This document shows, one piece after another, positions 1 to 64,000 of a DNA stretch of 64,000 bases. Each line of letters starts with the position of its first letter. Position 1 is the first letter of the stretch. A program made the position numbers and the translations under genes. The stretch comes from a plasmid. Location: sequence record NZ_CP049260.1; one strand, written 5' to 3'. The notes beneath the pieces are model-generated. The model made no database searches. It was not told where the DNA came from and worked only from the letters and a program-made list of their open reading frames with translations.

Positions 1-1
1 T

Positions 2-1174
2 CAGGCGGCTCTCTATCTGCGGCTGCCGGGACAGACAGAACGAATAAAACTGGATGGCTATTTTTCTCCAGGCGGGTTTGGCGACGACGACATGCTATGG
101 CCGAAAGGCGATAGCGCCTTCAGCGGCTGGCAGCTTTTGCTGGAGTACTTCACCTTTCGTGAAAAGTTTATGTTCGTTCATCTTAACGGTCTTGAAGGGG
201 TTACATTGCCGCCGGGAACGTCGCATTTTGACATCGACGTGGTGTTCAGCCAGCTCTGGCAGGCCGATTTACCCGTCACCGACAGCGCGCTGCGCCTGCA
301 CTGTGTGCCGGTCATTAACCTGTTCACGCTGGAGGCCGATCCGCTGACGATAAACGGGCTGGAAAACGAATATCTGTTGCGTCCGAAGCGCCTGCAGGAC
401 GGGCATACCGAAATTTATTCCGTGGATGCGGTCACCGGATCGGGCCGAACCGGCGAGGCCCGGTATGTGCCTTTCACCAGCTTTCGTCATCAGGGCGGCA
501 TGATGCGCCGTCACGCGCCTGAACGTTACTACCACACCCGCGTAAAGCGTGGCGTCACCGGAATGCATGATACCTGGCTTATTCTGGGCGGCGAGAAGTG
601 GGAGAGGGATCGGATGCTGGAGAAAGAAACCATCTCATTGCGCATCACCTGCACCAACGGACAACTGCCGCGCCGGGCTTTGCAAAGCACGCTGCTGGAT
701 CGTTGTGAACAAGTCACGGAAACGCCACTGACCGTTCGTAATCTGTGTAAGCCAACGCTACCCGCGTATCCCCCCGTCGAGGACCGTTTCCACTGGCGAG
801 TAATGAGTCATCTGGGCACACGATTTATCAACATGATGAGCAACGCAGAAGTGCTTCGCGGCACGCTGGCGCTGTACAACTGGCGTGATGATGAACTGAA
901 TAACCGTCGGCTGGAGGCGATCCTCGCGATAAATCACTACCGCATTCAGCGGTTTGAAGACGGTTTTCTTTTACGTGGGCTCGACATCGAAGTCACGCTC
1001 GACAGTCACGGTTTTACGGGCGAAGGCGATATCCACCTCTTCGGGGAAATGCTCAACCGCTTCTTCGCGCGCTATGCCGATATGAACCAGTTTAATCAGC
1101 TAACGTTTATTGTTCAGCCAGAAGGGAAATGTATCCGTTGGAAAGAGAATCACAGTCCGCGCCTGCCCGGCTGA
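2..1174 (+). CDS. tssF: Type VI secretion baseplate protein TssF (ImpG/VasA family), C-terminal about 390 aa. The 5' end lies upstream of the window.
   Basis: The reading frame is open from window position 2 with no start codon. The sequence (...LDGYFSPGG..., LLLEYFTFREKFMFVHL...) is typical of the middle and C-terminal part of TssF. It is followed immediately by TssG- and TssJ-like genes. Confidence 0.7.
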   Translation, partial: QAALYLRLPGQTERIKLDGYFSPGGFGDDDMLWPKGDSAFSGWQLLLEYFTFREKFMFVHLNGLEGVTLPPGTSHFDIDVVFSQLWQADLPVTDSALRLHCVPVINLFTLEADPLTINGLENEYLLRPKRLQDGHTEIYSVDAVTGSGRTGEARYVPFTSFRHQGGMMRRHAPERYYHTRVKRGVTGMHDTWLILGGEKWERDRMLEKETISLRITCTNGQLPRRALQSTLLDRCEQVTETPLTVRNLCKPTLPAYPPVEDRFHWRVMSHLGTRFINMMSNAEVLRGTLALYNWRDDELNNRRLEAILAINHYRIQRFEDGFLLRGLDIEVTLDSHGFTGEGDIHLFGEMLNRFFARYADMNQFNQLTFIVQPEGKCIRWKENHSPRLPG

Positions 1175-2226
1175 AGGAAGAGACGCGGCAACAGCTGCCG
1201 TATATGAATTTTTATCGGTTTTGTCAGTGGCTTGAGCGAAGCCATCCGGGGCTTCCTGTTACCGGGAGCGACTGGCAACTTCGCCATGAGCCGGTACGTT
1301 TTCGCCCGCATCCGGGTATGGGATTTCCGGCTGGTGAAATACGCGGCTCAGAGACCAGCGAACATCCGCATCTCCCGCCGACAGTACGTATCACTTTCAT
1401 GGGGCTTTATGGTATTGAGGCACCGTTGCCGACGCAGTATATCGACGACATCGCGCAGCGGCGGGAAGGCTACGAGGCGACGTGCGATTTTCTCGATATC
1501 TTTAATCACCGGTTAATAGCCCAGTACTACCGCATCTGGCGAAAATATTCGTATCCCGCCACCTTTCAGTCAGGCGGAGTGGATAACACCTCACAGTATC
1601 TGCTCGGCCTCGTGGGGCTTGGCATCCCTGGCTGCGCATCTGCCGCGGGTACGCCACTTTCACGTTTTCTGGCGCTGTTGCCTGTAATGATGTTGCCCGG
1701 ACGCACGGCAGAAGGCCTGGGCGCGCTGGTCAGGCTTCTTGCGCCACAAACGCAGGCTGCGGTATTTCATCACGACCGCTGCCGTGTTCCGCTGAAAGCG
1801 TCCGCCAGAATGAGTATGCGGCAGCCGCTTAGCCTGAAGCATCGTCCCGTCATGGGAACCTACGCCACCGACGTTAATGGTCAGGTCCTATTGATGCTCA
1901 CCACTGACGATGCCGAAGAGGACCGGGGCTGGCTGCCTGAGGGAGAGCTTAACCGCGATCTTAACGCGCTACTGCACGTCTATCTCGGCGTGCACCTTAA
2001 TGTGCGAATGCAGCTGCGCGTACCGCGGCACTTATTAGCGGATGCCCGCCTGTGCTGTAAGCCGGAATATCCCGTGCAACTGGGCCGCACGGCGTTGCTG
2101 AAGCCGCTTAATGCCGCTGCGCGGCGCAATAATGAGATGATTACCATTCCTCTGGGCCGTTGGGAACAGGTTCAGGAAAACATTCACCGTAGGGAGAGCG
2201 ATGAAGATGGCGAATACCGCTGGTAA
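1129..2226 (+). CDS. tssG: Type VI secretion baseplate protein TssG (ImpH/VasB family)
   Basis: A protein of about 340-365 aa with an N-terminal 'NFYRFCQWLE' motif that resembles the TssG signature. It sits between tssF and tssJ. The start codon is uncertain: 1129 and 1204 are both possible. Confidence 0.65.
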   Translation: MYPLERESQSAPARLKEETRQQLPYMNFYRFCQWLERSHPGLPVTGSDWQLRHEPVRFRPHPGMGFPAGEIRGSETSEHPHLPPTVRITFMGLYGIEAPLPTQYIDDIAQRREGYEATCDFLDIFNHRLIAQYYRIWRKYSYPATFQSGGVDNTSQYLLGLVGLGIPGCASAAGTPLSRFLALLPVMMLPGRTAEGLGALVRLLAPQTQAAVFHHDRCRVPLKASARMSMRQPLSLKHRPVMGTYATDVNGQVLLMLTTDDAEEDRGWLPEGELNRDLNALLHVYLGVHLNVRMQLRVPRHLLADARLCCKPEYPVQLGRTALLKPLNAAARRNNEMITIPLGRWEQVQENIHRRESDEDGEYRW

Positions 2227-2734
2227 AGTGGTGGCTGTAATGCTGACGATGGCAGTGCTGGCGGGCTGTGGGTTGACGCAAAAAGTCACAGACGGCGCCG
2301 CCTCAGTGACCCGCTCGCTGTTCTTCAGACAGATAAAAACGCTGCATCTGGATATTCGGGCAAGGGAAGGCGTCAATAACAATGAGAGCGGGGCGGCGCT
2401 GGCGACGGTCGTGCGTATTTACCAGCTGAAAGACCGTAAGGCGTTTGACAGCACTGATTACCCCTCGCTATTCGCCGATGACAGCCAGGCCATTAAAGCG
2501 GATCTGGTCGCTGAAAAAGATATCCAGTTGCGGCCGGGAGAATCATTCACTCTGGATATGCCTCTGGAGGAGACGGCGCAGTATGTGGCCGTGGCGGGGA
2601 TGTTTATGGCCCCTGACGACACCAACGATAGCTGGCGTCTGGTGCTGTCACGCGACGATCTCGAACCGGATACGCCGAGAATTATTGAGGCCAGCAATAA
2701 TCGCCTCACGCTTCAGCCGGTTAACGACAAATAA
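2201..2734 (+). CDS. tssJ: Type VI secretion outer-membrane lipoprotein TssJ (VasD/SciN)
   Basis: A 177-aa protein with a signal peptide and lipobox (LAGC). Its size and position after tssG fit TssJ. An AGGGAGAG ribosome-binding site lies upstream. Confidence 0.7.
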   Translation: MKMANTAGKVVAVMLTMAVLAGCGLTQKVTDGAASVTRSLFFRQIKTLHLDIRAREGVNNNESGAALATVVRIYQLKDRKAFDSTDYPSLFADDSQAIKADLVAEKDIQLRPGESFTLDMPLEETAQYVAVAGMFMAPDDTNDSWRLVLSRDDLEPDTPRIIEASNNRLTLQPVNDK

Positions 2735-2737
2735 AGA

Positions 2738-2770
2738 AAGGGCCACCCGCAAAAGTGGCCCTTTTTATTA
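2738..2770. terminator. Bidirectional rho-independent terminator between tssJ and dsbG
   Basis: A GGGCCAC-ccgcaaaa-GTGGCCC hairpin followed by TTTTATT. The flank on the opposite strand is A-rich. Confidence 0.6.
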
Positions 2771-3517
2771 CTTACAGGCCACCAGATCGGCCATCTGTTC
2801 CGCGTTCGGCAGGCCGATTATCTGCTGAAGCAGTCGGTCCTTGTTCAGATAATAAATCGCTGGCGTGCCGTTTGCGCCAAGTTGCGTCATCAGCTGCTGG
2901 TTATACTGAATCTGCTTAAAGGCCGCAGGCGACGTTTTTTCCGGCAGCGCCGGTTTGTTTTTCCCTGCTGAGCTTTCAAGATCCTGCCAGGTTTTTTGCG
3001 GATCGTCGGAGCCCAGCACCGCGGCGGCGTAGCGCCCGCTGTCAGGGCGGATCACGCCCACCAGCAGCGTTTTCAGGCTGATGCTTTTATCGTTGAGGTA
3101 CGGCTGCGCCTGCTCCCAGAACTTATGGCAGTAAGGGCAGAACGGATCGGCGAACACCACCACTTTGCACGCGGCCTGCTCGCTGCCTTCGTGAATGCCC
3201 TTCGCCTGATCCAGCGTTTTCCACATTTCGCGCCCGGCCGGGATGTACAGCTCGTCGTTAATCAGCTTTTCACTGAGGTTATTGCCCTGCGCGTCATACA
3301 TATAGCCGGTGATGACATGCTTTTTATCGGGCGTCAGATAAAGCGTCACGCCGGTGTCCTGATATTTACCGAGCCATGCCTGAACGCCGCCCGGTGCGGT
3401 GAAAGGCTTGATAATCGTAATGCCCTGTTTTTCCAGCTGCTTTACCGGCTCCGGTAAATCATCAGCCTGCGCGTGGAAAGCCGCGAGCAGCGCGCCCGCC
3501 GTCAGTAACTTTTTCAT
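2768..3517 (-). CDS. dsbG: Thiol:disulfide interchange protein DsbG (periplasmic disulfide isomerase/reductase)
   Basis: A 249-aa protein with a signal peptide and a CPYC active site. It is highly similar throughout to E. coli DsbG (KQGITIIK..., GKYQD.GVT.YLTPD.KH.I.GYMY). Confidence 0.8.
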   Translation of the reverse strand: MKKLLTAGALLAAFHAQADDLPEPVKQLEKQGITIIKPFTAPGGVQAWLGKYQDTGVTLYLTPDKKHVITGYMYDAQGNNLSEKLINDELYIPAGREMWKTLDQAKGIHEGSEQAACKVVVFADPFCPYCHKFWEQAQPYLNDKSISLKTLLVGVIRPDSGRYAAAVLGSDDPQKTWQDLESSAGKNKPALPEKTSPAAFKQIQYNQQLMTQLGANGTPAIYYLNKDRLLQQIIGLPNAEQMADLVACK

Positions 3518-5535
3518 TGTCTGTCCTTATTCATTGTCTGAGAGGTGGCCGCGCCGGCGTTATCCAGCGCGCTAAGCAGTTCCGTTTTATTGAGCAGCGA
3601 GGAGAGCACTTTGCCATCCGGTATAGCAGGGCCGAACACGGCGTTAAACGGAATGCCGCTTGCGCCGTGGCGGCGCAAAAATGCTTCAATTTCCGCAGAT
3701 GGCTTGCTCCAGTTACCCTGTAACAGCACCACGTCATTCTGATGCAGCGCGTCTACGACATCGGGGCGGTGCAGCACCAACACTTCATTGACCTTACAGT
3801 TCAGGCACCAGTCGGCGGTGATATCGACAAGCACCCGTTTATGCGCGGCAAGCGCGTTATCAAGCGCCGCCTGGCTGAAGGGCTGCCAGTGAAGCGGCCC
3901 TTCGCGGCGGCCGTCCGGTGCAGGTGCCAGAAACGCGTATAACCCGGCACCGAACAGCACGCCGAACGCCAGCGTTCGCAGGTTTTCCCGATGGCGCGGC
4001 AGTTTTACTGCGCAGCGCCAGAGAAACAGCGCAATCATCAGACCGCCTGCGATAAGAACGTAGCGCGCGCCCCATTCCTTCGCCAGCAGCGACATCAGCC
4101 AGAGGCTGGAGCCAAGCATCAGCAGCACCAGCACCAGGCGCAGCTTACTCATCCACGGGCCGGGCCGCGGCAGCCAGCGCGCCACGCCGGGCCTCAGGCT
4201 GACGAGCAGCCACGGCAGGCTCATGCCGGTGCCGAGCGCGAGGAAAATCAACCACAGCTCCGGTAACGGCGCGGCCAGCGCAAAAGCGACGGCAGTGCCG
4301 AGAAAGGGCGCAGTGCAGGGCGTTGCCAGCAGCGTCGCGAAGGCGCCTTCCAGAAAACTGCCGCCCACGCCCTGGCCACCCGCCGTGGCGAGCCGGGTAG
4401 TGAGCGCGGCGGGCAGCCTGATCTCCATCACGCCCGCGAGGCTAAAACAGAAAGCCCAGGTCACGACCGCCATGGTGGCGATAAATCCGGCATGCTGGAA
4501 CTGAAATCCCCAGCCCGTCCACGCGCCCGAGAGCCGCAGCGCGCTCATGATGGCTGCCAGCACCAGGAATGAGAAAATCATCCCGGCGCTGGTGGCGAGA
4601 AAGCGGATGCGGGTCTGGCGACGGTCCGCCTGCGCCAGCGTCATCAGCGAGGCGAGCTTCATCCCCATCACCGGCAACACGCAGGGCATCAGGTTCAGAA
4701 TAAGCCCGCCGAGCAGCGCCACCGCGGTGGCCTGCCAGAACAGCGGCGCGCCGTCCGGTTTTACCGTCATCTGCTGGCTGGTAACCCCACTACTGAGCAC
4801 CAGCGAAACCGCCTGAATACGGCTGGCGTCTGTGGGTTCGCCACGTTCGTTGAGGGCGGTGAAATGTGCTGTGAGCGTGTCGCCTGAAGGTTCCAGCACG
4901 GGCACCGAAAGCGACACGTTGTCAGGGTTATCGGCAAACAGCGCCGGTTGCGGCCAGCCATCGGGTGAGGTCGCCGTCAGGCTGAGCGTTGAACCGTGCG
5001 CGGCAACATTCGTCACCGTAATGTTGCCGGTGTCTGGCGGAACGGTCGCCATTGCCGCGTTCCAGTCATCATCAAAACCAGGCGACGGGCCATCGGCCAG
5101 ATCGACATCCAGCGGGAAGGTGTTCACCACGCAGAGGTTGCTGCACAGCGATAGCGTCAGCGTGCCGCGCAGCCGCGCGGTTTCAGTGGTAGTGACTTCC
5201 AGCGGGAAGGTCACGCCGTCATGATAGCCGACCGAGCTGAACCCGGCGGCGTCAAAGCGCACCGGCTGCGGCCAGTGCCAGGTGGTCTGCGCTGGTGTTG
5301 ACCAGTCAATAACGGGCCGGAACCCGCCGTCGCCAGGTGTTCGCCAGTAGGTTTTCCAGCCTTTATCGAGCGTGATAGCCAGCAGCAGACGCACTTTGCC
5401 ATCGGCGGGCGCGTCGCTGCGTACCTGAATATGGGCGTGGGAAGACTGCGCGGGTGGCAGCCAGCCGCTGTCCGCAGCCCAGGCCGCAGACATGCTGAGC
5501 GCCAGAAGCCACAGGCTTCTGAAAAGCATTTTCAT
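3514..5535 (-). CDS. DsbD-family thiol:disulfide interchange membrane protein with an extended N-terminal periplasmic domain (ScsB-like)
   Basis: A 673-aa protein with a signal peptide, a central polytopic CcdA-like membrane core and a C-terminal thioredoxin-like domain carrying a 'WCLNC' motif. It overlaps downstream dsbG by 4 nt, which indicates an operon. Confidence 0.75.
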   Translation of the reverse strand: MKMLFRSLWLLALSMSAAWAADSGWLPPAQSSHAHIQVRSDAPADGKVRLLLAITLDKGWKTYWRTPGDGGFRPVIDWSTPAQTTWHWPQPVRFDAAGFSSVGYHDGVTFPLEVTTTETARLRGTLTLSLCSNLCVVNTFPLDVDLADGPSPGFDDDWNAAMATVPPDTGNITVTNVAAHGSTLSLTATSPDGWPQPALFADNPDNVSLSVPVLEPSGDTLTAHFTALNERGEPTDASRIQAVSLVLSSGVTSQQMTVKPDGAPLFWQATAVALLGGLILNLMPCVLPVMGMKLASLMTLAQADRRQTRIRFLATSAGMIFSFLVLAAIMSALRLSGAWTGWGFQFQHAGFIATMAVVTWAFCFSLAGVMEIRLPAALTTRLATAGGQGVGGSFLEGAFATLLATPCTAPFLGTAVAFALAAPLPELWLIFLALGTGMSLPWLLVSLRPGVARWLPRPGPWMSKLRLVLVLLMLGSSLWLMSLLAKEWGARYVLIAGGLMIALFLWRCAVKLPRHRENLRTLAFGVLFGAGLYAFLAPAPDGRREGPLHWQPFSQAALDNALAAHKRVLVDITADWCLNCKVNEVLVLHRPDVVDALHQNDVVLLQGNWSKPSAEIEAFLRRHGASGIPFNAVFGPAIPDGKVLSSLLNKTELLSALDNAGAATSQTMNKDRQ

Positions 5536-5581
5536 CTATTTTCTCCATGAATAATTAACTGAGCAGGACGAACCCGGTCAG

Positions 5582-5971
5582 TCATTCACGGAAGACGCAG
5601 TTTTTAAGGTGTATTCGTAATAGCGGAGGGCGCGGGATCGCATCCGGCAGGGCGCGGACGTTCACGGTGACCAGCACAGCAAGCAGGATAACCAGCAGGC
5701 CGGGCAAGAGAATGATGGTGTCGAAGTGGAGCGGCTGCGCGGCAAGGAGTGAGTGTGCGCTGAGTTCACACGGGGAGAGCGACGGCGTGGTCGCTTCATG
5801 ACCACTGTTTTGCGTCGCGAGGCTGATCTCAGCCGCCTTGACCTGCATCTGATGCAGAATGCTGGCGCGCTGGGTCAGGCAAATCAGCATCACGCAACAG
5901 GCAATGACCAAAAGCAGTGTTGCTTTCAGTTGCTGGTTTTTTGTGTAAGCGGAGCCTGCGGTCGTCATCAT
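5582..5971 (-). CDS. Small two-TM membrane protein, possibly a ScsA-like copper-tolerance protein
   Basis: An internal ATG-ATG start gives about 130 aa with two hydrophobic segments and a Cys/His-containing loop. It lies directly upstream of the DsbD-like gene, as scsA does relative to scsB. The assignment is tentative. Confidence 0.35.
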   Translation of the reverse strand: MMTTAGSAYTKNQQLKATLLLVIACCVMLICLTQRASILHQMQVKAAEISLATQNSGHEATTPSLSPCELSAHSLLAAQPLHFDTIILLPGLLVILLAVLVTVNVRALPDAIPRPPLLRIHLKNCVFRE

Positions 5972-6084
5972 CGGCAAAAGAATAGTGAGCGCCCGGTTAT
6001 CGGGCAAGCGCTGTTTTGTAAAGTAATCATGACAATTCACGCAAAGCCATTCAGCGCGGCAATAAAACCCGCCCGCAGGCAAGC

Positions 6085-6345
6085 TCAGCCGCGATCGTCT
6101 TTCGGCCCCAGAAAATAGAACGCGAAGGGAAGCGAGATGATAAACGAGAACGGCACGCTGTAAATCAGCACCCACGCACCCTGCATGATAAACATCGACG
6201 CACTCCAGTGCTCCATCGGCATGTTGTACTGCTCTTCCACGCCCTCAAACGTGACGCGGGAGACGACCGTCAGTACGGTGATGAAGACAATCACCAGCGC
6301 TGTCAGAAATTTTTTCCCGTCACGGGTACGCAGTTTTTCCAGCAT
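6085..6345 (-). CDS. Small inner-membrane protein (86 aa), function unknown
   Basis: A GGAGAG ribosome-binding site precedes an ATG (MLEKLRTRDGKK...). The protein has two predicted TM helices and lies upstream of, and co-directional with, the scsA-like, DsbD and dsbG genes. Confidence 0.45.
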   Translation of the reverse strand: MLEKLRTRDGKKFLTALVIVFITVLTVVSRVTFEGVEEQYNMPMEHWSASMFIMQGAWVLIYSVPFSFIISLPFAFYFLGPKDDRG

Positions 6346-6672
6346 GATCTCTCCGATTTGTTTTCCCGCGGTGTTTTGGCGTTTGTACCTGCTGGCGACG
6401 CCATGTGGTTGCATAAACAGCGAGAATGAAAAGTGGCGCAAGTGTATCGTAAATGGCAGACGAATGTTACGGTCTGGAGGCAGATGCCGCGGTGTCGATA
6501 TCAAGTTTAATAGTGCGCGCAATCTATCTTATGTTAAATAACCATATTGTGGCCGATAATTTCCGGTTTTCAGTTGCCACTCTTCTCCATGTCATGCTTA
6601 CTATAAAACGTTTATCACAAAGCCGGCTCCTGCGCTTATCAACAGCGTAAACGACAAAGAGAAAAGCATTTT

Positions 6673-7061
6673 ATGACAGCTCCAGAACTGACGTTTTATG
6701 AGGATGATGAAGGAATTTCCGTTGACCTGGTGTTATCGGCGTTTGGCGAAAACCCTGTCCAGTGCATAAATCTGGATGCTGATACAGTCGATAAAAAATA
6801 TCAGGCTGATATTCATTTTCTTATTAAGAATCAAAATGCTTTTCTTGAGAAAATCACTGATGAAGCCAGCGAATACTGCCAGCGAGTGTATGGTTGCGCT
6901 GCAAAAAATCTTCTCCTGATAAAATTTATCTTTCTCCTGAGACGGAAAAAAGTTTTGGATTTATGTTTTCTGTCGATGTGGATCCCGAACACGGATTGGG
7001 ATTGAAATTCAATGGGTTGCAGTTGATGAAAACAGGTAGTAGCGAAGCGGCATTTTTATAG
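6673..7061 (+). pseudogene. Acidic immunity-like protein, apparently frameshifted at an A6 run
   Basis: The ORF 6673..7005 leaves its frame at 'gctgcaaaaaatc'. Another frame continues as KKSSPDKIYLSPETEKSFGFMFSVDVDPEHGLGLKFNGLQLMKTGSSEAAFL* and stops at 7061. The region is AT-rich and sits immediately upstream of a SUKH immunity gene. Confidence 0.35.
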
Positions 7062-7163
7062 TATTTTAAAGCAATCTGGCGTGAACTTATCTTTAACTTT
7101 CAAGATAATATCTCTACTGATAGATTGAAAGAGCCAGTCACCCTAACTCAGAGAAGGAAAAGT

Positions 7164-7685
7164 ATGCCGGTTTCCTGTGGAAAAATGATTACAGAAGCGG
7201 ATATCCAGCGGCTGGAAAAAACATACTGCATCAGCTTGCCTGAAGATTATAAAACGTTCCTTCTGTTAAATAATGGCTTTGTGGTTAAAAGCCCGGATTA
7301 TTGTAATTTAGCGTATGGCGGTGTCGATGAGGGCGCTATTGCGTTCAATGCCCTGTTTGGGATAGGAACTAAAAATGAATACTATGATATTGAGTATAAT
7401 AATGAAGAACTATTCAGTGAACTGGATTTTATCGACAGCAAATTAATCATCGGCGACGATCCGGGCGGTAACTATTATTTGATGCTGAATGGAGAACACC
7501 AGCAAGGCCTGTTTTACTGGGACAGAACGCATCTGCATGCGGAAGATACTCTTCAGGATTTTGAGATACCCGAGCAAAATGAGTGCGGGAACCTTTACAG
7601 GTTGAGCGATTCATTTACGCAATTCTATCAAAGCGTTATCGACAATACGCTTGCTCAGGGAATGCAGGTAACGCGTGATCTGTGA
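7164..7685 (+). CDS. SMI1/KNR4 (SUKH-1) family immunity protein
   Basis: The conserved SUKH N-terminal signature '...LEKTYCISLPEDYKTFLLLNNGF...' (LPxxYxxFLxxxNG) is present. The protein is about 173 aa and acidic, with a GAAGGAAAAG ribosome-binding site. It lies in an AT-rich islet with no adjacent toxin gene. Confidence 0.7.
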   Translation: MPVSCGKMITEADIQRLEKTYCISLPEDYKTFLLLNNGFVVKSPDYCNLAYGGVDEGAIAFNALFGIGTKNEYYDIEYNNEELFSELDFIDSKLIIGDDPGGNYYLMLNGEHQQGLFYWDRTHLHAEDTLQDFEIPEQNECGNLYRLSDSFTQFYQSVIDNTLAQGMQVTRDL

Positions 7686-7802
7686 TAGCCATTACTGACG
7701 CCGCTTCGCCATTTCCCGCGCCAGCGCGCAGCCAGAAATGGTACTATCTTACTCATAACGCCCTGTCCCGGCAGGCATAAACACCACCATCAGGAACGCC
7801 CT

Positions 7803-8048
7803 ATGAGTAATGATATTCCTATCAAGTTTTATGACATCGCTGACGAGTACGCGACGGAAACGGAGTTGCCGGTAAGCGATGCGGAGCGCGACCGCCTGGC
7901 GAACTACTTCCAGCTGTTAATCACCCGTCTGATGAACAACGAAGAAATCAGCGAAGAAGCGCAGCATGAGATGGCGCGGGAAGCGGGTATTTCTGAAGGG
8001 CGTATCGATGAAATCGCCAACTTCCTGAATCAGTGGGGCAACGAGTAA
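7803..8048 (+). CDS. Small acidic hypothetical protein (81 aa)
   Basis: A clean ORF with a ribosome-binding site, followed by a strong terminator. I do not recognise a family. Confidence 0.45.
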
Positions 8049-8075
8049 CGCCTCTGCGCTACGCAGCCTTTGCGA

Positions 8076-8110
8076 AAACAAAACGGCCCCTTTACGGGGC
8101 CGTTTTACGT
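8076..8110. terminator. Bidirectional rho-independent terminator
   Basis: An ACGGCCCC-tttac-GGGGCCGT hairpin flanked by an A-run and a T-run. It lies between convergent genes. Confidence 0.65.
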
Positions 8111-8122
8111 TACGGTTTCTGA

Positions 8123-8881
8123 TTACACAAAGTGGATGTGCTTTTTGCCGTGATGGGGTGAAACCTCAGTGCGCGCCTCCACCTTGAAGACCTCGCGCAG
8201 CATCGCCTCCGTCAGCACCTCATCCGGCGTGCCGCTCGCCACCACCTGCCCGCCCTGCATCACAATCAGCGCATCGCAAAACATCGCGGCGTGGTTGAGA
8301 TCGTGCAGCGCCACAATACTCGTCACCGGCAGCTCGCTGATGAGGCGCATCAGGTGCATCTGATGATGAATATCGAGATGGTTGGTCGGTTCATCCAGCA
8401 AAATCTCGCCGGGCGACTGCGCCAGCGCACGGGCGATATGTACGCGCTGCCGCTCGCCGCCGGAAAGATGCTGCCACCCGTCGTCGCGACGGTCGAACAT
8501 ATCCACGCGCTCCAGCGCCTGGCGCACAATCTCGTCATCCTGGTGCGTCCAGGACGAGAGCGGCGAATGGTGCGGAATGCGCCCGAGTTTCACCACGTCG
8601 CGCACGCGAATATTGGCATCGGTCATCGCGTGTTGTTCAACGAACGCCACGCGCTGCGCCAGCTTTTTCCTGGACAGCCGCGCGATATCGCCATCGTCCA
8701 GCAGCACCCGGCCCGCATCCGGGCGGCGAAGCCCGGCGAGAATGCGCAGCAGCGATGATTTTCCTGAGCCGTTCGGCCCGAGCAGGCCAAGCGTCTGGCC
8801 GGTTGGCACACTCAGCGACACGTTATTCACGATGCGCTTTTTACCCGCCGACCAGCTGATGTTTTCCGCGCGGATGCTCAT
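8123..8881 (-). CDS. eitC: Iron-chelate ABC transporter ATP-binding protein (FecE/FepC family; EitC-like)
   Basis: Walker A GPNGSGKSSLL, an LSGGERQR signature and a Walker B LLDEPT motif. It overlaps the upstream permease gene by 4 nt. Confidence 0.8.
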   Translation of the reverse strand: MSIRAENISWSAGKKRIVNNVSLSVPTGQTLGLLGPNGSGKSSLLRILAGLRRPDAGRVLLDDGDIARLSRKKLAQRVAFVEQHAMTDANIRVRDVVKLGRIPHHSPLSSWTHQDDEIVRQALERVDMFDRRDDGWQHLSGGERQRVHIARALAQSPGEILLDEPTNHLDIHHQMHLMRLISELPVTSIVALHDLNHAAMFCDALIVMQGGQVVASGTPDEVLTEAMLREVFKVEARTEVSPHHGKKHIHFV

Positions 8882-9918
8882 GAGAATCTCCTTGAGCGAT
8901 ACAGGATCATCGCAAAGAACGGTACGCCAACCAGCGCAGTCACCACGCCCACCGGCAGGCTCTGCGGCGCTATCAGCGTGCGCGAGGCGATATCCGCGAG
9001 CACCATCAGAATAGCGCCCATCATCGCGCAGGCGATCAGCAACCGGCGATGCAGCGGGCCGAAGAAATAGCGCATCACGTGCGGCACCACCAGCCCGACA
9101 AAGCCAATCGAGCCCGCCATACTGACGATAGCCGCCGTCATCAGCGCCGTTACCGCGAAGAGGATCAGGCGCACGTAACCGACCGGAATGCCGAGTGAGG
9201 CCGCCGCGTCATCGCCAAAGGTAAAGGCGTCCAGCGCTTTGGCGTGCCACAGGCAGACCGCCAGCCCAATGACGACCACCGCCAGCACCAGCTGAAATTC
9301 CGGCCAGCGCACGCCGCTGAAGCTGCCGAGCAGCCAGAACATCACGTCGCGCGCCTGCTGGGCGCTGGCGGCGGTGCTGATGGTATAGGCGGTGATGGCG
9401 TTGAAAAGCTGAGAAGCGGCGACCCCTGCGAGGATCGTACGCTCATTACCGCCGCGCGCGCCGTTGGTCAGCAGTGCGACGAACGCGAACGCGGCGAACG
9501 CCCCGGTAAACGCGCCCACAGAGAGCGACACCGCCCCGCTGCCGATGCCGAGCACCACGATCGACACCGCGCCGGTCGACGCCCCGGCGGAGACGCCGAG
9601 CACGTAAGGTTCCGCCAGCGCGTTTTTCAGCAGACTTTGCAGCACCGCGCCGCAGATGGCGAGGCCCGCGCCGCTGCATGCGGCCACCAGCGCCCGGCTG
9701 AGACGAAAATCCCAGATAACCGTCTCATGGATGCGGTTAAGCGGAACGGCGGTCAGCCCGAGTTTGTTAGTCACCGCCGCAAAGGTGGTTTGCAGCGGAA
9801 TGGAGAGTTCGCCGATGCCCACGCTCAGCGCGATCACCAACGCGAGCACGGCGACAGAAAGCGCCAGCAGGATGAACGACGGCAGACGCCGGGTGACGGT
9901 TAAAGAGACGTCCGCCAT
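8878..9918 (-). CDS. eitB: Iron-chelate ABC transporter permease (FecCD family; EitB-like)
   Basis: A 346-aa polytopic membrane protein with a typical FecCD/BtuC-family profile. It is operonic with the binding-protein and ATPase genes. Confidence 0.8.
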   Translation of the reverse strand: MADVSLTVTRRLPSFILLALSVAVLALVIALSVGIGELSIPLQTTFAAVTNKLGLTAVPLNRIHETVIWDFRLSRALVAACSGAGLAICGAVLQSLLKNALAEPYVLGVSAGASTGAVSIVVLGIGSGAVSLSVGAFTGAFAAFAFVALLTNGARGGNERTILAGVAASQLFNAITAYTISTAASAQQARDVMFWLLGSFSGVRWPEFQLVLAVVVIGLAVCLWHAKALDAFTFGDDAAASLGIPVGYVRLILFAVTALMTAAIVSMAGSIGFVGLVVPHVMRYFFGPLHRRLLIACAMMGAILMVLADIASRTLIAPQSLPVGVVTALVGVPFFAMILYRSRRFS

Positions 9919-10934
9919 CAGTTCAGCCCGAGCTTCTCAAGCTGCGCCGCCACCTGCTCCGCGCCGTAGAGCGTGCGGATGGTCGGGTTCATCGCCTGGC
10001 CATCCATCACCACGATATGGCCCTTTTTCACGGCGTCGAGCTGGCTGACCGCCGGATCGCTTTTCAGGAACTGGATTTTGGCGTCGGCGTTATCCAGCGC
10101 CCAGCGGTTGCGGTCGAGGCTTGAAACGACGATCACATCCGGGTTGGTGGCGATAATGCTCTCCCAGCTCAGCGTTGGCCACTCACTTTCAGACGTGACG
10201 GCATTGTGGCCGCCGAGCAGATGCGCGATGTAACCCGAAGCGCCGTTTTTGCCGCCGACGTAGGCGTCAGAGGAAGGCGACGCGCTGGAGAACCAGAAGA
10301 GATACGACAGGTTTTTATGGTTTTTGCCGAATTTTTCTTTCAGGGCCGCTTCGCGCGCTTTGAAATCTTTGGTGAGCGCCTCGCCGCGCGCCTCGACGTT
10401 GAAAATCTTCGCTAAATCGTCGATTTCTTTATAGAGGTACGTCATATCCCACAGCTGGCTGCGGCTGCCGTAGATATCGCCGGTGTTTTTCTTCGTGACG
10501 CAAACGCCAGGCGACAGATAGCTGTTGATACCCACCGCCGCGAAATCTTCACGCTTCGCCACTTTACTGTCCGGGCCTAACAGCAACGGGATCTGCGCGG
10601 CGACAAAATCCGGGTTTTGCGCGAGGATTGACTCAAGCGTCGGGATCTCAACCGTCAGCAGTTTGACCTTTTCATTTTGCTTCGCGAGCTGCGGCAATAC
10701 TTTTGTCGGCCAGAAGGCGCTGGCGGCCATTTTGTCTTCAAGGCCCAGCAGCAGCATGATTTCGGCGGTGTTCTGCCCGAGCGCCACCATGCGCTCCGGC
10801 GCTTTGGTGAAGGTGACTTTCATGCCGCAGTTATCAAGGGTCAGCGGGTATTGTGTGGCAAGAACAGGTACCGAAGCGGCGCAGAGCAGGCAGAGCGCCA
10901 GCGCGTGTTTTACTAAAGCATTCATCAACATCAA
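9918..10934 (-). CDS. eitA: Periplasmic iron-siderophore/chelate-binding protein (TroA/FecB-like; EitA-like)
   Basis: A 338-aa protein with a signal peptide and a class-III periplasmic-binding-protein architecture. It is the first gene of the binding-protein/permease/ATPase operon. Confidence 0.75.
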   Translation of the reverse strand: MMLMNALVKHALALCLLCAASVPVLATQYPLTLDNCGMKVTFTKAPERMVALGQNTAEIMLLLGLEDKMAASAFWPTKVLPQLAKQNEKVKLLTVEIPTLESILAQNPDFVAAQIPLLLGPDSKVAKREDFAAVGINSYLSPGVCVTKKNTGDIYGSRSQLWDMTYLYKEIDDLAKIFNVEARGEALTKDFKAREAALKEKFGKNHKNLSYLFWFSSASPSSDAYVGGKNGASGYIAHLLGGHNAVTSESEWPTLSWESIIATNPDVIVVSSLDRNRWALDNADAKIQFLKSDPAVSQLDAVKKGHIVVMDGQAMNPTIRTLYGAEQVAAQLEKLGLN

Positions 10935-11164
10935 CCTTAACGTGTTTTATCGCCGCGTGCCGCACGGGAATGGTTACGGGCCGGACAAATTAGAATTTGT
11001 ATTATGCAAATGAAAACCATTCTTAAGAGGAGGTCTTATACCGGGGCGCCTGCGGGAAGTCAATATCGTCTCGGTGACGGTTTTCGTCAGGCGAAAGTTG
11101 CCAGAGACGGCGCAAATATGTTTTAAGAGAGCCCTCACTTTTTCTGAACAGTTATGCGGTCTTC

Positions 11165-12400
11165 ATGTCCACTCATGCACCCCATGCCGCGAGGCATACT
11201 TCTCCTTATCTGCTCTCCGCCAGCCAGCTGGTGTTTAACATCGGTTTTTACGCGGTGGTGCCTTTCCTGGCGATTTATCTGCGCGATGACATGCTGCTCT
11301 CCGGTGGGCTTATCGGCACTATCATCGGGCTGCGCACGTTTTCACAACAGGGCATGTTTCTGCTGGGCGGCGCGCTTTCCGACCGCTACGGCGCGCGCGC
11401 CATTATCCTGTGCGGCTGCGTGGTGCGAATTACGGGTTATCTGCTGCTGGCGCTGGGCGGCTCGCTGTGGGCGGTGGTACTCGGCGCGTGTCTGACGGGC
11501 GTTGGCGGCGCGCTGTTCTCTCCGTCGATTGAATCGCTGCTGGCGCAGGCCGGCACGCGCAGCGAAGCGGAAGGCAAACGCAGCCGCGCCGAGTGGTTTG
11601 CGCTTTTTGCCGTCTGTGGCGAACTGGGCGCGGTGCTCGGCCCGGTACTTGGCTCGCTGATGGCCGGGTTTGGTTTTAAAACGATGGCGCTCGCGGGTGC
11701 GGGCGTATTTATTGTCGCGCTGGTGGCGCTGTTTATACTGCTGCCGCGCACGCCGCATCGCGACGGGCCGCTGCAGATTGTTCCCTGGTGGCAGACCTTT
11801 CATCAGCCGCGCTTTGTGGCGTTTATCCTCGCCTACAGCGCGTATCTTTACAGCTATAACCAGCTTTATCTGGCGTTGCCGGTGGAGCTGCGCCGCTCCG
11901 GCAGCAGCGATGCCGCGCTCGGGCCGCTCTTTATTCTCGCCTCGTTGTTGATTATCACGTTGCAACTGCCGCTCGCGCGGATCTCGCGCCGTTTCGGGGC
12001 GGCGCGTATGTTACCGCTCGGTTTCGGGCTGCTGGCGGCCTCGTTTGTCAGCGTGGCGCTGTTTGCCCCGCTCCCGCCTTTTGCGGGCTGGCTGAGGCTG
12101 TTGCCTGCAGCATGCATGGTGACGCTCCTGACGCTGGGTCAGATGATTATCGTTCCGGTGGGGATGGATCTGGTTCCGCGTTTCGCGGCGGGCCGTAATC
12201 TCGGCGCGCACTACGGCGCGCTGGCCTCGATGGGCGGCGTGGCGGTGCTGACCGGCAATTTTCTGCTGGGCGACGCGCTGGATAACGCGCTGACGCCTGG
12301 CCCGCAGGCAGCGGTGCCGTGGCTGCTGCTGGCAGTCTTTCCGTTGTGCAGCGCGCTGGCGATGGCCGTGCTGTGTCGCTTCTACGCCCCGAAGGGCTAA
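11165..12400 (+). CDS. eitD: MFS transporter divergent from the ABC operon (EitD-like putative siderophore/metabolite exporter)
   Basis: A 411-aa protein with 12 predicted TM helices and MFS motifs (GxLSDRYGxR). A short GTGACA-tt-GTCAC-GTTTT terminator hairpin follows at about 12433-12449. Confidence 0.75.
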   Translation: MSTHAPHAARHTSPYLLSASQLVFNIGFYAVVPFLAIYLRDDMLLSGGLIGTIIGLRTFSQQGMFLLGGALSDRYGARAIILCGCVVRITGYLLLALGGSLWAVVLGACLTGVGGALFSPSIESLLAQAGTRSEAEGKRSRAEWFALFAVCGELGAVLGPVLGSLMAGFGFKTMALAGAGVFIVALVALFILLPRTPHRDGPLQIVPWWQTFHQPRFVAFILAYSAYLYSYNQLYLALPVELRRSGSSDAALGPLFILASLLIITLQLPLARISRRFGAARMLPLGFGLLAASFVSVALFAPLPPFAGWLRLLPAACMVTLLTLGQMIIVPVGMDLVPRFAAGRNLGAHYGALASMGGVAVLTGNFLLGDALDNALTPGPQAAVPWLLLAVFPLCSALAMAVLCRFYAPKG

Positions 12401-13136
12401 AGCGCAGTCGAGAGAAGGAAAATTACCCGCTGAGTGACATTGTCACGTTTTAAGCGGTTCCGTGGGCTGTTAACCCGCTATGGCGGCGGGGAAACCACAC
12501 AACGGCTGGCTTCTTTAAATGCTATGTGTGCACTACGGTTACGCGTTAGCGGAACAGGTCAAACGGTAACTGATCTTTAACAAAATTAATCTATCGCTGC
12601 ACACGCCAGTGTGCAGCGTCGGCTGCCTGAAGAGAACGTTCAGGCGCAAATTATCAGGCCAGTTATCATCCGCAGGGCGCGCCGGGATCCCAGGACGTGA
12701 CTGTTGGGAGTGACGGATCGCAGCGCATAAACACACACATGCCAGGCGTTGATGTCTGCCGTCTCTCTTTACTTTTTATGAATGGTTAAAAACAGCAGAA
12801 TAATATTAGAAACGCTTAAGAATTTTCTTGGTTTCTGAAACCGGTCTCATCTTTCAATCCACATATGGCTTTATTTTTGTGTTTTTAATCAGGCTTACCT
12901 TTACTGATACTTTCCTAACAATATCTCCATACTTTTTTAAATAGATGGCACGATATAACCTTTTCAATAAGTTCTAAAACTGTGTTTTAAATAAAAGGAA
13001 TAATGGGTGAGGTAATAAAAGCCGTACGCTATTTCACCACGGTGATTAAAGAAGATACAGATAAGTGGATGAAAAAAGGAGATTTAATGGAAGAGCGGAA
13101 GCGTCATCAGCCCTGATAACGCTTCCGGGAGAGTGT

Positions 13137-13250
13137 TTAACGGCGCTTGCCGCCGCGTGAAGGCAGCGTACGCGATTTCACCAGAACAGTATGCTTATAA
13201 AAAGCATAGCCGATGATGACAACCAAAAAGACAATCAATGCTATGGTCAT
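13137..13250 (-). CDS. Candidate 37-aa small membrane protein with one TM helix and a basic tail
   Basis: A strong AGGAAGG ribosome-binding site lies 8 nt upstream of an ATG. The protein is MTIALIVFLVVIIGYAFYKHTVLVKSRTLPSRGGKRR. It sits in an AT-rich non-coding stretch, convergent with another 37-aa ORF (13003..13116, +) across a hairpin. Confidence 0.3.
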   Translation of the reverse strand: MTIALIVFLVVIIGYAFYKHTVLVKSRTLPSRGGKRR

Positions 13251-13692
13251 TTTGACGATAACCTTCCTGATGGTGCGACTATTTTAATAATGACGGTATA
13301 TCATACATGAATCTATATTACAGATGCATCTTTATTATTTTCAGGGCTGTTTAGTCTGCGTTTAATAATATTCTGTGCCGCAATCCATTATCAATAGCAC
13401 GTTAAACCGGCGCAGGTTTTATCCCGAGGTTATTTGTTATGCACGTCCATGTTGGTGAAAAAAACGCCCGCTGATTTACGCTACCATAACCCCTGTATTC
13501 GGTTGTCATAGCAAAAACGGATGATCCGCTGTTTCCGCCCTTTCTGTTCTCCTCCACGATACCGCCTCTGTAGATTGCTACTTATTAAAATGTACCTTTG
13601 AAAAAGTAGCTTTACCGAAAAGCACGCTTAAGGGGATAATCCTGCTACTTTTTACGAGGCGCAACATCGCGGCTGCGTGCGTTTACGAGGGG

Positions 13693-14670
13693 ATGATGAC
13701 GGAACTGCCTGACGACAATCTGCTGCCCGGCCCTTTTTCAGGTCTCGATCCCCATGCGGTGTCGGTGGGTGACGAGGCGCGGCCTCTCAACCCGGCGATG
13801 GCCTATCTTTTAAGCCTGCCTTCCGCCGCGAGCCGCCAGACCATGCGATCCTTCCTGCATATCGTCGCAGGCATGCTCGGTGCTCGCGCGTTGCAGCACT
13901 GCCCCTGGGGCAGCCTGCGTCGTCATCATGTGCAAGGACTGCTGGAGATGCTGTCGGCTTCCGGGCGCGCACCTGCCACCATCAATACCTATCTGTCTGC
14001 CCTGAAAGGTACCGCGCGCGAGGCGTGGATGATGAAGCTGATGGACACCGACAGCTATCAGAAAATCCTTGCCGTGCGGGCGGTACGCGGCAGTCGTCTT
14101 ACCCGCGGGCGTGCCTTGACTCCGGAAGAAGTGCGCGCGCTGTTTTCGCTCTGCGAGCAGGACAAAAGCTGTAAAGGCCCGCGCGATGCGGCGATGCTGG
14201 CGGTGATGCTGGGCTGCGGACTGCGCCGTTCGGAAGTGGTCGGGCTGGATTATGCGAGCATTCTTGAGCAGGACCAGGCGCTGCGCGTGCTCGGCAAAGG
14301 AAACAAAGAGCGGCTGGCATTTATGCCGGACACCGTCTGGCAGCGGCTCCGGCACTGGACTGACAGCGTACGCGGCGAACACCCCGGCCCGCTCTTTACC
14401 CGCATCCGCGCGGGTGACGATGTCACGTCTGAGCGCCTGACCCCACAGGCGGTGTACCATATTCTGAACGAACGCCGTCTGCAGTGCGGCATCGATAACT
14501 GTGCACCGCACGATCTTCGCCGCACGTTCGCTTCCATGATGCTCGATAATGGCGAAGATCTGATAACGGTACGCGACGCAATGGGCCATGCCAGCGTCAC
14601 GACAACACAAAAATATGACCGCCGTGGCGATGCCCGCCTGCGCCGCGCGGCAGGCAAAATTAAGCTTTAA
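13693..14670 (+). CDS. Tyrosine site-specific recombinase (XerC/XerD-like phage-integrase family)
   Basis: A 325-aa protein with the C-terminal catalytic signature ...HDLRRTFAS...GH.SV.TTQ.YDRR (R..H..R..Y). Its size is typical of Xer-type rather than P4-type integrases. Confidence 0.85.
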   Translation: MMTELPDDNLLPGPFSGLDPHAVSVGDEARPLNPAMAYLLSLPSAASRQTMRSFLHIVAGMLGARALQHCPWGSLRRHHVQGLLEMLSASGRAPATINTYLSALKGTAREAWMMKLMDTDSYQKILAVRAVRGSRLTRGRALTPEEVRALFSLCEQDKSCKGPRDAAMLAVMLGCGLRRSEVVGLDYASILEQDQALRVLGKGNKERLAFMPDTVWQRLRHWTDSVRGEHPGPLFTRIRAGDDVTSERLTPQAVYHILNERRLQCGIDNCAPHDLRRTFASMMLDNGEDLITVRDAMGHASVTTTQKYDRRGDARLRRAAGKIKL

Positions 14671-14764
14671 AAAAGCGGTTAACGGCCCATTGCGTGGCCC
14701 GGCAAAATGTTACGCTCACCATCATCGTTCAACCCTTTCTCAACTTCCAAAACCAGGGACAGGC

Positions 14765-15988
14765 ATGGTTTCAACACTGACATGGATTGACCACGACAGC
14801 CGCGCGCGTGAACGCACACTTCGCATCCTCGCACAGTTCCAGGAAAAAGAGAGCCGGGATGAACTCGGCATCGGCACGGTGCGTGATAGCCTCGCGGACT
14901 TACTTTTTCCCGGCACCAGCACCATCCAGACACGGCTGCGTTATATGCTCTTCGTTCCCTGGATTTACCGGGCGCTGGAAGACAAAAAAGTGACTGCCGC
15001 GCAGTTTGCCGGCGCTGCGGATAAGCACGAAAGAGAACTGGTCAGACGGCTCCAGACGGCCGATGACCATCACGGGATGTTCGGTAAAAATGCCGGTGGA
15101 GATATTAAACGTCTGCCCAGCTCCGTTTACTGGGCTGGTCTTGGTGCCTGGCACATTCGGCTTACACCTTTTTCTCAGGGCCAGTATCACCAGCGGATCG
15201 ATGAGACCTATCGCCAGAAGCACCGCATTGCACGCCAGCAGCGTCACGCCCGCGATCGCGCGGATGATCCCGATACCGAACCCGACAACGTGCATAACTG
15301 GCATCCGCGGTTACCGGCGACGCCTGCTGACTTTCCTGAAAAGGTGACGTTCCTGCTCACTCGCGATGAGGCTGAGTTCATCCGCGACCGTCTCCAGGCG
15401 GCATGTCCGCACAGCCTGCTGGCCTTTCTGGCCTTACAGGACGATAAGCCGACAGGCGCGTATCCCTGGGAGTATGCCAATAGCGGTCGCTTTTCCGCGA
15501 CACATCAGACGATCCTTCACCATGCACGCCTTTTCTCGGAAGTCATGCATGGCGCGGCGCTCTCCTATAACTACCAGCTTGCCGAAAAGATCGAGCATGA
15601 AGGGCTGCGTGAGCTTCATGAAGAGAATTTTCAGGAATGGCGCAATGCTCTGCCGCTTGCGGAGATTGCACGCTGGAACATAAACGAGTTGTGGGCGCTT
15701 ACTCACCGGGAAGGCCATCAGATAGCTCCGCAGACACGCCATTTTATCGAATCCTGGGTGCGGTATCTTCGCACGACGCCAGACGCGCTTCTGATGGGCG
15801 ATGCCAGCGCGCTGATTCAGTATCGTGAAAAAAAATTAAAAGGACCGCGCTCGCGGTTCACTAACAAGCGCGCGCAGGAGCAATGGCGCGGTCACTCGGG
15901 TACGAGACGGATCAATTATCGCTGGAATACTGTTAAAACGTTGCTCGCTGATTTGCACCAGGGGCTGTGTCAGGAGGCGGTATGCTAA
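14765..15988 (+). CDS. Unknown-function protein (about 408 aa), first gene of the integrase-linked three-gene module
   Basis: An ATG at 14765 follows the integrase stop by 95 nt. Its stop overlaps the next gene's start (ATGCTAA). Conserved-looking N-terminal block: ILAQFQEKESRDELGIGTVRDSLADLLFPGTSTIQTRLRYMLFVPWIY. I cannot assign a family. Confidence 0.55.
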   Translation: MVSTLTWIDHDSRARERTLRILAQFQEKESRDELGIGTVRDSLADLLFPGTSTIQTRLRYMLFVPWIYRALEDKKVTAAQFAGAADKHERELVRRLQTADDHHGMFGKNAGGDIKRLPSSVYWAGLGAWHIRLTPFSQGQYHQRIDETYRQKHRIARQQRHARDRADDPDTEPDNVHNWHPRLPATPADFPEKVTFLLTRDEAEFIRDRLQAACPHSLLAFLALQDDKPTGAYPWEYANSGRFSATHQTILHHARLFSEVMHGAALSYNYQLAEKIEHEGLRELHEENFQEWRNALPLAEIARWNINELWALTHREGHQIAPQTRHFIESWVRYLRTTPDALLMGDASALIQYREKKLKGPRSRFTNKRAQEQWRGHSGTRRINYRWNTVKTLLADLHQGLCQEAVC

Positions 15989-17799
15989 GCCCGGATGCAA
16001 GAAGCCTCTATACCGCCGCGCTGACGCCACCGCCGGGTATGCGTTTTGATGAGGCGCTGGCCACGACATTTTCACTGGATCCTACCTGTCTGCTCGAAGC
16101 GCCGGTGCATCTTGCACTGATGTCCATGGAAAACCAGGCAGAACAGGACGGCCTGGCCATGCTTGAATCCCTGCGTCGTTATGCCGGACGCATGACGGTC
16201 TATGTTCAGCGCGGACGCATTCAGTTGCCTGCCATAGTGCGACCCAATCCGTTATTTAGTCTGCTTGAGCCGATGATTGTCGAAGTGAGCGCGCCCAACG
16301 GCGGTGTGTTTCACCCGAAAATCTGGGTGTTGCGTTTTGTCGCTCCCGGTCAGGACACGGTGATGTACCGCCTGTTGGTGCTAACCCGCAATATAACGAC
16401 CGATCGCTCGTGGGATCTTTCGCTGCAGCTTGAAGGCGTCATGGGGCGCAAAAAAAGGCCGGTGAATAAGCCGCTGGATTATCTGCTGCGCCTGCTGCCG
16501 GGTCTCGCGAGCAGAGGCATTGCAGATGAGAAAACGATGCAGGCGCAGCGAATTGCTGATGAGCTTTATCGCGTTGAATGGGAGTTACCGGCAGGTTTTC
16601 AGGAGATGGCGTTTTATCTGCCGGGTATTAAGGCATTTAACTGGATCCCGCCTGCCTCACTGCGCATGGCTGTCATTTCACCGTTTTGTTCCGATGAGGC
16701 GCTGAACGCGCTGGTACAAACGACACAGCGTGCCGAGGCGTTGATTTCCCGCCCGGAGGCGCTGGCAGCGTTAAAACCCGCCACGCGGGAGGCGTTCACG
16801 CAGTGCTCTCATTTAGACGATGCTGCGGAAACCGACGATGGTGAAGACACAGACGTTGTCGATATGGCGGCATCGCTCGCGACGGGCCTGCACGCCAAAG
16901 CGTATCTTTTTGAAACCCAATATTATTCTTTATATACGCACCTCGTAATGGGCTCTGCCAACGCGACTGATGCCGCGCTAAAAGCTGCCAGAAATATTGA
17001 GTTGCTGGTCGAGCTAAAGGGGCGCCAGCGCGATATCGGCGGCATCGATACGTTGCTGGGCAAAGAGGGGATGGGCGAATATCTGGTGGATTTTCAGGCA
17101 GATGAGTTACCGCCGGTGGATGCAAACGCCCAGGCTGCCGCGCAGGCGCTGGAACACGCCAGAGCACAACTGGCCGCGTTGCCGCTGTCGCTTATCTGCG
17201 ATCCGGTGGACGATGAGCAGTGGCGGCTCACGCTGGAGGGCGTTTTGCCGAAGTTTAAAGGTGTTGCGACGCTCAAGGCGTGGCCGGTCACGCTCATTGG
17301 CGAACACGCGGTTTTATTGCCGACAGAAGGCGCTGACGGCCCTTTCCCCCTCGGGCAGTTTTCGCTGCGGGCTGTCACCGGGCTGACGGCGTTTGAGCTC
17401 TCTACCCGCGAGCCCGCGTTGTGCGTCCGGTTTGTGCTTAATCTGCCCGTGACGGGCATGCCTTCAGAGCGCAACGCGGCTATTCTGCAAAGCGTTATCA
17501 GCAACCCTGACGGCTTTCTGCGTTATCTGCTGTTATTGCTGGATCAGGATGACCCCGCACTGCCGCTACAGGAAAAGTACAGAGTCGCTGCCGGGTGGCT
17601 GGCCCGTCTTGCCGATGGTGAGGATTTTCCTCTGCTGGAAATGCTGACACGCGCCGCCAGCCGTACGCCAGAACGTTTAAAAGAAATCGCGTCGCTTATC
17701 GGTGAGCTGCGCCAGGGAAACCGGAACGCGGTGATCCCGGAGGATTTTCTGGCGCTCTGGACGGTATTTGAAGCCGCCATGGAGGACGCGAATGTCTGA
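15982..17799 (+). CDS. Phospholipase-D superfamily (two HKD-motif) putative nuclease with a roughly 280-aa C-terminal extension
   Basis: Two HxK motifs are present: 'FHPKIWVLRF...TRNIT' and the canonical 'LHAKAYLFE...VMGSANATD' (HxK...GSxN). An AGGAGG ribosome-binding site is present. The start overlaps the upstream stop and the stop overlaps the downstream start (ATGTCTGA). Confidence 0.7.
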   Translation: MLSPDARSLYTAALTPPPGMRFDEALATTFSLDPTCLLEAPVHLALMSMENQAEQDGLAMLESLRRYAGRMTVYVQRGRIQLPAIVRPNPLFSLLEPMIVEVSAPNGGVFHPKIWVLRFVAPGQDTVMYRLLVLTRNITTDRSWDLSLQLEGVMGRKKRPVNKPLDYLLRLLPGLASRGIADEKTMQAQRIADELYRVEWELPAGFQEMAFYLPGIKAFNWIPPASLRMAVISPFCSDEALNALVQTTQRAEALISRPEALAALKPATREAFTQCSHLDDAAETDDGEDTDVVDMAASLATGLHAKAYLFETQYYSLYTHLVMGSANATDAALKAARNIELLVELKGRQRDIGGIDTLLGKEGMGEYLVDFQADELPPVDANAQAAAQALEHARAQLAALPLSLICDPVDDEQWRLTLEGVLPKFKGVATLKAWPVTLIGEHAVLLPTEGADGPFPLGQFSLRAVTGLTAFELSTREPALCVRFVLNLPVTGMPSERNAAILQSVISNPDGFLRYLLLLLDQDDPALPLQEKYRVAAGWLARLADGEDFPLLEMLTRAASRTPERLKEIASLIGELRQGNRNAVIPEDFLALWTVFEAAMEDANV

Positions 17800-20700
17800 T
17801 AATCGATTTTCTGCGCAGGCAGCGCTGGCCACGCTGAAAGATTTTCAGTGTGATACGGTCGATTATGTGTTTGAGCGGCTGTTTGGCGAAAACAACACCA
17901 CGCGGTTTCTTGTCGCCGATGAAGTCGGGCTTGGCAAGACATTGATTGCACGGGGCGTTATCGCCAGAACGCTGGAACATCTGCAGGATAAAAAAGATCG
18001 TGTCGATATCATCTATATCTGCTCCAGCGCGGCGATTGCTGGTCAGAATCAAAAAAGGCTCAATCTCAGCGGCTCGGAAGGGTTCTCGCTCTCTACCCGG
18101 CTGACCTATCTGCCACGGCAGGTCAGCGAGCTGCGCAATAATAAAGTTAACTTTATCAGCCTGACGTCAGGCACAACCTTCGACCATACCGTAAGCCGTG
18201 AAGGCCATGCGGGAGAGCGCGCCATTTTGTACCGGATTTTGTATGACCTCCCGCTGGGCCAGGGCGAGCGACGCGCCCGGTTGCGTACAGGGCTGTTAAA
18301 TCTTCTACAGGCGCGAATGGGAAAAGCGAGCTGGCGCGCCACCGCGCAGGGGCTGCGGGCTGATGAACTGGATAATGACCTCTGCCGGATGTTCCGACGC
18401 GAAGTGCTCGACGATAAACCGCTTTACGCGCAGCTTAAGCAGGGTTGCGAGCAGTTTATACGTTACCGTGACAGCAGCCGGATCCCGCCAGACGATACGC
18501 AGTTACGGCTTCGGCTTATCATGGCGCTGCGTCAGAAACTGGCTTTCGTTTGTCTGAAGGCCCTGAAGCCCGATCTGGTGATCCTCGATGAGTTTCAGCG
18601 GTTTAAGCATCTACTGGACGCTGAAGACGATACCGCGCGGCTCGCCACAGCCCTGTTTGAACAGAAGGAGGCGCGTGTTCTGCTGCTTTCCGCCACGCCT
18701 TATAAAATGTTCACGCTGGATAACGAAACCGGGGAAGACGATCATTACCCGGATTTTATCCGCACACTGTCATTTCTGATGCGCGATCCGGCGCAGGTCA
18801 ACCACGTCAGCGCGCTGCTTTCCGCTCACCGGGCCGCACTGCATGCCGGTATACCTGAAGGTGAAAAAGCACGTCTTCAGGATGCGCTTTTGCGTGTGAT
18901 GTGCCGCACCGAAAGGATTTCTGATACCCGCGACCGTAACGCCATGCTCGTTGAAGTTCCCCGCATAGCGCCGCTGCAGGCCGCGGATATCCGGCATATT
19001 CGTGCCGTTGATGCGGTTGCGGCCTGTGTGGACTCAGGCGATCTGGTGGAGTACTGGAAATCGACGCCCCATTTGCTCAACTTTCTGAAGCGCTATGCGC
19101 TGCGTAATAAACTTGATGCGGCTATCGATGCGCCGTCACCTGCGCTCTCTGCGGCGCTGAGAGCGGCCCGCGATGAGTGGCTGACGCCCGGTCAGCTGGA
19201 TGATTACCAGCCGCTTGAACCCGGCAACGCGCGGATGCGGCTTCTTTTTGAAGACACCATCGATAACGGGCTCTGGCAACTGTTATGGATGCCGCCATCG
19301 CTTCCGTATTACACACCAGGCGGCGTCTGGCAGGGGAAAAGCCATCTTACCAAGACGCTTATCTTCTCCTGCTGGAATGCGGTGCCGGATGCTATCGCCA
19401 CGCTCTGCTCTTATGAGGCAGAGCGCCGGATGGTCAGCGGCGCGTCGGTGACGCATCGCGAGCTTTATCAGAAAATCAAACCGCTGTTGCGGTTTGCGAA
19501 AGCCAGCGCGGACGACCGTCTGACCGGTATGCCAGTCATGGCATGGCTGATGCCCTCACCGGTCCTGGCGACGGCGATTGATCCACTCACGATGGCCTGT
19601 GCCGGGAATAACGGCCCGCTCCCGCTGGAAACCGTGCTGGAAGCCGCCCGTGACATCTGCGAGACGCTTGTCGCCGCTTTACCCTCCAGCCCGGCGGAGG
19701 GCAAAGCCGATCCGCGCTGGTACTGGGCTGCGCCGGTGCTGCTCGATGCGCAGGGCGGGCTACTGGCGTGGTGTAAAGATCCACAAGGCTGGCGGGCGCT
19801 GGTGACGCCTGATGCGGATGACGACTCCCACTTCACCGCGCATCTGGAACAGCTGACAGACGCCGCCGAGGGACGCCTTACGCTCGGGCCGAAGCCAGAC
19901 GATCTGGTGGACGTGCTCGCGCTGTTCGCGCTTGGCGGGCCTGGTACCTGCGCATTGCGTGCGTTACAGAGGCTGGATCCGCAGACGTCGTGCGACAGCA
20001 TGGCCCTTCTCACCGGTGCGGCGACCATCGCCTCGGGGTTCAGAACCCTGTTCAACATGCCGGAGACCATTGCGATGCTGCGTGGCGCAAGTGAGGAGAC
20101 CTACTGGCGTTTAACGCTGAAATATGGAGTTGAGGGCAATCTGCAATCCATGCTGGATGAATATGTCCATACGCTCCGGGAATCGCCTGGCGTGCAGGGA
20201 TCTGGCGTCGCGGCACAGGTGGCCACCCTGTCCGCGCATATCCAGTCTGTTCTATCGTTGCGTGTCTCCCGGCTGCATCTGGACGCGCTGGAGGCTAACG
20301 ATGCGGGCTTTGAGCGTGTAGAGTTTTCGACCCGCTGCCGCTTTGCGCTGCGGTTTGGTGATATCCGGGATGACAATAACGACGCGCTGGTACGGGCAGA
20401 AAGCGTTCGCGATGCTTTCAATTCGCCGTTTCGCCCGTTTGTACTGGCTTCCACGTCCATTGGCCAGGAAGGGCTCGATTTTCATACGTGGTGCCATGCG
20501 GTGATGCACTGGAATCTTCCTGCAAATCCTGTCGATTTAGAGCAACGCGAGGGCCGGGTGCATCGTTACAAAGGGCATGCGGTGCGGAAAAATATCGCGC
20601 ATGCTTATGGCATAGCGAGCCTTAAGGGCCACAACGCGGGCGACCCGTGGCAAACCCTTTTTGCGCGGGCAGCGCAGGACAGAGCGCCTGGGCAGTCCGA

Positions 20701-20953
20701 ACTTATCCCTTACTGGATCTTTGAGAACGGCCCGGCGCGCGTGGAGCGCCGTATTCCCGTGCTGCCTTACAGCCGGGAAACCGGCAAGCTCAAAAGACTG
20801 AAGCAGGGGCTCGCGTTGTATCGCCTGGCGTTCGGACAGCCGAGACAGGAGGACTTACTCTCAAGTCTCAGCCATAACGCCCCGATCTCTGAAGACGCCC
20901 TTGCCGGCGGGCTGATATCACTTAAGCCGCCCGGCCGGTCCGGTAAAGCGTAA
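17792..20953 (+). CDS. SNF2/RapA-like SF2 helicase (about 1053 aa) with an atypical motif II
   Basis: Motif I 'LVADEVGLGKTLIA' (SNF2/RapA type). Motif II 'LVILDEFQRFK' (DEFQ rather than DEAH). Motif III 'VLLLSATPYKM'. C-terminal motifs 'FVLASTSIGQEGLDF' and 'QREGRVHRY' (motif VI). A GGAGG ribosome-binding site is present and the gene is translationally coupled to the PLD gene. Confidence 0.8.
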   Translation: MSDNRFSAQAALATLKDFQCDTVDYVFERLFGENNTTRFLVADEVGLGKTLIARGVIARTLEHLQDKKDRVDIIYICSSAAIAGQNQKRLNLSGSEGFSLSTRLTYLPRQVSELRNNKVNFISLTSGTTFDHTVSREGHAGERAILYRILYDLPLGQGERRARLRTGLLNLLQARMGKASWRATAQGLRADELDNDLCRMFRREVLDDKPLYAQLKQGCEQFIRYRDSSRIPPDDTQLRLRLIMALRQKLAFVCLKALKPDLVILDEFQRFKHLLDAEDDTARLATALFEQKEARVLLLSATPYKMFTLDNETGEDDHYPDFIRTLSFLMRDPAQVNHVSALLSAHRAALHAGIPEGEKARLQDALLRVMCRTERISDTRDRNAMLVEVPRIAPLQAADIRHIRAVDAVAACVDSGDLVEYWKSTPHLLNFLKRYALRNKLDAAIDAPSPALSAALRAARDEWLTPGQLDDYQPLEPGNARMRLLFEDTIDNGLWQLLWMPPSLPYYTPGGVWQGKSHLTKTLIFSCWNAVPDAIATLCSYEAERRMVSGASVTHRELYQKIKPLLRFAKASADDRLTGMPVMAWLMPSPVLATAIDPLTMACAGNNGPLPLETVLEAARDICETLVAALPSSPAEGKADPRWYWAAPVLLDAQGGLLAWCKDPQGWRALVTPDADDDSHFTAHLEQLTDAAEGRLTLGPKPDDLVDVLALFALGGPGTCALRALQRLDPQTSCDSMALLTGAATIASGFRTLFNMPETIAMLRGASEETYWRLTLKYGVEGNLQSMLDEYVHTLRESPGVQGSGVAAQVATLSAHIQSVLSLRVSRLHLDALEANDAGFERVEFSTRCRFALRFGDIRDDNNDALVRAESVRDAFNSPFRPFVLASTSIGQEGLDFHTWCHAVMHWNLPANPVDLEQREGRVHRYKGHAVRKNIAHAYGIASLKGHNAGDPWQTLFARAAQDRAPGQSELIPYWIFENGPARVERRIPVLPYSRETGKLKRLKQGLALYRLAFGQPRQEDLLSSLSHNAPISEDALAGGLISLKPPGRSGKA

Positions 20954-20959
20954 CGCCGG

Positions 20960-21634
20960 TTACGGCGCAATCTCCTGCCCGCGATAATCGATAAACCGGC
21001 ACTGCAGATTATCCAGCGCGGCGTTGATAACGTTTTTAAGCCCAGCCGCGCTTTCGTCTACCGTCACCGGCGCGCGTTCGCCGCCCATATCGGTCTGGAC
21101 CCAGCCGGGATGCAGCAACAGCACGCTGCGTTTACCCGGCAGCGCCGATGTCACCGCGAATGAGCGCGCCAGCGAATTCAGCGCGCTCTTACTGGCGCGG
21201 TAGAGCGCCATGTCGCCGGTATCGTTATTCGTAAAGCTTGCGGTACTGGACGACATAAACGCAATGACACCGCCTTCACGGACCTGCGAGAGCATCGTCT
21301 CCGCGAGTCGCACCGGCGCGATAGCGTTGGTCAGAAAGAGTGTGGCGATCTCCTGTTCGGTGGCCTGCGATATGCTCTGATGATCGGGGCCAAAAATACC
21401 GGCGTTGACGATGAGCGCGTCAAAGGTCACAGCGCTGAGGTGTTCTTTGAGGTGGACTACGCTTGCCGTGTCGGTCATATCGACGATTTGCGTGGTGATA
21501 CGCGGATGGGTGTCTTTGTGCGTTGCGTCACGCACCGTCGCTATCACGTCGGCGCCCTCCTGCGCGAAAGCATTCGCCAGACCGCGGCCAATCCCGCGCG
21601 ATGCGCCGATAATCAGGATATGTTGTACAGTCAT
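20960..21634 (-). CDS. Short-chain dehydrogenase/reductase (SDR) family oxidoreductase
   Basis: A GASRGIG dinucleotide-binding motif and a Y-x3-K catalytic region (YRASK), about 224 aa. It is convergent with the helicase gene, with a 7-nt gap. Confidence 0.8.
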   Translation of the reverse strand: MTVQHILIIGASRGIGRGLANAFAQEGADVIATVRDATHKDTHPRITTQIVDMTDTASVVHLKEHLSAVTFDALIVNAGIFGPDHQSISQATEQEIATLFLTNAIAPVRLAETMLSQVREGGVIAFMSSSTASFTNNDTGDMALYRASKSALNSLARSFAVTSALPGKRSVLLLHPGWVQTDMGGERAPVTVDESAAGLKNVINAALDNLQCRFIDYRGQEIAP

Positions 21635-21680
21635 GATTTTTTAACCTGCAATAATAATGAACCCATACTGATGGGCTAAA

Positions 21681-22250
21681 TCACTCCGCAAGGCGGTAGA
21701 CCCCTGCTCCCCAGTAGCCTTTTTCCGGTTTACGGATTTCACGCCAGCCCTGACGAACAAGGCTGCGGGCAATCAAACGATTCATGATGCCATGCCCCAT
21801 CAAAAGCACCGGACTTTGCGCGTTACCGGCAAGCGCAGCGAGATTTTGCGCAGCCATTGCCGCGCGTGCTTTTGCGGCATGCAGCGTTTCAGCATTGCCC
21901 GATAATCCGCACAGCCATAACATGCGGAAAATGCCACTCCAGGCCAGCGGCGACAAACGCAGCCTGCCAATACTGTGCACCGGCAGTTCTGCCTCCCGGT
22001 ATAGCGCATCGGTTTGCACTGGATCACAACCCATTGTTTTTAGAGAAGAGAGGGCACGAGGTAAATCGCTGCTGATAACAATGCCCGCTCTGGCTGCTAA
22101 CGCGCGGCTTGCCTCAGGCGGTAAGTCATTCCCCGTACCGGCCTCGTTATAACGGCTTATCCAGCCTGGCATATCGCGGGAGCCGATCGCGCCTGAATGC
22201 GCTATATCAGGGCTGCCGTGACGCATCAGAATAATTTCCATATCTTCCAT
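21681..22250 (-). CDS. Histidine phosphatase (phosphoglycerate-mutase-like) family protein
   Basis: An 'ILMRHG' RHG catalytic motif near the N-terminus, about 185 aa. Confidence 0.65.
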   Translation of the reverse strand: MEDMEIILMRHGSPDIAHSGAIGSRDMPGWISRYNEAGTGNDLPPEASRALAARAGIVISSDLPRALSSLKTMGCDPVQTDALYREAELPVHSIGRLRLSPLAWSGIFRMLWLCGLSGNAETLHAAKARAAMAAQNLAALAGNAQSPVLLMGHGIMNRLIARSLVRQGWREIRKPEKGYWGAGVYRLAE

Positions 22251-22262
22251 TCCACGGGTGGT

Positions 22263-22532
22263 TTACCTGGCGTGAAAAAAATATCCCACCAGCGCCAGTA
22301 CCACCACAATAACGCCTGAGAAAATCGCTCCGCTGGCCCATGCGAAGGGAGCGATCTCTTCTTCTTTTTTGATATCCGCGTAACGCTTTAGTGCCTGCTC
22401 TGCCAGGGGCGCGTCAATCTCTTCGAACTGCTTTTCATAGCCTTTGGCTTTAAGCCGCGAGGCTTTTTCGGTATCGGCTTTATCGAACGCAAACAGCTGA
22501 GTGCCTTTCTTATAGAAGACAAATGTGGTCAT
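22263..22532 (-). CDS. Small hypothetical protein (89 aa) with a C-terminal TM anchor
   Basis: An AGGAG ribosome-binding site precedes an ATG (MTTFVFYKKG...). The longer upstream extension in the ORF track lacks a ribosome-binding site. Confidence 0.45.
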   Translation of the reverse strand: MTTFVFYKKGTQLFAFDKADTEKASRLKAKGYEKQFEEIDAPLAEQALKRYADIKKEEEIAPFAWASGAIFSGVIVVVLALVGYFFHAR

Positions 22533-22815
22533 GGTGGACTCCTGTCGTGGTGACGCGCTATGCCTAACATACCGGAGCGGAATACATTTTGTACATGAAT
22601 ACCTTAAAGCGCTTTTAGCAGAAAAGCAGACCGTCGCTGATACATACAACCATGAATAAGTGTCCATCAGCCGGAATGGAAAAACAGAGGAAGTGGTGGC
22701 GGGGAATTATTCGCAGGGCGGTCGGGCATACAGGGAATGATCGGTAATCCGCCTGTAAAAACGCCCGGTACAGGTACCGGGCGTGGCATAAAAAATAACG
22801 TTTTTTATCTGCTAA

Positions 22816-24474
22816 TCAGAAGCTCTGCCAGTCGTTATCTGATACCGCGGCGGCGGCGGGCACCGGGCGCAGCGTTTTGATTGGCGTCACCGGCGCGGCG
22901 ACATGACGCGCCGCGCTTTTCGCATGACTGGCGGCGGCGATGGTAAATGCACCAACCAGCTGGTTCAGGGATGCGGCCTGCTCCATCAGCGACTGCGACG
23001 CCGCCGAAGCCTGCTCGACCAGCGCGGCGTTCTGCTGGGTTACATCGTCCATCTGGTTGACGGCCAGATGCACCTGATTGATGCCCTGCGCCTGCTCCTG
23101 CGCGGCGACCGAAATCTCATCAACAATATCCGTTACCTGACGCACCGCCTCGGTCATTTTGCCGATATTCTGGCCGACGCCTTCCGCCTGCGCGGAACCG
23201 GTTTCGACGTATTGCATTGAGTTCTCAATCAGTTCTTTGATTTCCCGCGCGGAGGAGGACGAACGCTGCGCCAGCGTGCGCACTTCACCGGCCACCACGG
23301 CAAACCCTCTGCCCTGCTCGCCCGCACGCGCGGCTTCTACCGCAGCGTTGAGCGCCAGGATGTTGGTCTGGAAGGCAATCCCCTCGATCATCGCGATAAT
23401 GTCGGTGATTTTCGAGGAACTGTCGCGAATACTGCTCATGGTCGTCAGCATGGTATTGACGCGCGACTGGCTGTCTTCCGAAATATCACGCGCGTTTTTC
23501 GCAAGCTGGCTCGCAAGCTGGGTATTTTCCGCAGTCTGACGCACGGTTTCGCTCAGCTCTGACATGCTGGCGGCAGTCTGCTCCAGCGAAGCGGCCTGTT
23601 CTTCTGTGCGCGACGAGAGATCTTCGTTACCGGCGGAGATCTGCCCGGAGGCCGAGCTGACCGACTGCGCGGACGCTTCGACAGCGGCGAGTGATGAAGC
23701 CACATTGGCTGCCAGCGTATTGTACGCTTTGGCCGTCTGGCCTATCTCATCCTTACGGGAATCGTCAGCGCGCAGTGTCAGATCAAGATGCTCGCTCGCC
23801 GTTTCCAGCGTCTGGCGCATGCTGTTGAGCTGGTTGCGAATCGAGAAGATGGTCTTCAGCGTGAAAAAGCCGAGAATAAGGATGACCACTGCCGAGCCGC
23901 CAATCAGCGTCCAGAGCGTCTGGTAATAGGAGCTATCATTTTCCTTACGCAGCGTTTTGCCGACGTCAATGTTGACCCCCAGCTGTTTCTGGTACAGCGC
24001 GATCAACTGACGCGCGGCACCGCCGACACCGTTGTCATCACGCAGTGCGGCGAGCGCGAGAGCGTTGTTGTGTGCACGCGAGCTCTCTAAAAATGCCGGT
24101 AACCGGGACTGAACCGTCTGAATCAGCGTACCGGCGCTTTCAGAAATCTGCCGGTCTTCCTCGCTGGAGATTTCATTTTGCAGGTAAAACTGGTTCTGCG
24201 TGGTGATGCGGTTAATGACCGTATCAATCTCTTTTTCAATCTCGGCCTGACCTGATGCGTCAGCGGTATTCTGGTGGCGGTAGAGCCAGATAATCAACGT
24301 ATTACTACCATCAATCATTTTGCCGATATCAAGCACCGACGGAAGTGTGTTTTCCTGGACGTACTGGAACCTTGCCTGAAAATTGCTGACGACCACCACC
24401 GACGTAATCACCATAGCGATCAGTGCAGCAGAAAGTAATGAAAACGTCAGCATAAGACGTTGTGTAATGGACAT
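22816..24474 (-). CDS. Methyl-accepting chemotaxis protein
   Basis: An N-terminal TM helix, a periplasmic sensor domain, a second TM helix and HAMP region, and the conserved MCP signalling domain (...[31 protein letters not shown]...). Confidence 0.85.
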   Translation of the reverse strand: MSITQRLMLTFSLLSAALIAMVITSVVVVSNFQARFQYVQENTLPSVLDIGKMIDGSNTLIIWLYRHQNTADASGQAEIEKEIDTVINRITTQNQFYLQNEISSEEDRQISESAGTLIQTVQSRLPAFLESSRAHNNALALAALRDDNGVGGAARQLIALYQKQLGVNIDVGKTLRKENDSSYYQTLWTLIGGSAVVILILGFFTLKTIFSIRNQLNSMRQTLETASEHLDLTLRADDSRKDEIGQTAKAYNTLAANVASSLAAVEASAQSVSSASGQISAGNEDLSSRTEEQAASLEQTAASMSELSETVRQTAENTQLASQLAKNARDISEDSQSRVNTMLTTMSSIRDSSSKITDIIAMIEGIAFQTNILALNAAVEAARAGEQGRGFAVVAGEVRTLAQRSSSSAREIKELIENSMQYVETGSAQAEGVGQNIGKMTEAVRQVTDIVDEISVAAQEQAQGINQVHLAVNQMDDVTQQNAALVEQASAASQSLMEQAASLNQLVGAFTIAAASHAKSAARHVAAPVTPIKTLRPVPAAAAVSDNDWQSF

Positions 24475-24767
24475 GGAGTGTTTCCTCGGTGATGCTTATT
24501 TTTGCTGTATGGAGCCAGTGCTTAAATCAAACCGGCACAACGAATATCGGCAGCCAGGCATGCAATAATTAGCCTCCGGCAGACGCTTTCTCGTATGCCC
24601 ATGATTAACAAAACATTAAATTTTTTAAAGTAATGGCCTGGAAATGGTGTGGGAATTTGTTGCGGTGCTTTTTTAGGCTCGCCATGGCGCTTTGCTCTAA
24701 GGTTTATGTCAGTAAGCGAAAGCCTGTGCGCCGTTGCGCAGGCGTCGGCACACCTCAGGAGGCCTTT

Positions 24768-25568
24768 GTGATCACACTGTGTAACGCCTGCGGCACGTCA
24801 TATCAGGTTGACAATGCCCGGCCGCAACGCTGCAAAATTTGCGACGATGAGCGGCAGTTTGTCCCGGTGACGGGGCAGCAATGGGTAGCGCGCGATGCGC
24901 TGCTGGCGACGCATTCCAATAAATGGAAGCAGCATACCCCGGATCTTTTCAGCATCCGGACGGTGCCGGATTTTGCGATTGGCCAGCGTGCGTTTCTGCT
25001 GCGTACCCCGCAGGGAAATATTCTCTGGGACTGCGTCGCCACCCTGGATGACGCCACAAAAACCCTGATTGCCGCGCTGGGCGGTCTGATGGCCATTGCC
25101 ATTTCGCATCCGCACTTTTACACCACCATGCAGGACTGGGCGGCTGCCTTTAACGCGCCGGTGTATCTGCATGCCAGCGACCGCGAATGGATAATGCGCG
25201 ACAGCCCGTTTATCCGGCTCTGGGAGGGAGATGAACTGACACTGGCTGAGGATATCCGCGTGATTTGCCTCGGCGGCCATTTTGCCGGTGGCTGCGTACT
25301 GCATGACGCGCGCGGCGACGGCCTGCTGCTGACCGGTGATATTTTGCAGGTGACGCCGGGCACGAAGAGCGTCTCATTTATGTGGAGTTACCCGAATATG
25401 CTGCCGCTACCGGCCGCCACCGTCAGCGCAATGACAGACCGGCTGCGAGGCGTGCCATTTTCGACGCTATGGGGCGCGTTTGAAGGCCGTGAAATCACTG
25501 CCGACGCCAGCGAGCGGGTGCGCCGTTCGGGCGAAAAATATGTGGCGTGTCTCAATCGTGCGGATTAA
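24768..25568 (+). CDS. MBL-fold metallo-hydrolase with an N-terminal CxxC...CxxC zinc-ribbon
   Basis: An AGGAGG ribosome-binding site lies 5 nt before a GTG at 24768. The longer ORF from 24633 has no ribosome-binding site and a junk-like N-terminus. A metallo-beta-lactamase-like His/Asp motif region (ISHPHFY...) is present. Confidence 0.6.
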   Translation: MITLCNACGTSYQVDNARPQRCKICDDERQFVPVTGQQWVARDALLATHSNKWKQHTPDLFSIRTVPDFAIGQRAFLLRTPQGNILWDCVATLDDATKTLIAALGGLMAIAISHPHFYTTMQDWAAAFNAPVYLHASDREWIMRDSPFIRLWEGDELTLAEDIRVICLGGHFAGGCVLHDARGDGLLLTGDILQVTPGTKSVSFMWSYPNMLPLPAATVSAMTDRLRGVPFSTLWGAFEGREITADASERVRRSGEKYVACLNRAD

Positions 25569-25589
25569 CGCTTTTTTATTTCGTGACGC

Positions 25590-26912
25590 TCAGGCCCGTT
25601 CATACGCGACCCGACCATCAACATAGGTGCGGTATATCGCGCGATCGTCACCCAGCGTCATCATCACGAAAAGCTTATCAAACAGGGTCGCGGAATTGTC
25701 ATAGCGGAGCTGCTGCAGCGGCGTTGAGGTCGGATCCAGCACCACAAAATCGGCCTCTTTGCCGGGCATGAAGTTACCAATAAGATGATCAAGCCCCAGC
25801 GCTTTCGCGCCGCCGAGCGTGGCAAGATAGAACGCCTCGTCAGCGGTTAACGGATAGCCCTGCAACTGCCCGACTTTGTATGCCTCGTTCAGCGTTTGCA
25901 GCATGTTGAACGTGGTTCCCGCGCCGATGTCCGTCCCGATACCGACGTTCACTTTTTTCTGCCACGCTTTTGGCAGATTAAACAAACCGCTGCCGAGATA
26001 GAGATTAGATGTGGGGCAGAAAGCGATGCTGGAGCCCGTGTCTCGCAGGCGATCCCACTCGCGCTCTTTAAGATGAACACAGTGCGCGAAGATGCAGTTG
26101 TGCCCGGTCAGGCCATAGTGGTGATACACATCCAGATAGCCGTCACGCTCCGGATACAGCGTTTTCACCCAGTCAATTTCGGCGTTGTTCTCTGATAAAT
26201 GCGTCTGGAACCAGGTATCCGGATATTCTTCGCGCAGGCGCTGCGCCATCGCCAGTTGTTCCGGTGTCGAGGTCGGGGCAAAACGCGGCGTGATGGCATA
26301 CAGCAGCCGCCCTTTTTTATGCCAGCGTTCAATCAGCGCCTTGCTCTGTTCATAACTGCTTTGCGCATCATCCAGTAGCCAGTCGGGCGCGTTGCGATCC
26401 ATCATGACTTTACCGGCGATAAGACGCATATTGATCTGGCTGGCTTCCTCGAACAGCGCGTCCACCGACTGCGGATGTACTGAGCCAAAAACCAGTGCCG
26501 TTGTGGTGCCGTTTCGTAATAACTGCTTAATAAAAAAAGCGGACATTTCGCGCGCGTATTCCCGATCTTTATAGCGTCGCTCGGCAGGGAACGTATATTT
26601 ATTGAGCCAGTCGAGGAGCTGTTCGCCATACGCGCCGACGATTTCACTCTGTGGGTAATGAATATGCGTATCGATAAAGCCCGACACCACCAGTTTTCCG
26701 CGGTAATCACGCACGCGGACCGTATCCGGAACCTGTTGTTTTCCTTTTTCCCACTCACCGAACCATTCAATTTTCCCGTGACGAATCAGCAGTAAGCCGT
26801 CTTCCATAAACCGCAGCGCCGGTGCTATCTCCTGAGGCGTTTCAGCGGTCCTTGTGAAATCAATAAAACTGCCGCGTACGGCTTTTAAGGTCTGTTCTGC
26901 TGACATCATCAC
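25590..26912 (-). CDS. guaD: Guanine deaminase
   Basis: A 440-aa amidohydrolase with the 'GFIDTHIHYPQ' metal-binding motif. It is closely similar overall to E. coli GuaD. Confidence 0.85.
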   Translation of the reverse strand: MMMSAEQTLKAVRGSFIDFTRTAETPQEIAPALRFMEDGLLLIRHGKIEWFGEWEKGKQQVPDTVRVRDYRGKLVVSGFIDTHIHYPQSEIVGAYGEQLLDWLNKYTFPAERRYKDREYAREMSAFFIKQLLRNGTTTALVFGSVHPQSVDALFEEASQINMRLIAGKVMMDRNAPDWLLDDAQSSYEQSKALIERWHKKGRLLYAITPRFAPTSTPEQLAMAQRLREEYPDTWFQTHLSENNAEIDWVKTLYPERDGYLDVYHHYGLTGHNCIFAHCVHLKEREWDRLRDTGSSIAFCPTSNLYLGSGLFNLPKAWQKKVNVGIGTDIGAGTTFNMLQTLNEAYKVGQLQGYPLTADEAFYLATLGGAKALGLDHLIGNFMPGKEADFVVLDPTSTPLQQLRYDNSATLFDKLFVMMTLGDDRAIYRTYVDGRVAYERA

Positions 26913-27489
26913 CTCCTGCAGTCTGTCTTTTTTTCTTCTGAGACTCTCTATTGATGGGTTTTAATGCACTTTTCGTAGTATAGGATTTTCTCTCTGAGGG
27001 GCATTGCGATGGCGCACGTCATGTCCGGCGCACAGGCTGAAACGGCGTGCCTCTACCCTGCTAAGCCAAAAACCGTGCAGCGGATTAATGGTTTCACTAC
27101 ACCTTCGGAGTGGGACTGACGGAGTCAGGCCGTATCTCCGGCCTGCGGGTCCGCAGGAGCCGCCTGGCGGTGTAGTTACAACATACATTTAAGCGAATCT
27201 GGTTTACCCGCCCTTCGGGCGGGCGCGGGCGGCCCGGCAATGGGCAATTGCGTGCTCAGGGGTTCAGGAGAGAATCCGACGCCACAACCGTGGCCGGAAG
27301 CGACACGGGCGTTTCCGAACGGTGCCTACGGTTTCAGTGGCGGTCCAGCATGTTTGAATTGTATGTTGTAACTATAAAAAGGCGTTTGTGGTGTGCTTTT
27401 ACTGGTAATGGTGACTGACAACATCGATAGTGTATTGCCGTCAGTAAGCGTAAACGTTACGCAACTACGACGCTAACAGGAGACGTTCC

Positions 27490-28086
27490 GTGATTGTTTA
27501 TACTTATCCCAAGAGCCGCTCGCTCAGGGTGCTCTGGACGCTTGAAGAACTGGGCATGCCGTATGAGTCCATCAAAGCCGATATTCTTTGCGACGCCCCG
27601 GAAGTACCCTCGCCGCATCCGCGCGGTAAAGTCCCGTTTCTGACAGATGGCGACGTTTCCATTTGCGAGACGCTGGCCATCTGCACCTGGCTTTGCGAAA
27701 AACAGCCTGCCACCGCGCTTTTTCCCGCCGATCCCGTCCGACGCGCCGCGATAAACAGCTGGATCAGTTTCGCCTTAACGGATCTGGAATCGCCGGTATG
27801 GAATTTACTTAAACAGATGATTTTTGTGCCGGAAGCGCAGCGGTCCGCCGCACTGACACATTACTTCAAAACCGAAGCCGCAAAAGCCGTGGCGATGGTG
27901 GATTTGGCGGACAACGCACCGTGGATAGCGGGCGATGATTTTACGCTGGCCGATATTTTTATGTCGCATACGCTTTTCTGGGCAAAACTGGGCGGTATTA
28001 CGCTTAGCGAGACGCTCGAAAATTACGTGAATCGCGCCTTTTCCCGTCCCACGTTTACCCTGGCCCAGCAGCGAAATAACCAGTGA
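27490..28086 (+). CDS. Glutathione S-transferase family protein
   Basis: A GTG start with an AGGAG ribosome-binding site. GST N-terminal thioredoxin-like fold motifs are present, about 198 aa. Confidence 0.7.
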   Translation: MIVYTYPKSRSLRVLWTLEELGMPYESIKADILCDAPEVPSPHPRGKVPFLTDGDVSICETLAICTWLCEKQPATALFPADPVRRAAINSWISFALTDLESPVWNLLKQMIFVPEAQRSAALTHYFKTEAAKAVAMVDLADNAPWIAGDDFTLADIFMSHTLFWAKLGGITLSETLENYVNRAFSRPTFTLAQQRNNQ

Positions 28087-28125
28087 TGACGGCCAGCCGG
28101 TATATTATCGCCACCGCGTATGCCC

Positions 28126-28527
28126 TCACCGGCCGTAAAAGCCGTCCAGATAGGTTTGCGCCAAATCGTCACCCAGCATCCGTTTTTCGCGCGGGCTGGT
28201 GTTGTCATCGAGAAACTGGCCGCGATGATTGGCAAATTCACTGGTGGTCTGCATACCGCAGGCATCGTCACGGTAAGCCTTCGCCTGACGCTCTGCCCAG
28301 GCGATGTCGCGCCCCTGTGCTTTATCCGTTTTGCCCTGATTGTAGACGCTGGTAAATGCCGGCAGAAACGCGGCGATGCTGCCTGCTTTATCGACCCTCA
28401 AATTCGCGTCGTGTGATTCCATCCCCTGCAAAACATAGTGGCGCGCGTGCATTTCTGGCGACGTTCTGGCCGTACATCCTGCTAACAGCGTAGCCACAGC
28501 CACGACTACCATTCCATAACGCCTCAT
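28126..28527 (-). CDS. Putative lipoprotein (133 aa)
   Basis: A signal peptide with a LAGC lipobox and an AGGAAG ribosome-binding site. Function unknown. Confidence 0.55.
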   Translation of the reverse strand: MRRYGMVVVAVATLLAGCTARTSPEMHARHYVLQGMESHDANLRVDKAGSIAAFLPAFTSVYNQGKTDKAQGRDIAWAERQAKAYRDDACGMQTTSEFANHRGQFLDDNTSPREKRMLGDDLAQTYLDGFYGR

Positions 28528-28750
28528 ATTTTCTTCCTGAAGTTGTCTGTTTATCGTGTTGAGGCCCGGCGCATGTTGCTTTTGTGCGCTAACCCCATGT
28601 ATCAGGCGACAAATATTACCGTGCTGAATACAGGGTTAATACATACCGAATCAGGGGATTGCGCGAACTCAGAAGACATGCATTTGTCCGATGTCCGTAA
28701 AAAAGCCGCGCAGGGTGAGCCCTGCACGGCTTATCAGCAGCATTACGTCG

Positions 28751-30733
28751 TCAGCCCTTCTGCTGGCGGGTACTGAAGAATGCCAGCGCGGTTTCCAGCG
28801 CTTTCGCCTGCTCTTCAAGCGACATCGCCGCGGCCGAAACCTGCTGCACCAGCGAGGCGTTCTGCTGGGTCACGCTGTCCATCTGATTCACCGCCACGCT
28901 AATTTGATCCACGCCGCGGGTCTGTTCATCCAGCGCCCGCACGATTTCATTGATAGCCAGGTGAACGCTGGTCACGGCTTCGATTATCTGTTTCATCGTC
29001 GAGCCGGTTTCATTGACCAGCGTCACGCCCTGCCCGACGCGACCGGTCGATTCTGCGATGAGTTGCGAAATTTCCTTCGCCGCGTTGGCGCTGCGGCTCG
29101 CGAGCGTTCGTACCTCACCGGCCACGACGGCGAAACCGCGCCCCTGCTCACCGGCGCGTGCCGCTTCCACGGCCGCGTTCAGCGCCAGAATGTTAGTCTG
29201 GAAGGCGATGCTGTCGATGATGCTGGTGATGTCGCTGATTTTCTGCGAACTCTCATCCACCTGCGACATCACATGCACCACGCGATCGACCAGCGCTTCG
29301 CCCGCGCCTGCGATATCTTTCGCGTGCTCCGTCAGCACAATGGCGCGTGACGCGCTTTCGGCGTTGTTTTTCACCGTCGCGGAAATTTCTTCCATGCTGG
29401 CCGCCGTCTCGACAATCGCCGCCGCCTGCTCCTCGGTGCGGGAGGCGAGATCGGTATTGCCTGCAGCGATTTCACTGCTGCCGGCGCGCACGGAATGACT
29501 GGCATCGCTAATATCGCCGACAATTTCGCGCAGCCGCGACTGCATGGTGCTTAATGCATAAAAGATGCTTCGGGTATCGCCCTGCTGTACCGGAATCGCG
29601 TTATTCAGATTGCCATGCGCGACAGAAAGCGCAATTTCGGACGCCTCCAGCGGCTCACCGCCCACCGGGCGCGCCACTTTGCGGGTAAACACCAGCGCCA
29701 CCACCAGGCTCACAACCGCGATGCTCAGCACCATCAGAATGAGGGCATTGATAAGCCCCTGCCAGGCTTCGGCCATCACCACGCTGACCGGCGTCACCAC
29801 CGCCAGCTTCCATGGCGTGCCGCTGTTGCCCACGGCAATCGTGTTCCAGGTGATAAACGCCGGTTCGCCCAGCACCGGATCGTCATAGCGAATCACTTCG
29901 CGGCCCGTCACAGTGCCCTTATAAGGCTTGCCGATAGTCGCTTTATCCGGCGCGGAGATCACTTTATTGTCAGCCGAGAGGAGCAGCGCATAGCCCACGC
30001 CATCCCACGGTTTAATCGCCCCCACCATTTTTTGCAGCGTTTCGAGGGAGAAATCGGAGGTCACCGAGCCCTGGAATTTGCCGTCGCGCATTATCGGGGC
30101 GGCAATCGAGGTCAGCATCACATCCACGCCGTTGTACGGGTAAATGTACGGCTCGATGATGACATCTTTCTGGCGCTGACGCGGGAGGACGTAATAGTCA
30201 CCGCTACCGGGCGTTTCATAATCCACCAGGTTATGCAGCGCCGGGTTGCCTGCACTGTCGCGATCCACATAACGCGCATAGCGCCCTTTGGGATCCTGGC
30301 CCGCCTGCCCTGCAAACGTGGCGTCGTTGGCATCAAACGCGTTGGGTTCAAAGGTCAGTGACATCGATAAAAAATCATCATGAGCGCGCAGAAAGCTGAC
30401 TAATAGCTGCTCCAGGCCTTTACGATCGTTAAGCCCGGACTCGCGCAGCGACCATGCGCTGATACCCACATCGCGCGCGGCGGTTAACGCCGAATCCAGA
30501 CGACGGCTCACCTCTAAGGTTTGCGTTTGCGCAATTTGTTGCAGGTGTTTTTTCGCGACATATTCCTGCTGCGACATCGATTGCCAGAGCAGTAAACCCA
30601 TCGTGATACCAAAGCCTGCGGTTATCGTGACGAAAATCGATAACAGCATGAGGGTTTTGGTCTTAAGCCTTCTTTTCGAAGGATGCTGAGCGATCATTCT
30701 CTTCTCCCGGACGCCGCCAGAAAGGCGGGACAT
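28751..30733 (-). CDS. Methyl-accepting chemotaxis protein with a large periplasmic dCache-like sensor domain
   Basis: A 660-aa protein with two TM segments flanking a periplasmic domain of about 280 aa, followed by a HAMP region and the conserved MCP signalling domain. It is a paralogue of the MCP at 22816..24474. Confidence 0.85.
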
Positions 30734-30870
30734 ATTTACTCACTATCGGCAACTATCCAGGAAGCCTTATGCTTACAGGCCATTAAATTTTCTTAACGCA
30801 AACGGGTCGGAATAAGCGAAACGGGGAAACGTATTACGATCAACGAGAAAGGAAACAGACTGGATTCAGA

Positions 30871-30905
30871 AAAAAAGCGGGCCGCCTGACATCGCAGCGG
30901 CCCGT
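30871..30905 (-). terminator. Rho-independent terminator downstream of the AAA-like gene
   Basis: On the minus strand, a GGGCCGCTGCGATGTCAGGCGGCCC hairpin is followed by TTTTTTT. Confidence 0.5.
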
Positions 30906-31058
30906 AAACAGAATATTGGCTAAGGTGCCCCTTTTCCTGATGATGCTATCGTAGCGCCATAACCTTAAGGGAAACTTAAGGCATAAGTTAAATCTTAAAT
31001 ATTTACAAAGCGCGCGTTCCGCAGGCAATAAAATCGATGGACATCCGCGCCCGCACGA

Positions 31059-31829
31059 TCAGGACTCAACAAACTCCAGTTTCGCTTTTACGCGTTCAAG
31101 CGACTGAAGATAATCGATATTCTCAATAAGTTGATGTAATTCCCGGGTTTCGCCGCCCGACGCCGCCAGCGCATCTTCAATAAAAGGCGAATGGCCGAAA
31201 CGATGTAAGATCACATTTTTCTTTTGCATCCCGTTCAGTGAACAGAGTGTGATATAGCGGAAGCGTTTTTTATACGTGGCGTCATTTTTCAGTTTTTCCG
31301 TCGCTTCACAGGGCGCGGAAATAATGCAGCGGAACGGCGTCATCAGATACGGCTTAAGCAAGTTCAGTAAGCGCATTCCCGGCGACATCTCGTCGTTTTC
31401 CGCCGTGAACGCGTGCGTGCCATCCAGATACAGTATGACCTTATACCGCCCGGCGAGCGCCACGGCGAGTGCCAGCTTTTTCTCTATCTCTTCCTCACTG
31501 GCATTCCCGGCAAACAGCGACACCATATTTATTTCAGCCAGATGGCACCCTGGCTGGATCTGCAACAGGTAACGCGAGAGATTACGGACAAAACAGGATT
31601 TGCCAACCCCTTCATTTCCCGATACCACCAGGCTGTTGGTATTACGGCATGACAGAATCGCCAGCGCCGAAAGAATTTCCGTTTCGCGATACATCACGTC
31701 AGGAATATTTCCGACCGCAAGCATAGCCATCAAATCGGTGGCGTGAATGCCGTTCTCTTCCAGCCCGGAATAAAACGCCTTCCTGTCATGTTGTGGCTCA
31801 ATCGTGAACAAATTGTTAGGTGGTGTCAT
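31059..31829 (-). CDS. Stand-alone Clp-like AAA+ D1-type ATPase domain protein (256 aa) with a degenerate Walker B
   Basis: 'SLVVSGNEGVGKSCFVRNLSRYL' resembles the ClpA/ClpB D1 Walker A block. 'KVILYLDGTHAF' aligns with Walker B (ILFIDELH) but has DG in place of DE. It is flanked upstream by about 570 bp of AT-rich non-coding DNA. Confidence 0.45.
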   Translation of the reverse strand: MTPPNNLFTIEPQHDRKAFYSGLEENGIHATDLMAMLAVGNIPDVMYRETEILSALAILSCRNTNSLVVSGNEGVGKSCFVRNLSRYLLQIQPGCHLAEINMVSLFAGNASEEEIEKKLALAVALAGRYKVILYLDGTHAFTAENDEMSPGMRLLNLLKPYLMTPFRCIISAPCEATEKLKNDATYKKRFRYITLCSLNGMQKKNVILHRFGHSPFIEDALAASGGETRELHQLIENIDYLQSLERVKAKLEFVES

Positions 31830-32400
31830 TTTATTTTCCTTAAGCGTGTAATTACAAATGTAATAATCCCGGCCTCATTCATTACGGAATAAGGCCTTTG
31901 ATCGCGCTACGCTTTTATCTTTAAGAATAATGATGGCGCCAGTGAGCAGACACGATTTATCCGACGCCAGAGTCATTTCTGCCTGCGTTTTTACGTGTCT
32001 TTTCTGCGCATTACGATGTTAAAAGCGTCCCGTTGAATACCCCATGTAGGTTTTGCATCTCCCGTCAGGCTTGCAGGTCATCAATACCCCACGAGATTGC
32101 ATCAGGAAAACTTGATAATTAAGTATCACTAAAATTTGATTTAGCGTGAAGATAGGCAAAAATCTTAAAGCCGTCAACCGCCGAAATAATTATCGATAAA
32201 TAAGTTATTCCTTATCCCGTGAATCGGCGAATTAAGATTTTCCTCAGTATTAATTCCGGAAATAAAGCGGTAATTTGTCCGGTTATTTTTTGACGCGGTT
32301 AAACACTGACGGCAACGAAATGGCCGCAACCTGCCGGGCGTACACAGAAAAAAACCCTGCCGGAGCAGGGTTTGTTGCGCAATAAGATGCAAATCGCGTA

Positions 32401-33657
32401 TCAGAACGTGCTGTAAAGCAGCGCGGACACCGTGAGCAGGCCGCCGGTGGCGACCATGACAGCCGTCGGGCCGCGCAGTGAACGCAGCGCATCGCGGGTG
32501 TAAATGAGGTACGTCGGGATCAGGAAAAGAAAGATGGCGGTCAGCGGCCCGCAGACGGTTTCAATCAGCGTAATCACGTCCGGGTTAAGATCCACCACGC
32601 CGAATGTCGCGATAAACATCGCGAGGAACGCGAGCGTCTTCGCCTGTTTCTTCATGCCTGCGTGCCCGGCCACCAGCGCCGTAATGGTTTCCGCAACTGG
32701 CAGGCACACGCCAAGAAACGATTTGGTCATCCCGACGATGGCAATAAAAGGCGCGATCATAAACAGCAGATCCAGGCCGCCCTGGCTCTGCATCACCGAG
32801 AGCATATTGAGGTTTTCCGCTTTCGCCCGTGCGAAGGTGGCCGGAGGGTTCGCGAGAAGGCAGCTCAGCACAAAGAATACGATGCTGAAAATGATCAGCG
32901 CATAGGCCACACGCACAACCCGCACCGACTTCGCCTCGCCGCCATGACCGTTTTCGCGATAGTACGACGCCAGCGGCGCAATCAGCGGCGCAGAGCAGAG
33001 CGCGAAGGAGATAAGCGGCAGCGTCAGCCAGATATTTTTAAACGCCTCACCGGCGGGCTCGCCAGCCGGGATGAGCGGCATACTGAAATTCGCCAGGCTC
33101 CAGGCGGGGATCTGGATAACCGCTATCAGCAGCAGCGACACCGCAAACGGCAGCGCCAGCGCGCCCATCATGCTCACCACTTTGTCACGGCCTTTACTGA
33201 GCGCCAGGAATAAAGCCGCAACGACAATAAACGCCAGCAGCGCGCGGTTCACCGGGGCGAAATGCAGGCGATTAACCAGAAAATCTGAGAGCGCGTTGAC
33301 CAGCGAGATGGCATAGACCAGGGTGACCGGGAAATGGGCGACGCAGAAGAAAATACGAATTGCCGTTCTCCCCTTTGCGCCGAAAAAGGCGCCAAAAAGC
33401 GGTAACGTACCGTCATCGGGCCGGTTGTCGCGCATAAATACACGGCAGATAAGCACATGCGGCACCAGCGAGAGGGGAATGCCCAGCACCAGCAGTAAAA
33501 GAAAAACCAGCGGGCCGCGCGTGCCGATTTCGACAGGAAGGAACAGTGTCCCTGCGCCGACGGTGGCACCATAAACGCCCAGCATCCAGAGGGTATCTCT
33601 GAACGTCCAGCCGGTACGGGCAGGCAGGCTGCTGTCCGTAGTGGTTGATATTGTCAT
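32401..33657 (-). CDS. HAAAP-family amino-acid permease (TdcC/SdaC/TyrP-like)
   Basis: A 418-aa polytopic protein. Its N-terminal block 'WTFRDTLWMLGVYGATVGAGTLFLP' parallels the TdcC block 'W.[22 protein letters not shown]'. Confidence 0.7.
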   Translation of the reverse strand: MTISTTTDSSLPARTGWTFRDTLWMLGVYGATVGAGTLFLPVEIGTRGPLVFLLLLVLGIPLSLVPHVLICRVFMRDNRPDDGTLPLFGAFFGAKGRTAIRIFFCVAHFPVTLVYAISLVNALSDFLVNRLHFAPVNRALLAFIVVAALFLALSKGRDKVVSMMGALALPFAVSLLLIAVIQIPAWSLANFSMPLIPAGEPAGEAFKNIWLTLPLISFALCSAPLIAPLASYYRENGHGGEAKSVRVVRVAYALIIFSIVFFVLSCLLANPPATFARAKAENLNMLSVMQSQGGLDLLFMIAPFIAIVGMTKSFLGVCLPVAETITALVAGHAGMKKQAKTLAFLAMFIATFGVVDLNPDVITLIETVCGPLTAIFLFLIPTYLIYTRDALRSLRGPTAVMVATGGLLTVSALLYSTF

Positions 33658-33864
33658 TGTCTCTGTTTTCAGCTTGTAGATTAAGAATGTACCGATGCCG
33701 TTTTCACAGGCCGGTTAAGGAAAAACGCACAGGGCGCAAACAGGGGCTGAATGATATAGAAATCGGCCGCTGAATTCGAAGTTCACGGCGGATAAAACGT
33801 AAATAAACGCAACGACGCGCGTGGTAATAACAAAGGGGCGTCGGCCCCTTTGTCACCGGTTTAC

Positions 33865-36579
33865 TCAGAACCACTGTCCAAATTTGCGGATGTACAGCCG
33901 TTTCATGCCCTGCACGACCACGCAATAGGTGAAAAGAATCCCCACCAGCCACGGGAAATAGCTCAACGGCAAGGGCACCAGCCCAATCATATGGCCGAGC
34001 GGCGAGAACGGAATGGCGATGCCGACTGCCATCACGATCCCTGTGGTTATCAGCACCGGCAGCGCGGCGCGGCTCTGAATAAACGGGATTTTCCGGGTGC
34101 GCAGCATATGCACCACCAGCGTCTGCGACAGCAGCCCTTCCACAAACCACCCGGACTGAAAAAGCGACTGCGCCGCAGGTGAATTGGCGGCAAACACAAA
34201 CCACATCACCGCAAAGGTCGCCATATCGAACAGTGACGATGTCGGCCCCCTCCAGATCATAAAGCGCTTAATATTCTGCGCATCCCATTTACGCGGCTGA
34301 CGCAGAAACGCCTTATCCATGCGATCCCACGGCAGCGAGAGCTGCGAAATGTCATACATCAGGTTCTGCACCAGCAGATGAATGGCGAGCATCGGCAGGA
34401 ACGGCAGAAACGCGCTCGCCACCAGCACCGAAAAAACATTGCCGAAGTTAGAGCTGGCGGTCATGTTCAGGTATTTGATGATATTGCCGAAGGTCTCGCG
34501 CCCGGTCAGCACGCCCTGCTCCAGCACCATCAGATCTTTTTCCAGCAAAATGATATCCGACGACTCTTTGGCGATATCCGCCGCGCTGTCGACCGAAATC
34601 CCGACATCCGCATCGCGCAGCGCCGGCGCATCATTAATGCCGTCGCCAAGGAACCCAACCGTGTGGCCGTTATTTTGCAGCGTCCGCAGAATGCGGGATT
34701 TCTGCAATGGCGTCAGCTTCGCGAAAATCGCACAGCGTTCAACCGCCGCAGCAAGCTGCGTTTCGTCCATATCGTCAATGACATCGCCCGTCAGGATCTC
34801 GCGGCGGTTGATCCCTACCTGCTCGCAGATGCAGGCCGCCACCAGCGGGTTATCCCCGGTCAGCACCTTCACGGTAACGCCGTGCTCATGGAGCGCGGAA
34901 ATCGCCTGCGCAGCGCTCGCTTTTGGCGGATCGAGAAACGTCAGCATCCCTTCGATAATCAGCCCGTTTTCGTCCGCCACGCAGAGGGGATGATCAAGCC
35001 CGGTCTGTGGCAGTTCGCGTGTCGCCACCACCAGCACCCGAAAGCCCTGCGCGTTGTACTGGCGCGTTAAGCGCAGGTACGCGTCGCGGCGCGCGTCATC
35101 AAGCGCGTAAACCGTGTCGCCCTCGCGGATATACGTCGAGACAGAGAGCATCTCTTCAACGGCACCCTTGCAGATAAGCGTCTGCTGATGCTCGCCATAC
35201 CCTTCCACCACCACAGAAACGCGGCGGCGTACAAAATCAAACGGCAGCTCGTCAATTTTGAAATAGCCGGATTGTATCGATGGTGAAAGCGCGGCCTGCC
35301 CGGACGCCAGTACCGCCTTGTCCATCAGGTTTTGCGAGCCGCTCAGGTTGACGCTGTTCAGCCAGGCAAGTGTGAGCACATGCAGGCTGTCGCGGCCGTG
35401 GCAGTCGAGATGCTTTTCAAGAACAATCGAGTCCTGGGTGAGCGTGCCGGTTTTATCGGTACAGAGCACATCCATCGCGCCAAAATTCTGTATGGCGTTC
35501 AGGCGCTTCACAATCACCTTGCGACGGGCCATCACAATCGCGCCTTTCGCCAGATTAGAGCTGACAATCATCGGCAGCATTTCTGGCGTCAGCCCCACCG
35601 CGACGGCCAGCGCGAAAAACGTGGCGTCCAGCCAGTCGCCTTTGGTGAAGCCGTTGATGAGCAGCACCACCGGCACCATCACCAGCATAAAGCGGATCAG
35701 CAGCCAGCTGACGCTGTTCACGCCTTTATCAAACGCCGTCTGGGTGCGGTTACCGACGAGCGATTTCGCAAGCGATCCGAAATACGTTTTCGCGCCGGTC
35801 ACCACCACCACGCCGCAGGCGGTGCCGCTCGCGACATTGGTGCCCATCAGACAGATATTGCCCCGCTCCAGCAGGCTGGCGCTGTCGTCAGGGATATCAT
35901 CTGCGCTTACGCCTTTCCCCTGCACATGGCCGGTGACGTCATATTTTTCCACCGGCAGCGACTCGCCGCTCAGTATCGCCTGGCTGATAAACAGATCCCG
36001 TGAGGCAATGAGCCGTAAATCCGCCGGGATCAGGTCGCCCGCCGAGAGGTACACGATATCGCCCGGCACCAGTTCCTCGACGGGGATTTCGCGTTTCTCG
36101 CCGTCACGGTTGCTGACGGTACGACGCAGCACGGTTGCCGTCGTGCTTACCATCGATTTCAGCGCCTGCGCGGCTTTATTGGTGCGAAACTCCTGCCAGA
36201 AGCGCAATAAGCCGCTCAGCAACACCATCGTCACAATGATAATAACGCCGGTCAGATCGGTCTCCTGCCCTGCGCGCAGCGGATACCAGTAATCGGTAAA
36301 GAAACTGATCAGCGCCAGCGCCATCAGCACATAGATAAACGGGTTATTGAACGCCTGAACCAGTTGCACCAGCGCGGGCGGCGCGTTGTCATGCGCCACG
36401 GCATTCGGGCCGTAAGCGGCAAGGCGCGCCTGCGCCTCTTTTTCCAGCAGTCCTTTTTCGCTGCTTTCCAGCCGCGCTAATGTCTCCTGGTGGCGCTCTG
36501 CTGACGCCATTTCGATGCAAAACGTCGCCGCCTGTTTTTTTGCGGCATTATTCATTTTTCTGGAATTGTACTTTGCCAT
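33865..36579 (-). CDS. mgtB: Magnesium-importing P-type ATPase, MgtB-like
   Basis: A 904-aa protein with a DKTGTLT phosphorylation motif and a TGDN/GDGxNDxP region. It is collinear with Salmonella MgtB (ETLARL...GPNAVAHD..PPALVQLVQAFNNPFIYVLMALA...; C-terminal KRLYIRKFGQWF). Confidence 0.85.
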   Translation of the reverse strand: MAKYNSRKMNNAAKKQAATFCIEMASAERHQETLARLESSEKGLLEKEAQARLAAYGPNAVAHDNAPPALVQLVQAFNNPFIYVLMALALISFFTDYWYPLRAGQETDLTGVIIIVTMVLLSGLLRFWQEFRTNKAAQALKSMVSTTATVLRRTVSNRDGEKREIPVEELVPGDIVYLSAGDLIPADLRLIASRDLFISQAILSGESLPVEKYDVTGHVQGKGVSADDIPDDSASLLERGNICLMGTNVASGTACGVVVVTGAKTYFGSLAKSLVGNRTQTAFDKGVNSVSWLLIRFMLVMVPVVLLINGFTKGDWLDATFFALAVAVGLTPEMLPMIVSSNLAKGAIVMARRKVIVKRLNAIQNFGAMDVLCTDKTGTLTQDSIVLEKHLDCHGRDSLHVLTLAWLNSVNLSGSQNLMDKAVLASGQAALSPSIQSGYFKIDELPFDFVRRRVSVVVEGYGEHQQTLICKGAVEEMLSVSTYIREGDTVYALDDARRDAYLRLTRQYNAQGFRVLVVATRELPQTGLDHPLCVADENGLIIEGMLTFLDPPKASAAQAISALHEHGVTVKVLTGDNPLVAACICEQVGINRREILTGDVIDDMDETQLAAAVERCAIFAKLTPLQKSRILRTLQNNGHTVGFLGDGINDAPALRDADVGISVDSAADIAKESSDIILLEKDLMVLEQGVLTGRETFGNIIKYLNMTASSNFGNVFSVLVASAFLPFLPMLAIHLLVQNLMYDISQLSLPWDRMDKAFLRQPRKWDAQNIKRFMIWRGPTSSLFDMATFAVMWFVFAANSPAAQSLFQSGWFVEGLLSQTLVVHMLRTRKIPFIQSRAALPVLITTGIVMAVGIAIPFSPLGHMIGLVPLPLSYFPWLVGILFTYCVVVQGMKRLYIRKFGQWF

Positions 36580-37097
36580 ACCGGCACCTGTTATTCAGGG
36601 TGCAGCAAAACGCGCGGGCGTCTTACCGCAGGTTTTAAAACGCGCACGCCATTTCACCTTTAAAAAAGTAAAGGCGTGCTAAAGCATATTATTAAAAACA
36701 GAAAGAAATTAACGCAGAGGCGGAGGGAACAGGGCTGTGTGAATAAAAAACATAGGTAAGCACTCCTTAATAAAACAAGGATTAACGCCCGGGGTGCAAT
36801 AAGATGAAAACGTACATTGCTGCCCGCCATGAGAGGCAAACAGCGCAGGGATTGTCGCGAGTTTGCCCGTTAATAAATTCCGGTATCGCTGTTCAGAAGG
36901 GGAATCTCCATCAATAATTTTCCCGCAGTATAATGCGCGCCCCTGTAAAGTAAATGCCTAACGGCCTGAGGTTTACAGAGCGTTTAGATTTTTATTTCAA
37001 CACGCGGCGTACTCAGTTTGAATTCACAGCGGCCTATTATTTCCGGGTTGCGTAAAATCGCATAACGCTTTTTTATTAACGACTACCAGGTTATTTC
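36580..37097 (-). promoter_or_regulatory. Long 5' leader and promoter region of the mgtB-like gene (putative Mg2+/proline-sensing attenuator)
   Basis: About 520 nt of non-coding DNA lie between the roxA terminator and the mgtB start. They contain a TATACT -10-like element and the Pro-rich short ORF. Confidence 0.4.
36701..36745 (-). CDS. Candidate proline-codon-rich leader peptide (14 aa, MFFIHTALFPPPLR) in the mgtB 5' leader
   Basis: An AAGGAG ribosome-binding site lies 8 nt upstream of an ATG. Three consecutive Pro codons are present. It lies within a roughly 520-nt untranslated leader, analogous to the mgtL and mgtP leader ORFs. Confidence 0.35.
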
Positions 37098-37136
37098 ATA
37101 AAAAGAAAACGGCCTTCATGAGAAATGAAGGCCGTG
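37098..37136 (-). terminator. Rho-independent terminator of roxA
   Basis: A minus-strand ACGGCCTTCAT-ttctc-ATGAAGGCCGT hairpin is followed by TTTTCTTTTT. Confidence 0.55.
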
Positions 37137-37146
37137 CGCCAGCCGT

Positions 37147-38268
37147 TTATTCGTCAAAGAACCAGTAGCCCTGATTTATCAGCTCGGTCAGTTCTTCCAT
37201 AAATGCGGGGTGATGCAGCGCGTCACCAAGTTCATGCTGGCTGAGAGCGGTATAACGGCACAGCGCATCTGCCGCGCGCGGGTCGACGGTCTCATACGGC
37301 TCGCTGTTAATGAAAAAGCCGCCGCTGACGTTCAGCACCCGCAGGCCAGAGAGGCGCGTCAGCGTTTCGCCGCCCAGCAGCGCCTCGCGCACCTCTTCAG
37401 CGGTGTACGGCGGTTCGGCAGGCGCAATATCCAGTTCGTGGCGCGGCGTGGTGACGAACGATCCAAACCAGAGGGTGAAATCTTCCGGCTGGTTCATCAT
37501 CTCAATCATCATCTGGCGAATACGCTCAAGCTCATACGCCTCGACGCGGCCCGGATGGTCGCGGCAGGTCAGATCCGGGTCGCTGTAGTGCTCGCCGCCC
37601 AGATCGTTTTCCAGCGCGTAGTCCGCAAAGCTGCTGATTAAATCGCGCCCGTTCGGCCCCCGGAAACCGACGGAGTAATTCAGCGCCGTTTCATGGGTGA
37701 AGCCGTCATGCGGGAATCCGGGCGGAATATAGAGAATATCCCCCGGTTCAAGATCTTCATCGATAATTGGCTCGAACGGATCGACATGCAGCAGCGCCGG
37801 ATGCGGGCAGAACTGACGCATCGGCAGCTTGTCGCCCACGCGCCAGCGGCGGCGGCCCATGCCCTGAATAATAAACACGTCGTACTGGTCGATATGCGGG
37901 CCGACGCCGCCGCCCGGTACGGAATACGAAATCATTAAATCGTCCAGACGCCAGTCCGGCAGCACGCGAAACGGACGCACCAGCTCGGCGGAGGGCGCGT
38001 GCCAGTGGTTCACCGCCTGCGCCAGCAGCGACCAGCCGGTTTCACCCAGCCCGTCGAAATGTTCAAACGGGCCGTGACTGGCGTGCCACTTACCGTTTTT
38101 ATGGCTCACCAGGCGGCTGTCGACCTCCGGCTCCATCGCAAGCCCGGCCAGTTCGTCCGGCGTGATCGGGTCAATAAAATTCGCAAACGCCTGTTTCAGT
38201 ACGACAGGTTTTTTCTGCCAGTAGGTTTCTAAAAATTCCGGCCAGTTCAGATTGAGTTGGTAAGCCAT
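37147..38268 (-). CDS. roxA: Ribosomal protein uL16 arginine hydroxylase (JmjC/cupin 2-oxoglutarate oxygenase) RoxA/YcfD
   Basis: A 373-aa protein that is near-collinear with E. coli YcfD (MAYQLNLNWPEFLETYWQKKPVVLK...; HxD...H iron-binding motifs). Confidence 0.85.
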   Translation of the reverse strand: MAYQLNLNWPEFLETYWQKKPVVLKQAFANFIDPITPDELAGLAMEPEVDSRLVSHKNGKWHASHGPFEHFDGLGETGWSLLAQAVNHWHAPSAELVRPFRVLPDWRLDDLMISYSVPGGGVGPHIDQYDVFIIQGMGRRRWRVGDKLPMRQFCPHPALLHVDPFEPIIDEDLEPGDILYIPPGFPHDGFTHETALNYSVGFRGPNGRDLISSFADYALENDLGGEHYSDPDLTCRDHPGRVEAYELERIRQMMIEMMNQPEDFTLWFGSFVTTPRHELDIAPAEPPYTAEEVREALLGGETLTRLSGLRVLNVSGGFFINSEPYETVDPRAADALCRYTALSQHELGDALHHPAFMEELTELINQGYWFFDE

Positions 38269-38417
38269 AGCATCACACCAGTAAGGATTGAGGGCGCGAT
38301 TATAAGAAGGCCGGGTGGTTCAGCGCCTTGTCATGGGTCAAGCGCCGCCCCTGCGCATTATCAATGCGCCCTGTTTTTCGCTATGATGCGTACTGCTGTT
38401 TACCGCCGGAGGGCTTA

Positions 38418-38582
38418 TGCATTATCTGCTGGAACTGATTTCCGATCTTATTTTGTACTGGCCAACCCGTAATCCGCCGCCGGAGGGGAGAAACGCCATT
38501 CCTTCGCTCAAACACAAGCCGCTGTTTCGTATGCCCGAGGGCGATCCGCTGAAAAAAGACGAACAGCCCAAAGAGCACGAAT
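38418..38582 (+). CDS. Candidate small protein (54 aa), unknown function
   Basis: A GGAGGG ribosome-binding site lies 3 nt before the ATG. No recognisable family, so low confidence. Confidence 0.25.
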
Positions 38583-38705
38583 AATCGCCTGCGCCTACGC
38601 CGCTAATTATCCCCGAAAACCCCGTTATATCGGCCCATCGCTGCCGCCTGCGCAATGTTACGCTGCGTGATAATCCAGTCATTTTAATAATTTCACGGCA
38701 GGTGA

Positions 38706-41648
38706 TTGATGGCGCGTCACGTTTCCGGGCTGCTGAAAGCGGTCTGTTTCCTCTTTGTTTTTGCCGTGCTGTTTGCAGTGACGCTCTCCCCTGCCCGCGC
38801 GCTTTCCACCGCGTGCACGGCGCTGAACGCGGCAAGCCCGGTGAGTTCCGGCCTCAGCACGTACAACGCCAGCAGTTTCAGCGCAGATGAAACCCTCACC
38901 GTCTCGTTTACCGACAGTGGCGCGGGTACAGGCGGCCTGCCGATGAATGCGGATACCGTCATCATGCAATCCCGTGACTTCTCGCAGCATTATCTGGTGC
39001 ATTACAGCTCCGACGGTAATGCGGGGAGTTTCAGCACCACGCTGACCGGCGCACAGCTCACGGCGGGCGGACTCTGGTTAAAAGTCTCAACGGCCAACGG
39101 CTTTATCAGCCCGGTGACTATTTCCTGTACCGCGGCGGTCACGCTCTCCTCCGATGCCACGCTGAGCGGGCTCTCGTTTTCCGGCGGCGCGCTCTCGCCT
39201 GGCTTCTCAGCCAGCAACACCAGCTACCACGCGACGGTCGATTACGCGGTCTCCTCGGTGACGCTGACGCCAGTCACCACCCACGCCGCCGCCACCGTCA
39301 CCGTGAATGGCAACGTCGTGTCTTCCGGCTCCGCATCGCCCTCTGTCAACCTGAGCGTGGGTACCAATACCATCACGATCGTCGTGACCGCCGAAGATGG
39401 CACCACCAAAAACTACAGCGTTGTTATCCAGCGCAACGAGCAGACGCCCGTGGCGGGTAACGTCAGCGCGCAGGTGGCGTCCAACAGTCAGGATAACCCC
39501 ATTGCGCTCACGCTCTCCGGCGGTACCGCGACGGCGGTGAATCTGGTTAGCGCGCCGCAGCACGGCACGCTGATGATTTCCGGTACGACGGTTACGTACA
39601 CGCCGCTGGCCGGGTATAGCGGCAGCGACAGTTTTACCTACAACGCCAGTAACAGCGCGGGCACCTCGGCGAACGCCACAGCATCGCTGACCATTACCGC
39701 GCCCGCTGCCGTGACGATATCGCCCGCCAGCGGCGCACTCGCGCCTGCCACCGTGGGCAGCGCCTGGTCGCAGAACGTTTCCGTCACCGGCGGCACAGCG
39801 CCTTATACCTGGACAGCGCATGGCCTGCCGGCAGGTATCACGCACAACAGCGCGACCGGCGTGCTCTCCGGTACGCCCACCACGTCCGGCAGTTTCAGCA
39901 TTTCGCTGACCGCGCAGGATGCCAGCGGCGTTTCCGGTACCGTAACCTATACGCTGGTGGTATCGAACGGCGCACCGACTGCCGCCACGCTCGCGGTGAC
40001 GCCAGCGGCGGGCACGCTCCCCTCCGGCACCGTTGGCACAGCCTTATCGCAAACTTTCGCCGTCAGCGGCGGCGCAGCGCCGTATCGCTGGCAGCTGAGC
40101 GGCTCGCTACCCGCAGGGCTCACTTTCTCCGACGGCCTCCTGAAAGGCACGCCGGGCGTGGCAGGCGACAGCGCCTTTACGCTGTCAGTCACCGATGCGA
40201 ACGGCGCCACGGTTCACGCGGCCTACACGCTGCACATTAACGCCGCGGCGGCACAGGCGGTGGATCAGAGCGCGTCGCTCTCTGCCGGGCGCGTTACCCG
40301 CGTGTCGCTCACGCGCGGTGCCACCGGCGGCCCGTTCACCGGTGCGCGTCTGCTGACAGCTCCGGATAAACGCCAGGGCACGGCCAGCATCCAGCCGCAG
40401 GGTAGCGATTACGAACTGACATTTACCGCCGCGCCGCAGGCCAGTGGTACCGTTGTACTGCGCTATGTGCTGTTAAGTGCTTCGGGCATCACGCCGCCTG
40501 CGACCATTACGTTCTCCATCGCCTCACGCCCCGATCCGTCGAAAGACGCCAGCGTGACGGGCACCGTCAGCGCGCAATACCAGGCGGCGCAGAACTTCGC
40601 CCGCGCGCAAATCCGCAACTTTAACGATCGCCTTGAACAGCTGCACGGCAGCGAAGACGTACCGTCCAGTCTGAATGGCGTGCATTTCGCCCTGCCCACC
40701 TCGCCGGCGGAACGCGGGCTGGATACCGATCTCTGGAACGCCGCGCTTCAGCAGCAGGCGCAGCTGGATGCGCAGAACAGTCTGCCGCCCGCGCTGCCAT
40801 TTGGCACGCAGACGCCTGGCCAGCGGCTCTCTTACTGGACGGGCGGCTATGTCGATTTCGGGCGCGATAAAGACGCCACGATGCGCCTGAGCCATACGCT
40901 GGTGGGCGTCAGCACCGGCGTGGATTACCGCTTCACGCCCACCGTGACGGCAGGCGTGGGGATGGGGTTCGGGCGCGACGTCAGCGATATCGGCGACACC
41001 GGCACCCGCAGCAATGGCCGCTCACTGAGCACCGCGCTCTATGCGAGCTATCACCCGGACGCGGTTTTCGTCGACGGGCTGTTAGGTTACAGCCGCCTCG
41101 ATTTCGACAGCAAACGCCACGTGAGTGAAACAGATGTGTATGCGCGCGGCAGCCGCGCCGGCAGCCAGGTCTTTGGCGCGCTGACCTCCGGCTACGAATT
41201 CCGCCTGCCGCAGAGTCTCGTCTCGCCGTATGGCCGCGTGCAGGTTTCACAGACGCATCTGGAGAGCTACAGCGAATCGGACGCGGGCATGTATAACCTG
41301 GCGTTCGCGCCGCAGCGTTTTTCACAGGTGACGGGCAGCGCGGGCCTGCGCGCCGAACACCGTGTACCGGTAAGCTGGGGCGATTTTCGTCTGCAAAGCC
41401 GCGTGGAGTATTCACGCCTGATGAATGACACCGGCAGCGCGCGCGTCGGGTATGCCGATACCGGCAATGACACCTGGCGCATGTCGCTGTATGAGCAAAA
41501 CCGCCAGACGCTGGCGCTTGGCGTCGGGCTTGATATGGCGCTACCGAATGGCGTCACGCCTGGGCTTGCGTATCAGGGTACGCTGGGGCTGGATGACAGA
41601 GGTTCACGCGCCCAGACCATCATGGCGCGCATGAACGTGGCGTTTTAA
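38706..41648 (+). CDS. Autotransporter (type Va) adhesin with cadherin-like and bacterial Ig-like passenger repeats
   Basis: A signal peptide, then repeated 'GG.APYTWT..GLPAG.T..S.TGVLSGTPT' putative-Ig motifs and a cadherin-like beta-sandwich block (SDATLSGLSFSGGALSPGFSASNTSYHATVDY). The C-terminal roughly 300 aa have alternating hydrophobic beta-barrel character and end in ...MNVAF. Confidence 0.75.
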   Translation: MMARHVSGLLKAVCFLFVFAVLFAVTLSPARALSTACTALNAASPVSSGLSTYNASSFSADETLTVSFTDSGAGTGGLPMNADTVIMQSRDFSQHYLVHYSSDGNAGSFSTTLTGAQLTAGGLWLKVSTANGFISPVTISCTAAVTLSSDATLSGLSFSGGALSPGFSASNTSYHATVDYAVSSVTLTPVTTHAAATVTVNGNVVSSGSASPSVNLSVGTNTITIVVTAEDGTTKNYSVVIQRNEQTPVAGNVSAQVASNSQDNPIALTLSGGTATAVNLVSAPQHGTLMISGTTVTYTPLAGYSGSDSFTYNASNSAGTSANATASLTITAPAAVTISPASGALAPATVGSAWSQNVSVTGGTAPYTWTAHGLPAGITHNSATGVLSGTPTTSGSFSISLTAQDASGVSGTVTYTLVVSNGAPTAATLAVTPAAGTLPSGTVGTALSQTFAVSGGAAPYRWQLSGSLPAGLTFSDGLLKGTPGVAGDSAFTLSVTDANGATVHAAYTLHINAAAAQAVDQSASLSAGRVTRVSLTRGATGGPFTGARLLTAPDKRQGTASIQPQGSDYELTFTAAPQASGTVVLRYVLLSASGITPPATITFSIASRPDPSKDASVTGTVSAQYQAAQNFARAQIRNFNDRLEQLHGSEDVPSSLNGVHFALPTSPAERGLDTDLWNAALQQQAQLDAQNSLPPALPFGTQTPGQRLSYWTGGYVDFGRDKDATMRLSHTLVGVSTGVDYRFTPTVTAGVGMGFGRDVSDIGDTGTRSNGRSLSTALYASYHPDAVFVDGLLGYSRLDFDSKRHVSETDVYARGSRAGSQVFGALTSGYEFRLPQSLVSPYGRVQVSQTHLESYSESDAGMYNLAFAPQRFSQVTGSAGLRAEHRVPVSWGDFRLQSRVEYSRLMNDTGSARVGYADTGNDTWRMSLYEQNRQTLALGVGLDMALPNGVTPGLAYQGTLGLDDRGSRAQTIMARMNVAF

Positions 41649-41654
41649 TCTGCC

Positions 41655-41700
41655 ATAAAAAAACGGCGCAGGAGGCAGCCCCTGCGCCGTTGGTTTTTAT
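41655..41700. terminator. Bidirectional rho-independent terminator between the autotransporter gene and treX
   Basis: A CGGCGCAGG-aggcagcc-CCTGCGCCG hairpin flanked by an A7 run and TTGGTTTTTAT. Confidence 0.6.
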
Positions 41701-41710
41701 GGCATCGCCA

Positions 41711-43786
41711 TTACGGACGTCTGAACAGCGCGATGCTGCGCCCTTCGAGCTCGAAATCCTTCTCTTTGGTGATAACCAGCCCGTGATTCGCGGTGTCGGA
41801 GGTGGTCAGCTCCAGCACCCAGCCGCCTTCGCCAAACTGCGGAATGCGGAACGGCACGTTGCCTTCAAACGGGTTGAACAGCATCAGCACGTCGTGCCAG
41901 ATACCTTCTTCGGTTTCCAGATCGGGCCTGCCGATGTACACCCCGAGCGTCGAGCCTTCGTCCCACTGCTCCGGTTGCTGATAGCCACCGCCCGCGTTGA
42001 ACCACTCGATAACCATCCCGTCGCGCCAGTTTTCACGGCGCAGCAGCGGCTGTTCGGCGCGCAGCTTAATCACCTTACGGGTAAATTCGCGCAGCGCCTC
42101 GGCACTTTCCGGCAGGTTCTCCCAGTGCACCCAGGAAATTTCGCTGTCCTGGCAGTAGCCGTTGTTATTCCCCATCTGGCTGCGGCCAAACTCGTCACCC
42201 GCCAGCAGCATCGGCGTACCGTGGGAGAACAACAACGTGGCGAGGAAGTTACGTTTCTGGCGCTCACGCACCGCGTTGATGCCTTCATCGTCCGTCGGGC
42301 CTTCCGCGCCGTAGTTATAGGAGCGGTTATCGTTATGGCCGTCGTTGTTGTCTTCCCCGTTATCCTCATTGTGCTTCTCGTTGTACGACACCAGGTCGTT
42401 GAGCGTGAAGCCGTCATGGGCGGTAATAAAGTTGACGCTCGCCCACGGACGGCGGCCACGCTGATCGTAGAGATCGCCGGAGCCCAGCAGGCGCGCCGCG
42501 AAATCAGTCGAGACGTTATCGCCCTTCCAGTATTCACGCACCGTATCGCGGTATTTGTCGTTCCACTCCGCCCAGCCCGGCGGGAAGCCGCCCACCTGGT
42601 AACCGCCGGGGCCGATGTCCCACGGCTCGCCAATCAGCTTCACTTTCGAGAGCACCGGATCCTGCATGATGGCGTCAAAGAAGCCGCCGCGCTGGTCAAA
42701 TCCTTCCGGTTCGCGGCCAAGAATGGTGCCGAGATCGAAACGGAAACCGTCGATATGCATCGATTCCGCCCAGTAACGCAGCGAATCCATCACCATCTGC
42801 AGCACGCGCGGGTGCGACGTATTCACCGTATTGCCGGTGCCGGTATCATTGATGTAATAGCGGTGCTGATCGGGCAGCGTGCGGTAATAAGAGAAGTTAT
42901 CGATGCCCTTGAACGAGAGCGTCGGGCCAAGCTCGTTGCCTTCGGCGGTGTGGTTATAGACCACATCCAGGATCACCTCGATACCGGCGTCATGGTAGGC
43001 GCGCACCATATCGCGAAAACCCTGAATGCCGCGCGGGCCGAAATAGCGCGAGGCGGGCGCGAAGAAGCCGAGCGAATTGTAGCCCCAGAAGTTTTTCAGC
43101 CCCTTGTCCAGCAGATGCTGATCGTCCGGGAACCAGTGCACCGGCAGCAGTTCAACAGAGGTAATGCCCAGGCTCTTGATGTAATCCACCGTCGCCTTAT
43201 GCCCCATGCCGTCGTAGGTGCCGCGCAGCTCCGGCGGCACCGCCGGGTTGAGCTGCGTGAAGCCTTTAACATGCGTTTCATACACCACCGCGTGTGGCCA
43301 GGCGATGGAGGGCCGGTTCTGATCCTGCCAGTCAAATTCGTTCGGATCGATGACGCGACACTTCGGCATATACGGCGCGCTGTCGCGCTCATCGAAGGTA
43401 AGGTCTTTATCTTCGTGCAGCAGGTCGTAGGCAAAATGCGCCTCGTTCCATTCGATATTGCCGACCAGATCGCGTGCGTACGGGTCGACCAGCAGCTTGT
43501 TCGGGTTAAAGCGATGACCGTTTTCCGGATCGTACGGCCCGTGTACGCGGTAGCCATACAGCGCGCCAGGTTGCAGGCCTGGCACATAGCCGTGCCAGAC
43601 TTCATGCGTATATTCCGGCAGCGTCAGACGAGCGATTTCATTTTTGCCGCTCGGATCGTAGAGACACAGCTCCACGCGCTCGGCGTGTGCAGAGAAAATG
43701 GCGAAGTTCACCCCCTCGCCGTCGTAATTTGCGCCGAGGGGATAACTGCATCCCGCCGTGATTTCAAAAGCCTTACCGTTTGACAT
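41711..43786 (-). CDS. treX: Glycogen debranching enzyme TreX/GlgX (GH13 isoamylase)
   Basis: It is highly similar to E. coli GlgX throughout, including HAERVELC, GYRVHGP, NHTAEGNELGP, FRFDLG and EPWD. The likely start is the ATG at 43786, preceded by a GGAGGGAGAGGGAG ribosome-binding site. The gene sits downstream of treY and treZ. Confidence 0.85.
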   Translation of the reverse strand: MSNGKAFEITAGCSYPLGANYDGEGVNFAIFSAHAERVELCLYDPSGKNEIARLTLPEYTHEVWHGYVPGLQPGALYGYRVHGPYDPENGHRFNPNKLLVDPYARDLVGNIEWNEAHFAYDLLHEDKDLTFDERDSAPYMPKCRVIDPNEFDWQDQNRPSIAWPHAVVYETHVKGFTQLNPAVPPELRGTYDGMGHKATVDYIKSLGITSVELLPVHWFPDDQHLLDKGLKNFWGYNSLGFFAPASRYFGPRGIQGFRDMVRAYHDAGIEVILDVVYNHTAEGNELGPTLSFKGIDNFSYYRTLPDQHRYYINDTGTGNTVNTSHPRVLQMVMDSLRYWAESMHIDGFRFDLGTILGREPEGFDQRGGFFDAIMQDPVLSKVKLIGEPWDIGPGGYQVGGFPPGWAEWNDKYRDTVREYWKGDNVSTDFAARLLGSGDLYDQRGRRPWASVNFITAHDGFTLNDLVSYNEKHNEDNGEDNNDGHNDNRSYNYGAEGPTDDEGINAVRERQKRNFLATLLFSHGTPMLLAGDEFGRSQMGNNNGYCQDSEISWVHWENLPESAEALREFTRKVIKLRAEQPLLRRENWRDGMVIEWFNAGGGYQQPEQWDEGSTLGVYIGRPDLETEEGIWHDVLMLFNPFEGNVPFRIPQFGEGGWVLELTTSDTANHGLVITKEKDFELEGRSIALFRRP

Positions 43787-43854
43787 ATCTCCCTCTCCCT
43801 CCGGACCATAAATGTTCAGGACTACCACGATTCATGATGTTTATTTGCATGGAA

Positions 43855-46386
43855 TCAGTCGGTTATGAGTATCACGGACGAGCAGCCGTCGGCTGTCTCC
43901 AGGTTTATCCGATCGGCGAGCGTTACCGTCTCGCCGGTCAGCACGTTGCGCCAGCGTCGCTGCGCGAGCGTCGCTGGCAGCACGATGTGGGTGTCGTGCC
44001 AGCCTGCACGGGCCGGTAGCGACGCGCTTTCATAAAGCGCGGTAAACATCAGCCGCGGCGCTATCACGATGATGGCGTCATCGCCGTGCGTGCGGGCGTA
44101 AGCAATCACGTTACTGTCGAACTCGCCTTCGGTGTGAAGCGGCAGATAGTCGCCGTGGCGGAACAGCGCTGGATTCTGCTGGCGCAGGTGCAGCACGCGG
44201 GCGATCAGGTGCTGCTTAAGCCGCCCGCTGATCCAGTCCTGCGAGGTGGCAGCAAGATTCGCCTGCGGCGCCAGCATGCTGTCGAGCGCGATAAAATCCG
44301 GCTCGCGGCGGTTATCCGGGTCCACCAGGCTGAAGTTGAGCGCTTCGCTGCCCTGGTAGATATCCGGCACGCCAGGCGCGGTCAGTTTAAGCGCCGTTTG
44401 AGTCAGGCTGTTGACCAGGCCCGCGCGGATAAATGGCTGCAATGCTTCGTGGAAATCCTTCAGGAAATCCTGATTATCCGGCGAGAGCATATGGCGTGCG
44501 TAATCCAGCACCGCTTTTTCATAGGCGTCGTTGGTGTCCGCCCAGTCGGTGCGCAGCTTCGCTTCACGCAGCGCCTTTTCCACAAAGCCCAGGAAGCGTT
44601 CTTCCAGCGCCTTCAGGCCCTCGGCGTCATCCGGCTTCAGCGTGGCGGGCCAGACGCCCGCCAGCGCCTGATAGAGCATCCAGGTATCGGCGCCCTTCGG
44701 CGCGGTGCCGTCATTAAGGAACACCACTTTTGTCTGGTTGAGCTGACGCCAGCGCGCGACGCATTCGGCATAAAACAGCGGCGCTTCGGTGAGCACATAG
44801 AGCCTGGCGCGGGCGTCTTCGCCGCGTTTGGTGTCATGCGTCGACGTGCTGGTAAGCGCGTCCGGCTGATGTTGCAGACGCAGCTTCATCTCTTTATGAA
44901 AGCGATCTGCTGAGTAGGTGCGCGGCAGCGGTTCAGCCCCCACTTCATTGAGCGCAAGCTGCATGTTCTGGCGGAAAAACAGCGTGTCTTCCACCGATTT
45001 GGCCATCAGCGGGCCGGTAAGTTGCTGAAAACGGGTGCGGAACGTGGCGGCGTCGGCGAGTGAGCCGCCGGAGAGGTTGCCAGCCAGCACATCAGCGAGA
45101 AACCCGAGCGCCTGCGCATCCGGCGCGTGCTCGCTGGCCTGCACTTTCGCGACCACTTTCTGCAGCAGCGCGCTGTCGGCGGGCGTCAGCCCCTGCGCGG
45201 TGCCGTAGGTGCGATACACCGGGAAGGCCACCAGCAGCTCACGCAGCGCGCCGCGAAGCACCGGCTCTTCCAGCGTCACGCCTTCCTGCTGTGCAATGCG
45301 GGTTGCGAGCCGCAGCAGCGTGGTGAATTCACCTTCAAAATTCCGGTCGGCCATCAGCAGCTTGGCGTCACGCAGTTCGGCAGACATATCCACTTCCTGG
45401 CCAACCACGTCGTGATACGCCTTGCTGAGGTCGTCGAGCTTCGCGTCATCCACCAGCACATCCGAGAGCGCGGCGATAAATTCATAGCCGGTGGTGCCGG
45501 AAATCGGCCAGTCGTCGGGGATCTGCTCGCCCTTGCCGAGAATTTTTTCGACGGTGATGTAGCAATCCGGCCCGGCTTTTTCGCGCAGCCGCTCCAGATA
45601 CGCTTTCGGATCGGCAAGGCCGTCGACGTGATCCACCCGCAGGCCATCCACCGCGCCGGCGTGCACCAGTTCGAGGATCAGCCGGTGGCTGTCGTCAAAC
45701 ACGGCGTCATCTTCAACGCGCACGCCCGCAAGCCCGGTTATCTCAAAAAAGCGGCGGTAGGAGAGCGAGCGCGGCGCGTCACGCCAGGAAATTAACTGGT
45801 ACGGCTGGCGGTCATGCAGCTCAGCAATCGCCTGTTTATCAGTAATGGCCAGCACGTCCGCCTCACGCCCCTGCCAGGTCTCCGGGTTGAGCGGATAGTA
45901 GCTGTCGTAATAGGCGAGCGCGGGTTTGCCGGTTTTCGGATCGGCCTTAATACTGATTTCGCCGTTCTCCAGCACGTTCTCAAACGTGTCGCCCAGGAAC
46001 GGCAGCGTCAGGCGGCGCGTCCAGTCGATATCGAAATGGCGGGCGTAACGGCTTTTTTCGCCGTGTTCAATCACATCGCGCCACCAGGGGTTTTCCAGCG
46101 ACGCCGCCATATGGTTGGGCACGATATCGAGGATCAGCCCCAGCCCGGCGGCTTTGAGCGCCTGCACCATGCGGTCAAAGCCCTCGCGCCCGCCGATGGA
46201 CGGCTCGATTTCATTAGCGTCGGTCACGTCATAACCGTGGGTGGAGCCGGTGGTCGCGGTAAACACCGGCGACGCGTACAGATGGCTGATGCCAAGCCGC
46301 TTCAGATAAGGCACCAGGCCCGCCGCGCGGTCAAACGTCATACCGTTGCGAAACTGAATACGGTACGTTGAAGAAGGAATACTCAT
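43855..46386 (-). CDS. treY: Malto-oligosyltrehalose synthase TreY
   Basis: An 843-aa GH13 protein. Its N-terminus MSIPSSTYRIQFRNGMTFD...LGISHLYASP...LDIVPNHMA is characteristic of TreY. Confidence 0.85.
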   Translation of the reverse strand: MSIPSSTYRIQFRNGMTFDRAAGLVPYLKRLGISHLYASPVFTATTGSTHGYDVTDANEIEPSIGGREGFDRMVQALKAAGLGLILDIVPNHMAASLENPWWRDVIEHGEKSRYARHFDIDWTRRLTLPFLGDTFENVLENGEISIKADPKTGKPALAYYDSYYPLNPETWQGREADVLAITDKQAIAELHDRQPYQLISWRDAPRSLSYRRFFEITGLAGVRVEDDAVFDDSHRLILELVHAGAVDGLRVDHVDGLADPKAYLERLREKAGPDCYITVEKILGKGEQIPDDWPISGTTGYEFIAALSDVLVDDAKLDDLSKAYHDVVGQEVDMSAELRDAKLLMADRNFEGEFTTLLRLATRIAQQEGVTLEEPVLRGALRELLVAFPVYRTYGTAQGLTPADSALLQKVVAKVQASEHAPDAQALGFLADVLAGNLSGGSLADAATFRTRFQQLTGPLMAKSVEDTLFFRQNMQLALNEVGAEPLPRTYSADRFHKEMKLRLQHQPDALTSTSTHDTKRGEDARARLYVLTEAPLFYAECVARWRQLNQTKVVFLNDGTAPKGADTWMLYQALAGVWPATLKPDDAEGLKALEERFLGFVEKALREAKLRTDWADTNDAYEKAVLDYARHMLSPDNQDFLKDFHEALQPFIRAGLVNSLTQTALKLTAPGVPDIYQGSEALNFSLVDPDNRREPDFIALDSMLAPQANLAATSQDWISGRLKQHLIARVLHLRQQNPALFRHGDYLPLHTEGEFDSNVIAYARTHGDDAIIVIAPRLMFTALYESASLPARAGWHDTHIVLPATLAQRRWRNVLTGETVTLADRINLETADGCSSVILITD

Positions 46387-48167
46387 TGCGCGTCTCCTTT
46401 CGCCAGGCGAACGTGAATGCTGTTAGCAGGCAGTTCGTCGCCTGCCTGCGGCCAGGCGAACAGCGTATCGCCCGGCATTTCCGGCAGCGGCAGCGGGCGC
46501 TCGCCGATATTCAGCGCCAGCGACAGCGTGCCTTTCGGGAAGGTCCAGCTCACCGCCACGAAGCCCGGCGCGGTGTCGATAACGCGCCCGCTGTGGCCGC
46601 CCGCTGTGGCCAGCAGCGGCACGATATGCGCACGGCGAAGCGCCAGCAGCTCGCGGGTGAGCGCAAGCCACGCCCTCCCCTCTTCGCTTTCCGGCTTCTG
46701 CCAGTCGAGTTTCGACATCTCAAAGGTTTGCTGCGCGTTCGGATCCGGCACGCTGTCGCCGTCCCAGTCGCCGTGGCCTTCAAATTCACACGCGCGGCCT
46801 TCGCGCACGGCTTTTGCGAGGTCGCCGTGAAAATCGGTAAAGAACAGGAACGGGTTGGTTTCGCCGTACTCTTCGCCCATAAACAGCAGCGGAATGTGCG
46901 GCGAGAGCAGCAGGGTGGCGAGCAGCACTTTGGTACGGTCGCTTCCCGCCAGCTCAATCAGGCGCTCGCCCCAGGCGCGGTTGCCGACCTGATCGTGGTT
47001 CTGGATAAAATCGACGAACGCGACCGGCGGCTGGCCGGTGCTGTCCACGCCGCGCGGCTCGCCGCTCTGTGGTGACACTTCGCCCTGGTAGGCAAAACCC
47101 TCCGTCAGTATGCGGGCGACGAGTTTTTCAGGCTGATCGGCGAAGTCTTGGTAATAGGCGTGCGTTTCGCCGGTGGCGAACACATGGATGGCGTTGTGAA
47201 AATCGTCGTTCCATTCGCCGGTAAACAGCGGCGCGCTGCCGTCCGGGTTGCGCGGGTGCAGGAAAATGACGTTGCGGCTGTCTTCGGTGGTGAGATGCGC
47301 CGGGCGGTCGGTGATTTCTGCACGGATGCGCTCGGCGATTTCAACCAGCGCATGTTTTGCTGAGGTGTCTTCAATCTGATCGATGGCGTCAAAACGCAGG
47401 CCGTCCAGGCGGTACTCTTTCAACCAGTAGAGCGGCGCTTCGACGATGTAACGGCGCACCGCATCGACGTCATAGGCGATGCCGTTGCCCCACGGCGTCA
47501 TGCGCTCTTTGTGGAAGAAATCGGGTGCCAGCAGCGGCAGATAGTTGCCTTCCGGGCCGAAGTGGTTGAGCACGATATCCAGCACCACGGAGAGCCCGTG
47601 GGCGTGGGCGGCGTCGATAAACGCTTTGAAATCGTCCGGCGTACCGTAGGCGGAATGCGGCGCGTAAAGCAGCACGCCGTCGTAACCCCAGCCGCGGTTA
47701 CCGCCGAACTGCGACACCGGCAGCACTTCCAGCATCGTGACGCCAAGCTGCGCCAGATACGGCAGCTTTTCAATCGCCGCGCGGAAGGTGCCTTCCGGCG
47801 TGAATGTGCCGATATGCATCTCATACACAACCGTCTCTTCCCACGGGCGGCCATGCCAGTCCGTGGTTTGCCACTGATACGCGGCGGGATCGACAACCAG
47901 CGACGGCCCGTTAACGTCCGCTTTCTGGGCGCGTGAAGCCGGGTCCGGCACGGTCATGCCGTCTTCCAGCACAAAACAGTATTCGGTTCCGGGTGCGACG
48001 CCCGGCACTTCCAGTTCAAACCAGCCATCGCCTGTCGGCGTCATGGGCAAATCCTGGCCCGCGAGGCGCAGCGTCACGCGCTTCTGTCCGGTCGCCCAGA
48101 GACGGAAGCGAGCGGCGCCGTCCGCCGCATATTCGCTACCCCAACTTTTCAGGAATGTTGACTCCAT
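46383..48167 (-). CDS. treZ: Malto-oligosyltrehalose trehalohydrolase TreZ
   Basis: A 594-aa GH13 protein with an N-terminal E-set domain (FRLWA...) and LDIVLNHFGPEGNYL. It overlaps treY by 4 nt. Confidence 0.85.
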   Translation of the reverse strand: MESTFLKSWGSEYAADGAARFRLWATGQKRVTLRLAGQDLPMTPTGDGWFELEVPGVAPGTEYCFVLEDGMTVPDPASRAQKADVNGPSLVVDPAAYQWQTTDWHGRPWEETVVYEMHIGTFTPEGTFRAAIEKLPYLAQLGVTMLEVLPVSQFGGNRGWGYDGVLLYAPHSAYGTPDDFKAFIDAAHAHGLSVVLDIVLNHFGPEGNYLPLLAPDFFHKERMTPWGNGIAYDVDAVRRYIVEAPLYWLKEYRLDGLRFDAIDQIEDTSAKHALVEIAERIRAEITDRPAHLTTEDSRNVIFLHPRNPDGSAPLFTGEWNDDFHNAIHVFATGETHAYYQDFADQPEKLVARILTEGFAYQGEVSPQSGEPRGVDSTGQPPVAFVDFIQNHDQVGNRAWGERLIELAGSDRTKVLLATLLLSPHIPLLFMGEEYGETNPFLFFTDFHGDLAKAVREGRACEFEGHGDWDGDSVPDPNAQQTFEMSKLDWQKPESEEGRAWLALTRELLALRRAHIVPLLATAGGHSGRVIDTAPGFVAVSWTFPKGTLSLALNIGERPLPLPEMPGDTLFAWPQAGDELPANSIHVRLAKGDAQ

Positions 48168-48472
48168 TCTGTTACCTCATTTAATCCAGAAGTGAGCAGT
48201 GGCGCGATCGCGCGATTTCCGCTCCTGTGGCGCGCCTCAGGAACGTGAATGTGAAAGCATGATCCGGGTGCCGCAGCGGGCCGGTAGCGCGCAGGCCGCC
48301 TGTGTGAAAGCGGTTTTCTGCCTGGGAGGTACAACGGATAACGGATTGTCCCGACCCTGGCGGCATACGTGAACAATCATAGACCATTACCGGAGAAGTG
48401 CCGGGACGCGCGGCGGGGCGCGTCAGAAGAAGAGGTATCCGCACCGCGTTCGAAACGGCGCAGGATGAGAGA

Positions 48473-49801
48473 TTATGCGGCCGCGAGGCGCGCGCACTGC
48501 TGGCGCATGCCGTTAAAAATAACGTCGGCCAGAGAGGCAGGGAAATCCACCGGGAGCGCGTCGGCCACGCGCGCGATCACCGCAGGCGCGCTGGCTGTCA
48601 GCGCATCAATCATGTCGTTGACCTGCGCCGCCGACAGCCCGGCAAGCTCGCCCTGGCGCAGCCAGTGACGGCGGCGGATCTGGCTCAGATGGTAATAGTT
48701 ACTGCCGCTGCGCACCGCCATCGCCAGCTTGCACTTCTGCCAGGCTATCTGGTTATTACCCGGTCCGATGACCGGCCAGGCGGAAAGGACGTCGTAAAGC
48801 GGCGTCAGGTGGTAGCGGTTGCCGGGCAGATGCGCAATGCTGAAATTCTTGGCGTGGCCGTCGGTCGCGGCGAGGATCCAGAAAATAATCTGCGCGCGGA
48901 AGAAATTCGCGCGATCCGCCTGCGCGTTTTCTGAACGGCTCAGAACCGTCATGATATCACCGATGCCCGGCCCGCCGTCGGCCTGATATTTACGCAGCGG
49001 CGAGACGCCGAGCGCCTGGCACATATCTTCCTGCGGCAGACGCAGCCACCACTGCCCATCGGCCGAAAGACGCCGGTCGAAGCGTTCGACAATCAGCACT
49101 TTTTGCTCATCGAACTGCGCCATCTGCATGCGCGCGACCGGAATATCCCAGGCTTCCAGCAGCTGCGCGCAGAGCCATTCGTTTTCAATCGAGGTGCGCA
49201 TGTCCGCCTGCATATTGCCCACCAGCCCCAGCGGCAGTTTGAAAATATGCGTGGTGGGCGTATTGCCCTCCGGCAGGCACCACTGGCCTTCGTGCCATAG
49301 CAGCGCGGTTTTCTCCTGCGCGCCCGCAATGGAGAGCCGCAGCTCCTCTTCCCCGCCATGCTGGCCGGGAAAGGCCTCTGCGGTGTGGCGCAGCATCGCG
49401 GCAATATCCACTGTGGTGAGTGGCCGGGCGCGAATGGTAAAGAGCCCTTCCGGCGCTTCACCGGCAGGCAGCAGCTGAATGGCGCCGACGCAGTCACGTC
49501 CCAGCTCCGCCAGCAGATCGAACGGCTCCAGGCTCTGCGCCCGGTAGCGCATCGCCAGTCGCCGCCGGATGTTTTCGCTGTCCGGCAGCAGGTTGTCGAA
49601 GTAATCGCGCACCTGCGCGCCACGGTATGACTGATTACCGGGCGTGAACGGCAGCGACAGCGACAGCGGCCTGCCCTGCGGATCGGCAATCCACTCCGGC
49701 AGATAGGTCAGCCGGTCTTCGCCGTTGTGTTTATCCCAGTAACCGACCGGCAGGCCGTTCATCCAGAGCGCTAAACGCGACGTGCGGCGCATGATTACCA
49801 C
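48473..49801 (-). CDS. hipA: HipA-family serine/threonine kinase toxin
   Basis: A 442-aa protein that is collinear with E. coli HipA. It carries the ATDGHAKNFS catalytic-loop motif and the conserved LRLPQEDMCQA block. Confidence 0.85.
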   Translation of the reverse strand: MVIMRRTSRLALWMNGLPVGYWDKHNGEDRLTYLPEWIADPQGRPLSLSLPFTPGNQSYRGAQVRDYFDNLLPDSENIRRRLAMRYRAQSLEPFDLLAELGRDCVGAIQLLPAGEAPEGLFTIRARPLTTVDIAAMLRHTAEAFPGQHGGEEELRLSIAGAQEKTALLWHEGQWCLPEGNTPTTHIFKLPLGLVGNMQADMRTSIENEWLCAQLLEAWDIPVARMQMAQFDEQKVLIVERFDRRLSADGQWWLRLPQEDMCQALGVSPLRKYQADGGPGIGDIMTVLSRSENAQADRANFFRAQIIFWILAATDGHAKNFSIAHLPGNRYHLTPLYDVLSAWPVIGPGNNQIAWQKCKLAMAVRSGSNYYHLSQIRRRHWLRQGELAGLSAAQVNDMIDALTASAPAVIARVADALPVDFPASLADVIFNGMRQQCARLAAA

Positions 49802-50076
49802 ACCTCGCGGTGGGCAGGCGAATCGTCACGCGCGGGCGCGTCAGTCTCCGCCGCCTGCGTTTCGCACAGCGTCATCTCAATGCCCAGCACGTTAAAGACG
49901 CGGAACAGGCGCTCGATGCTGGCCGTTTCGGGGTTCGCCTCCAGCCGCGCGTAGGTTTGCTGCGTGACGCCAAGCCGCGCCGAAACCTCTTTCTGGGTCA
50001 GCCCCTGTTTTTTACGAAAGCCCACCAGCAGCGGGCGCAGCTGGCTGAGCGTTTTCAGTGGATACCGGGTGTTCAT
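49795..50076 (-). CDS. hipB: HipB antitoxin (XRE-family HTH repressor)
   Basis: A 93-aa protein whose HTH motif (QGLTQKEVSARLGVTQQTYARLE) is similar to E. coli HipB. Its last codons overlap the hipA start. Confidence 0.8.
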   Translation of the reverse strand: MNTRYPLKTLSQLRPLLVGFRKKQGLTQKEVSARLGVTQQTYARLEANPETASIERLFRVFNVLGIEMTLCETQAAETDAPARDDSPAHREVW

Positions 50077-50110
50077 CTTGCTGGTCGCACCTTCAGATAC
50101 ATACGATAAG

Positions 50111-50198
50111 CTGTATTCTCTATTTTACACCCTTCAGGCTGTAGCATGCAATTACAGCGTAAAGGGTGTTAAACGCAGAATACAGCCTGAACGCTGTA
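50111..50198. promoter_or_regulatory. hipBA promoter/operator region with repeated TACAGC/GCTGTA half-site palindromes
   Basis: Palindromes TACAGC-ctgaac-GCTGTA (50181-50198), GCTGTA-gcatgcaat-TACAGC (50140-50158) and a further GCTGTA at 50111. They sit immediately upstream of hipB and resemble the multiple HipB operators of E. coli, with different half-sites. Confidence 0.4.
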
Positions 50199-50206
50199 AA
50201 ACGGCA

Positions 50207-51091
50207 TTATACGTGGCTTTTACCACGCGACCAGTACGCCATAAAACAGGCACGGGCGGGATCGAGCTGGCGCTCACGCGTCAGGTAGTGACGCAGCCGT
50301 TTCACCGCGCCGGATTCCGCGGCCACCCAGGCGCGAAACGCCCCTGCCCCGCCAGCGCGCTGCCAGATGAGCGTCTCTTCATCGTCATCTTCAGTCATCT
50401 GCGTCGACACCTGCTCGCTTACGGGCAGCGTCGCGGCGTCTTTCACCGCTTCCAGCAGCCGTTCGCCGTGCAGAACGTTTTCATCACGCGCCAGCCAGTG
50501 AATATCGGCAAAGGGATAACGCAGCGGCTGGATATCCTGCGCCAGGGGCACTTCCAGAAACGCCTGGACGCGCGGCGGCGCAGGCTGGCGCGCGAGCTGT
50601 TCAAGGATGCCGAGTGCGGCGGGCAGCGCGGTTTCATCAGCCACCAGCAGCGCCTGACGAAGCGCCTCGTCAGCGCTCCATTCATAGCCGCCGCTGTCGC
50701 CGGGGAAATCTCGATCCGGCGCGACGATTTGCAGCGTATCGCCGGGTCTGGCGTTCATCGCCCAGCGCGACGCCGGGCCGCTGTCGCCGTGCAGGACGAA
50801 CTCGACGTCCAGCTCGCACGCCTCTCTGCGCAGCGCGCGCAACGTGTAGGTGCGCATAAAAGGCCGCCGCTCGCGCGGCAGCGCCAGATAATCCTGATAC
50901 CAGCTGTCGCTCACCGGCAGCCGGGCGGTGTTGCCGTCGGGTCTGGCGAACATCAGCTTGATGCGCTGATCGGGCGCTTCATGTTTCATGTGCGCCACAT
51001 CCGGGCCGGTAAACACGCAGCGCAGCAGCGAAGGGGTGACAGAAATGCGACGGCGCAGCGTCACGTTAAAAATGCGGTAACTGGCGGTCAT
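50207..51091 (-). CDS. Siderophore-interacting protein (ViuB/YqjH-like ferric-siderophore reductase, FAD-binding)
   Basis: A 294-aa protein. The 'RTYTLR' FAD-binding signature and its size fit the SIP family. It overlaps the upstream MFS gene by 4 nt. Confidence 0.7.
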   Translation of the reverse strand: MTASYRIFNVTLRRRISVTPSLLRCVFTGPDVAHMKHEAPDQRIKLMFARPDGNTARLPVSDSWYQDYLALPRERRPFMRTYTLRALRREACELDVEFVLHGDSGPASRWAMNARPGDTLQIVAPDRDFPGDSGGYEWSADEALRQALLVADETALPAALGILEQLARQPAPPRVQAFLEVPLAQDIQPLRYPFADIHWLARDENVLHGERLLEAVKDAATLPVSEQVSTQMTEDDDEETLIWQRAGGAGAFRAWVAAESGAVKRLRHYLTRERQLDPARACFMAYWSRGKSHV

Positions 51092-52299
51092 ACGGTGGGC
51101 TCCTGCGGCGCGGCGTGACGCCAGACGCCGATGCTTAACAGTAAAAACAGCGCGGCAGTGATAAAAGCGGCGGCAATCAGCATATGCTCGCCAAGCCAGA
51201 GAGAAATTACCGGCACCAGCAGGGCGCTTGCGCCGTAGCCGAGCGTGTGGCTGGTGGCGATAACGCCCGCGCCTTTGCCGGTGGTGAGACGGTCATTCAG
51301 CAACACCTGATAGCCAGGCGTCGCCATCGCCGCGCCGAAAGAGGTCACGGCGATACCGGCGTAAAAAGTAATAAGCCCCGGCAGGATCATCAACAGCAGA
51401 CCGGCGGCCATCAGGACCGCCGCCGCCAGCAACAGCGCGCGCGGCTGAAGGCGCTGTGGACGCACCACCAGGAACTGCGCCAGTAGCGTGCTCGCCGCCG
51501 CCAGGCTTAACAGCAGCGCCACGTGATGGCTGACGGCACGGAGATCGCCATGAAACAGCGGCCTCAGATGCGGCGACAGGCCGAGCTGCATCAGGCTGAT
51601 CGCAGCGGCCAGCAGTAACGCGAGCAAAAGGAAAGGCAGCATATCCGCACGCAGGCGCGCCGACTGGTGCGCCACGGGCGCGAGCGGCGGATCGTTATGC
51701 TGGCGCGCCACCAGCAGCAGCGCGATAAAAGGCGCGAGCGCCATCAGCCAGAGCGGCATCTGCGGGTGAACGCTTAACGCGGCGGCGGCCAGCGGCGGGC
51801 CGATAAGACGCCCGCAGCTCAGGCCGGAACTGATGGACGCAAGCGCCGCGAGCCGGTGCTCCCTACCCGCCCGCTGCATGGCCCACGTCTGGGCGGCGGG
51901 CACCATGCCGGAGACCGTCAGGCCGTAAAGCGCGCGGGAGACAATCAGCCCGGCAAGCCCTGAGGCAGCGCCGACCACGCCGCGCGCCATCCCCCAGACC
52001 ACCAGCGCCATCACGGCGAAACTCAGCAGATAGCCGCCGAGCGCCGCCACGACCACAAATTTACAGCCACGCACTTCCGTCTGGCGTCCCCACCAGGGCG
52101 ATCCGGGCAGAAACAGCATCGAGCCGAACATTAGCAGGCCGGCCCAGACGGAGAGCGACAGTCCCGTCATCTGCACCAGTTGGGGTAATACCACCAGCAA
52201 ACCATTCTGCCCGATCCCGAGCAGACCCGCGCACAGCGCCAGCGGCCAGAGCGATTGTCCTGTGCGGCGGGCGTGTACAGCGTGAGAAGAAGCATCCAT
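51088..52299 (-). CDS. MFS transporter divergent from iucA (ShiF-like)
   Basis: A 403-aa protein with 12 predicted TM helices. Its position, divergent from iucA, matches the shiF gene of aerobactin islands. Confidence 0.7.
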   Translation of the reverse strand: MDASSHAVHARRTGQSLWPLALCAGLLGIGQNGLLVVLPQLVQMTGLSLSVWAGLLMFGSMLFLPGSPWWGRQTEVRGCKFVVVAALGGYLLSFAVMALVVWGMARGVVGAASGLAGLIVSRALYGLTVSGMVPAAQTWAMQRAGREHRLAALASISSGLSCGRLIGPPLAAAALSVHPQMPLWLMALAPFIALLLVARQHNDPPLAPVAHQSARLRADMLPFLLLALLLAAAISLMQLGLSPHLRPLFHGDLRAVSHHVALLLSLAAASTLLAQFLVVRPQRLQPRALLLAAAVLMAAGLLLMILPGLITFYAGIAVTSFGAAMATPGYQVLLNDRLTTGKGAGVIATSHTLGYGASALLVPVISLWLGEHMLIAAAFITAALFLLLSIGVWRHAAPQEPTV

Positions 52300-52397
52300 A
52301 AGCAGGTAAATATATTGTCAATAAAGATGAGGGAATTATGAAATTAATGAAAACAAATATTGCAAAAATAGTTGCCACTGTAAATAGAATCCCTATC

Positions 52398-52416
52398 ATA
52401 ACGATAATCATTATCA
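52398..52416. promoter_or_regulatory. Fur box in the divergent MFS/iucA promoter region
   Basis: 'ACGATAATCATTATCAACA' contains GATAATCATTATC, a 13/13 match to the 3' part of the Fur consensus GATAATGATAATCATTATC. Confidence 0.65.
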
Positions 52417-52434
52417 ACAAAGGCTGTGTTTGTT

Positions 52435-54183
52435 ATGGTTTCCCTGCCCCGCCCTGCCGCGACAGATGTCGCGGCTCAGTGTTTTCTTAACGCGCTGCTG
52501 CGTGAAACCCGGGACTGGCAACTGATCCCCGGCGCATTACCGCAGGAGCCGGCGCAGATCCATTTACCACTCTCTGAGACGCAGGCAATCCGTATTGCGC
52601 TGCGCTACTTCTCTCCGACGCAACATCATCAGTATCTGTTTCCGGCAATGCTGGTGGCAAGCGATAACGATAGCTGCGAACCCATTAATTTCACAAAGCT
52701 TGTCGACCTCATTCTGGCGAAGCCCGCCGTAAAAGGCGAACTGACCGATGACGTACTGGCCCGTTTTGCGCGCCGCGTTCAGGAGAGCCACCGCCATACC
52801 TGGCAGGCGATTGAACTGCGTCACGACTGGGCCACGCTTCGCGCGCAGCCGCTCAACTTTGCAGAGGCAGAACAGGCGCTGCTGGTCGGGCATGCGTTTC
52901 ACCCGGCACCGAAATCGCACGAGCCGTTTAATGAGACCGAAGCCCGCCGCTATCTGCCGGATTTCGCGCCGCGCTTTCCGCTGCGCTGGTTTGCGGTGAA
53001 TAAGGCGTATGTGGCAGGCGAGAGTCTGGCGTTAGATCTGCGTACGCGTCTGCTGCGTTTCGCGGCCCAGAGCGCGCCTGCGCTGCTTGAGCACTTTACC
53101 GATACACGCTGGCTGGTGCCGATGCACCCGTGGCAGGCCGCGTATCTGCTCGCGCAGCCGTGGTGTCAGGCGCTGGTGGAGAAGGGCGAGCTTACCGATC
53201 TGGGCGAAGCAGGCGCGCCGTGGCTGCCGACCAGTTCTTCGCGTTCGCTCTACAGCGAAACCAATAACGACATGATCAAATTCTCGCTCAGCGTGCGTCT
53301 TACTAACTCGGTGCGCACGCTGTCGGTAAAAGAAGTGAAACGCGGCATGCGTCTGGCGCGGATGGCGCAGACTCCCCGCTGGCAGGCGTTGCAGGCGCGT
53401 TATCCGACCATGCGCGTCATGCAGGAAGATGGCTGGATGGGCCTTTGCGACACGCAGGGGACTATTCAGGAAGAGAGCCTGATGGCGCTGCGCGTCAATC
53501 TGCTGTTCGACACGCCAGACACCCAGACCAACGTGCTGGTGAGCCTGACTCAGGCCGCGCCGGACGGCGGCGACAGCCTGCTGGCCTGCGCCGTGCGCCG
53601 CCTCAGTGAACGCCTCAGCCTGCCGCTCGCACAGGCGGCGCGCTGCTGGGTGCAGGCGTACTGCGAACGCATTCTGCTGCCGCTTTTCAGCGCCGAAGCC
53701 GATTACGGCCTGGTACTGCTGGCGCATCAGCAAAATATTCTGGTGGAGATGCAGCAGGATCTGCCGGTCGGCCTGATTTATCGCGACTGTCAGGGCAGCG
53801 GCTTTACCGATGGCGCGCTGCTGTGGCTTGCGGAGGCCGGCGAGCCGGAAGCGGAAAACCGCTTCAGCGAAGCCCAGCTGCTGCGCTACTTCCCGTATTA
53901 CCTGCTGGTGAACTCCACGCTGGCGGTAACCGCCGCGCTGGGTGCCGCCGGGTTTGAGAGCGAAGAAAAGCTGATGGCGCTGGTGCGTGACGCGCTCGCG
54001 CAACTGCGCGCCACCGCGCGCGATACCCGCTGCCTCGATTATGTGCTGGAGAGCCGCCACTGGAACTGCAAGGGCAACTTCTTCTGCTATCTGCACGATC
54101 ACAACGAAAACACCATCGCCGACCCGGCGGTCATCTACTTTAACTTCGACAATCCGTTTGCAGGGAGCACGCATGATGCCTGA
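52435..54183 (+). CDS. iucA: Aerobactin synthetase subunit IucA (NIS synthetase type A)
   Basis: IucA/IucC-family motifs are present, including the N-terminal 'AAQCFLNALLRETRDW', which is almost identical to E. coli IucA. The start is the ATG at 52435 or the GTG at 52426. Confidence 0.85.
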   Translation: MVSLPRPAATDVAAQCFLNALLRETRDWQLIPGALPQEPAQIHLPLSETQAIRIALRYFSPTQHHQYLFPAMLVASDNDSCEPINFTKLVDLILAKPAVKGELTDDVLARFARRVQESHRHTWQAIELRHDWATLRAQPLNFAEAEQALLVGHAFHPAPKSHEPFNETEARRYLPDFAPRFPLRWFAVNKAYVAGESLALDLRTRLLRFAAQSAPALLEHFTDTRWLVPMHPWQAAYLLAQPWCQALVEKGELTDLGEAGAPWLPTSSSRSLYSETNNDMIKFSLSVRLTNSVRTLSVKEVKRGMRLARMAQTPRWQALQARYPTMRVMQEDGWMGLCDTQGTIQEESLMALRVNLLFDTPDTQTNVLVSLTQAAPDGGDSLLACAVRRLSERLSLPLAQAARCWVQAYCERILLPLFSAEADYGLVLLAHQQNILVEMQQDLPVGLIYRDCQGSGFTDGALLWLAEAGEPEAENRFSEAQLLRYFPYYLLVNSTLAVTAALGAAGFESEEKLMALVRDALAQLRATARDTRCLDYVLESRHWNCKGNFFCYLHDHNENTIADPAVIYFNFDNPFAGSTHDA

Positions 54184-55123
54184 AGCGCACATTGTTCATG
54201 ACGGTTACGGTTTTCGCTGCGCGACGCTCAATCTGGCGCTGCCGCTGGCCCTCGGGCTTGACGGCAGCGCCGTACTGCATCATCCGGGCGACGTGCCAGA
54301 CGGGTGGCTGGCGGCCACTCTCGATCAGTTGTTTGTCGCGGCGCCTGCCCTCACGGGCATTACGCTGCCGTGGGCGCAGTGGCGCGATGAACCGCAGGCG
54401 CAGGCGCTGTTTGACGCCGTACAGTGCGATTATCTGGCGCGCGACACGTTCTGGCAGCTGCCGCTGTGGCTGCGCGGCGAACGCATCGCCGCACGTGCGG
54501 GAATACAGTTTGACGAGACGCGCCAGCTCGCGTTCCCGGCGCGTCCGCCGCGGCCAGAAGGCGAGGTCTATCGCCGCTACGATGCGCAAATCAAACGCAT
54601 GCTCAGTTTCCGCGTGGCGGATGTGTCGCAAGATGCGGAGCGTTTTACCCGCTGGATGAACGCGCCGCGCGTGAACGCCTTCTGGGAGATGGCCGGGCCG
54701 CAGGCGGAGCAGGAGAATTACCTGCGTAAGCAGCTCGACGCGACGTACTGCTACCCGCTGATCGGCTGCTTCGACGACGAACCTTTCGGCTATTTTGAAA
54801 TTTACTGGGCTGCGGAAGACCGTATCGGCCGCCACTACCGCTGGCAGCCGTTCGATCGCGGGCTGCATATGCTGGTGGGCGAAGAGCAGTGGCGCGGCGC
54901 GCAGTACATCCGCAGCTGGCTGCGCGGGCTGAGCCACTATCTGTGGCTGGACGAGCCGCGCACACAACGTCTGGTGGCGGAACCGCGCTTCGATAACCAG
55001 CGCCTGTTCCGCCATCTGCCTGTCGCCGGTTTTGAAACCGTGAAAGAGTTCGATTTTCCACACAAGCGCTCGCGGCTGGTGATGAGCCAGCGCAGCCGTT
55101 TCTTCAGTGAGGTGGGACTATGA
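54173..55123 (+). CDS. iucB: N6-hydroxylysine O-acetyltransferase IucB
   Basis: A 316-aa protein from the ATG that overlaps the iucA stop. The siderophore-acetyltransferase block 'GYFEIYWAAEDRIG' is present. Confidence 0.8.
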   Translation: MMPEAHIVHDGYGFRCATLNLALPLALGLDGSAVLHHPGDVPDGWLAATLDQLFVAAPALTGITLPWAQWRDEPQAQALFDAVQCDYLARDTFWQLPLWLRGERIAARAGIQFDETRQLAFPARPPRPEGEVYRRYDAQIKRMLSFRVADVSQDAERFTRWMNAPRVNAFWEMAGPQAEQENYLRKQLDATYCYPLIGCFDDEPFGYFEIYWAAEDRIGRHYRWQPFDRGLHMLVGEEQWRGAQYIRSWLRGLSHYLWLDEPRTQRLVAEPRFDNQRLFRHLPVAGFETVKEFDFPHKRSRLVMSQRSRFFSEVGL

Positions 55124-56865
55124 CGGCCTCGCTGTGGGAGCGCGTGAACCGCGAGATGGTGGCGAAAATGCTCGCCGAGCTGGAATATGAACGCACGCTG
55201 ACGGCGCAGGAAACGGGGGCCAACCGCTGGACGATTGCGCTTGGCGATGAGACCTGGACATTTGACGCGAAGCGCGGCATCTGGGGCTGGCTGCATATCA
55301 ACCCGGCGACGCTCACAAACGAGAGCGGCAGCGCCATTGAGGCTGAAAGCGCCCTGCGCCAGCTGGCCGTGGTGCTGAAAATGAGCGACGCGCAGACGGC
55401 GGAGCATCTCGAAGATCTCTACGCCACGCTCAGGGGCGATATGCAGTTGCTGGAGGCGCGTAAGGAACTTAACGCCGACGCGCTTATTGATATGGATCCG
55501 GATGAACTGCAGTGCCTGATGTCAGGCCATCCGAAATTTATCTTCAACAAAGGACGTCGCGGCTGGGGGCTGGATGCGCTGAAGGCTTACGCGCCGGAAT
55601 ACCGTGGCCGTTTTCGCCTGCACTGGGTGGCGGTACGCCGTGACCTGATGGTCTGGAGCAGCGACGCCGACTGCGACATCAATAATCTGCTGGCAAGCGC
55701 GATGGACGGCAGCGAACGCCAGCGTTTTACCCGCTACTGGCAGGCGCTGCATCTGGATGACCACTGGCTGCCGGTGCCGCTGCATCCGTGGCAGTGGCAG
55801 CAGAAAATCGCCCTGCATTTTCTGCCGCAGCTGGCGCGCGGTGAAATTATCGATCTCGGCGTGTTTGGCGATGAATACATCGCACAGCAGTCGCTGCGCA
55901 CGCTGACCAACGTCAGCCGCCGCTCATCGTTCGATATCAAACTGCCGCTCACGATTTACAACACCTCCTGCTACCGCGGCATTCCGGGCAAATACATCGC
56001 CGCCGGGCCGCTCGCCTCGCGCTGGCTGCAACAGCAGTTCGCCAGCGATAAAACGCTGCTGGCGCTGGGCGCGCAGATCCTCGGCGAGCCTGCGGCCGGT
56101 TACGTGACGCACACCGGTTACGCCGCGCTGAAAACCGCGCCCTATCGCTATCAGGAGATGTTTGGCGTGATCTGGCGGGAAAACCCCTCCTGCTGGCTGC
56201 GCCCCGGCGAACAGGCCGTGCTGATGGCCGCGCTGATGGAAACCGACAACGCGGGACGCCCGCTGATTGACGCGTGGATCGCCCGTTCGGGCCTGAACGC
56301 CGAAGCGTGGCTTGCACAGCTCTTCCGCGTGGTTGTTATTCCGTTTTATCACCTGCTGTGCCGGTACGGCGTGGCGCTGATCGCCCACGGTCAGAACGTG
56401 ACGCTGGTGATGAAAGACCATGTGCCGCAGCGCATTCTGCTGAAGGATTTCCAGGGCGATATGCGTCTTGTGGATGAAACGTTCCCGGAAATGGAGAGCC
56501 TGCCGGAGCCGGTCAAAGCCGTCACGGCGCGCCTTTCTGCTGATTACATTATTCACGATTTACAGACCGGGCATTTTGTTACGGTGCTGCGTTTCGTCTC
56601 GCGCCTGACTGAACAGGGCGGCGTCAGCGAAACCCGGTTCTATCGCCTGCTCGCGGACGTACTGCATGACTATATGGCCGCGCACCCGGAGATGGCGGCG
56701 CGCTTCGCGCGCTTTGATCTCTTTAAACCGCAGATCATTCGCGTGGTGCTCAACCCGGTCAAACTCACTTTCTCCGAGCATGACGGCGGCAGCCGCATGT
56801 TGCCCAATTACCTTACCGATCTTGATAACCCGCTGTATCTGGTCACCAGGGAGACCGCATCATGA
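55120..56865 (+). CDS. iucC: Aerobactin synthetase subunit IucC (NIS synthetase type C)
   Basis: A 581-aa IucA/IucC-family protein. It overlaps iucB and iucD by 4 nt each. Confidence 0.85.
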   Translation: MTASLWERVNREMVAKMLAELEYERTLTAQETGANRWTIALGDETWTFDAKRGIWGWLHINPATLTNESGSAIEAESALRQLAVVLKMSDAQTAEHLEDLYATLRGDMQLLEARKELNADALIDMDPDELQCLMSGHPKFIFNKGRRGWGLDALKAYAPEYRGRFRLHWVAVRRDLMVWSSDADCDINNLLASAMDGSERQRFTRYWQALHLDDHWLPVPLHPWQWQQKIALHFLPQLARGEIIDLGVFGDEYIAQQSLRTLTNVSRRSSFDIKLPLTIYNTSCYRGIPGKYIAAGPLASRWLQQQFASDKTLLALGAQILGEPAAGYVTHTGYAALKTAPYRYQEMFGVIWRENPSCWLRPGEQAVLMAALMETDNAGRPLIDAWIARSGLNAEAWLAQLFRVVVIPFYHLLCRYGVALIAHGQNVTLVMKDHVPQRILLKDFQGDMRLVDETFPEMESLPEPVKAVTARLSADYIIHDLQTGHFVTVLRFVSRLTEQGGVSETRFYRLLADVLHDYMAAHPEMAARFARFDLFKPQIIRVVLNPVKLTFSEHDGGSRMLPNYLTDLDNPLYLVTRETAS

Positions 56866-58184
56866 AAACGTACGATTTCATCGGCATTGGCATCGGCCCG
56901 TTCAATCTCAGCATCGCCGCGCTCGCCGAAGGGCTTGACGGCTTCAGCTCGCTGTTCCTTGAACGCAAACCGCACTTCTCCTGGCATCCGGGCATGATGG
57001 TGCCGGACTGCCATATGCAGACCAGTTTCCTCAAAGATCTGGTCAGCGCGGTGGAGCCAACCAACCGTTACAGTTTTCTGAACTACCTGGTGCAGCGCAA
57101 AAAGTTTTACCGTTTCCTGACCACCGAGCAGCGCACGGTGTCCCGTGAAGAGTTCGCCGATTACCTCTGCTGGGCGGCAGATAACCTGAGCAATCTGTCG
57201 TTCAGTCAGCAGGTGCAGCAGGTGAGTTTTAACGAGGCCAGCGGGCTGTTTGAAGTGGTGACCCAGCGCGATCGTTTCTTCGCACGCCACGTCTGCATGG
57301 GCATCGGTAAACAGGTTAATCTGCCCGACTGCGTGCCGGCGCAGAACGACCATTGCTTCCACGCCAGCGAAATGATGCTGCGCACGCCGTCGCTTGCCGG
57401 TAAGCGAGTGACGGTCGTTGGCGGCGGCCAGAGCGGTGCCGACCTGTTCCTGAATATTTTCCGCGGCGAGTGGGGCCAGCCCGCGGCACTGAACTGGGTG
57501 TCGCGCCGCAACAATTACAACGCGCTCGATGAAGCCGCGTTCGCGAACGAATATTTCACGCCGGAATACCTTGAAAGCTTTGCCACGCTCGATGAGAAAA
57601 CGCGCTGCGATCTGCTCGCCGAACAGAAGATGACGTCTGACGGCGTGACCTGCGAATCGCTGCTCGCTATCTATCGCGCCATGTACCACCGCTTTGAAGT
57701 GCTGCGTGAAAAACCCTGGGCGCAGCTGCTGCCGTCGCGCTCGGTCACCCGCGTGACGCCACAGGCGCAGGGCCAGCGTCTGTCGCTGCGACATCATCTG
57801 GATGGCGGCCAGGAAACGCTGGATACCGATGTGGTGATTTTCGCGACCGGCTATCGCCCTGCCCGTCCGGCGTTCCTCGCCCCGCTGGCGCATCGGCTGG
57901 AGCTGGACGAACGCGAAGGCTTCCGGGTTAATACCGATTTCACGCTGGCGTGGAACGGCCCCGGCGCAAACCATCTTTTTGCCGTCAATGCCGGGATGCA
58001 CAGCCTCGGCATTGCGGAACCTCAGCTCAGCCTGATGGCCTGGCGGGCCGCGCGCATTCTCAATGTCGCGCATCCTGACACGCCGTTTGAACTGAGCACC
58101 ACCCCTGGCGTGATCCAGTGGCTTTCCCGGCCGGAAACGGTCACCCGCCAGGTTTCTCAACCTGTAAACAGCACTGACTACTAA
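56862..58184 (+). CDS. iucD: L-lysine N6-monooxygenase IucD
   Basis: It is near-collinear with E. coli IucD (DFIGIGIGPFNLSIAAL, FSWHPGMMVPDCHMQT, VVGGGQSGADLF, IFATGYR). Confidence 0.9.
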   Translation: MKTYDFIGIGIGPFNLSIAALAEGLDGFSSLFLERKPHFSWHPGMMVPDCHMQTSFLKDLVSAVEPTNRYSFLNYLVQRKKFYRFLTTEQRTVSREEFADYLCWAADNLSNLSFSQQVQQVSFNEASGLFEVVTQRDRFFARHVCMGIGKQVNLPDCVPAQNDHCFHASEMMLRTPSLAGKRVTVVGGGQSGADLFLNIFRGEWGQPAALNWVSRRNNYNALDEAAFANEYFTPEYLESFATLDEKTRCDLLAEQKMTSDGVTCESLLAIYRAMYHRFEVLREKPWAQLLPSRSVTRVTPQAQGQRLSLRHHLDGGQETLDTDVVIFATGYRPARPAFLAPLAHRLELDEREGFRVNTDFTLAWNGPGANHLFAVNAGMHSLGIAEPQLSLMAWRAARILNVAHPDTPFELSTTPGVIQWLSRPETVTRQVSQPVNSTDY

Positions 58185-58206
58185 CAGACTCAGGAACACC
58201 ATAACA

Positions 58207-60402
58207 ATGAAGCGTCATCATCTTTGGGTATTGAATCCTTGTTTACTTGCCATGATTTCTGCCTCCGCCTGGGGGGCACCGCAGAAAGAAGAGACGTTGG
58301 TGGTTGCCGCCAGCCGTACCGGACACAGCGCGGCGGATATGGCACAGACCACGTGGGTTATCGAACAGGCTGACATTGAACAGCAGGTTCAGGGCGGTAA
58401 AGAGTTAAAAGAAGTGCTGGCACAGCTGATCCCCGGCATGGATGTCAGCAGTCAGGGGCGCACCAATTACGGCATGAACATGCGTGGCCGCTCCATGATG
58501 GTGATGGTCGACGGCGTGCGTCTGAACTCCTCACGCAGCGACAGCCGCCAGCTGGATTCCATCGATCCGTTCAACATTGAGCGCATCGAAGTTATCTCCG
58601 GTGCGACCTCGCTGTACGGCGGTGGCAGCACCGGCGGTCTTATCAATATCGTGACCAAAAAAGGCCAGCCGGAGACGCAGGTTGAGTTCCAGACCGGGAT
58701 GAAAACCGGCTTTAACAGTCATAACGATCATGACGAAAATATGGCGGCAGCGGTGAGCGGCGGCAATGACAATGCTTCCGGGCGTCTGTCCGTCGCCTAT
58801 CAGCGCTACGGCGGCTGGTACGACGGTAACGGTGATGAATCCATTATCGATAACACCCAGACCGGCCTGCAGTATTCTGACCGTCTGGACGTGATGGGCA
58901 CCGGCACGCTCAATATTGATGATCACCAGCAGCTGCAGCTCACCACGCAATACTATAAAAGCCAGTCCGACGGTAAACACGGTCTGTTCCTCGGCGAGAA
59001 TTTCTCAGCGGTCACCGGCAACGGCACCGCCTACAACAAAGGCAATCTGGATTCAGACCGTCTGCCCGGCACTGAACGCCACCTGATTAATCTTCAGTAT
59101 TCCAACTCTGATGCCTGGGGCCAGGATCTGGTCGCGCAGATTTACTACCGCGATGAGAGTCTGACCTATTACCCGTTCCCGACGCTGAATGGCGATAAAA
59201 CCCGCGTGACCAGCATTGGTGCCTCACAGCAGAAAACGGATTTCTGGGGCGGCAAACTGACAGTCAACAGCAAGCCACTGGATGCTCTTTCTCTGACCTA
59301 TGGTGTGGATGCCGAGCATGAAACCTTTAATGCCAACCAGCAGTTTTTCGATCTGAATAAAGCGGCCGCCAGCGGCGGCATGAAGCTTGATAACGCGTAT
59401 AACGTCGGGCGCTACCCGGATTACAGCATTACGAACCTGGCTCCGTTCCTGCAGGCGAGTTATGACATCGATGCCATCACGTTAAGCGGCGGTGTGCGCT
59501 ATCAGTACACCGAGAATAAGGTCGATGATTTTGTTGGTTATACCCAGCAGCAGGGCATCGCCACCGGTAAAGCGACGTCTGCGGATGCCGTGCCGGGCGG
59601 CAAAACGGATTACAACAATCTGCTGTTTAACGCCGGTATTCTCGGCCACCTGAGTGAACGTCAGCAGCTGTGGTTTAACTTCTCGCAGGGGTTCGAACTG
59701 CCGGATCTCGCCAAATATTACGGCTCCGGCACCTATCGTCTTGAGAATGGTCACTACCGTCTGCTCAAAAGCGTTAACGTGAATGACTCGCGTCTCGATG
59801 GTATTAAAGTCGACAGCTATGAGCTCGGCTGGCGTTACACCGGCGACAACCTGCGTACCCAGCTCGCGGCGTACTACTCGGTTTCTGACAAAACCATTAA
59901 CATTAACAAGACCGATATGACCATCACCCTGGATGACGACAAGCGTCGTATCTACGGGCTTGAAGGGCAGGTCGATTACTTCTTCAGTGACAGCGACTGG
60001 AGCACCGGCGCGAACTTTAACGCCATCAAATCGGAAACCCGCGTGGACGGCGACTGGAAAAAGCTGACGGTCGACAGCGCCAGCCCGTCTAAAGTCAGTG
60101 CGTGGGTTAACTGGGCGCCGGATAACTGGACCCTGCGCCTGCAGAGCACCCAGACGTTCGATGTGTCTGATGATGCCGGTAAGAAAATCGACGGCTATAA
60201 CACGATGGACTTTATCGGCAGCTATGCGCTCCCGGTCGGTAAAATCGCATTCAGTGTCGAAAACCTGCTGGATAAGGATTACACCACCGTCTGGGGTCAG
60301 CGCGCGCCAGGATTGTACAGTCCGACTTATGGCTCACCGGATCTCTATACCTACAAAGGCCGCGGTCGTACGTTTGGCCTGAATTACTCCGTTCTGTTCT
60401 GA
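58207..60402 (+). CDS. iutA: TonB-dependent ferric-aerobactin outer-membrane receptor IutA
   Basis: A 731-aa protein with a signal peptide and a TonB-box region, plug and barrel domains ending in the terminal aromatic (…NYSVLF). Confidence 0.85.
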   Translation: MKRHHLWVLNPCLLAMISASAWGAPQKEETLVVAASRTGHSAADMAQTTWVIEQADIEQQVQGGKELKEVLAQLIPGMDVSSQGRTNYGMNMRGRSMMVMVDGVRLNSSRSDSRQLDSIDPFNIERIEVISGATSLYGGGSTGGLINIVTKKGQPETQVEFQTGMKTGFNSHNDHDENMAAAVSGGNDNASGRLSVAYQRYGGWYDGNGDESIIDNTQTGLQYSDRLDVMGTGTLNIDDHQQLQLTTQYYKSQSDGKHGLFLGENFSAVTGNGTAYNKGNLDSDRLPGTERHLINLQYSNSDAWGQDLVAQIYYRDESLTYYPFPTLNGDKTRVTSIGASQQKTDFWGGKLTVNSKPLDALSLTYGVDAEHETFNANQQFFDLNKAAASGGMKLDNAYNVGRYPDYSITNLAPFLQASYDIDAITLSGGVRYQYTENKVDDFVGYTQQQGIATGKATSADAVPGGKTDYNNLLFNAGILGHLSERQQLWFNFSQGFELPDLAKYYGSGTYRLENGHYRLLKSVNVNDSRLDGIKVDSYELGWRYTGDNLRTQLAAYYSVSDKTININKTDMTITLDDDKRRIYGLEGQVDYFFSDSDWSTGANFNAIKSETRVDGDWKKLTVDSASPSKVSAWVNWAPDNWTLRLQSTQTFDVSDDAGKKIDGYNTMDFIGSYALPVGKIAFSVENLLDKDYTTVWGQRAPGLYSPTYGSPDLYTYKGRGRTFGLNYSVLF

Positions 60403-60418
60403 TTACCGCCACATCACA

Positions 60419-60447
60419 CAGGCCGCCTGAGCGCGGCCTTTTTTATT
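60419..60447 (+). terminator. Rho-independent terminator after iutA
   Basis: An AGGCCGC-ctgagc-GCGGCCT hairpin followed by TTTTTTATT. Confidence 0.65.
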
Positions 60448-60620
60448 GCTGCTTTCTGAAGATGTCTCGCAAAAACGCGCTCGCCGGCAGGGCTCACCGT
60501 AGTGGTTATTGATTTCCGTTCTTTCCGTGTTGTGTGCCTTAGCTTTTGGCTGATAACTCTTCCCGAACTACCTGAAACCATCTTCTTTTCCCGTCATTTG
60601 GGCTTTTCTGCCTTCGCCGT

Positions 60621-60919
60621 CCGCTGAAATTTCTGGCAGGAAAGGCGTCATAAGCATGGCGATTTCACCGTGAAATAACTCATAAATAACATTTAAAATC
60701 AAACGCTTAATCTCATAATCAGCGTAGCGAAATGCGTGAAATTTCAGTACGCGCGCCAGCAGCAGACGGTAAAACATCCACTGTAGAGAGCAGGCGAACA
60801 AGTCATAGGCGATGCTGTGGAATAAAGAAAGGCGAGGCGAATAGTGGCGATTTCACCGTGAAATCCGTTCAGGAAAAAACGGTATTTCAGGGAGTTAACG
60901 GTGAAATCACCATGGCGAG
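60621..60919. repeat. Centromere-like (parS/sopC-like) palindromic repeats downstream of sopB
   Basis: The half-site GTGAAAT/ATTTCAC recurs about 5 times: ATTTCAC-C-GTGAAAT at 60661-60676 and 60849-60864, an inverted copy at 60898-60919, and TGAAATTTCA at 60624-60633 and 60736-60745. Confidence 0.5.
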
Positions 60920-60931
60920 TGCACATCCCGC

Positions 60932-61900
60932 TCAGGAGAGATGCTTCTTCAGAACGCTTTCAATGGCCTGGTCGAGTTCATCCTGTACGTCACGCGACAG
61001 GCGGTTGAATTCGTAGCTGAAGAGTCGTCCTTTAGTGCGCTTACGGGCGAAACGGTCTTTATCAGAGAAACGCCAGAGCGGGGAAATAACCGCTTTGTCT
61101 TTCGGGCCCGGTGACGTGAGCAGCTCCCCTTCACGCGCGATAATGCGCATGATGCGGTTCTTCACTTCATCTTCCGCCAGATCGGTGTCTGACAGCACGA
61201 TATCCACTTCACTGGCAATGGAATCGGTCAGTGTTTTCAGTGCGATGTCATTTTTCAGCAGCGTTTCTTCGACAGCGCTCAGCGTTTTATAGTCGCTGAA
61301 TGTCAGCTCGGACTGCACCGGGAAGAAGGCCAGCAGTTCAGCAGAGACCGACGCCGCCTGCAACGCACGGGTGACTTTTGCCTGCGACAGCCCTTCCTGC
61401 TCGGCTATCTCTTTCTGACTGAGACCTGCGTTTTTCAGCGCCATCAGCCGCAATCCGATTTCACGGATGTTGTGCTCTTTTGCCGTCTGGATATCTTTGG
61501 CGAGCTTGCGCGCCTCTTCTGACGTCAGCGCCGCTTCCGTCACCAGTACAGTCAGACCAGTATGACAGATGAGTGCCGCAGCACGACGGCGGGAGCCGTC
61601 CAGAATTTCAATACGGTCACCCGCTTTCACGCCAATCGCCGGGAAGAACTGCTGGAATTTCAGGGTGCGGGTGATATCGCGCAGCGATTCCGGCGTCAGC
61701 GCTGACTGCTCGCGCCCGTTGGTTTCCTGACGAACGAAGGTTTTTTCCGCCACATCCGCAGGCGCGACGCTTTCCAGCCGGAAGGTGGCTTTACGCCCGG
61801 AACTGAGTACAAATACTGACGTGAAAGTTTCAGCGTCCGTGCTCTCTTTAAACGGGGAATGGGTGAGTGTACGGCCAATCGTGACTCTTTTTGTGCTCAT
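60932..61900 (-). CDS. sopB: Plasmid partition protein ParB/SopB family
   Basis: A 322-aa protein. The ParB box 'EILDGSRRRAAAL' matches the F SopB block 'IADGSRRRKAAAL'. It sits immediately downstream of a SopA-type ParA. Confidence 0.8.
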   Translation of the reverse strand: MSTKRVTIGRTLTHSPFKESTDAETFTSVFVLSSGRKATFRLESVAPADVAEKTFVRQETNGREQSALTPESLRDITRTLKFQQFFPAIGVKAGDRIEILDGSRRRAAALICHTGLTVLVTEAALTSEEARKLAKDIQTAKEHNIREIGLRLMALKNAGLSQKEIAEQEGLSQAKVTRALQAASVSAELLAFFPVQSELTFSDYKTLSAVEETLLKNDIALKTLTDSIASEVDIVLSDTDLAEDEVKNRIMRIIAREGELLTSPGPKDKAVISPLWRFSDKDRFARKRTKGRLFSYEFNRLSRDVQDELDQAIESVLKKHLS

Positions 61901-61907
61901 AGTATTC

Positions 61908-63116
61908 TCAGCTCATACGAATAAATTCAATGCGGTCAAAAACCGCTTTGGCGAAATCTTCAGCGGCGGCACGCGCATTTTTCAGCGCCTCGCTGCTGCC
62001 GATGTAAGTGGCGGGGTTTGCGGAAATCACCGTATCAAATGACTCTCCGCAGCGCTCAAAGCCGTCCAGGCGGGGCAGAGCGACATCCAGCATATCGCCG
62101 CCGAAAATCTCTTTGGCGAGGCTGTGACAGAGCTTGTGATCTGCCTTGTTGAGCAGCTTCGACATAAAGCCGATGTTTTTCTGCAGTCTGACACGGCAGC
62201 CGGACTCTTCGATCAGCGCGATGAGCTCCGGCAGACGCGTCAGGTATTTGAGCGTCGAGTGGAAATCCACCTGCGCTGGCGGCACTGGCGTGAAAAGAAC
62301 GTCCGAGGCCGCAATCGCGTTCATCAGGAATGCATCCAGATGCGGGCCGCTGTCGACAAAAATAAAATCGTAGTCTCTGGCAATCTTATCGATGATGTTC
62401 TGGCGCAGGACACCATAAATACTGGTGCCCGGCAGATGCTCCGCACAGAGCTCTTCCCAGCGCGAGGCGATAAAGGCGTCTTCAATAGAAGCCGGCATTA
62501 CGTCCACGCCCGGCACAATCGACGGCACAATGAATTCTTCCAGCAACTCTTCGCGAGACACATTCTGCAGCATGGCCTGCGCGCTGGTGGTATCGACCGT
62601 TCCCACGGCGCGGGTGTGATTAAGGAACATGGTGGCGGAAGACTGCGGATCGAGATCAATCACCAGAATGCGCAGATCTTCAAACAGCAGGTGAGGATGC
62701 ACACGCAGCGCATGGGCAAGGGAAACCGTAGAAACCGTTTTGGAGACGCCGCCTTTCAGATTACCAACAAAAATGGTGAACGCTTCATCATGGCGGTCGC
62801 GGTATTTAGGCACGCCACGGTGATGGTAGAGATCGATAATATTCTGAACGGACATCGCATACTTGGTGGAAGAGCCCGCCGCGCGTTTATCAAAGACGTA
62901 TCCGTTCGCTTCCATTTCACTGACGGCATAATCAACGCTGGCGCGGGTCAGTCGCGGAAGTTTGGCCAGTGCCGCTTTGGCGTAGACCTGATAGAAGGTG
63001 TTTTCCTGAAGCTCATCTTTCTGATGCTGGATCTGCTCGGTCAGCCCGAGAAGCATTCTTTCTGAACGTTCGGCAACTTTCGTTAACTGCTGCTCATTAT
63101 CCATCACAACACTCAC
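61908..63116 (-). CDS. sopA: Plasmid partition ATPase ParA/SopA (type Ia with an N-terminal HTH extension)
   Basis: A 402-aa protein with the deviant Walker A 'GNLKGGVSKTVSTVSLA' and a Walker B 'FIFVDSGPHL'. The N-terminal extension of about 100 aa is typical of type Ia ParA. Confidence 0.85.
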   Translation of the reverse strand: MSVVMDNEQQLTKVAERSERMLLGLTEQIQHQKDELQENTFYQVYAKAALAKLPRLTRASVDYAVSEMEANGYVFDKRAAGSSTKYAMSVQNIIDLYHHRGVPKYRDRHDEAFTIFVGNLKGGVSKTVSTVSLAHALRVHPHLLFEDLRILVIDLDPQSSATMFLNHTRAVGTVDTTSAQAMLQNVSREELLEEFIVPSIVPGVDVMPASIEDAFIASRWEELCAEHLPGTSIYGVLRQNIIDKIARDYDFIFVDSGPHLDAFLMNAIAASDVLFTPVPPAQVDFHSTLKYLTRLPELIALIEESGCRVRLQKNIGFMSKLLNKADHKLCHSLAKEIFGGDMLDVALPRLDGFERCGESFDTVISANPATYIGSSEALKNARAAAEDFAKAVFDRIEFIRMS

Positions 63117-63249
63117 TGTATGCAGGATTTATTAATTTAAACGAAAATACAGCATAAAAGCCAGGTGGTAAACATAAATGTTGTACTTGTGTGCGCGTGT
63201 TCAAATCGCTGACGTCATAAGAGGTTAGTGCCAGAATCAGCAGCGCTCA

Positions 63250-63284
63250 CCGCAAAAACGAACGTGCGTCAGCCGTTCGTTTGA
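63250..63284 (-). terminator. Candidate rho-independent terminator upstream of sopA
   Basis: On the minus strand, an AAACGAACG-gctgacgca-CGTTCGTTT hairpin followed by TTGCGG. The T-run is contributed partly by the stem end. It may insulate sopAB from a replication gene lying beyond the window end. Confidence 0.35.
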
Positions 63285-63328
63285 GGAAGCGCAAAAGAGC
63301 GGAGGTTAAATGGGGCGTGGGATGCATA

Positions 63329-63392
63329 TGACCTGATTTTATCCACAGGCCAGATCTAAGTTTTCGATCCAGATAAGATCCCTTATATGATC
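63329..63392. promoter_or_regulatory. Origin-like element: consensus DnaA box plus a cluster of five GATC Dam sites
   Basis: TTATCCACA at 63329-63337 is a perfect DnaA-box consensus. Five GATC sites lie within about 50 bp (63343-63392). This arrangement is typical of P1/RepFIB-type iteron origins. Confidence 0.45.
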
Positions 63393-63443
63393 CTTAAAGA
63401 TCCCTTTTCTGAATTTCTTAATACGATCAGACGGTTGCGGCAG

Positions 63444-63555
63444 TTTCTAACCACTATAGCGAGCAGAACATCCACTGAAGCGAGCCGGATAACCACTGTA
63501 GCGAGGAGAGTAACGGCTGAAGAGAGTGCCTGGCATCCACTGTAGCGAGTAAAAC
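63444..63555. repeat. Iteron array 1 (4 copies) of the motif (A/T)(A/C)CCACT(A/G)T(A/G)G(C/T)GAG
   Basis: The copies are AACCACTATAGCGAG, ATCCACTGAAGCGAG, AACCACTGTAGCGAG and ATCCACTGTAGCGAG, spaced about 23-45 bp apart. They are adjacent to the DnaA box and GATC cluster. Confidence 0.6.
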
Positions 63556-63732
63556 GCAGGACTTTTCCATAACGGCCCTCTCTTTATAACTGGCTGTATT
63601 AAAAAGGGTTTCACCTTCTTCTTGTCAAGTTACTTCTGCGCATCAACATGTTTATTCACAGCGTCAGTACGTCTTTTATGTCTGGCTGCGGGTGACTGTA
63701 ACAGACTGACAGGTTCTTGTATGCGTTCGGGC

Positions 63733-63925
63733 TATCCACTATAGCGAGTGAATGACTGGATCCTGTCACGCCATCAACTAAAACAACCACTACAGAGAGT
63801 AAATAACCACTGTAGTGAGTAAACATCCACTGTGGAGAGTAAACAGCGCGGATAAGCATGTGACATATCCACTATGGTGAGTGATACTCTCACTGGCGAA
63901 GATAATAACCACTATGGTGAGTAAG
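63733..63925. repeat. Iteron array 2 (6 copies, more degenerate) of the same motif
   Basis: The copies are ATCCACTATAGCGAG, AACCACTACAGAGAG, AACCACTGTAGTGAG, ATCCACTGTGGAGAG, ATCCACTATGGTGAG and AACCACTATGGTGAG. This may be an incA-like copy-control array, and the rep gene presumably lies beyond 64000. Confidence 0.55.
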
Positions 63926-64000
63926 CACCGGTATTCAGGACAGGAGACCCCGCACGTGGCTGATGAAGAGAACATCAATATCAACGATGCCTTCAGTGAA

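Follow-up and report, generated by a model that had tools for sequence, protein, structure and literature searches.

Results

In the present study, a row of four open reading frames, all confirmed on the + strand, was analysed within the window (a plasmid stretch of 64,000 nucleotides, record NZ_CP049260.1). The features of the locus are as follows.

13578..13609, no strand assigned: candidate core recombination site, not part of Azaca; CTACTTATTAAAATGTACCTTTGAAAAAGTAG, imperfect inverted arms with a centre of ~10 bp
13693..14670, + strand: Xer-like tyrosine recombinase, not part of Azaca; 325 aa, RefSeq start one codon later
14671..20959, + strand: Azaca cassette, the segment from the integrase stop codon to the SDR stop codon, present or absent as a whole
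14671..14764, + strand: leader of zacA, 94 nt, with a weak Shine-Dalgarno-like GGGA upstream of the ATG at 14765
14765..15988, + strand: zacA, 407 aa, DUF6361, all-helical, no solved fold relative; a required subunit in homologues
15982..17799, + strand: zacB, predicted PLD-superfamily nuclease of 605 aa
ZacB domains: residues ~10-350, two-lobe HxK...N catalytic domain; residues ~400-490, beta-sandwich; then a helical C-terminus
17792..20953, + strand: zacC, predicted SF2 (SNF2/RapA/DrmD-like) ATPase-translocase of 1053 aa

In a preliminary description of this DNA, the first gene of the module was begun at 14762 and given 408 aa; the reading frame stands, while the start is the ATG at 14765 and the product has 407 aa. 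The stop and start codons of the three zac genes overlap, as read directly from the sequence: by 7 nt between zacA and zacB (AGGAGG-n5-ATGCTAA, 15982..15988) and by 8 nt between zacB and zacC (GGAGG-n6-ATGTCTGA, 17792..17799). In related loci, zacA and zacB overlapped in 56 of 70 (mode 7 nt), and zacB and zacC in 59 of 62 (mode 8 nt). Because the overlaps are kept across these loci with the same modes as here, they are not due to chance, and the translational coupling proposed for the three genes is upheld. A scan of the zacA leader, which is partly conserved in C. turicensis pCTU1, detected no consensus promoter or terminator, the totals being no better than those of shuffled sequences. Since no promoter of its own was recognised for zacA, its expression may rely on transcripts that read through from the recombinase gene.

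All three proteins were matched over their full length by the PADLOC models of ZacA, ZacB and ZacC. ZacA matched PDLC03828 (E 1.1e-141, profile positions 1-394 of 396) and the Pfam family DUF6361 (PF19888; E 4e-67, 227 bits against a cut-off of 25); ZacB matched its model end to end (E 2.4e-187); and ZacC matched PDLC03830 (E 0, 1188 bits, profile positions 4-1016 of 1019), together with the Pfam families DEAD, Helicase_C and ResIII. On account of these matches, the module is identified as the already known Azaca system (ZacA/ZacB/ZacC), which was named by Millman et al. 2022. The preliminary description had taken it for an undescribed system and had itself counted assignment to a named system by PADLOC against novelty, which is thereby refuted. 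The composition that it had given, a defence module of an unknown-fold protein, a PLD-superfamily nuclease and an SF2 helicase, is borne out by the Zac models. The absence of a methyltransferase also holds, as the cassette contains the three zac genes only, and the virulence-plasmid setting is right, the plasmid being of the pESA3 type. The same gene triad is annotated on pESA3 in RefSeq.

ZacA is a conserved helical protein, its predicted model giving no match to any solved structure in the fold search. The first motif of ZacB reads H111-P-K113 ... N137, with Arg in place of Asp, and the second H304-A-K306-x4-E311 ... G324-S-A-N327; in 71 homologues the conservation of each is at least 95%. 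Two HKD motifs had been claimed, and both motifs and the PLD superfamily stand; they are really of the HxK...N form and the canonical Asp is missing. The Pfam PLDc_2 score alone is below threshold (16.5 bits vs 27), and it is the fold match that carries the PLD assignment. The closest structural relative in the fold search is Tdp1, at a sequence identity of ~11-12% and with a model of moderate confidence (pLDDT 65; poor around the second HxK motif). Tdp1 represents the 'HKN' branch of the PLD superfamily and acts in repair as a monomer, taking off 3' adducts. ZacB is modelled as a single-chain, two-lobed (Tdp1-like HxK...N) phosphodiesterase of this superfamily.

ZacC is an SF2 ATPase. The four SNF2/RapA-type motifs noticed earlier were all located (ADEVGLGKT 42-50, DEFQ 266-269, LLLSATP 297-303 and QREGRVHR 918-925) and reach a conservation of 95% or more in 63 homologues, including Walker A GLGKT 46-50 and DEFQ. 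Across the same 63 homologues, 235 of the 1053 positions are at least 95% identical. About 360 residues separate a motif IV-like segment (520-526) from motif V (887-898). All catalytic motifs are intact in the family members encoded here.

The three genes co-occur in other genomes, a check proposed at the outset: practically all of 80 loci, drawn from many phyla, showed the order A-B-C, contig permitting. The family is mostly encoded on chromosomes, within defence islands, and ZacA was present on 39 of 72,556 plasmids. In the sampled loci, type I R-M, AbiE, BrxL, HipA and Fic are among the neighbours, a typical defence-island context; of the 92 nearest ORFs downstream, 2 matched the DNA methylase family N6_N4_Mtase, and upstream the families listed included no methylase. 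Within the pESA3/pCTU1 plasmid lineage, C. turicensis and C. dublinensis share a collinear locus, at identities of 78% and 72%, respectively. In five Cronobacter plasmids, namely pCrono589-1 (L001), two others of C. sakazakii and two of C. malonaticus, the 6,289-bp cassette is replaced by an unrelated spacer of ~27-33 bp. Among the C. sakazakii plasmids in PLSDB that hold the locus, 18 are occupied and 3 empty. The 6.29-kb cassette is therefore a presence/absence polymorphism between the backbone recombinase and the SDR gene. No direct or inverted repeats flank it.

The recombinase matches Pfam Phage_integrase (E 2.7e-29) and has all the catalytic R-K-H-R-H-Y residues, while the XerC/XerD models score far under their cut-offs. 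Its homologues occur on 1,931 PLSDB plasmids (IncC, IncFIB, IncY and others) with unrelated neighbours, and no name for the family was found in the sources searched. The 32-bp site is 31-32/32 identical upstream of recombinases of 64-66% identity (IncFIB, IncC, IncY), where the flanks are unalignable. It occurs once in the 64-kb window with up to 3 mismatches allowed (0 expected), and we take it to be unrelated in sequence to dif, cer and loxP. As judged from the sequence, recombinase and site most likely form a putative plasmid-backbone site-specific recombination module of the multimer-resolution type, with no role in Azaca.

Discussion

The pESA3 plasmid has been widely studied and carries a complete Azaca system, yet its genes are publicly annotated as 'DUF6361 / phospholipase D family / helicase-related'; the value of the present identification is mainly one of annotation. 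We conclude that positions 14765..20953 of the window hold a complete zacA-zacB-zacC, carried by a Cronobacter sakazakii virulence plasmid of the pESA3 type (IncFIB). The module would very probably act as a three-subunit, modification-dependent (Type IV-like) restriction enzyme, and the recombinase is separate from it.

In the sole biochemical study, of homologues from other species (BmAzaca and KpAzaca), the three proteins formed one complex, and DNA cleavage by purified ZacABC needed all three subunits, the PLD site of ZacB and the Walker A motif of ZacC (bioRxiv 10.1101/2025.07.10.664194). Both operons gave phage protection, more than 10^6-fold against T4, with a very narrow T4/T-even specificity in vivo; mutations of conserved ZacA residues left cleavage unaffected, and the cut site was a degenerate A|NT motif (bioRxiv 10.1101/2025.07.10.664194). 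Given T4 dsDNA, with its glucosyl-hydroxymethylcytosine, and the DNAs of other phages and of plasmids, the purified BmAzaca complex preferred the former; from this, modification dependence was stated as a possibility, without an isogenic control of unmodified or non-glucosylated T4 DNA (bioRxiv 10.1101/2025.07.10.664194). The earlier guess of a Type IV-like, modification-sensing enzyme agrees with that preference; a reader role of ZacA within it would be hypothetical.

It is suggested that the Cronobacter copy would act in the same manner against T-even-like Cronobacter phages. By analogy, ZacC would, driven by ATP, load on or translocate along incoming hypermodified phage DNA and would license ZacB, whose cleavage may proceed via a covalent phospho-histidine intermediate. 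The DNA of host and plasmid, being free of the modification, would escape, and in this proposal no methyltransferase is needed for that reason. Because the cassette varies by strain and its homologues block T4-type phages so strongly, it could affect the host range of the T4-like phages proposed for Cronobacter biocontrol in infant formula.

The strongest competing explanation, which we consider unlikely, involves no reading of base modification. ZacC would sense free ends, nicks, replication or recombination intermediates or a phage protein and then release ZacB as a broad nuclease in a Hachiman-like manner, the T4 preference being incidental. The high degeneracy of the cut motif is in keeping with this, as are T4 DNA being the sole good substrate of the panel and the resemblance of ZacB to Tdp1, a processor of DNA ends and adducts and not a sequence-specific endonuclease. 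Furthermore, no modified-base reader domain was recognised: SRA, EVE and PUA-like domains were not detected by Pfam in any subunit or by fold search in ZacA and ZacB. However, Hachiman-like systems are broad-spectrum, whereas Azaca is very narrow in vivo and the purified complex favours T4 dsDNA; moreover, the ~360-aa segment of ZacC and the beta-sandwich of ZacB may yet provide a reader function.

A rather speculative extension is that Azaca is mechanistically unlike the known Type IV enzymes and processes bulky DNA adducts, such as glucosylated bases, via a new reader or licensing subunit, and that, separately, the integrase/SDR junction of pESA3-family plasmids is a cassette-exchange site served by the recombinase. 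The adduct-processing part is raised because ZacB is of the Tdp1-like 'HKN' kind and not a Nuc/BfiI-type endonuclease, and because the ZacA fold has no solved relative. If it were true, the copy on the Cronobacter plasmid would offer a convenient model in enterobacteria. In any case, structural work on Azaca may profit from the resemblance of the ZacB fold to Tdp1 and from the lack of a solved relative of ZacA; these points open no new question.

A role in the service of the plasmid, for example exclusion of competing plasmids or a Tdp1-like DNA repair that benefits the replicon, seems improbable to us. The system is plasmid-borne, long resident in a lineage where it stays collinear between species, and its nuclease has a repair-enzyme fold. 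Nevertheless, most of its relatives are chromosomal, in defence islands with R-M, Abi and BREX genes, very few plasmids carry ZacA, and the homologues have a demonstrated phage-defence phenotype.

The preliminary description had joined all four genes in one tight unit, which the recombinase would make mobile or invertible. The tight unit is retained for zacA-zacB-zacC and given up for the integrase, which lies 94 nt upstream and behaves independently, and mobility or inversion by the integrase is contradicted. An undescribed four-gene unit driven by the adjacent Xer-type recombinase is very improbable, even if the genes are co-directional, only the leader with no detected terminator or own promoter lies between recombinase and zacA, and the cassette edge is exactly the recombinase stop codon. 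Against it, the module is a named system. The five empty-site plasmids, from two species, keep the integrase and the SDR gene ~30 bp apart with no Azaca, and for 79 of the 80 Azaca loci from other phyla no homologue of the present integrase lies within 10 kb. Of the neighbouring ORFs, no more than 1 of 95 on the upstream side and no more than 1 of 92 on the downstream side matched Phage_integrase, and the recombinase family occurs beside other genes on ~1,900 plasmids. These plasmids and integrase-less loci contradict the joint gain or loss of integrase and cargo. An integrase-bounded element was likewise rejected, since it requires two flanking sites; there is one 32-bp site, upstream of the integrase, and there are no flanking repeats.

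Least tenable of all is a variant of DISARM, Dpd, Mokosh or a split SauUSI-type enzyme in place of Azaca: ZacC has partial PADLOC matches to DrmD, DpdE, BrxH, PDC-M27C and PLD_Helicase and partial NCBIfam matches to DpdE, DrmD and RapA, and the second ZacB motif aligns with the HKD motif of SauUSI (E 0.027; PADLOC mREase_IV E 0.0028), but these span only ~50-90 residues in the C-lobe of the helicase, or a single motif, and score about 10- to 20-fold under the family cut-offs, whereas the Zac models match full length and the cassette has no DUF1998 protein, methylase, DpdA/queuosine gene or Mko match.

Compared with known systems, the recombinase and its nearby 32-bp inverted-arm site resemble the Cre/loxP, ResD/rfsF and Xer/cer modules, on backbones of many Inc groups. 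ZacB differs from Tdp1 in its extra beta-sandwich and helical domains, in the acidic residue E311 retained in its second motif and in working only with ZacA and ZacC. In DISARM, too, a single defence operon encodes both a PLD protein and a helicase of the SNF2-like kind, and the C-lobe of ZacC matches DrmD models, although NCBIfam DISARM_DrmD reached 56.7 bits against a cut-off of 610, over ZacC residues 870-937 only; in contrast to DISARM, Azaca has no methyltransferase, and no cassette protein matched DrmA, DrmB (DUF1998) or the DrmMI/MII methylases. For Dpd, DpdE matched ZacC with 63 bits against a cut-off of 500 over ~90 residues only, and no other dpd genes lie inside or beside the cassette; for Mokosh, no Mko model (MkoA/MkoB, MkoC) was among the PADLOC matches at E <= 0.01. 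SauUSI is a Type IV restriction enzyme that joins PLD nuclease, SF2 helicase and SRA-like reader in a single chain (PDB 7clg). The present module is not such a single polypeptide: SauUSI has half a PLD site and dimerises, whereas ZacB has both lobes, the motor is separate, an SRA-like domain was not detected and ZacA is a third obligatory subunit. With Azaca itself the module shares the same three families at full length, the gene order, the coupling, the PLD and Walker A/B motifs and the lack of a methyltransferase, its likeness to the assayed BmAzaca and KpAzaca operons being gauged through PADLOC profiles only. In 5 of the 80 loci a further ORF of 461 aa follows downstream, which is missing from the present copy. 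Nothing substantial sets this copy apart from Azaca beyond its place on a Cronobacter virulence plasmid, adjoining a backbone recombinase.

Results

The three genes downstream of a tyrosine recombinase gene on the pESA3-type plasmid of Cronobacter sakazakii were assigned, from sequence, to the Azaca system, on the basis of end-to-end matches to the PADLOC-DB models together with the Pfam families. ZacA covered positions 1-394 of the 396 in its profile (E 1.1e-141), ZacB 1-583 of 586 (E 2.4e-187) and ZacC 4-1016 of 1019 (E 0, 1188 bits). In Pfam, the first protein is DUF6361 (E 4e-67), the second has only a sub-threshold match to PLDc_2 and the third carries DEAD, Helicase_C and ResIII. Azaca, credited to Millman et al. 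2022, is composed of a helicase, a PLD nuclease and a DUF6361 protein, and every defining feature of it that sequence can test was found in the module. The preliminary description had presented the system as a candidate undescribed one and had held that assignment by such tools would make it a named one; the PADLOC-DB models name all three proteins, so that on this criterion the claim of a new system fails. The four ORFs in the window list are co-directional and all on the + strand, and RefSeq names them tyrosine recombinase, DUF6361 protein, phospholipase D family protein and helicase-related protein. Together with a candidate recombination site they are as follows.

Genes and candidate site in the window
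13578..13609: candidate core site, 32 bp, CTACTTATTAAAATGTACCTTTGAAAAAGTAG, 84 bp upstream of the recombinase gene
13693..14670, + strand: tyrosine recombinase, 325 aa
14765..15988, + strand: zacA, 407 aa, from the ATG at 14765, where the conserved part of the long ORF begins
15982..17799, + strand: zacB, 605 aa
17792..20953, + strand: zacC, 1053 aa

The four-ORF layout thus stands as it had been described, with the start of zacA corrected from an ATG at 14762 (408 aa) to 14765. The overlapping stop and start codons of the last three genes were read directly, as AGGAGG-n5-ATGCTAA at 15982..15988 (zacA/zacB) and GGAGG-n6-ATGTCTGA at 17792..17799 (zacB/zacC). Since the overlaps recur in 56 of 70 related loci for the first junction (mode 7 nt) and 59 of 62 for the second (mode 8 nt), the coupling is conserved rather than accidental.

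The third gene has the helicase motifs listed in the preliminary description, at ZacC residues 42-50, 266-269, 297-303 and 918-925, and across 63 homologues their conservation is 95% or higher; over the whole protein, 235 of the 1053 positions are identical at this level. About 360 conserved residues with no recognised domain (ZacC ~527-886, window 19370..20449) lie between a motif IV-like TKTLIFS and motif V, and this region is a candidate for reading the DNA or for docking ZacA/ZacB. ZacA itself and a beta-sandwich of ZacB (residues 400-490) are further candidates for the reader surface. ZacB had been credited with two HKD motifs. Both are present and conserved in 71 homologues, as H111-P-K113...N137 and H304-A-K306-x4-E311...G324-S-A-N327, and they have the form HxK...N instead of carrying the canonical Asp. 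The AF2 model of ZacB (pLDDT 65, pTM 0.53) is good at residues 10-230 and 400-470 and poor around 257-340; it gave a strong fold match to the PLD superfamily, by which both active-site lobes are predicted to sit in a single ZacB chain. ZacA, modelled from 18 input sequences (pLDDT 71, pTM 0.66), has an all-helical predicted fold. Searches of PDB sequences with ZacA and ZacB gave no match apart from a borderline one of the ZacB-homologue profile to the SauUSI HKD motif (E 0.027), and the PDB set that was searched contained no solved structure of Azaca.

A scan for ZacA in which a single genome represented each species confirmed 356 loci; the 80 that were retained have members in Desulfobacterota, Gamma-, Beta- and Alphaproteobacteria, Planctomycetota, Acidobacteriota, Myxococcota, Chloroflexota and Spirochaetia. 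The order ZacA, ZacB, ZacC is constant in them wherever the contig is long enough, and the few exceptions (L035 and L069, for example) resemble truncations or frameshifts. At 50% identity the ZacA family falls into 3,702 clusters, and the best 150 clusters are all single-domain proteins of ~400 aa. ZacA is 55-60% identical between Cronobacter and Desulfobacterota, and the Zac proteins are unusually conserved for defence genes. A ZacA homologue (DUF6361, 40% identity) with a helicase match nearby was also found on a haloarchaeal plasmid (H129, NZ_CP100458.1, Halomarina sp. BND7, 31701-32888), so that Azaca spans the boundary between bacteria and archaea. The closest neighbour ORFs of the 80 loci, called crudely as greedy longest ORFs so that their counts are approximate, include type I R-M subunits, AbiE, BrxL, HipA, Fic, methylases and SmpB, and the neighbourhood reads as a defence-island and integration-hotspot context.

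Several single loci deserve mention. In five of the 80 (Geobacter and Desulfo- lineages), the stop codon of zacC is overlapped by a conserved ORF of 461 aa that matches no Pfam family (L009 16258-17640, L010 ~6452-7873, L011 16258-17640, L013 16261-17643, L023 16252-17634); this ORF may be an optional fourth Azaca gene, and it is absent from the window. In L090 (MT835621.1, a gut scaffold labelled 'UNVERIFIED Bacteriophage sp.'), a type I R-M system (HsdS, an ORF without a match and HsdR) directly precedes a divergent full ZacABC (797-12272) whose ZacA is ~30% identical; either the scaffold is a phage or other mobile element carrying a defence island, or it is a bacterial contig that was misclassified. 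In Oxalobacter paraformigenes (L005 9203-9948), two adjoining short ORFs upstream of Azaca, both with the Arm-DNA-binding domain of a P4-type integrase, look like a frameshifted integrase remnant at the island edge.

The region is 98.5% identical to pESA3 of C. sakazakii ATCC BAA-894 and 99.9% identical to NZ_CP011048, both of which are IncFIB, non-mobilizable plasmids. The virulence-plasmid setting proposed earlier was borne out by the flanks, which hold typical pESA3 cargo: T6SS remnants, dsbDG, an iron ABC transporter with an MFS gene, an SDR gene, chemoreceptors, mgtA, an autotransporter, treYZ, hipAB, an aerobactin-like siderophore cluster and parAB. A toxin-antitoxin pair of the hipBA type (hipA/HTH), a further accessory or stability module, lies at 115291-116894 of pESA3, ~28 kb downstream of Azaca, and was placed at ~48,400-50,100 of the window by collinearity with pESA3 only.

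Within this plasmid family the module proved to be strain-variable. In pCrono589-1 only 27 bp separate the stop codon of the recombinase gene from that of the SDR gene, and with this plasmid included, such an empty junction was found in three plasmids of C. sakazakii and two of C. malonaticus. Occupied sites were found in 18 C. sakazakii plasmids, in C. turicensis pCTU1 (78% identity) and in one C. dublinensis plasmid (72%); thus each allele occurs in more than one Cronobacter species. By alignment, the borders of the cassette (14671..20959) are exactly the two stop codons, 14670|14671 and 20959|20960, and the alternative allele is a spacer of ~27-33 bp (at 7672-7700 of L001, which is pCrono589-1; also in L088). 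No target duplication or flanking repeat that would account for the exchange was found, and the repeats detected around the cassette were limited to short families of a size expected by chance. The two 15-nt arms of an inverted repeat (93% complementary) lie at 14573..14587, inside the 3' end of the recombinase gene, and at 14684..14698, inside the left edge of the cassette; this repeat could be due to chance or be a relic of the insertion event.

Just one of the 80 loci, L050, has a detectable homologue of the recombinase within 10 kb of Azaca; it is in the opposite orientation, 2.3 kb downstream. An HMM search of these loci seeded with the window integrase gave a single match. By approximate count, no more than 1 of the 95 ORFs nearest upstream, and no more than 1 of the 92 nearest downstream, matched Pfam Phage_integrase. 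The recombinase family itself is present on 1,931 PLSDB plasmids, mostly at 64-66% identity, in hosts including Klebsiella, Salmonella, Escherichia, Enterobacter, Vibrio and Aeromonas, with unrelated neighbours: RepFIB/sopAB (IncFIB), an exonuclease and a Tus-like gene (IncC) or IS1/tetA (IncY). The 32-bp sequence upstream of the gene is kept at 31-32 of 32 positions upstream of distant homologues (L083 6844-6880, L084 5669-5700, L085 4843-4879), where the flanks do not align. It has the imperfect inverted arms of a tyrosine-recombinase core site and is probably the core site of this recombinase; with up to 3 mismatches allowed, the 64-kb window has a single copy (0 expected). The sequence is near-invariant upstream of this recombinase family, which ~1,900 plasmids from a wide range of Inc groups carry. 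A stretch of ~1.3 kb without an annotated gene (12401..13692, G+C down to 0.49-0.53) separates the MFS gene from the recombinase; it is kept at 97% in the empty-site plasmid and contains a palindrome (13315..13338) and, directly past the 32-bp site, a promoter-like site (13611..13640) that is a candidate for the recombinase promoter region. Rfam gave no match in the whole window.

Discussion

In the present study, the module that had been described as one integrase-linked unit was resolved into two. The empty sites, the other Azaca loci, the distribution of the recombinase family and its own site together indicate that the recombinase is separate from Azaca, and it looks like a self-contained module of the plasmid backbone, which would be of the multimer-resolution type. 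The proposal of an integrase-driven mobile or invertible element was rejected, because the empty sites keep the recombinase, the 32-bp site is present as a lone copy and flanking repeats are missing; no mechanism visible in the sequence would let the recombinase invert or excise Azaca. The two may share transcription, as read-through from the recombinase gene into zacABC is suggested by the 94-nt gap between them, in which no promoter or terminator was recognised; this is weak evidence, since the totals of the scan were no better than those of shuffles. Family membership, intact motifs and cassette structure are direct observations on this copy.

The only mechanistic study found in our literature search is bioRxiv 10.1101/2025.07.10.664194, in which BmAzaca and KpAzaca protected E. 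coli more than 10^6-fold against T4. In the same preprint, purified BmZacABC preferentially degraded T4 dsDNA, with activity from ~10 nM, and all three subunits were needed for cleavage. Cleavage was lost on mutating the nuclease active site and the Walker A motif of ZacC, but not on mutating conserved residues of ZacA; the cut-site consensus was a degenerate A|NT. Together with coupled expression, motif integrity and the lack of a methyltransferase in the cassette, these data make a three-subunit, ATP-dependent, modification-directed nuclease the best-supported explanation of the module. ZacC would act as motor and licensing subunit, with ZacB as a phospho-histidine phosphodiesterase and ZacA as an obligatory subunit; we infer the activity and target of the Cronobacter copy. 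Glucosyl-hmC was suggested by the authors of the preprint as a possible cue. The main rival, that the cue is another property of the infecting DNA and not a base modification, seems to us improbable.

The present copy is a matter of routine annotation of the DefenseFinder/PADLOC type and not a discovery. Our literature search found no paper mentioning Azaca on Cronobacter plasmids. What remains of value is the 32-bp site conserved in a plasmid recombinase family of very wide distribution, the Tdp1-like fold of ZacB, and ZacA, for which a solved structural relative was not found. The strain-variable presence of Azaca on pESA3 may matter for biocontrol of C. sakazakii with T4-like phages.

Compared with known systems, the motif Asp that is missing in ZacB is likewise missing in Tdp1, which is an 'HKN' enzyme. 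Matches of ZacC to DrmD, DpdE, BrxH and RapA span ~50-90 residues of the C-terminal lobe only, far under the family cut-offs. The module lacks the defining features of DISARM, of Dpd and of Mokosh, as well as those of a single-chain SauUSI-type enzyme, and its assignment as a split variant of SauUSI was likewise rejected. Overall, the observation made in the preliminary description was confirmed and its interpretation partly upheld: drawing a functional analogy with a split, SauUSI-like Type IV machine on raw sequence alone was good inference, in agreement with what the preprint shows for the homologues.
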